From: Candidatus Eiseniibacteriota bacterium
GTDB taxonomy: Bacteria > Eisenbacteria > RBG-16-71-46
Direction of reading: 5' to 3'
Assembly: GCA_031364845.1 (NCBI GenBank)
Contig: JANLWX010000197.1
Span: forward strand, 1 to 19,727
Length of the DNA stretch: 19,727 nucleotides
The position numbers and the translations under genes are program-made. The notes beneath the pieces are model-generated. The model saw only the letters and a list, made by a program, of their open reading frames with translations, did no database searches and had not been told where the DNA came from. The stretch's first letter is position 1, and every line of letters starts with the position of its first letter. This document shows, piece after piece, positions 1 through 19,727 of this stretch.

Positions 1-2
1 TT

Positions 3-1076
3 CACTTGAGCGGGGCGGCCATGCTGGCCTCCTACCTGACGGCGGAAAACGTGGACGAACTGCTGGCGGCCGCCGCGCGCAAGACGAACGACGAAATCGC
101 AGCACTGCTCGCGCAGCGTTTTCCGAAGAGAGATGCTCCGACGCGCATCGCGCCGGTCTCGACGCCGGCCGAGCTGCTTCCGGACTCCGCTCCCCACGGC
201 GCATCGACCCACGAGGTGGCCGTACGGCCAGTTGAAGGGTCGCGTCCCCGAGTCACGCCACTCGCACCCGAGCGCTTTCGTGTCCAGTTCACGATGCGCC
301 AGGAGATGTTGACCAAACTTCGCTACGCGCAATCTTTGCTCGGCCATCAGGTCTCTTCCGGCGACCTGCCGGAGGTGCTCGAGCGGGCGCTTGATGCGCT
401 CATCAACAAGCTCGAAAAGACGAAGTTCGCGGCCACCGACCGGCCTCGCCCCGCACGACCGCGCTCTTCCTCGAACCCGCGCTACATTCCCGCGCATGTG
501 AAGCGTGCCGTCACCGAACGCGACGGCGGACAGTGCACGTTCGTGAGCGACACCGGCGCCCGCTGTCCTGAGCGCTCGTCCCTCGAATTCGATCACATCG
601 TCGAAGTTGCGCGCGGCGGCGAAGCCACGATCGACAACCTGCGGCTACGGTGTCGCGCGCACAACCAGTACGAGGCCGAGCAGACGTTCGGCGCGGGGTT
701 CATGGCGCGCAAGCGCGAGGAAGCGCGGCGCGCGGCCGCTGAGCGAAAGCTGGCAACAGCGCAGGCAAATGACGTGCGACCCCTCCCCGCAGTGCAGGCC
801 GTGCAGGCGCCAGCGCCAGAGGGCTGCAGGGTGCCAAATCCTCCGGCACAATCTCCACGCGAATCCACGTCCGAACAGAAGGATGTCGATCAGGATCTGC
901 TGCACTGCCTCAAAGGACTGGGGGTCCGTGCGGATCAGGCGCGCCAAGCCGTGGAGCACTGTCGTGGCACCGCCGAGGCATCGATCGAGGAGCGCCTGCA
1001 CGCAGCCCTGAGGTTCATCGGTCAGCGGGGACGTACGCACTCATTGCAACTGTCGGCAATGAAACGCGCGGGATAG
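3..1076 (+). CDS. HNH endonuclease domain protein, 5'-truncated at the window edge, with a probable RuvA-C-like C-terminal helical domain
   Basis: The frame is open from position 3 (HLSGAAMLASYLTAENVDELL), so the true start is probably upstream of the window. It has the HNH motif 'RYIPAHVKRAVTERDGGQCTF...RCPERSSLEFDHIVEVARGGEATIDNLRLRCRAHN'. The C-terminus 'DLLHCLKGLGVRADQARQAV...SIEERLHAALR' follows. Stop TAG at 1074-1076. Confidence 0.85.
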   Translation, partial: HLSGAAMLASYLTAENVDELLAAAARKTNDEIAALLAQRFPKRDAPTRIAPVSTPAELLPDSAPHGASTHEVAVRPVEGSRPRVTPLAPERFRVQFTMRQEMLTKLRYAQSLLGHQVSSGDLPEVLERALDALINKLEKTKFAATDRPRPARPRSSSNPRYIPAHVKRAVTERDGGQCTFVSDTGARCPERSSLEFDHIVEVARGGEATIDNLRLRCRAHNQYEAEQTFGAGFMARKREEARRAAAERKLATAQANDVRPLPAVQAVQAPAPEGCRVPNPPAQSPRESTSEQKDVDQDLLHCLKGLGVRADQARQAVEHCRGTAEASIEERLHAALRFIGQRGRTHSLQLSAMKRAG

Positions 1077-1094
1077 TGCTCGCGCGTAGAGCCG

Positions 1095-2717
1095 CTATTG
1101 AATCTTCACGACACGCTTCGACCGGACGCCCGACTCTGAGTGCACTTCGATGAAGTAGACGCCAGGACGGGCGGGAGATCCGCCTTCGTCGTCGCCGCGC
1201 CATCGAATCGTATTCGGACCCGCATGTTGGATATCAGGGTGCTTCAACGTCGCGACGCGCCGCCCCATGACGTCGCGAACGGCGACGCTGAGGCGCTCGG
1301 CTCGTGGGAGATCGATGACGAACTCGAGCCTCGATTCGAACGGATTGGGCCAGGGAGTGGACATGCGGATCGAGGGACGCCCTGTCTCGGTCAGGCGGGG
1401 GCCGTACACGGCATCGCCACGGATGTGTTGGAGGCCACCCACAAAGTTGTACGTGAATGACCATCCGACCAGTGCACCACCAGTTCCGTCGGGAATTACG
1501 ATTAGATCGAACGCAACTGTTGGCGAGGCAATCGACATCCCACCGGCCGACCATCCGGTCACCAGAGTGCCATCAGCCGCCAGCCGAACGGCGAACGGCT
1601 CGATGCTTCCACCTCCGTCGCCATTCCCATAGTGCCGCCAATCCTGCCACGCGATGAGAACTCCGCCCGCACCGTCAGGAACGCAAACGGCTTCGTCTTG
1701 ATTGCCTTCGCCGCGACTCACCAGATTGCCGCATCGCGCCCACCCGGGGGCGACGCTGCCGTCGCCATTCAGGTGCAGTGCATGCACGTCGTTGTAGTCG
1801 AGATTCTGAGCCCAAGCGAGGAAAATCCCGCCGGAGGAGTCGGAGCAAAGAGACACCTCGGGAAGGTCAACGCGGCCGGCACAAGAGATCCTTAGACCGG
1901 AATCCGGCCAGCCCGCAACAGTCTCGCCGCCGATCGCGAGATGCGTGACCTGCACGGCGGGTTCGGGAGTAACCCACGCGATGAAAGTGCCTCCCGTCCC
2001 ATCGGGATGAGTTCGAATTCCTGACAGCTGGTCGGACGACGCATCCCACGACCACAATCGCGACCCTGTTGAGTCGAACCGCTGTGCGAGCACCCTGTGG
2101 ATGTCCGTGCCCCAAGTTGAGAACCCGACAACTACTCCACCAGAGCCGTCCCTCTCGAAGGACCACGCGTCGAAACCGTGGCCATCTACGACCAAATCCT
2201 CACTCGGCCAGTCCACCGGGCGAAGCCCCTCACTATTGATGCGCATGAGTCGCAAGACAGACTCGTCGTAGTTGTAGTACGTGCCTACGTATACGTCGCC
2301 GCCCTGTCCCGCGACGATGCCCAGGAGGTGTTCATTGCCTGCCTGCATCGCAGACACAGGCATCGTCCAGATCTGCTCCCCCAGGTCTGAATACCGTGAC
2401 AGGTTGACGCGGCCGTTTGACTCCACGTCGGCCCGCCACGCCAGAAAGAAGCCGCCAGAGCCGTCCGAATCGATTGCCCACTGTGGAGACGTTGGGACCC
2501 GCAATATTTCGACGTGGCTGCCATCTTCCGCGAAGCGTTCGACTATGACCTCACTGAAGTCCGAAGTCGCAACAAATGCCCCGCCGCTGCCATCAGGCAG
2601 TACCGCTCGGACGCCTCCAACGAACTTGTGGCCCGCCTGTGGCCAAGCCCCCCACGCCAATGGGGCATGCAGGAGCAGGGCAAGGGCCCCGGCGACAACG
2701 CATCGCAAGAAGAGCAT
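1095..2717 (-). CDS. Secreted repeat (probable beta-propeller) protein with a C-terminal FlgD Ig-like / T9SS-type sorting domain
   Basis: Signal peptide 'MLFLRCVVAGALALLLHAPLAWG-AW'. About 8 repeats of (P/S)DG(S/T/A)GG-hydrophobic-AW. C-terminus 'PWPNPFESRLEFVIDLPRAERLSVAVRDVMGRRVATL...IRWRGDDEGGSPARPGVYFIEV...SKRVVKIQ'. ATG at 2717 is preferred over TTG at 2723. Confidence 0.8.
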   Translation of the reverse strand: MLFLRCVVAGALALLLHAPLAWGAWPQAGHKFVGGVRAVLPDGSGGAFVATSDFSEVIVERFAEDGSHVEILRVPTSPQWAIDSDGSGGFFLAWRADVESNGRVNLSRYSDLGEQIWTMPVSAMQAGNEHLLGIVAGQGGDVYVGTYYNYDESVLRLMRINSEGLRPVDWPSEDLVVDGHGFDAWSFERDGSGGVVVGFSTWGTDIHRVLAQRFDSTGSRLWSWDASSDQLSGIRTHPDGTGGTFIAWVTPEPAVQVTHLAIGGETVAGWPDSGLRISCAGRVDLPEVSLCSDSSGGIFLAWAQNLDYNDVHALHLNGDGSVAPGWARCGNLVSRGEGNQDEAVCVPDGAGGVLIAWQDWRHYGNGDGGGSIEPFAVRLAADGTLVTGWSAGGMSIASPTVAFDLIVIPDGTGGALVGWSFTYNFVGGLQHIRGDAVYGPRLTETGRPSIRMSTPWPNPFESRLEFVIDLPRAERLSVAVRDVMGRRVATLKHPDIQHAGPNTIRWRGDDEGGSPARPGVYFIEVHSESGVRSKRVVKIQ

Positions 2718-2850
2718 CGCCAAACACTAGGCGTTCCGCGAGCCATTGGCCATGAGCCGCGCGAACCGGGGTTCATGGTCGTCCGTGCTCCAAGGAACGC
2801 CTGACCGCCACTTCGCGCAACGCCCCCCCGTGCCCTATCTTCCGCGATCT

Positions 2851-3699
2851 ATGCGCCAAACCCAGGGCTCCATGATCTGTCCGCACTGCGGCAAGCTCAT
2901 CAGTGTCACCGAGCCCGAGTGCCCGTTCTGTGGCGCGAAGAATCCCGGGCTCTACGGCTACGCGCCGGTGATCCAGCGTTTCATCGGGCGGCATCTCGAC
3001 TTCGTGACGCTGATCGTCGTCGCGTGCGTCGTGCTCTACATCGCGTCGCTCGCCCTGCAGCCGGAGGCGATCCTCGCTCCGGGTGGCGGCGGGCCGCTCG
3101 GCATGCTGTTCAATCTGCTGTCGCCGGGGACTCGCGCGCTCTACCAGCTCGGCATGACGGGTGGTGCGGCGTGGAGCCAGGGCTGGTGGTGGACGCTCTT
3201 CACGGCGGTGTACCTGCACGGGAGCCTGCTGCACATCTTCTTCAACGTGATGTGGATCCGAAATCTCGGGCCTACGGTCGACGAGGTCTATGGCCCGGCG
3301 CGCGGGTTCGTGATCTTCAGCGTGTCCGGTGCCGCGGGGTTTCTGGTTTCCAACCTGGCGACGGCGACGCCGACGATCGGCGCGTCCGGCAGCATCTTCG
3401 GGTTGCTCGCGGCGTTGATCGTCTATGGCCGCCGCACCGGCTCCTCGATGCTGACGCAGCAGCTGTGGCAGTACGCGATCATGATGTTCGTGATGGGCTT
3501 CGTGATGAGTTCGGTCAACAACTGGGCGCATGCGGGCGGGTTTGCGGGCGGATGGGTCGCGGGCGAGGCGATGCGGTTCGGACACGAGAAGCGCGAGAGC
3601 CTGGCGGTCCAGTTGGTGGCGCTCGGCCTGCTGGGCCTCACGGTGGTGGGATTCGTGCTGTCGTTCGTGCGCGTGACGATGATTCTGATGAAGGGCTGA
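2851..3699 (+). CDS. Rhomboid family intramembrane serine protease with an N-terminal zinc ribbon
   Basis: N-terminal CPHC...CPFC. Rhomboid motifs 'WWTLFTAVYLHGSLLHIFFN', catalytic 'IGASGSIFG' and 'NWAHAGGFAGG'. Several hydrophobic TM segments. Start placed at ATG 2851 (ATG 2872 is an alternative); the extension to 2746 in the ORF track does not look like coding sequence. Confidence 0.92.
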   Translation: MRQTQGSMICPHCGKLISVTEPECPFCGAKNPGLYGYAPVIQRFIGRHLDFVTLIVVACVVLYIASLALQPEAILAPGGGGPLGMLFNLLSPGTRALYQLGMTGGAAWSQGWWWTLFTAVYLHGSLLHIFFNVMWIRNLGPTVDEVYGPARGFVIFSVSGAAGFLVSNLATATPTIGASGSIFGLLAALIVYGRRTGSSMLTQQLWQYAIMMFVMGFVMSSVNNWAHAGGFAGGWVAGEAMRFGHEKRESLAVQLVALGLLGLTVVGFVLSFVRVTMILMKG

Positions 3700-3801
3700 C
3701 GCCGCTATTCGCCGGTTGGGGCTTCAATTGGTTCAGAACACCCAACTCGCTGCCGAAAACCTCAGGGGCACGGCACGCAGGCTCGAGTTCGAAGGGGCGG
3801 G

Positions 3802-6462
3802 ATGTCCGGATCATTCCTCGAAAATCATCTGGCGCATTCGCGCGATGAATTCACGGTGCTTCCCCCGGAGCAGCGCGGGCCGGTCGTGCGCACCGCGATC
3901 ACGGACCTCCACTACTTTTTCGACGAGGGCCGGGAGTTCGCCGAGCGCGAAGCGCCGGCTCGCAGCCGCGCGTTCGCGGCCGAGCTGTATCGCGCGATGG
4001 AGTCCGTGGGCAGCCCGGATGCGGTGACGCGCACGCTGCGCGAGCGCATCGTCACCGATGCGCTGCTGCGTACCGAAGCCGACCGCGATCAGAACGTCTA
4101 TCTGGGTCCGTTCTTCACCCGCTCGCTCACGCGCGCGGTTCCCGACGTCATCTTCCAACCGGCGACGAGCGCCGAGGTCGCGCGCGCGCTGCGCTGGGCG
4201 CGCGAACGCGGAGTGCCGGTCACGTTGCGCGGCGCGGCATCGACCGCGATGGGTGGCGCGGTGCCGAACGACGCAGGCCTGGCGCTCGATCTGTCGCGGC
4301 TCGATTCGATCGAGGTCGACGCCGCGGCCGGCGTGTGTGTCGTCGGCGCGGGCGCGCGCATGCGCACGATCCACACCGCACTCGCCGCGCGCGGGCTCGC
4401 ACTACTCGCGTATCCGTCCAATCTCGGCGGCACGTTTGCGGGTTGGTTCGCGACCGGCGGAATCGGCATGAATGCGTACGGCGCGGGGCGCGCGCTCGAC
4501 ATGGTGCGCGCGGCCGAGGTGTTGCTGCCTTCGGGCGAGCACGTGCGATTCCACGACGATGGCCGCGTCGATCTGCCCGAGAACCAGGCGCATCGCACGC
4601 TCACCGCCGCCGAGGCGGCGAGCTGGTTCCATTCACGCGGCTACCAGGCGTTCGGCCTCGCGGATCTCGCGGGCAGCGAAGGCACGCTCGGTGCCTTGCT
4701 GCAGTTGACGCTGCGCGTCGAGCCGCGGCCCGAGGTCGGGGCGTTCCTCCTGTCGTTCGCGCGCGAATCGGACGCAGCGGACGCGGTGTTGTGGCTCGGG
4801 CGCCTCGAGTTGTCTGCCAAGCCGGCGAACGTGAAGCTGCTTTCGGGATCGCATATGCACCACACGCGCCGCGTGTGGGAAGACGAGGACGCGCGCGAGT
4901 GGCACGATCATCCGGGTGCCCTCACCGACGGCTCGCAGCTTCCGTGGCGGCGCATCGCCGGTCCGCGCGAGCTGGGTGCGGCGTGCGCCGAAGATGTGCA
5001 CGATGCGGCGGCGTACCTGTTCGTCGACTTCTTCGATCTCGGGGCTGCGCGATCCTTTGCGCGCGCCGCGATCACGTGTCCCGGCGCTCCGCGCGTGCTC
5101 GATGCCGAGAGCGCGCGATTCGCGGCCGAACGCTTCAAGCCACAGCAGACCAAGCGGCTCGGACCGGGCATGCTGGCGGCCGAAATCCTGTTGCCGGCGG
5201 GCGAGGTGAAGCGCTTCCTTCCGCGCGCCGCGGCACTCGCGCGCAACGCGGGCAATGCGCTGGATGCGGAAGTCTACTTCCTCGCGGACGGCTCGGCGCT
5301 CGTGATCGCGGGTTATCTCACCGATCATCGCACCGGCGCGTTCGCGGTCGATCTGATGATCGCCCCGGCGCTGCTCGATCTCGCGATGCACGATCATCAG
5401 GGCCGGCCCTATGTGCTCGGGCGCTGGCAGTCGGCGTGGTTCGTGAACAAGTTCGGGCCCGCGGCGGCCGAGCGCCTGCGCGAGATCCGGCGCGGGCTCG
5501 ACTCGAACGCGATCGTGAACCGCGGCGTGTTCACCGGCCTCGAATTGCGCGGTGTGCTCGGCTCGATCGTTGCCGCGACGTTCGCGCCCGGCGTCACGCT
5601 GATCCGCACGATCTATCAGGTGCAAGCACTCGCATGGATGGCGCGCGCGGCGCGCGGGTTCCTGCGCGGAATGTCGGGCCCCGCGCACGGACGCGGCGCG
5701 CCGCTTCCGCACGCGACGGCGAAGGCAGGGGCGGTGGAACTCGCTCCCGAAGACCGCGCGCTGCACTGCGTGAATTGCGGCGAGTGCAATTCAGTGTGCC
5801 CGGTGTTCCACGAATCGAAGATCCGTTTGCCGCAGATGCTCGTCCACATCGGCGAGTCGATGCGCGGCAAGGAGCCGATCACTCCTGCCGGCGGCACGCT
5901 GCTCGACCTGTGCATGCGCTGCGGCAACTGCGAGCAGGTGTGCCAGGCCGGCATCACCCATCTGCCGCTCTACGAGAGCATGCAGCGCACGGCTGACGCG
6001 GCGCGCCCGCGCGATGAGGACCGCCACGCGGCGATCGTGGCCTCGGTGCGCGGATCGAACCGCTATCTGCGCGAGTTTCTGCACGTGCGCCCGGGCGGCT
6101 ACCATAAGCGCACGCCGGTCGCACTGCCCGGCGTCGCGCGTTTCATCGTGTTGCGCGCGGAGAACGATGCGGGTCCGGCGAGCACGTGCATTCATTGTGG
6201 CGCGTGCGTGGCCGTATGCCCGACGCACGCCAACCGCGAATTCGAAGGACTGGACGCGCGCTTGATCACCACGCTGCAAGAGCGCTGCATCGGCTGCGGC
6301 TCGTGTGTCGAGGTGTGTCCGAACAACCATTTGAACGGCGGCCAGACGTTGCGTGTCATGGAAGCGCCGACGCCCGACTGGTTCGCCGCAATCCGCGATT
6401 TCGAGAAGACCCAACGAGGCTCACCACCGGCAGAAGATCCGACTCACACCATTCGAACTTGA
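3802..6462 (+). CDS. FAD-binding oxidoreductase (FAD_binding_4 / GlcD-like) fused to two 2x[4Fe-4S] ferredoxin-type domains
   Basis: FAD domain motifs 'PDVIFQPATSAEVARALRWARERGVPVTLRGAASTAMGGAVP', 'GTFAGWFATGG', 'GSEGTLG' and 'IRRGLDSNAIVNRG'. Fe-S motifs CVNCGECNSVCP (5767), CMRCGNCEQVC (5911), CIHCGACVAVCP (6187) and CIGCGSCVEVCP (6286). Purine-rich AAGGGG lies upstream of the ATG. Confidence 0.88.
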   Translation: MSGSFLENHLAHSRDEFTVLPPEQRGPVVRTAITDLHYFFDEGREFAEREAPARSRAFAAELYRAMESVGSPDAVTRTLRERIVTDALLRTEADRDQNVYLGPFFTRSLTRAVPDVIFQPATSAEVARALRWARERGVPVTLRGAASTAMGGAVPNDAGLALDLSRLDSIEVDAAAGVCVVGAGARMRTIHTALAARGLALLAYPSNLGGTFAGWFATGGIGMNAYGAGRALDMVRAAEVLLPSGEHVRFHDDGRVDLPENQAHRTLTAAEAASWFHSRGYQAFGLADLAGSEGTLGALLQLTLRVEPRPEVGAFLLSFARESDAADAVLWLGRLELSAKPANVKLLSGSHMHHTRRVWEDEDAREWHDHPGALTDGSQLPWRRIAGPRELGAACAEDVHDAAAYLFVDFFDLGAARSFARAAITCPGAPRVLDAESARFAAERFKPQQTKRLGPGMLAAEILLPAGEVKRFLPRAAALARNAGNALDAEVYFLADGSALVIAGYLTDHRTGAFAVDLMIAPALLDLAMHDHQGRPYVLGRWQSAWFVNKFGPAAAERLREIRRGLDSNAIVNRGVFTGLELRGVLGSIVAATFAPGVTLIRTIYQVQALAWMARAARGFLRGMSGPAHGRGAPLPHATAKAGAVELAPEDRALHCVNCGECNSVCPVFHESKIRLPQMLVHIGESMRGKEPITPAGGTLLDLCMRCGNCEQVCQAGITHLPLYESMQRTADAARPRDEDRHAAIVASVRGSNRYLREFLHVRPGGYHKRTPVALPGVARFIVLRAENDAGPASTCIHCGACVAVCPTHANREFEGLDARLITTLQERCIGCGSCVEVCPNNHLNGGQTLRVMEAPTPDWFAAIRDFEKTQRGSPPAEDPTHTIRT

Positions 6463-6509
6463 AGCACTCACCGGGCTTCGCGCGGGTACGCTCGCTCGAG
6501 GTCCACAGT

Positions 6510-6549
6510 ACCACGCGATCCCACGGGGCCGGCAACGGCTCCGCGTGGT
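6510..6549 (+). promoter_or_regulatory. Predicted RNA secondary structure in the leader of the glutamine synthetase gene
   Basis: ACCACGCG (6510-6517) is the exact reverse complement of CGCGTGGT (6542-6549). This stem encloses a GGGCCG-GCAA-CGGCTC hairpin (6526-6541, GNRA loop, one G-U pair). It ends 5 nt before the SD GAGGAG (6555-6560). Confidence 0.4.
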
Positions 6550-6568
6550 CGAGAGAGGAGAACATCCC

Positions 6569-8770
6569 GTGACGCCATCCACTCCGCGTTCGGAGCGTCT
6601 CGCCGTCCATCAGCGCCAGCCTCGTTCCTTCGACGCCCCGCGTCTGCCCGACGGACACCGCCAGCCGGTCAGCGCCTACTACGGCCGGCACGTCCTCGAT
6701 CTCATCAAGTTGAAAGAGCGCCTGCCGCGCGAGACGTATCAGGCGCTGCTCGCCACTCTGCGCCACGCAGCACCGCTCACGCGCGAGTCTGCCGAATCGA
6801 TCGCGTCGGTCGCCCGCGAATGGGCGACGTCGCACGGCGCCACCCACTTCACGCACTGGTTTCAGCCGATGACGGGCTTGACCGCCGAGAAGCACGACAG
6901 CTTCATCGACCTCAACGTCACGATGTCGGGCGAAGCCAAGGTGCTCGAGCGCTTCTCGGGCGCGCAGCTCATGCAGAGCGAGCCCGACGCGAGCTCGTTC
7001 CCATCGGGCGGCATGCGCAGCACGTTCGAGGCGCGCGGCTACACGGCGTGGGATCCCAGCTCGCCGATGTTCCTCGTCGAAAGCGTGAACGGCCGCACGC
7101 TGTGCGTGCCTTCGGTGTTCGTGAGCTATCACGGTGAGAGCCTCGATCACAAGACTCCGTTGCTGCGCTCGCTCGAGGCGCTCAACCGCCACGCGGTGCC
7201 GTTCTTGAAACTGATCGGCGACGTCGACGTGCATGCGGTCGGCGCCACGCTCGGCTGCGAGCAGGAGTACTTCCTCGTCGATCGCGACCATCACGCACTG
7301 CGTCCGGATCTGGTGCTGTGCGACCGCACGTTGCTGGGCGCGGCTTCCGCGCGCGGGCAGCAGTTCGAGGACCACTACTTCGGCTCGATTCCGCCGCGCG
7401 TGCTGGCGTTCATGGAAGAGCTGGAGTTCGAGCTGCACCGCCTCGGTATCCCGGTGAAGACACGTCACAACGAAGTGGCGCCGATGCAGTTCGAGATGGC
7501 GCCGATCTTCGAGGACGCCAATCTCGCGAACGACCACAACGCGCTGTCGATGGACATCGCGCGCAAGGTGGCGTTGCGCCACGACTTCGTGTGTGTGTTC
7601 CACGAGAAGCCGTTCGCGCGGCTGAACGGCAGCGGCAAGCACTGCAACTGGAGTCTCGTCACCGATCGCGGCGAGAATCTGCTGGATCCGGGCCGCACAC
7701 CGCACCAGAACCTCCGGTTCCTCGCGTTCATGGCCGTGTGCCTGAAGGCGGTGCACGATCACTCGGACGCGATCCGCTTCTCGGTGGCGGCGGCGAGCAA
7801 CGATCTGCGCCTGGGTGCCAACGAAGCGCCGCCCGCGATCATCAGCGTGTTCGTCGGCGATCTGCTGACGCGCATCATCGACCGCATCGCCGCGGGCGTG
7901 ACGGGCGAGGATCCGGAGCACTTCGTGATGGAGATCGGCGTCGGCCGTCTGCCGCAGCTGGCGCGCGACAACACCGACCGCAACCGCACATCGCCGTTCG
8001 CCTTCACCGGGAATAAGTTCGAGTTCCGCGCGGTCGGAAGCTCCGCGAACTGCGCCGGACCCATGACGATGCTGCTCGCCGCGGTCGCCGATGCGCTCAA
8101 GGTGATGACGCCGCGGCTCGAGGCGAAGATCAAAGCCGGAACCGCGCGCGACCAGGCGGTGCTCGATCTGCTGCGCGAGGTGTTCACCGAGACGGCCGCG
8201 GTGCGCTTCGAAGGCAACGGCTACAGCGACGAGTGGAAGCGCGAAGCCCAGCGCCGCGGGCTGCCCGATCTCAAGGACACGCCGTCCTCGATCGCGTCAC
8301 TCGCCAAGCCCGAACGCACGGCGTTCCTGCGCGAGCTGGGCATTTTCTCGGATCGCGAGCTGGCGAGCCGGTTCAGTGTGGCGCTCGAACGTTATCTCAA
8401 GACCGTGACGCTCGAAGCCGAAACGCTGGTGGAGATGCTGTCGACGCATGTGATCCCGGCGGGTGAGAAGCAGCTCACCGCGTCGTCGCTCGCGTTGCGC
8501 GGCGCTCCTGACGGTGTCGCGGGGCTCGATCGCCGCGTGAAGGCGGTGGCGGCAGCGCTCACCGAGGCGGTCGCGGGATGTGACCGGCTCAAGGAGTTGC
8601 TCGACGGCTCGGCGAACATGCACGACGAGGCGAAGCTCGCGACCCATCTCGCGGACGTGATGCGGCCCGCGATGGACGCCGCGCGCGACGCCGCGGACCG
8701 GCTCGAGCATCTCGTGGATCACGAGCTGTGGAGCCTGCCCAAGTATCGCGAGATGTTGTTCGTTCGCTGA
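6569..8770 (+). CDS. glnA: Glutamine synthetase type III (GlnN/GSIII), about 733 aa
   Basis: GSIII motifs: THFTHWFQPMTGLTAEKHDSF, EPDASSFPSGGMRSTFEARGYTAWD, GCEQEYFLVD, KTRHNEVAP, HEKPFARLNGSGKHCNWS, RLGANEAPPAIIS, DRNRTSPFAFTGNKFEFRAVGS, WSLPKYREMLF. GTG at 6569 is preceded by SD GAGGAG (6555-6560). Confidence 0.96.
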   Translation: MTPSTPRSERLAVHQRQPRSFDAPRLPDGHRQPVSAYYGRHVLDLIKLKERLPRETYQALLATLRHAAPLTRESAESIASVAREWATSHGATHFTHWFQPMTGLTAEKHDSFIDLNVTMSGEAKVLERFSGAQLMQSEPDASSFPSGGMRSTFEARGYTAWDPSSPMFLVESVNGRTLCVPSVFVSYHGESLDHKTPLLRSLEALNRHAVPFLKLIGDVDVHAVGATLGCEQEYFLVDRDHHALRPDLVLCDRTLLGAASARGQQFEDHYFGSIPPRVLAFMEELEFELHRLGIPVKTRHNEVAPMQFEMAPIFEDANLANDHNALSMDIARKVALRHDFVCVFHEKPFARLNGSGKHCNWSLVTDRGENLLDPGRTPHQNLRFLAFMAVCLKAVHDHSDAIRFSVAAASNDLRLGANEAPPAIISVFVGDLLTRIIDRIAAGVTGEDPEHFVMEIGVGRLPQLARDNTDRNRTSPFAFTGNKFEFRAVGSSANCAGPMTMLLAAVADALKVMTPRLEAKIKAGTARDQAVLDLLREVFTETAAVRFEGNGYSDEWKREAQRRGLPDLKDTPSSIASLAKPERTAFLRELGIFSDRELASRFSVALERYLKTVTLEAETLVEMLSTHVIPAGEKQLTASSLALRGAPDGVAGLDRRVKAVAAALTEAVAGCDRLKELLDGSANMHDEAKLATHLADVMRPAMDAARDAADRLEHLVDHELWSLPKYREMLFVR

Positions 8771-8780
8771 GAGGAGCACC

Positions 8781-11700
8781 GTGAGTTCCGTTCACGACCG
8801 ACCTGCTGACCCAGAGCTCCCGGCCTTCGGGCCGGGAGCGGGGGAGACGCTGCCCTCGCACGCTGCGCTGTGGGAGGACCTGCTCGCGCTGGTCGTCGAT
8901 CCCGAACACCCGCATGTCGAGGATCGTGAGCGCAAGCGCCGCGTGCTGTCGTTTCTGCTCGAGCGCGCGGGCATCGATGAAGGCGCGTTCTGGAAGCTCG
9001 GGCGCGGTCAGCGCGGGAGAAGGTTTCTCGCGCGCTGGTCGCGTGCTTCGCGTGAGATCCCGCAGCTCGAGATCACATCGTTCGATCTCGACAAGGTGCT
9101 CAAGGAGCGCTTCCGCGACGATCCGCTGACGGTCGGCGCGGCATGGCATCACGGATACTGGCGCTCGTACTTCTCGCACGCGGCTATCACGCACCCCGCT
9201 AACGAGGGTATACGCGTGGTGTTCTCGACCGCCTGGTAAATCGTGCGCAAACACCCGGGGGTGCTGTTCCGCACCGCCGACGGCCAGACCCAGCTTCCCA
9301 TCCGCTCCGTGCGTCTCGATCTGCCGATGATCGTCGGTCCGCTACCTTACTCGGACGGCGTCACGATGGAGCGGGCCTACATGGCGGCCGCGGCGCACAT
9401 GGCGACGCTCGTTGTTCTCCACGCGCGCGACTTCGCCGCGAATCGCGAAGCGCTGCGTCCCTACGCAGCGCAGATGATGGTGCGTTTCGATCACGCTCAC
9501 ATCGCAGGTCTGCGCGGGGATGGCGTGGCCGCTGAAGCGCTGCGCGAACTCCTCCCGCACAGTGCGATCGCCGAGATCGAGTGGAGCCCGTCGCTCGCGG
9601 CCGACATTCGCGAGTTGCGCGCGTTCTCACCAGAGCTTCTGGTCTCGGTGTTCATGAAGATGAGCGACGGCGAAATGCTCGAGGTTGCGGGCCGCGAGAA
9701 AACCGACTTCTGGAGCGCGCTCGAAGAGGCCGTCCGTCTCGAAAACGTCGCGGTGATCCACTACCACGCGGGGCCCCAGAAGTCGTACCGGCTCACGCCG
9801 CGGATCGATGCCTTCTTGAAAGCGCGCTTCCTGCGCGCGCGCGTCCAGCTTGTCTCCGCCGGCGGAACCACCGACACGAACGCTTCGGCGGCGACGGTCT
9901 ACGAAGCCGTCCTGCTCGGCGCCAACGGCGGTGCGATGACCGACGTGGCCGGCATCGCACTGCGTCCGGAATTGATCGACGTCTATCACGGCGCCGACCC
10001 GGCACCCGTGATCGAGGGCCTCGCTGCCCTCGACCCCGAGGAACTGCGCGAGCTCGCCGAGAACACGCTCGCGTGCTGGCAGCACAGCATTCTCGACTTC
10101 CTCTCGTGCATGGGCATCGACGACATCCAGAAGACCTCGGGCAACACGATGGCGATCACGCTGACCGAGGACTGGATTCGCGAGGTCGATGCGCTCGCCA
10201 CGCCCGAGTTCGGCAACGTGAATGCGGCCCTCAACCGGCGTCGCGTCGAAGCCGAGCCGGTGCCGGGCGCGGTGCGCGAGAAGTATCGCGCGTCGGCGCT
10301 GCTCCAAGAGCGCGTGCCGGATCTGCCGCAGGTTGCCGCCGCAAGAGTGCTCGCGCACGACAACGCGAACTTCCATCTCGAGAATACGAACCGCAATCTG
10401 AGCGCCGACTTCCTCGAAGTCATCTATCGCATGGCGGCGGGCGACCTGCCGCGCGTCGACGATTTCCTGATGGAGAGCGACATGGGTCCGATGTCGCTCG
10501 ATGCGATCGGACTCAAGGTGTCGCGGGAGTCGATCGCGTGGTCGCTCGAACGTCTTGCGCGGGATCCGCGTCTCCTGGACTACGTCTCGCTCGCGGTGCC
10601 GCGTGGCTTCGTCCGGCATGGCGCGGTCGCGCCACGCGCGGCCGTCGAGATCCGCGCGACCGAAGCGGGTCCGGCGCTCGCCGCGTTCACCGCGGATGCG
10701 CGCGGCGGATTCGAGATCGCGCACGGCGCGGACCATCCGCTCGGGGCCGCGATCGAGGGCGACGCGTCCTTGTGGCTCGTCGCGCGCGATGCCGAAGGTG
10801 CCCTGCGAAGCCTGGAGCTGACGGCCTCGGCGCACGGAGGACACGGGCTCTCGGTGGCGCGCGCATCGCAGGATGGAGCGGTCACGCTGCGCCGCCATGC
10901 GCGCGGCGGCGTCACCGTCGCGGGCTTCGGGTTCCGTGAGCCGATCTGGCACGGCCCCGTCGCGCACGCGAGCATCTCACTCGGTGCCGCGTCCGAGGAT
11001 CTGCTGGTCGCGCGCATCGAAGGCAACGCGGGCCTCGCCATGACTTCGTCGGGTGAAGGCGGCCCGATCCGGTTCAGCGGCGACGAGATGGCGTGGGAGA
11101 GTCTGCAGGCCGCGAGCGGACACTTCGGCATTCACGCCGCCGACCTCCGTCGCGTGCGCGACGTCGAGATCAAGATCAATCAGGGTGCCAAGCCCGGCAA
11201 GGGCGGTCGCCTGTCGGGTGCCAAGGTCACGAGCACCGTGAGCAAGGCCCGCAACATTCCGGTCGGCACCGACGCGCTGTCGCCCGATCCCAAGCACGAC
11301 ATCTATTCGATCGAGGACATGCCGGCCGAAGTGTGGCTGTGGCTGCTCTATCACAACCACTGCGGCATCAAGATCACGGGTTCCAACTACACGCGCTTCG
11401 TTGCCGCCGGCATGTGGTCGAACTTCGTCGTCGATTATCTGCTGGTCGATGCCGGTCTCGGTGGCTCGGGCAACTATCACGCGGACAGCTCGCACGTCGG
11501 CTGGCCCGACATCTTCCGCACGATCCTGCACACGCATCACGCGCTGGTGTCGGAGAAGGTCGATCTCGACCGCAAAGGCTCGCTCGAGTCGATCCGCGAT
11601 CTCAACGGTGCCCCGTTCGGCGCCGGCGGCGGCACGCGGCTGCTCGCCTCGGGCGGCCTGCGCGGCGAACTCGACATGCTGAAGGTGATGATCGCGGGCG

Positions 11701-14700
11701 CCGACGCGCTGGTCGAGGCCAGCATCGGCAAGGCGGTGGCGTTCGGCTGCAACCAGTGTGGCAACTGCCACCTCGATTGTCCGCGCGGCGGCATCACCAC
11801 CAAGCCCGAACTGACGATCCAGAACGATCGCGGCCTCATGAAGCAGCGGTTTCGCAACTGGACCGTGATCAACATGGTGAAGCTCGCCGTGATGATCGAT
11901 GCGATCAACCGCGAGAGCGGCGCCCTGGCCGCGGATGGCAGCGTCGCGCATGCCGGCCGCATGATCGACGACATCCGTCTGCTGCGCGGGCGCACCGATC
12001 TGCTCGTGATGCCCCGGCACGAACTTCCTGCGGGCTCGCTGCGCGGCCCGGTGACCGCCGAGATCGCGGTCGCGCACCCGCCTTCCGCGCACGCGCGTGA
12101 CACCCGCGCGGCCGATGCCGCGGGGGCTCCGGCAATGGCCGGCGGCGGAGCCAACGGCAGCACGACGCGATTCGAACCCGAACGCGACTCGTGCCGCGTC
12201 GGCTCGCTCGCGGTATCGGAGCCGGTGACGGTCGATGCGATCTGGGAGTCGGCGCGTCTCTCGTACAACGGCGGCAACAATCGCGGCGGTGGCATCGACT
12301 TCGCGGGCTTCGCACCGGCCGCGGTGGGCGAGAAGACCTGCATCATCGTGAACACGATCGGGCCCGACCGCGCCGACACGATGCGCGAGATGCTCGGCCA
12401 CTTCGGCGGCTGCCGGTTCTTCGACGCCGCGGGCGCCGAACTCACGCTCGAAGCCGCGCGCGCGCGCATGGCGGAGTTCCGCGTCCCCGTCCGCGACACC
12501 TACGACTCCGAAGACGGCTGGCGCCGCGCCGACCTGCGCGAGAACCCCGGCGACTTCTATACGTGGTTCGTCGAACTGCGGCCCGAAGTCCTCGAGCGCT
12601 ACGGGCTGCTGCTGGTGGCGAGCGAGCACTGGCTCCAGCGCCACACGCGCTATGGCGACATCCCCGACGCCACGCTGGCGTGGGCCCTTGCGCATCCCTT
12701 AGAGCAGCTCGCGGATGCGGGCGACGTCACGCGCGACCGGCTCGCGGAGTTCGTCGCGGACGTGCGCGAGGAGTACTTCACCGCCTTCGCGCACATGCTC
12801 GACTCGCGCTTCTACCGCACGCACGCGCCCGCCGGATCCGCGCCGCCCGCGAACAAGTACGCCGCCAAGCGCCGCGGCTTCGTCGTGTCGATGGGCGAGG
12901 ATCTCGGCGCGATCAAGATCTCGGGCTGGACGCACACGATCCCCGAGTACTTCGACTTCGACCGGTTCTGGGCCGGTTATCCCGGCGCGCGCGAAAGCGG
13001 CGGCATCGAGATGACGATCAAAGGCTCAACCGCACGCACGACCGCGCTCCACGCGCATGTGTGGGGCATGCACCACCGTTATCCGACCAACTCGCCCGCG
13101 ATCGATGCCGAGGGTCGCGGCAATCCGGCCGGCGCTCATCCGTTCAAGGCGTACAACGTGTTGCTGATGCACAACGGCGAGCAGGTCGCGGTCGATTCGA
13201 CGTCACCGTTCCTGATGGAATATGGCTTCGTCCATGCCGACCCCTCGATGGGAGATGGACACGCGGACTATCACGGCGACTCGGTCTACGAGCGCAAGGC
13301 GCTCACCGACACCGAATACGCGGCCTACCTGGTCGACTTCACGCGGCGCGTGCTGGGGCTCACGACCGAGGAGGCGAGTCAGATCATCTCGCCGATCACG
13401 GGCTTCGATCTCGCGAGCATGGACGACGATCGCCGCCGCAAGTTCGAGCTGCTGATGCGTAACTACGTCCAGCTCACGCCGACCGGTCCCTACAAGTTCA
13501 CGATCGTGGAGTCGCGCCGCCGCCGCGCGGCGACCGCATCTGGATCGGAACGCGGGCCGCTCGCGCGCGTCGTCGGCTTCCGCGAGAACATGGACATCAA
13601 ATTCCTGCGCCCGCACGAGATCGTCGTGAGCGTCGACACCGCGCGCGGCGGTGTCCATGTGGTCGCGAACGGCAGCGAAGCGAAGATCGCCGACAGCATG
13701 CTGCGCACGCTGCACGCGCAGGGCGTGCTCGCCGAAGCCGGGCACGATCTGCGATTCAACATGCGTCCGGGCGGCGCCCCGCAGCGTCACGACTACGGCG
13801 GCGTGTTCGAGGTGTTCACGGTGCCCGGCAGCGGGACGCTCGACCTGCGCAACCGATTCGGTGAGCCGGTCGAGGTCGAGCGTCGCGGTACGAAGGCGGA
13901 TCTCGCGCGTCCGATCACCACGCTCGCCGACAAGGCCAACGCCGAATGGCGCCACCACGCCGAAACGCGGCTCGCGCAACTCGCGGCCGTGGTCGACGAA
14001 GACGCGCCTGGCCGCGCGCGATATGGGCCCGATGACGAACTGCCCGCTCCCGCGAACGAACTGATCGAAGCCACGCTCGAACGCGCCCGCGCGATGACGT
14101 TCGAGGACTATCGCTGGTTCACCGAGCTCGCGTTGCCGGAGTGGGCGCGCGGCCCGCGCACGCCGTCTGAAACCGCAGATGCGCGCACCGCGGTCGCTTT
14201 GCGCATGCTCGCGCACCTGCGCACGCGGCTCTCGCTCTGCGATCTGGGGGGCAAGGCGCTGTCGAGCATGAACTACCTGACCGACGGCGGCCGTGCGGGC
14301 AACGGCACCGCCGAAGGCGGTGTGTACCGATTGCTCGACCGTGTTCCCGCGCTCCATCACGCGCTCGGCGCCACGACCGAGCTCGCACGCTGGGGCCGGC
14401 TCACGCTCGAAACACGCGATGACCTCGCGGCTCCCGTCGATCCGGCCGGCGACGTGCTGGTGATCGACTTCGCGGGATTCGAGAGCGAGTCGTTCAAGCT
14501 GGACTCCGCCTCGCGCACGGTGAGCGAAGCGGTGCGGATGGGTTGGCGGAATTTCGTGTGCTACGGATTCATCGGCGGCCCGCGCTATGTCGGCACCAAT
14601 CTCGCGAGCCCGGACGGGATCGCGGCCGCCGGTGTGACGATCGAGATGTACGGCCGCGAGTTCGGCGACTTCATCGGCGCACTGTTGGAAGGCGCGCGCA

Positions 14701-15380
14701 TCCACGTGTTCGGACAGGGGCAGAGCCATCTCGGCATGAAGGCCGATTCGGGATATCTGTTCGTGCTGCAGGACATCCTGAACACGGGCATGTACGCCGC
14801 GCACGGCGCGACCGTCAGCGTATGGGACTCGGGCTCGCGCTTCGCGGTCGCGGGGCAGAACAAAGTGTGGCTCGCCGACGGCAAGACCCCCGCACCCGGA
14901 TTCCGCTCGATCCACTTCGGATCGCCGAACGAGTACGCGTTCGAGTATCTGATGTCGGGCGGCGACAACTCCTTCCATGTCGTGATGGGGTTGCGAAAGC
15001 CGGACGCGCGCGGCGAGTTGTCGCTCAGGCCGCGGCCCTACTCGGGCAAGTTCTTCATGTCCGGTGCCGCCGCGGGTCGCGTGTTCGTGTTCGATCCGCT
15101 GGTGCGCCTCGATCCGGCGCAGTATGGCGGCAACGTGCTGTCGTCGATCACGCCGGAAGAGTGGACGCAGGAGCTGGGTCCGATGATCGCAAGCGAAGCG
15201 AAGCGCCGCGGTCTGCCGATCCGCATCGAGGGTGACTCGCTCACCATCAAGCTCGAAGGCGAGTGGCGCCGGTGGCGCTACGACGAGGCGTTCGCGAAAT
15301 TGATACCGGTCAAGATCGCGCGCGCGTCACAGCAGCAGGGTGTGGTACCGCCCGCGCTGGTGCAGATCGTCGGGGAATAG
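8781..15380 (+). CDS. gltB: Giant rearranged glutamate synthase-like protein (degenerate FMN-type barrel + FMN/Fe-S synthase domain + internal class II glutamine amidotransferase + GXGXG domain); one frame interrupted by an in-frame TAA at 9237-9239 (ORF track splits it into 8781-9239 and 9243-15380)
   Basis: Strong SD GAGGAG (8771-8776) before GTG 8781; no SD before 9243. The two ORFs share a frame (offset 462 nt). FMN-domain signature EIKINQGAKPGKGGRLSGAKV...SPDPKHDIYSIED (QGAKPG at 11181), ASGGLR and CNQCGNCHLDCP (11748). GATase-II motifs ERDSCRVG (Cys at 12192), HHRYPTNS (13071), AHPF, HNGE (13170) and TDTE. C-terminal GXGXG/beta-helix-like region GPRYVG...GDFIGALLEGARIHVFGQGQSHLG...EYAFEYLMSGG...MSGAAAGRVFV. 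The symbol denotes family membership, not canonical orthology. Confidence 0.85.
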
Positions 15381-15427
15381 GCGACCACGCGAATGCCCGC
15401 CGTGCAGCGTCCCGAACTCAGCGCACG

Positions 15428-16150
15428 ATGACCGCGCCCGAGATCCTCGAACACACGATCACCACGCCGAACGGCAAGGTGCCCGCGCTGTGGATGCGCC
15501 CGCCGGCCGCACGCGCGGCGCTGGTGCTCGCGCACGGCGCAGGGGCGGGCATGCGGCATTCGTTCATGGAGGCCATCGCCGCGCGCTGCGCGGCCAACGG
15601 TCTCGCGACGCTGCGCTACGAGTTTCCGTACACCGCGGCCGGATCGCGAAGACCCGATCCGCAGCCGGTGCTGCTCGAAACGGTTCGGGCTGCCGTCGCC
15701 GTGGCGCGCGGGCTCGGCGGCGATCTGCCGCTGATCGCGGGCGGGAAGTCGATGGGTGGGCGCATGACCACGCTCGCCGCGGCCGAGGAGCCGCTCAATG
15801 GCGTGCGCGGGATCGTGCTCGTGGGATTTCCGCTGCACGGCGCCGGCCAGATGCCGAACAGCGCGCGCGCCGCGCACCTCGACCAGGTCCAGGTGCCGAT
15901 GCTGTTCCTCCAGGGCACGCGCGACGCGCTCGCCGATCTCGACCTGATGCGCGGGGTTTGCGGCCGGCTCGGCTCCCGCGTCACACTGCATGTCGTCGAG
16001 GGCGCCGACCACAGCTTTCACGTTCCGAAACGCTCCGGCCGCGACGACGCGATGGTGCTGGATGAACTCGCCGTTTCGACCGTGGTATGGATCGAAACGC
16101 TTCAGCTCATCGCCCGCCGCCGCCAGACCCGGGAGGACAAGGCCGAATGA
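15428..16150 (+). CDS. Alpha/beta fold hydrolase (dienelactone hydrolase / KANL3-Tex30-like)
   Basis: LVLAHGAGAGM, nucleophile elbow GGKSMGGR, GFPLH, FLQGTRD (Asp) and EGADHSF (His). ATG at 15428; the ORF-track start at 15263 overlaps the preceding gene. Confidence 0.9.
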   Translation: MTAPEILEHTITTPNGKVPALWMRPPAARAALVLAHGAGAGMRHSFMEAIAARCAANGLATLRYEFPYTAAGSRRPDPQPVLLETVRAAVAVARGLGGDLPLIAGGKSMGGRMTTLAAAEEPLNGVRGIVLVGFPLHGAGQMPNSARAAHLDQVQVPMLFLQGTRDALADLDLMRGVCGRLGSRVTLHVVEGADHSFHVPKRSGRDDAMVLDELAVSTVVWIETLQLIARRRQTREDKAE

Positions 16151-16845
16151 AGTTCCACATCGGGACCAGCGGTTACTCGTACGCCGAGTGGAAGGGCAAG
16201 TTCTACCCGGAAAAGATCAAGCCCGCCGACATGCTGCCTTACTACGCGACCCAATTCGGCGCGGTCGAGATCAACTACACGTTCTATCGCATGCCGAAGC
16301 CCGAAATGGTCCAGAGCTGGACCGCCCGCGTTCCGCCCGGGTTCCAGTTCGTGCTCAAGGCGCCGCGGCGTGTGACGCACGACCGGCGACTGGCCGATGT
16401 CGGCGAAGTCCTCGGATATTTTCTCAACGCGGCGATGACGCTCGGAGACCATCGCGGACCGCTGCTGTTCCAGCTTCCGCCCAATTTCAAGCGTGATGAC
16501 GCGCGCCTCGCGGACTTCCTGGTACAACTGCCGGCCACAGTCCGTGCCGCGTTCGAGTTTCGCAACGCCTCATGGTTCGACGATACGGTGTTCACGCTGC
16601 TGAAGACCCACCAGGCCGCGCTCTGCATCGCGGACACCGAGGACGGACTCGACACGCCGTTCGTCGCGACCGCGCGGTGGGGATACTTCCGGCTGCGCGA
16701 TGTCGACTACGCCGACGGCGAGCTGGAGGCGTGGATCGCCCGCGCGCGTGAACCGGAGTGGAGCGAGGCGTTCGTGTTCTTCAAGCACGAGGACGAAGCG
16801 CGCGGTCCGGAGTTCGCGCGGCGCTTCTCGGAACTCGCGGTCTGA
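16147..16845 (+). CDS. DUF72 (YecE-like) family protein
   Basis: IGTSGYSYAEWKGKFYP, AVEINYTFYRMP, FVLKAPRRVTH, LLFQLPPNF, EFRNASWF, YFRLR and VFFKHEDEARGP. ATGA overlap with the upstream stop and SD GGAGGA at 16132-16137. Confidence 0.93.
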   Translation: MKFHIGTSGYSYAEWKGKFYPEKIKPADMLPYYATQFGAVEINYTFYRMPKPEMVQSWTARVPPGFQFVLKAPRRVTHDRRLADVGEVLGYFLNAAMTLGDHRGPLLFQLPPNFKRDDARLADFLVQLPATVRAAFEFRNASWFDDTVFTLLKTHQAALCIADTEDGLDTPFVATARWGYFRLRDVDYADGELEAWIARAREPEWSEAFVFFKHEDEARGPEFARRFSELAV

Positions 16846-16863
16846 TCCAGGGCGCTCGGCCCG

Positions 16864-16885
16864 GATGCTCCGCATCGCCTATACT
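16864..16885 (+). promoter_or_regulatory. Putative -10 element (TATACT) with an adjacent short palindrome upstream of the outer-membrane protein gene
   Basis: TATACT at 16880-16885 in a GC-rich intergenic region. GATGC-tcc-GCATC inverted repeat at 16864-16876. No clear -35 element. Confidence 0.3.
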
Positions 16886-16931
16886 GCCCGACCACTAGAC
16901 CCCAAGAGCCACGACCGACCTGGGAGCTGAC

Positions 16932-17513
16932 ATGACGAACCGAGTACTCCCGCGACACGTGGCGGGACTGGCCGCCGGAATCGTTCTGATGTGCGGTACG
17001 GCGATGGTGCTGATCGCGCCGCGCGCGCGCGCTCAGGATCCGGAGTTCCGCAGCAACGTGTCGATCGCCGGAGGTCCGATCTTTCCTGTCGGCGCCCGGC
17101 CTCCGTTCGACGAACTCGGCAGCACCTATATGGCCGCGATCTCGGTGGGCGACGATTTCTCGACCGTCGGCTTTGCGCTCGGCTATTCGGTGTTCGGCGC
17201 AAGCCCGCTCGCGGACCGCGGGACGAGCGTCTCGCAGTTCGAGCTGCGCGCCGACTGCGTGCCGTTCTCTCCCGACACATGGTCACCGTATCTGCGCCTG
17301 GGCGCCGGCGCGTACAACGTCGACCTCGACCGGTCGATCAAGGACAGCACCTCGCGCCGGGTCGGAATCGCGACCGGGGTCGGTGTGCGGTGGGCGCCGC
17401 GGTGGCACACGGCGATGACGCTGGTCGCCTCGTATCACAACGTGCCGTCGCGCGGAACCTCGACGCGGCAGTGGATCGGCCTCACCCTCGAGCTGCTGCG
17501 CTGGATGGACTGA
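16932..17513 (+). CDS. Small outer-membrane beta-barrel (OmpA/OmpW-like) protein with a signal peptide
   Basis: Signal peptide ending APRARA-Q. Amphipathic beta-strand segments 'WSPYLRLGAGAYNV', 'VGIATGVGVRW', 'LVASYHNV' and 'QWIGLTLELL'. GGGAG SD upstream of ATG 16932. Confidence 0.7.
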   Translation: MTNRVLPRHVAGLAAGIVLMCGTAMVLIAPRARAQDPEFRSNVSIAGGPIFPVGARPPFDELGSTYMAAISVGDDFSTVGFALGYSVFGASPLADRGTSVSQFELRADCVPFSPDTWSPYLRLGAGAYNVDLDRSIKDSTSRRVGIATGVGVRWAPRWHTAMTLVASYHNVPSRGTSTRQWIGLTLELLRWMD

Positions 17514-17522
17514 AGCCGGTCC

Positions 17523-19727
17523 TCACGCAGGACCGAGCACCGCCCTGACTTTGTGCGTGGCACCGTCGTCCGTGAGCCGGATGCCCGCTTTGGGATCGAG
17601 CGCTGTTCCATCCAGCTCGAGGCTCACGATGCCCGTGGTTGCATGGTTCGGGTTCTCGATCTGCACTTCGTAGGTCGCCGAGTGATGCCGCAGGCGGATC
17701 GAGTAACCCGGCCAGTTGCGCGGGATCGCCGGATCCAGATGCAGGACGCCGTCGCGCACGCGCACACCGAGAATCCACTCCAGCCCCGCGCGATGGAGCC
17801 AGCCGGCGGCCCCGGTGTACCACGTCCAGCCACCGCGGCCGGTGTGCGGGGGCTCGGCGTAGACGTCGGCCGCGACGACGTACGGCTCGGCGCCGTAGCG
17901 CTGCATGTCCTCACGGTTCGTGGCGTGCATGATCGGATTCAACATCTGGAAGATCGCGGCCGCGCGATCGCCGTCGCCGAGCTCGGCGAACGCGATCGCG
18001 GTCCACACCGCCGCGTGTGTGTACTGCCCGCCGTTTTCGCGGATGCCGGGCACATAGCCCTTGATGTAGCCCGGCTCGAGCGGCGTGCGATCGAACGGGG
18101 GCGTGAACAGCAGTACCAGGCCCGATGCGGGGCGGATGAGATCGCTCTCGACCGCCGCCATCGCGCGCACCGCGCGTTCGGGATCGGCCGCACCGCTCAG
18201 TACCGCCCACGACTGCGCGATCGAATCGATCCGGCACTCGTCGCCCGAGTCGGTTCCGAGCGGAGTTCCGTCGTCGAAGTACGCGCGCCGGTACCAGCCG
18301 CCGTCCCACCCGTGGCGTTCCAATGCCGCGGCCATTTCGGTCATGTGCGTGCGCCACGCGAGCGCGCGCGCGGGTTCGCCGCGCGCTTCCGCAATCGGGG
18401 CGAACGCGCGCAGGTTGGCGTACAGGAACCAGCCGAGCCACACGCTCTCGCCCTTGCCGCCTTCGCCGACCCGGTTCATCCCGTCGTTCCAGTCGCCGGT
18501 CCCCATCAACGGCAGCCCGTGACTTCCGACCGCGAGGCTGCGATCGAGCGTGCGCGCGCAATGCTCGTACAACGAGGCGCGCTCGTTCGAAATCCGCGGC
18601 TCGAAGTACGACTCGTGCTGATCTTCGTTCAGCGTCTCGCCGTCGAGGAACGGCACGATCTCACCGAGCACGGCGTGATCGCCGCTCGCCGCGATGTACT
18701 GGGTCACCGCGTACGGCAGCCACAGCAGGTCGTCCGAGATGCGCGTGCGCACACCACGGCCCGACGGCGGATGCCACCAGTGCTGGACGTCGCCCGCGAC
18801 GAACTGGCGCGCGGCGGCGCGCAACAGATGCGCGCGGGTGAGGTCGGGCCGCACGTTGCTCAAGGCCATCATGTCCTGGAGCTGGTCGCGGAATCCGTAG
18901 GCGCCGCCCGCCTGATAGAACCCGGCGCGCGCCCAGATGCGCGAGCTGAGCGCCTGGTACAGGAGCCAGCGGTTCACGAGCAGATCCATCGCGGGCTCCG
19001 GGGTGGAAATCTGAACCGCCCCCAGCACCTCGTCCCAGCGCCGCGTCACCTCGCGCAGCAGTTCGTCGATGTTCGCCTTGCGATAGCGCCCGATCAGCTC
19101 CCGCGCGCGGTCGCGGTCGGCGGTCTCGCCCAATAGAAATACGATGTCCGCGCGCGCGCCGGGCCTTATCTCGATCACGGTGCGCAACGCGGCGCACGGG
19201 TCGAGACCCGCTCCGACCTTGCCCGACAGCGGATCTTGAATCCGAAGCGCGCGCGGCAGCGCGGTCGAGCCGTTGCGTCCGAGGAACTCGGTGCGGTCTG
19301 CGGTCCATGACGTCTGCTTGCCGGCGAGATCGGCAAACGCGATACGCCCGCCGAACTCGCCGCTCCATGCGCTGCGCGCGAACACCGCGTTCGTCATCCC
19401 GTCGATCTCGGTGATGACGTGCGGAGGCCGCCCGCCGCGCGATTCGCCGAGCACCCACTCGACGTACGCGACGATCGAGATGCGGCGCGTGCGGCCCGAG
19501 AGATTCTTCAACGAGATGCGCGTGATCTTGACCGGATCCTCGGGCGGAACGAACTGCAGCATTTCGCTCGAGATGCCGCGCGCCGTGTGACGGAAGCGGC
19601 TGTAGCCCTGGCCGTGATGAGCGGCATGGAACGCGGTTGCACTGCGTACCGGCAGCGCAGTGGGGCACCACACTTCGCCCGAGGCTTCGTCGCGGAAATA
19701 GAACACCTCACCCGACGAATCGGAGAC
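17523..19727 (-). CDS. GH94 glycoside phosphorylase domain, probably the C-terminal part of a cyclic beta-1,2-glucan synthase/phosphorylase (NdvB/ChvB/Cgs-like); 5'-truncated at the window edge
   Basis: The frame is open to the window end (VSDSSGEVFYFRDE...). Motifs HGQGYSRF, DRTEFLGRNG, GAGLDPCAAL, FYQAGGAYGFRDQLQD, GDVQHWWHPPSGRGVRTRISDDLLWLP, catalytic GTGDWNDGMN, GYIKGYVPGIRENGGQYTHAA and GRGGWTWYTGAAGW. Confidence 0.9.
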   Translation of the reverse strand, partial: VSDSSGEVFYFRDEASGEVWCPTALPVRSATAFHAAHHGQGYSRFRHTARGISSEMLQFVPPEDPVKITRISLKNLSGRTRRISIVAYVEWVLGESRGGRPPHVITEIDGMTNAVFARSAWSGEFGGRIAFADLAGKQTSWTADRTEFLGRNGSTALPRALRIQDPLSGKVGAGLDPCAALRTVIEIRPGARADIVFLLGETADRDRARELIGRYRKANIDELLREVTRRWDEVLGAVQISTPEPAMDLLVNRWLLYQALSSRIWARAGFYQAGGAYGFRDQLQDMMALSNVRPDLTRAHLLRAAARQFVAGDVQHWWHPPSGRGVRTRISDDLLWLPYAVTQYIAASGDHAVLGEIVPFLDGETLNEDQHESYFEPRISNERASLYEHCARTLDRSLAVGSHGLPLMGTGDWNDGMNRVGEGGKGESVWLGWFLYANLRAFAPIAEARGEPARALAWRTHMTEMAAALERHGWDGGWYRRAYFDDGTPLGTDSGDECRIDSIAQSWAVLSGAADPERAVRAMAAVESDLIRPASGLVLLFTPPFDRTPLEPGYIKGYVPGIRENGGQYTHAAVWTAIAFAELGDGDRAAAIFQMLNPIMHATNREDMQRYGAEPYVVAADVYAEPPHTGRGGWTWYTGAAGWLHRAGLEWILGVRVRDGVLHLDPAIPRNWPGYSIRLRHHSATYEVQIENPNHATTGIVSLELDGTALDPKAGIRLTDDGATHKVRAVLGPA

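Follow-up and report, generated by a model that had tools for sequence, protein, structure and literature searches.

A glutamate synthase relative with reordered domains and its upstream FAD/Fe-S flavoprotein in Candidatus Eiseniibacteriota

Results

Judged from its sequence, the gene described here is a relative of glutamate synthase with reordered domains and not a reshuffled GltB. It lies in the window, the whole 19,727-nucleotide stretch of DNA analysed, and its product consists of a barrel, an FMN domain, a class II amidotransferase and a GXGXG domain, in that order (Table 1). All glutamate synthase catalytic positions checked are invariant in 119/119 homologues, which come from Eisenbacteria, Thermoleophilia and others and are typically about 2,170 aa long (range 1664-2341 aa, median 2173). 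With these 119 homologues listed and 70 loci examined, the gene is no chimera and the architecture recurs.

Table 1. Coordinates of the gene, its modules and the adjacent genes in the window.
Feature	Position	Strand	Remarks
Module A, 886-aa FAD (VAO/PCMH-type) and Fe-S flavoprotein	3802..6462	+	two pairs of 4Fe-4S motifs
Type III glutamine synthetase gene lying within the operon	6569..8770	+	GSIII_N E 6e-68
Whole gene, modules B1-B2-C	8781..15380	+	~2199-aa precursor; GTG start, GAGGAG five bases upstream
Module B1, complete but degenerate eight-stranded barrel	9153..10190 (approximate limits)	+	duplicate of FMN barrel
Error-rich assembly stretch	9185..9260	+	includes in-frame TAA 9237-9239
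Beta-rich insertion, ~115 residues, before FMN barrel	10581..10925	+	strand-rich segment 599-693 of model
Module B2, FMN/synthase barrel	10926..12010	+	Pfam Glu_synthase
Linker, variable, unconserved, ends E-R-D-S	12011..12191	+	18-98 residues in 116/119 homologues measured
Module C, class II (Ntn) glutamine amidotransferase domain	12192..13877	+	begins at Cys (12192)
Module C, GXGXG beta-helix	14433..15380 (approximate limits)	+	after ~185-residue linker

The domain order had been read from the letters alone in the earlier note, and it stands: Pfam Glu_synthase covers residues 571-874 of the 2045-aa ORF at 9243-15380 (DNA 10953-11864, E 3e-44), with both the Cys at 12192 and the C-terminal beta-helix lying 3' of it. 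GATase and GXGXG were not detected by Pfam or NCBIfam in the window protein itself; they are supported through distant relatives that carry Pfam GATase_6 and GXGXG and are colinear with the C-half (E 6e-54, profile positions 1-979), and through a widened C-half profile that matched the GltB beta-helix (residues 1205-1360, E 2e-9), FwdC, GlmS (2.5e-6) and PurF (2.7e-5). A C-half profile built from the family only gave 0 matches to PDB sequences at E<=10. The class II amidotransferase motifs (Cys nucleophile, Arg, HxRY/F-x-T, HNG and TD) are present, and C984, R1014, R1279, N1311, G1312 and D1356 are each found in 119/119 homologues, as is an odd Arg directly after Cys1. A promoter and terminator scan gave no signal above shuffles.

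The first barrel is borne out by a model of homologue L013, in which pLDDT is mostly 75-92 across residues 141-410 and the closest structural match is GltB 6s6s (Z 19.1, rmsd 3.8, 294 aligned). Glu_syn_central had no Pfam match in the window protein; B1 is a full barrel resembling the FMN domain, and against E. coli GltB its profile matched the FMN domain with iE 1.7e-10 and the central domain only with 0.02-0.26. B1 is probably a stand-in for the GltB central domain. The beta-rich insertion that follows is less conserved. In B2, the motif C-x2-C-x2-C-x3-C (11748-11780) and the equivalents of A. brasilense E886, K931, Q934, K937, R957, E978 and K999 are each present in 119/119 homologues, the family has Ser at the Thr of the GltB GGTG, and it has the invariant oddities K653 and R656 where GltB has E940 and Q943. 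The FMN barrel has pLDDT <50 over much of its length in the L013 N-half model.

The nucleophilic Cys lies inside the precursor, at residue 1138, which makes cleavage of the chain into two subunits probable; the single-chain enzyme of the earlier note would probably be true of the precursor and the mature enzyme would have two chains. The E-R-D-S just before the Cys is the proposed cleavage site. In E. coli GltB the Cys is residue 12 and follows E-R-D-N; GltB prosequences before Cys1 are 11 residues long in E. coli and 36 by the offset of the 6s6s from the 1ea0 numbering.

The frame of about 2200 codons is not open as assembled, since a TAA at 9237-9239 divides it into 152 + 2045 codons. This TAA is most likely an assembly error, because the codon is GAC in one independent contig of run X2 (555 bases, depth 4.9, one study) and reading is continuous across the position in 114/119 homologues. 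Asp occupies the TAA column in 98 of the 114 homologues aligned there, runs X1 and X2 concur on 7 other letters (9185-9220) that yield the family consensus, and 15 relatives have open frames with zero stops. Recoding of the TAA was rejected, as it concerns a single site that reads GAC in the other contig. That the gene is an assembly chimera, or is dead in its source organism owing to the TAA, is very improbable and, for the family, largely refuted: the stop is there and its codon is covered by that one contig only, but the known homologues, the stop-free relatives, the intact catalytic residues and the other letters from runs X1-X3, which bring back the family consensus, all argue otherwise.

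Module A, omitted by the earlier note, is an integral part of the system. It lies 5' of the enzyme gene at 58/58 loci with upstream DNA and is fused to the enzyme in five distant proteins (P0167, P0197, P0212, P0221, P0267). Its Pfam matches are FAD_binding_4 (114-250) and Fer4 (653-718 and 794-842). We propose that it is the electron subunit, a role that GltD or ferredoxin has in other glutamate synthases; GltD was found over the NCBIfam TIGR01318 cut-off in 0/5 genomes tested, with weaker GltD-like matches in all 5. Module A shares FAD-binding and cap domains with the D-lactate and glycolate dehydrogenases LctD, LDHD and GlcD (7qh2 E 9e-22; Atlas clusters at 0.95), from which it differs in its fused Fe-S domains. 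In the alignment to LctD 7qh2, the His...His and Glu-His motifs of D-2-hydroxy-acid dehydrogenases are absent, with FGHAGDGNLH and SGEHGIG replaced by VYYLADGEAL and RPYVLGRW. These LctD motifs are metal-binding or catalytic.

The glutamine synthetase (GS) between the two genes starts with GTG at 6569 with AGAGGAG upstream, and the adjacent GS is of the GSIII_N type (40.8 bits vs 469.6 for TIGR03105). It is accessory, being within the operon at 5/58 informative loci and also beside the split form in G117. Neighbourhood clusters of 78 loci showed only module A, GSIII and a rhomboid as recurrent neighbours, others being lineage-specific; gmaS, mgd or another pathway gene was not recurrent beside the family.

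These comparisons make the window gene one of several fusion states of an operon with four modules, namely the FAD/Fe-S flavoprotein, the spare barrel, the FMN barrel and the amidotransferase-GXGXG protein, and its domain order is the operon order. The system occurs as four genes (G063, G064), as three (G083, G117), as one chain of 2,500-3,150 aa (P0167, P0212, P0221, P0267) and in the order C-A-B1-B2 (P0197). A wider four-module operon, which carries the annotation 'glutamate synthase' in Desulfobaccales, Syntrophales and other groups, encodes A, B1 as ferredoxin plus barrel, B2 as ferredoxin plus FMN domain, and C as a GATase-GXGXG protein of ~880 aa. It has the same modules, the same gene order and full-length colinear homology, but module C identity is only about 21-29%, and in the window family B1, B2 and C are fused, B1 and B2 lack ferredoxin motifs and A has an extra pair. 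The wider form is common (7,684/8,000 scored candidates matched one module-C query) and appears unstudied. The suggestion that the architecture may be undescribed agrees with a literature search, mostly of sources other than subscription journals and supplements, that found no description of the family or of the wider system.

GltB/GltD (A. brasilense 1ea0, 2vdc, 6s6s; E. coli) and ferredoxin-GOGAT 1llw have the four domain kinds in common with the family, and GltB also shares the aligned FMN-site residues, E978 and an E-x-D-x motif before the catalytic Cys. The canonical order is GATase, central, FMN and beta-helix (GXGXG) (PMC8097209), whereas the family has barrel, FMN, GATase and GXGXG. 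GltB has 1,500 aa vs 2,200 aa in the family, a truncated central barrel vs a complete and separate barrel that duplicates the FMN barrel, C-x5-C-x4-C (the [3Fe-4S] motif, E. coli) vs C-x2-C-x2-C-x3-C, and GltD vs a VAO-type FAD/Fe-S partner; the whole protein scores 85 bits against PRK11750 (GltB, cut-off 1047). The FMN-domain tree (20 rows, non-archaeal references; L091-L093 absent, as the motif pattern missed these) has long branches, among them that of the family (2.46 changes per column), and does not fix where the family belongs.

Archaeal-type GltB1, GltB2 and GltB3 are three small genes with no known spare barrel or VAO-type partner; the domains are separately encoded there, whereas the family fuses its parts in one much larger gene. 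The family's amidotransferase motifs may be GltB1-like. The earlier note took the gene for an independent fusion of such archaeal-type modules. Separately encoded modules have indeed been fused, independently of GltB, but they do not appear to be the classical trio, since the nearest split relatives form a distinct four-module operon with amidotransferase and GXGXG already joined in the ~880-aa protein.

Discussion

The chemistry is quite probably Gln + 2-oxoglutarate <-> 2 Glu, in either direction. We lean, at somewhat better than even chances, towards a glutamate-synthase-type enzyme made from two genes with forward glutamate synthesis as its main role. The 2,199-aa precursor would be cut between Ser and Cys in E-x-D-S-C into two chains that would reassemble as in GltB, the N-terminal one comprising the spare barrel and the FMN barrel with its single Fe-S cluster, the C-terminal one the Ntn amidotransferase and the beta-helix. 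Glutamine would be hydrolysed by Cys1, a tunnel between the barrels would lead the ammonia to 2-oxoglutarate, and reduced FMN would reduce the imine to glutamate. Electrons would come from module A and not from GltD/NADPH, its FAD oxidising a donor and four Fe-S clusters passing the electrons to FMN.

Forward synthesis is favoured by the invariant catalytic positions, the prosequence before Cys1 in GltB, the constant position and natural fusions of module A and the lack of GltD matches over the cut-off in the genomes tested. No other Glu_synthase domain was found at E<=1e-20 in any of 24 phylum carriers, and GSIII in the operon and beside the G117 split form would be the classical GS-GOGAT pairing. 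Among Thermoleophilia carriers, 10/13 have no other Glu_synthase match (vs 33/288 other genomes) and 11/13 keep GS. Against it, 17 carriers without a GS match would consume glutamine that they cannot make, glutamate dehydrogenase (GDH) is present in 5/5 GS-less genomes tested, and canonical GltB is also present in 3/13 Thermoleophilia carriers; GOGAT is dispensable in the phylum, as 117/153 genomes have no Glu_synthase domain. The invariant oddities near both sites, the replaced hydroxy-acid-dehydrogenase motifs of A and the low-confidence FMN barrel model also count against forward synthesis.

The GS-less carriers suggest that the reaction may run in reverse in the cell, a reading we hold only tentatively. 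Glutamate would be oxidised by FMN, the ammonia would travel to the Cys site and a second glutamate would become glutamine free of ATP; A would deliver electrons to an acceptor whose potential is above that of NAD(P) and GDH would recycle 2-oxoglutarate, the net result being redox-driven glutamine synthesis with GS dispensable. Across 153 phylum genomes, each at least 85% complete and scored for GS by Gln-synt_C, the system is present in 20/22 genomes without a match (17 fused, 3 split) vs 12/131 with one (Fisher p 8e-15; kin not independent), and within one family in 16/18 vs 7/43 (p 1e-7; kin not independent). G065 and G048 were left out of this count as they have an FMN-domain match only (G065 locus inspected), and counting them the GS-positive figure is 14/131; G027 was counted as GS-positive though its sole match is weak (137 bits vs 429). 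Along the enzyme tree the GS state changes five times or more. In five GS-less genomes of 97-100% completeness, Gln-synt_N is present in 0/5 and GDH in 5/5, with 5-7 class II amidotransferase-domain matches each. Rounded potentials put the couple at roughly -0.07 V, and at roughly -0.14 to -0.19 V when typical pool sizes are assumed; on these figures the reaction would be near equilibrium with a partner weaker than NADPH.

Several points tell against reversal. GS-family matches are present in 34/44 other carrier genomes reached through loci, and GS is absent from only 2/13 Thermoleophilia carriers (vs 1 to 8 of 288 others, p 0.005-0.06; 7 genomes not retested). G084 (92% complete) and G099 (90% complete) are GS-less without the system, and G062 (85% complete), one of the three split cases, has no module A nearby. 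The glutaminase site of canonical GltS is switched on only with 2-oxoglutarate and reducing equivalents (PMC8097209, section 6.1), a peptide-feeding lifestyle could account for the loss of GS as well as for the enzyme being kept, and gene absence in assembled genomes is no proof of true absence. GDH in Thermoleophilia carriers is uninformative (12/13 vs 198/288, p 0.12). Separately, the idea that Gln-synt_N-negative Thermoleophilia carry a split system was rejected, as 9/10 tested have GS and a clear module-C match was seen in 1/10.

It is unlikely, but conceivable, that the GltB-derived parts act on another amide or amine, as in MgsABC, or serve Gln/Glu catabolism with A as the electron exit. 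As given in Table 3 of PMC6237917, MgsABC consists of repurposed GltB1, GltB3 and GltB2 domains in three genes (closest matches 300, 225 and 442 aa) paired with GmaS. The long branch, the invariant changes near both active sites and the three genomes with canonical GltB fit such a change of substrate. The MgsABC context is not recurrent near the family, however, and the glutamine- and 2-oxoglutarate-site positions checked are retained.

Textbooks present a single glutamate synthase architecture, which draws its electrons from NAD(P)H or ferredoxin. The present family was assembled separately: it has a duplicated barrel of its own, its Ntn nucleophile is internal, and module A would be a third type of electron subunit. 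It is possible, though doubtful, that A with B/C forms a self-cleaving polyprotein system acting as a reversible glutamine:2-oxoglutarate oxidoreductase with a mild redox partner, which after GS loss would give ATP-free glutamine together with GDH. The link to GS loss poses the question of whether glutamine is made by redox chemistry rather than ATP; if the reaction does run in reverse, the family would be a second route to glutamine, free of ATP. Genome-based models overlook the family's amidotransferase domain, and its carriers would be called glutamine auxotrophs.

Gene and family

The window, an entire contig from a 4.6-Mb genome that is 97% complete, carries the enzyme gene among the features listed in the table. 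The gene spans 2,200 codons, and a single TAA divides it into ORFs of 152 and 2045 aa; the frame length given in the earlier note is upheld, but the frame is broken in the window copy. The 152-aa piece is joined to the remainder in 114 of 119 listed homologues. Asp stands in the TAA column in 98/114 homologues, and near the stop the window departs from L, E and E residues present in 114/114. Contigs from the public sequencing runs X1 (depth 17) and X2 share seven letters at 9185-9220 that differ from the window, and the single X2 contig covering the stop codon (depth 4.9) reads GAC; all four runs belong to one study, and X1 may be the source sample. Because homologues are continuous there and public-run contigs read other letters at the same places, we infer that the TAA is an assembly error.

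Features of the window
Feature	Position	Strand	Remarks
ORF cut by contig start	1-1076	+	HNH (E 6e-6) and weak RuvA_C matches; looks like a repeat-family HNH protein
Probable secreted protein	1095-2723	-	542 aa; C-terminal FlgD Ig-like domain
Rhomboid protease	2746-3699	+	with zinc ribbon
Module A	3802-6462		FAD domain of the VAO type; four Fe-S motifs
Enzyme gene	8781-15380	+	modules B1-B2-C
Start codon GTG	8781	+	GAGGAG five bases upstream
In-frame TAA	9237-9239
Alpha/beta hydrolase, DUF72 and weak outer-membrane beta-barrel genes	15263-17513	+	after the enzyme
GH94 glycoside phosphorylase	17523-19727	-	truncated at contig end

The search for full-length homologues of the same architecture succeeded: of 7,999 candidates scored, 168 matched. 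Listed homologues (119) share 57-90% identity and measure 1664-2341 aa (at least 2,000 aa in 113). That the gene is a chimera or dead, as its stop might suggest, is very improbable. A genome scan gave 70 loci, including, by record title, 25 from Eisenbacteria, 28 from Actinomycetota (mostly Thermoleophilia), three each from Planctomycetota and Krumholzibacteriota, one from Latescibacterota and three with other labels. The alpha/beta hydrolase and DUF72 genes recur downstream in two loci only (L013 and L077). Fusion genes of 2-oxoacid:ferredoxin oxidoreductase, NuoF-like and GltD-like types (L075:23026-26205, L068:20385-22286, L055:22774-24141) lie on the opposite strand several kb downstream in 4-9 Actinomycetota loci.

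Domains and module order

The order barrel-FMN-GATase-GXGXG was recovered directly for its synthase part: Pfam found Glu_synthase alone in the window protein (residues 571-874 of the 2045-aa ORF, E 3e-44), and the GATase and GXGXG assignments come from distant relatives with Pfam GATase_6 and GXGXG that align colinearly with the C-half. The C-half family profile found 266 proteins among 1.84 billion representatives and no match among solved structures; widened by the distant relatives, it matches the GltB beta-helix, FwdC, GlmS and PurF. Cys984, R1014 and the positions checked within HHRY-x-T, HNGE and TDTE are invariant in the listed homologues. The FMN barrel (B2) bears C-x2-C-x2-C-x3-C, and its residues aligned to Azospirillum brasilense E886, K931, Q934, K937, R957, E978 and K999, which we take to be functional, are kept in 119/119 listed homologues. 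The protein scores 85 bits against the NCBIfam GltB model, far below the cut-off of 1047; by membership tests it falls outside GltB, most likely with the same chemistry, and action on another substrate seems unlikely.

When the N-half of homologue L013 was modelled (mean pLDDT 69), residues ~140-420 formed a confident eight-stranded barrel and the FMN barrel came out poorly. The best structural match of B1 is GltB (Z 19.1, rmsd 3.8, 294 aligned), tied with flavocytochrome b2 (18.5). Since the B1 profile matches the FMN domain of Escherichia coli GltB (iE 1.7e-10) and not the central domain, B1 is, as judged by profile, a separate duplication, and it may stand in place of the central domain. 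In the canonical glutamate synthase, FMN and central domains form the tunnel walls (PMC8097209).

Elsewhere these modules are encoded separately, by four genes in G063 and G064 (module A, FAD/Fe-S; module B1, ferredoxin and barrel; module B2, ferredoxin and FMN; module C, GATase-GXGXG) and by three in G083 and G117, or are joined in single chains of 2,526-3,016 aa (P0167, P0212 and P0221; P0267 is partial). The window order is therefore operon order frozen by fusion, with no permutation of GltB: split modules, whose descent from archaeal-type GltB1/2/3 is putative, were fused, as the earlier note held, in an order that was not reshuffled. A 3152-aa protein, P0197, holds the whole system as GATase-GXGXG, FAD/Fe-S, barrel and FMN (C-A-B1-B2) and is a second, independent fusion order. 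Stand-alone C proteins of ~880 aa are common; those of Desulfobaccales and Syntrophales carry the label "glutamate synthase". Modules without A nearby occur in G062, G080, G143 and G146; loci L085, L087, L088 and L089 represent a split variant without A nearby whose B1 and B2 lack ferredoxin motifs. Another distant module C relative, L166/L168 (contig C30 of G384), has a 1,414-codon open frame.

Ntn amidotransferases require a free N-terminal Cys. Because this Cys is internal here, the mature enzyme is probably two chains, and the single-chain GOGAT proposed earlier would describe the one-gene precursor. It is preceded by a linker of variable length (18-98 residues in 116 of the 119 listed homologues measured) and, directly, by [ED]-[HRL]-D-S, a motif resembling the E-R-D-N that precedes Cys12 in E. 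coli GltB. In A. brasilense, a 36-residue leader distinguishes chains 6s6s and 1ea0. Cleavage before the Cys, suggested by linker and motif, would release chains of ~1,140 and ~1,060 residues.

Proposed electron partner and direction of reaction

Module A lies upstream of the enzyme in 58/58 loci with upstream DNA (the other 12 start inside the enzyme gene) and is present in 15 of 16 carriers among 31 relatives examined; no GltD exceeded the cut-off in five genomes searched. Among proteins of solved structure, D-lactate dehydrogenases come closest to it, but it has other residues in place of their His and Glu-His motifs. The rhomboid gene precedes module A in 14/70 loci, mostly Eisenbacteria, and a glutamine-dependent NAD synthetase gene lies immediately upstream of that module in G083 (L084:13725-15464), which lacks glutamine synthetase (GS).

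Among the 31 relatives, 13 have the enzyme without a GS match, 15 GS without the enzyme, three both and none neither. The phylum set comprises 153 genomes of 85% completeness or more; a Gln-synt_C match is missing from 22, of which 20 are listed and two (G064 and G083) follow from family tallies. Across the genome tallies of this analysis, G020 and G475 each contribute one row, a GS-positive non-carrier, and the conclusions do not hinge on either. The system is carried by 20/22 GS-less versus 12/131 GS-positive genomes, a pattern that favors a reverse, glutamine-forming role; counting only the fused form or forms with module A, the figures are 19/22 versus 9/131. On the tree built from 24 carriers, GS state changed at least five times, counted without direction. 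Glutamate dehydrogenase (GDH) and several amidotransferases are encoded in five near-complete genomes without GS, and GlnRS in one; a Glu_synthase domain at E<=1e-20 is absent from 117/153 phylum genomes. Strict replacement of GS is, however, opposed by GS-family matches in 34/44 other carrier genomes and by Thermoleophilia (301 genomes), where 11/13 known carriers keep GS; 10/13 have no other Glu_synthase match. The window genome has type III GS inside the operon, and GDH. We regard the reverse role as a tentative possibility and lean towards a forward, glutamate-forming one. Divergent GlnA-like proteins (L124-L128; 250-261 bits, cut-off 429), the best GS-family matches in carriers G184, G185 and G192 and non-carriers G037 and G039, are putative GS.

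No description of this architecture was found in the mostly open-access literature covered. The enzyme is a real, uncharacterised glutamate synthase variant; its proposed electron subunit is new, and its polyprotein is probably processed. Both the GS-loss and the Thermoleophilia patterns would be consistent with a reversible enzyme, which rough potentials allow provided that module A is coupled to a partner milder than NADPH.

Follow-up and report, generated by a model that had tools for sequence, protein, structure and literature searches.

A predicted mid-chain processing site in a giant, permuted glutamate-synthase-like protein of a Candidatus Eiseniibacteriota genome

The window, a 19,727-nucleotide stretch of contig JANLWX010000197.1 (assembly GCA_031364845.1), encodes a giant glutamate-synthase-like protein whose class II glutamine amidotransferase domain is internal, and this protein probably cleaves itself just before Cys1138 to give a two-chain, glutamine-using enzyme with predicted chains of 1137 and 1062 residues. 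Judged from the alignments, the predicted mid-chain site is real and family-wide, and the match of Cys1138 to Cys1 of class II amidotransferases rests on sequence and profile alignment. The protein is predicted to work like glutamate synthase, yet it departs from canonical GltB in domain order, family score, and partner. The features of the window are as follows.

3802..6462, plus strand: FAD-linked (GlcD/VAO-type) oxidoreductase with 4Fe-4S motifs (PF01565 and Fer4)
6575..8770, plus strand: type III glutamine synthetase with an inferred start codon, flanked by the flavoprotein gene and the giant gene (PF12437, E 6e-68)
8781..15380, plus strand: giant permuted glutamate-synthase-like gene of 2199 codons, in the order N-terminal region, central-like barrel, FMN barrel, linker, class II amidotransferase, GXGXG domain
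9237..9239, plus strand: in-frame TAA, codon 153, probably an assembly error (homologue coverage and contig comparison)
9276..10142, plus strand: degenerate first barrel, central-domain-like (BLASTP E 1e-10, 23% identity to the first-barrel protein of split locus L086)
10953..12005, plus strand: FMN/synthase barrel, ending in L-R-G-R-T-D-L-L (PF01645, E 3e-44; GltB structures, E 1e-20)
11298..11318, plus strand: D-I-Y-S-I-E-D loop including Glu845, which aligned with Glu978 of Azospirillum GltB (115/115 homologues)
11748..11783, plus strand: C-x2-C-x2-C-x3-C-P iron-sulfur motif, Cys990, 993, 996, and 1000 (each Cys in 117/117 homologues)
12006..12179, plus strand: hypervariable Ala/Pro/Gly linker, 19–65 residues across 120 sequences, located where split relatives have a gene junction
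12180..12203, plus strand: predicted processing site E-R-D-S / C-R-V-G, with the cut between 12191 and 12192 and the Cys1138 codon at 12192-12194 (conservation, GltB leader junction)
12192..13871, plus strand: class II (Ntn) glutamine amidotransferase domain (hhalign, motifs, ESM Atlas clusters)
12267-12293, plus strand: N-G-G-N-N-R-G-G-G motif of the amidotransferase domain
13071-13091, plus strand: H-H-R-Y-P-T-N motif of the amidotransferase domain
13170-13181, plus strand: H-N-G-E motif of the amidotransferase domain
13305-13316, plus strand: T-D-T-E motif of the amidotransferase domain
14451..15317, plus strand: GXGXG beta-helix domain (profile A1 matches FwdC 5t5i at E 2e-5 and GltS 1llw at E 1e-3; PF01493 in stand-alone relatives)

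Pfam recognized only the FMN barrel of the giant protein (PF01645, 10953-11864; 152 bits against a cut-off of 20.4), and the FMN motifs were invariant. The part preceding the Cys had been described as an FMN half; the FMN barrel was indeed present, but this half also contains the degenerate central-like barrel and the four-Cys cluster motif. From the Cys onward, Pfam, NCBIfam, and PDB sequence searches returned no match, the amidotransferase domain being missed by Pfam because it is too divergent. Its top ESM Atlas clusters were GATase_6/GATase_2 (0.91–0.92, a language-model feature match), and PurF weakly matched the glutamine-site stretch in a profile search (E 0.76). The class II motifs H-x-R-x-x-T, H-N-G, and D-[TS]-E were found, and the domain begins with the predicted catalytic Cys. 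The amidotransferase motifs were kept overall in 118–119 of the 119 homologues, and H-x-R-Y-P-T, H-N-G-E, and T-D-T-E each in 119/119; these three are glutamine-site motifs of the class, while Glu978 of Azospirillum GltB has a role in activating the glutaminase site.

At the junction itself, the Ala/Gly/Pro linker, the stretch F-E-P-E-R-D-S-C-R-V-G-S-L, and a TGC Cys codon at 12192-12194 were all found as previously described. The linker of the window (62 residues; 27% Ala, 17% Pro, 10% Glu, and 9% Gly) was unalignable among homologues. Conservation of D-S/A-C had been proposed as a check, and among 119 aligned homologues (the best 120 of 145 matches minus the query, with 64–90% identity), Asp, Ser/Ala, and Cys were each present in 119/119, preceded by Glu/Asp (119/119) and His/Arg (118/119) and followed by Arg and Val (119/119 each). 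Invariance among such close homologues is weak evidence alone, because about a quarter of the well-filled alignment columns (514 of 2060) were invariant in the same set; by our reading of the alignments, it is outweighed as evidence by the link to distant stand-alone proteins described below. The motif [ED][HR]D[SA]C alone is not rare, with 7 occurrences against 7.6 expected in the own genome (2.69 million residues in open frames of at least 300 aa), that is, about 0.006 per 2200-aa protein, but its conservation in homologues is beyond chance. The leader motif proposed for GltB was also borne out, since three canonical GltB proteins showed E-H-D-A/C-G-V (L111 and L112) or E-G-D-A/C-G-V (L114) where their short leaders end.

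The site and the FMN motif lay in one open frame in 50 of the 57 loci showing the site; two of the others were cut by contig ends and five carried multiple frameshifts across the gene. L039 and L045, which shift frame at the linker, were considered as natural splits; this was rejected, since both are frameshifted elsewhere too and L039 lacks a start codon from its last stop to the Cys. Release of the Cys by internal initiation followed by Met removal was likewise rejected: the preceding residue was Ser or Ala in 119/119 and a Met occurred in only 12 of the 119 linkers, so that Met removal is excluded as a Cys-freeing route by the lack of any homologue with Met directly before the Cys.

The nearest relatives of the C-terminal half were stand-alone amidotransferase+GXGXG proteins of ~870 aa (L085-L089, L115-L117, P0124, and others), first found in five genomes of the same class with 26–28% identity. 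GXGXG (PF01493) exceeded the cut-off in 5/5 of these proteins, and GATase_6 was detected with E-values from 2e-7 to 2e-4, two of the five exceeding the cut-off. The equation of Cys1138 with Cys1, claimed earlier, agreed with the profile comparisons, in which hhalign gave 99.9% for the fused and stand-alone amidotransferase domains, aligned from the first residue, and 98.5–99.6% for the domain and the GltB1-like protein of a split operon. As the hhalign rows had been cut at the Cys beforehand, the spacing from the Cys to Asn-x-Gly, 25 residues in fused and stand-alone forms alike, serves as the independent check. Against the canonical GltB amidotransferase (three sequences), the profile match was weak (10% with all rows and 0.3% with the fused rows). 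All eight stand-alone loci examined had E-G-G/C-G-V behind a leader; the subfamily therefore would have needed a cut before any fusion.

In the first five stand-alone loci, an FMN-barrel gene lay directly upstream of the amidotransferase gene, the same gene order as in the giant, and the FAD/Fe-S gene was also found upstream in 3/5 of them. L-R-G-R-T-D-L-L, which precedes the linker in the giant, aligned with residues 966-973 of the 982-aa FMN protein of L088; in split relatives it forms or closely precedes the C-terminal end of the separate FMN protein. The giant is thus likely a fusion of two neighbouring genes, because its Cys aligns with the first Cys of stand-alone proteins encoded directly behind an FMN-barrel gene. 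In the simplest history, the stop between the two genes would have been lost and the old leader would have become the linker.

A profile search for distant relatives gave 1197 matches at E 0.001, and among the best 150, six more distant fused proteins kept an internal Cys (P0141, P0227, P0178, P0180, P0185, and the fragment P0196), four of which also included the FAD oxidoreductase. In P0141, the site reads E-L-D-A/C-G-V and the Cys is residue 1896 of 3016; P0154 has the same amidotransferase domain at its N-terminus. A quick tree of 38 rows placed the fused proteins in three deep lineages on long branches, the stem of the Cys-Arg lineage being 4.96 changes per column. A single origin of these fusions is possible on this tree.

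The giant shares the same four domain types with GltB and Fd-GltS (Azospirillum 1ea0, 2vdc, and 6s6s, the last numbered 36 residues ahead of the other two; Synechocystis 1llw; Bacillus subtilis 7mfm), together with the FMN-barrel motifs including D-I-Y-S-I-E-D (E 1e-20) and the type of leader/Cys junction. The amidotransferase comes first in the canonical glutamate synthase order, as stated in PMC8097209. The giant does not follow this amidotransferase-central-FMN-GXGXG order with an N-terminal Cys but is permuted, with the central-like and FMN barrels ahead of the amidotransferase and GXGXG domains, so that its 'leader' amounts to 1137 aa, compared with about 20–50 aa in GltB. It scored 85 bits against the canonical GltB family (PRK11750, NCBIfam), for which the cut-off is 1047. 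A four-Cys motif occupies the place of the [3Fe-4S] cluster of GltB. In place of a GltD or ferredoxin partner, its conserved neighbour among the locus genes is an FAD_binding_4/Fer4 protein of the GlcD/VAO type. In split, archaeal-type systems such as the Monoglobus operon L113, GltB1, GltB2, and GltB3 are separate proteins; MgsABC and GlxBCD have such a split glutamate-synthase layout. The GltB1-like protein of L113 is closest to the giant's amidotransferase domain and also has a short leader before the Cys, whereas the giant fuses the parts, with the amidotransferase internal, and has an additional, degenerate second barrel. The stand-alone proteins, encoded by separate genes, combine E-G-G/C-G-V with N-R-G, while the giants combine E-H-D-S/C-R-V with N-G-G.

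In the mechanism that we favour, the Cys1138 thiol would attack the Ser1137-Cys1138 bond once the protein has folded, and an N-to-S shift followed by hydrolysis would open the chain, on the model of short-leader removal in GltB or PurF. The 1137-aa (~123 kDa) barrel chain and the 1062-aa (~117 kDa) amidotransferase-GXGXG chain would stay associated, as the separately encoded subunits of the relatives presumably do. The free alpha-amine of Cys1138 would then activate its thiol for turnover of the glutamine amide, and the ammonia would travel to the FMN site and enter the 2-oxoglutarate/glutamate redox step, with electrons exchanged between the four-Cys cluster and the FAD/Fe-S protein encoded upstream. 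The cut can be predicted with more certainty than the direction in which the reaction runs in the cell; glutamate formation is taken as the default.

PMC13044924 names two routes by which Ntn hydrolases become active, namely loss of the first Met or cleavage by the protein itself of a bond inside the chain. Since such self-cleavage is general for Ntn hydrolases, the proposed cut would be ordinary chemistry in an unusual place: by analogy, a new placement rather than a new principle. Penicillin acylase and gamma-glutamyltranspeptidase are two-chain self-processing Ntn hydrolases. Likewise, internal self-cleavage exposes the nucleophile of isopenicillin N acyltransferase (Cys103; PMC13044924), as proposed for the giant. 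These two-chain enzymes belong to other Ntn subfamilies, and the piece that they release is not a separate redox enzyme half, unlike that of the giant. In the literature searched, mostly without subscription papers, no account was found of this enzyme, nor of any glutamate synthase with an internal amidotransferase Cys. Should the cut prove real, class II amidotransferases would be able to occupy any place in a polypeptide and release themselves, and such domains should then be looked for more widely; Pfam misses this one entirely. The long-assumed self-removal of the GltB leader could also be followed with ease, as the conversion of a 240-kDa band into bands of 123 and 117 kDa.

One departure from the class II pattern lies about 26 residues beyond the Cys, at the Arg of the H/Y/N-R-G motif, a residue with a functional role in this class. 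This Arg was present in GlmS and PurF of the own genome and absent from the giant, in which Gly1164 was found in 119/119 homologues, and position 2, after the Cys, was Arg instead of Gly in 119/119. Among the 35 distant matches with a recognizable start, 29 had Cys-Gly with N-R-G and 6 had Cys-Arg with N-G-G; these six belong to one lineage, and therefore to one event. We infer that the Arg at position 2 stands in for the lost motif Arg; the lost Arg, the Cys-Arg start, and the long stem together suggest that the substrate or the direction of the reaction may have shifted. The sequence-only reading had offered Cys-Arg as a possible sign of an uncut enzyme that uses ammonia directly. The amidotransferase would then be a structural relic, and the FMN site would aminate 2-oxoglutarate with free ammonia without any need for glutamine synthetase, which would suit the loss of the motif Arg, the change from Cys-Gly to Cys-Arg, and the fact that most carriers have no detected glutamine synthetase. 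However, the Cys, the residues preceding it, and all glutamine-site motifs are invariant. EgtC/GATase_4 proteins (4zfj, 4zfk, and 3mdn), which are small stand-alone hydrolases freed by Met removal and not close relatives of the giant's domain, resemble it at both positions: EgtC structures 4zfj and 4zfk begin with Cys-Arg and have no Arg at the motif (N-A-D-G-W-G), and EgtC is an active Ntn amidohydrolase according to PMC9103826. Loss of the Arg is thus not fatal for the fold family and, given the invariant motifs as well, Cys-Arg is no argument for an uncut ammonia enzyme, which weakens that proposal. Furthermore, a Glu/Leu/Phe/Val dehydrogenase family gene, assigned at the family level, was present in 50 of the 51 genomes, so that an ammonia route probably exists already. 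We consider the uncut, ammonia-using protein unlikely. An intact one-chain enzyme that does use glutamine, its Cys working without a free N-terminus through another general base, would be compatible with the concerted invariant changes around the Cys in the Cys-Arg lineage and might be linked to Cys-Arg and Arg1168. However, the other fused lineages retain the ordinary Cys-Gly and N-R-G, leader-like residues are kept before the Cys, and no precedent was found in the literature searched; this reading appears very unlikely.

The chain could also be opened by a host protease in the linker, followed by self-trimming to the Cys, or be cut by a protease alone. The linker is long, of low complexity, and unconserved, as protease-sensitive linkers often are, but the conserved stretch consists of just the four residues ahead of the Cys, matching the position in GltB leaders, and among the window neighbours tested no protease gene was conserved beside the locus (a rhomboid gene occurred in 9 of the 64 loci), which makes this route improbable compared with self-cleavage at Cys1138. 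The frame itself must also be considered. The Cys had been numbered as residue 1138 of a fused frame; the number holds when counted from the GTG at 8781, but that frame is interrupted by the TAA at 9237-9239. The ORF downstream of the stop (9243-15380) encodes 2045 aa, with the Cys at residue 984, so that of the predicted fragment sizes of 1137 and 1062 aa, the former is valid only if the TAA is an assembly error and would otherwise be 983 aa. Most full-length homologues of the giant have ~2100–2300 aa, and 103 of the 106 homologues that cover residues 170-300 also cover residues 30-150. Asp was found at the TAA position in 92 of the 105 homologues with a residue there, and five window residues within 142-160 occurred in none. 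The stop falls inside a 60-base stretch in which substitutions cluster at residues that are invariant elsewhere, exactly at a hole in run X1, whose contigs identical to the window end at 9184 and restart at 9284, while the X2 contig covering 8900-9445 differs from the window at 12 positions; all four sequencing runs belong to a single study, and the assembly may derive from X1. Because the N-terminal homologue coverage, the odd substitutions, and the X1 hole and X2 differences coincide there, the TAA is probably an assembly error. Stop-codon recoding was set aside, the codon being TAA and the homologues mostly having Asp. The same observations, and the otherwise intact gene, count against the copy being a recent pseudogene or truly split at 9237, with the site idle or a first fragment of 983 aa. 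That reading would take the stop in the assembly and the in-frame GTG at 9243 at face value, and we give it hardly any credence.

Among the neighbouring genes, the FAD-linked oxidoreductase was found upstream of the giant in 48 of the 64 loci (in the remaining 16, the upstream DNA was too short), and it is likely the electron partner in place of GltD. The type III glutamine synthetase, by comparison, occupied the same position in only 4 of the 64 (L009, L012, L018, and L022). The named loci are from metagenome genomes of Ca. Eisenbacteria, Thermoleophilia, Krumholzibacteriia, Planctomycetota, and a few other groups. In the own genome (97% complete), the giant was the only PF01645 locus and PF00310 had no match; across 151 genomes of the phylum, PF00310 gave two matches, one a short fragment at a contig end and one under the cut-off, and no canonical GltB amidotransferase.

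The stronger reason for studying this enzyme type is its distribution, as it marks nearly all sampled genomes without glutamine synthetase in the 151-genome phylum sample. It was carried by 34 of these genomes (35 matches, G140 being dropped as a single weak match), namely by 22 of the 24 without glutamine synthetase compared with 12 of the 127 with it, counts that come from incomplete, related genomes and in which the 24 PF00120-negative genomes comprise 20 listed directly and four (G042, G051, G060, and G148) deduced from family tallies, while G038, a positive non-carrier, is flagged as unpublished. For the fused Cys-Arg type, 19 of the 26 genomes had no detected glutamine synthetase. A search with the window's own type III enzyme gave the same picture in 61 relatives, and PF03951 had no match in five carriers of 96–100% completeness. 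GatB was present in all five of these carriers and glutaminyl-tRNA synthetase in two, which therefore need free glutamine.

The absence of glutamine synthetase in carriers fits poorly with ordinary GS-GOGAT assimilation and could mean that the carriers import the glutamine they use, consume ammonia directly, or run the reaction in reverse. In the last case, glutamate would be oxidized at the FMN site, and the ammonia would reach the internal-Cys site and amidate a second glutamate, with electrons leaving via the FAD/Fe-S partner to a high-potential acceptor. We estimate such a reaction to be uphill with NAD(P) and near balance with a quinone-level acceptor, the overall couple lying at about -0.06 V; we know of no reverse glutaminase step. 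We regard this reverse run as rather unlikely, but if true it would provide an ATP-independent, redox-driven glutamine source replacing glutamine synthetase, and would explain both the 22 carriers among 24 genomes without that enzyme and the remodelled Cys-Arg active site. Among the split relatives, glutamine synthetase was present in five of eight.

Across the 151 genomes of the phylum sample, tallies of the giant glutamate-synthase-like enzyme type and of glutamine synthetase showed near mutual exclusion, and only a few carriers of the giant enzyme type had a type III glutamine synthetase inside the operon, as found in the window. The search of the same 151 genomes for PF00310, the canonical GltB amidotransferase domain, recovered no full copy; one fragment of this domain was observed at a contig end in genome G024.

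Among the distant relatives, P0141, P0227, P0178, and P0185 are each one chain of 2500–3000 aa, comprising an FAD oxidoreductase, Fe-S domains, two barrels, an amidotransferase, and GXGXG. P0154 (3152 aa) is built of the same parts as these four proteins, in a circular permutation that places the amidotransferase at the front. The genes surrounding the giant gene in the window were as follows.

3–1076, +, HNH endonuclease whose tail weakly resembles RuvA_C, cut by the contig start
1095–2723, -, 542-aa repeat protein, probably secreted, C-terminal tail FlgD_ig/sorting-domain-like
2746–3699, +, Zn-ribbon rhomboid protease
3802–6462, FAD protein of the GlcD/VAO type carrying three Fer4 motifs, consistently the partner upstream of the giant gene
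6575–8770, type III glutamine synthetase, inside the operon
15263–16150, +, alpha/beta hydrolase
16087–16845, +, DUF72 protein
16932–17513, +, 193-aa protein without a Pfam match
17523–19727, -, GH94 glycoside phosphorylase domain, truncated where the contig ends

The rhomboid protease, alpha/beta hydrolase, DUF72, and 193-aa genes adjoin the giant locus only in some relatives. Within the giant gene, otherwise invariant codons were substituted in a cluster at 9185–9283, including the in-frame TAA stop; this cluster looks like the product of a single poor read in the assembly.
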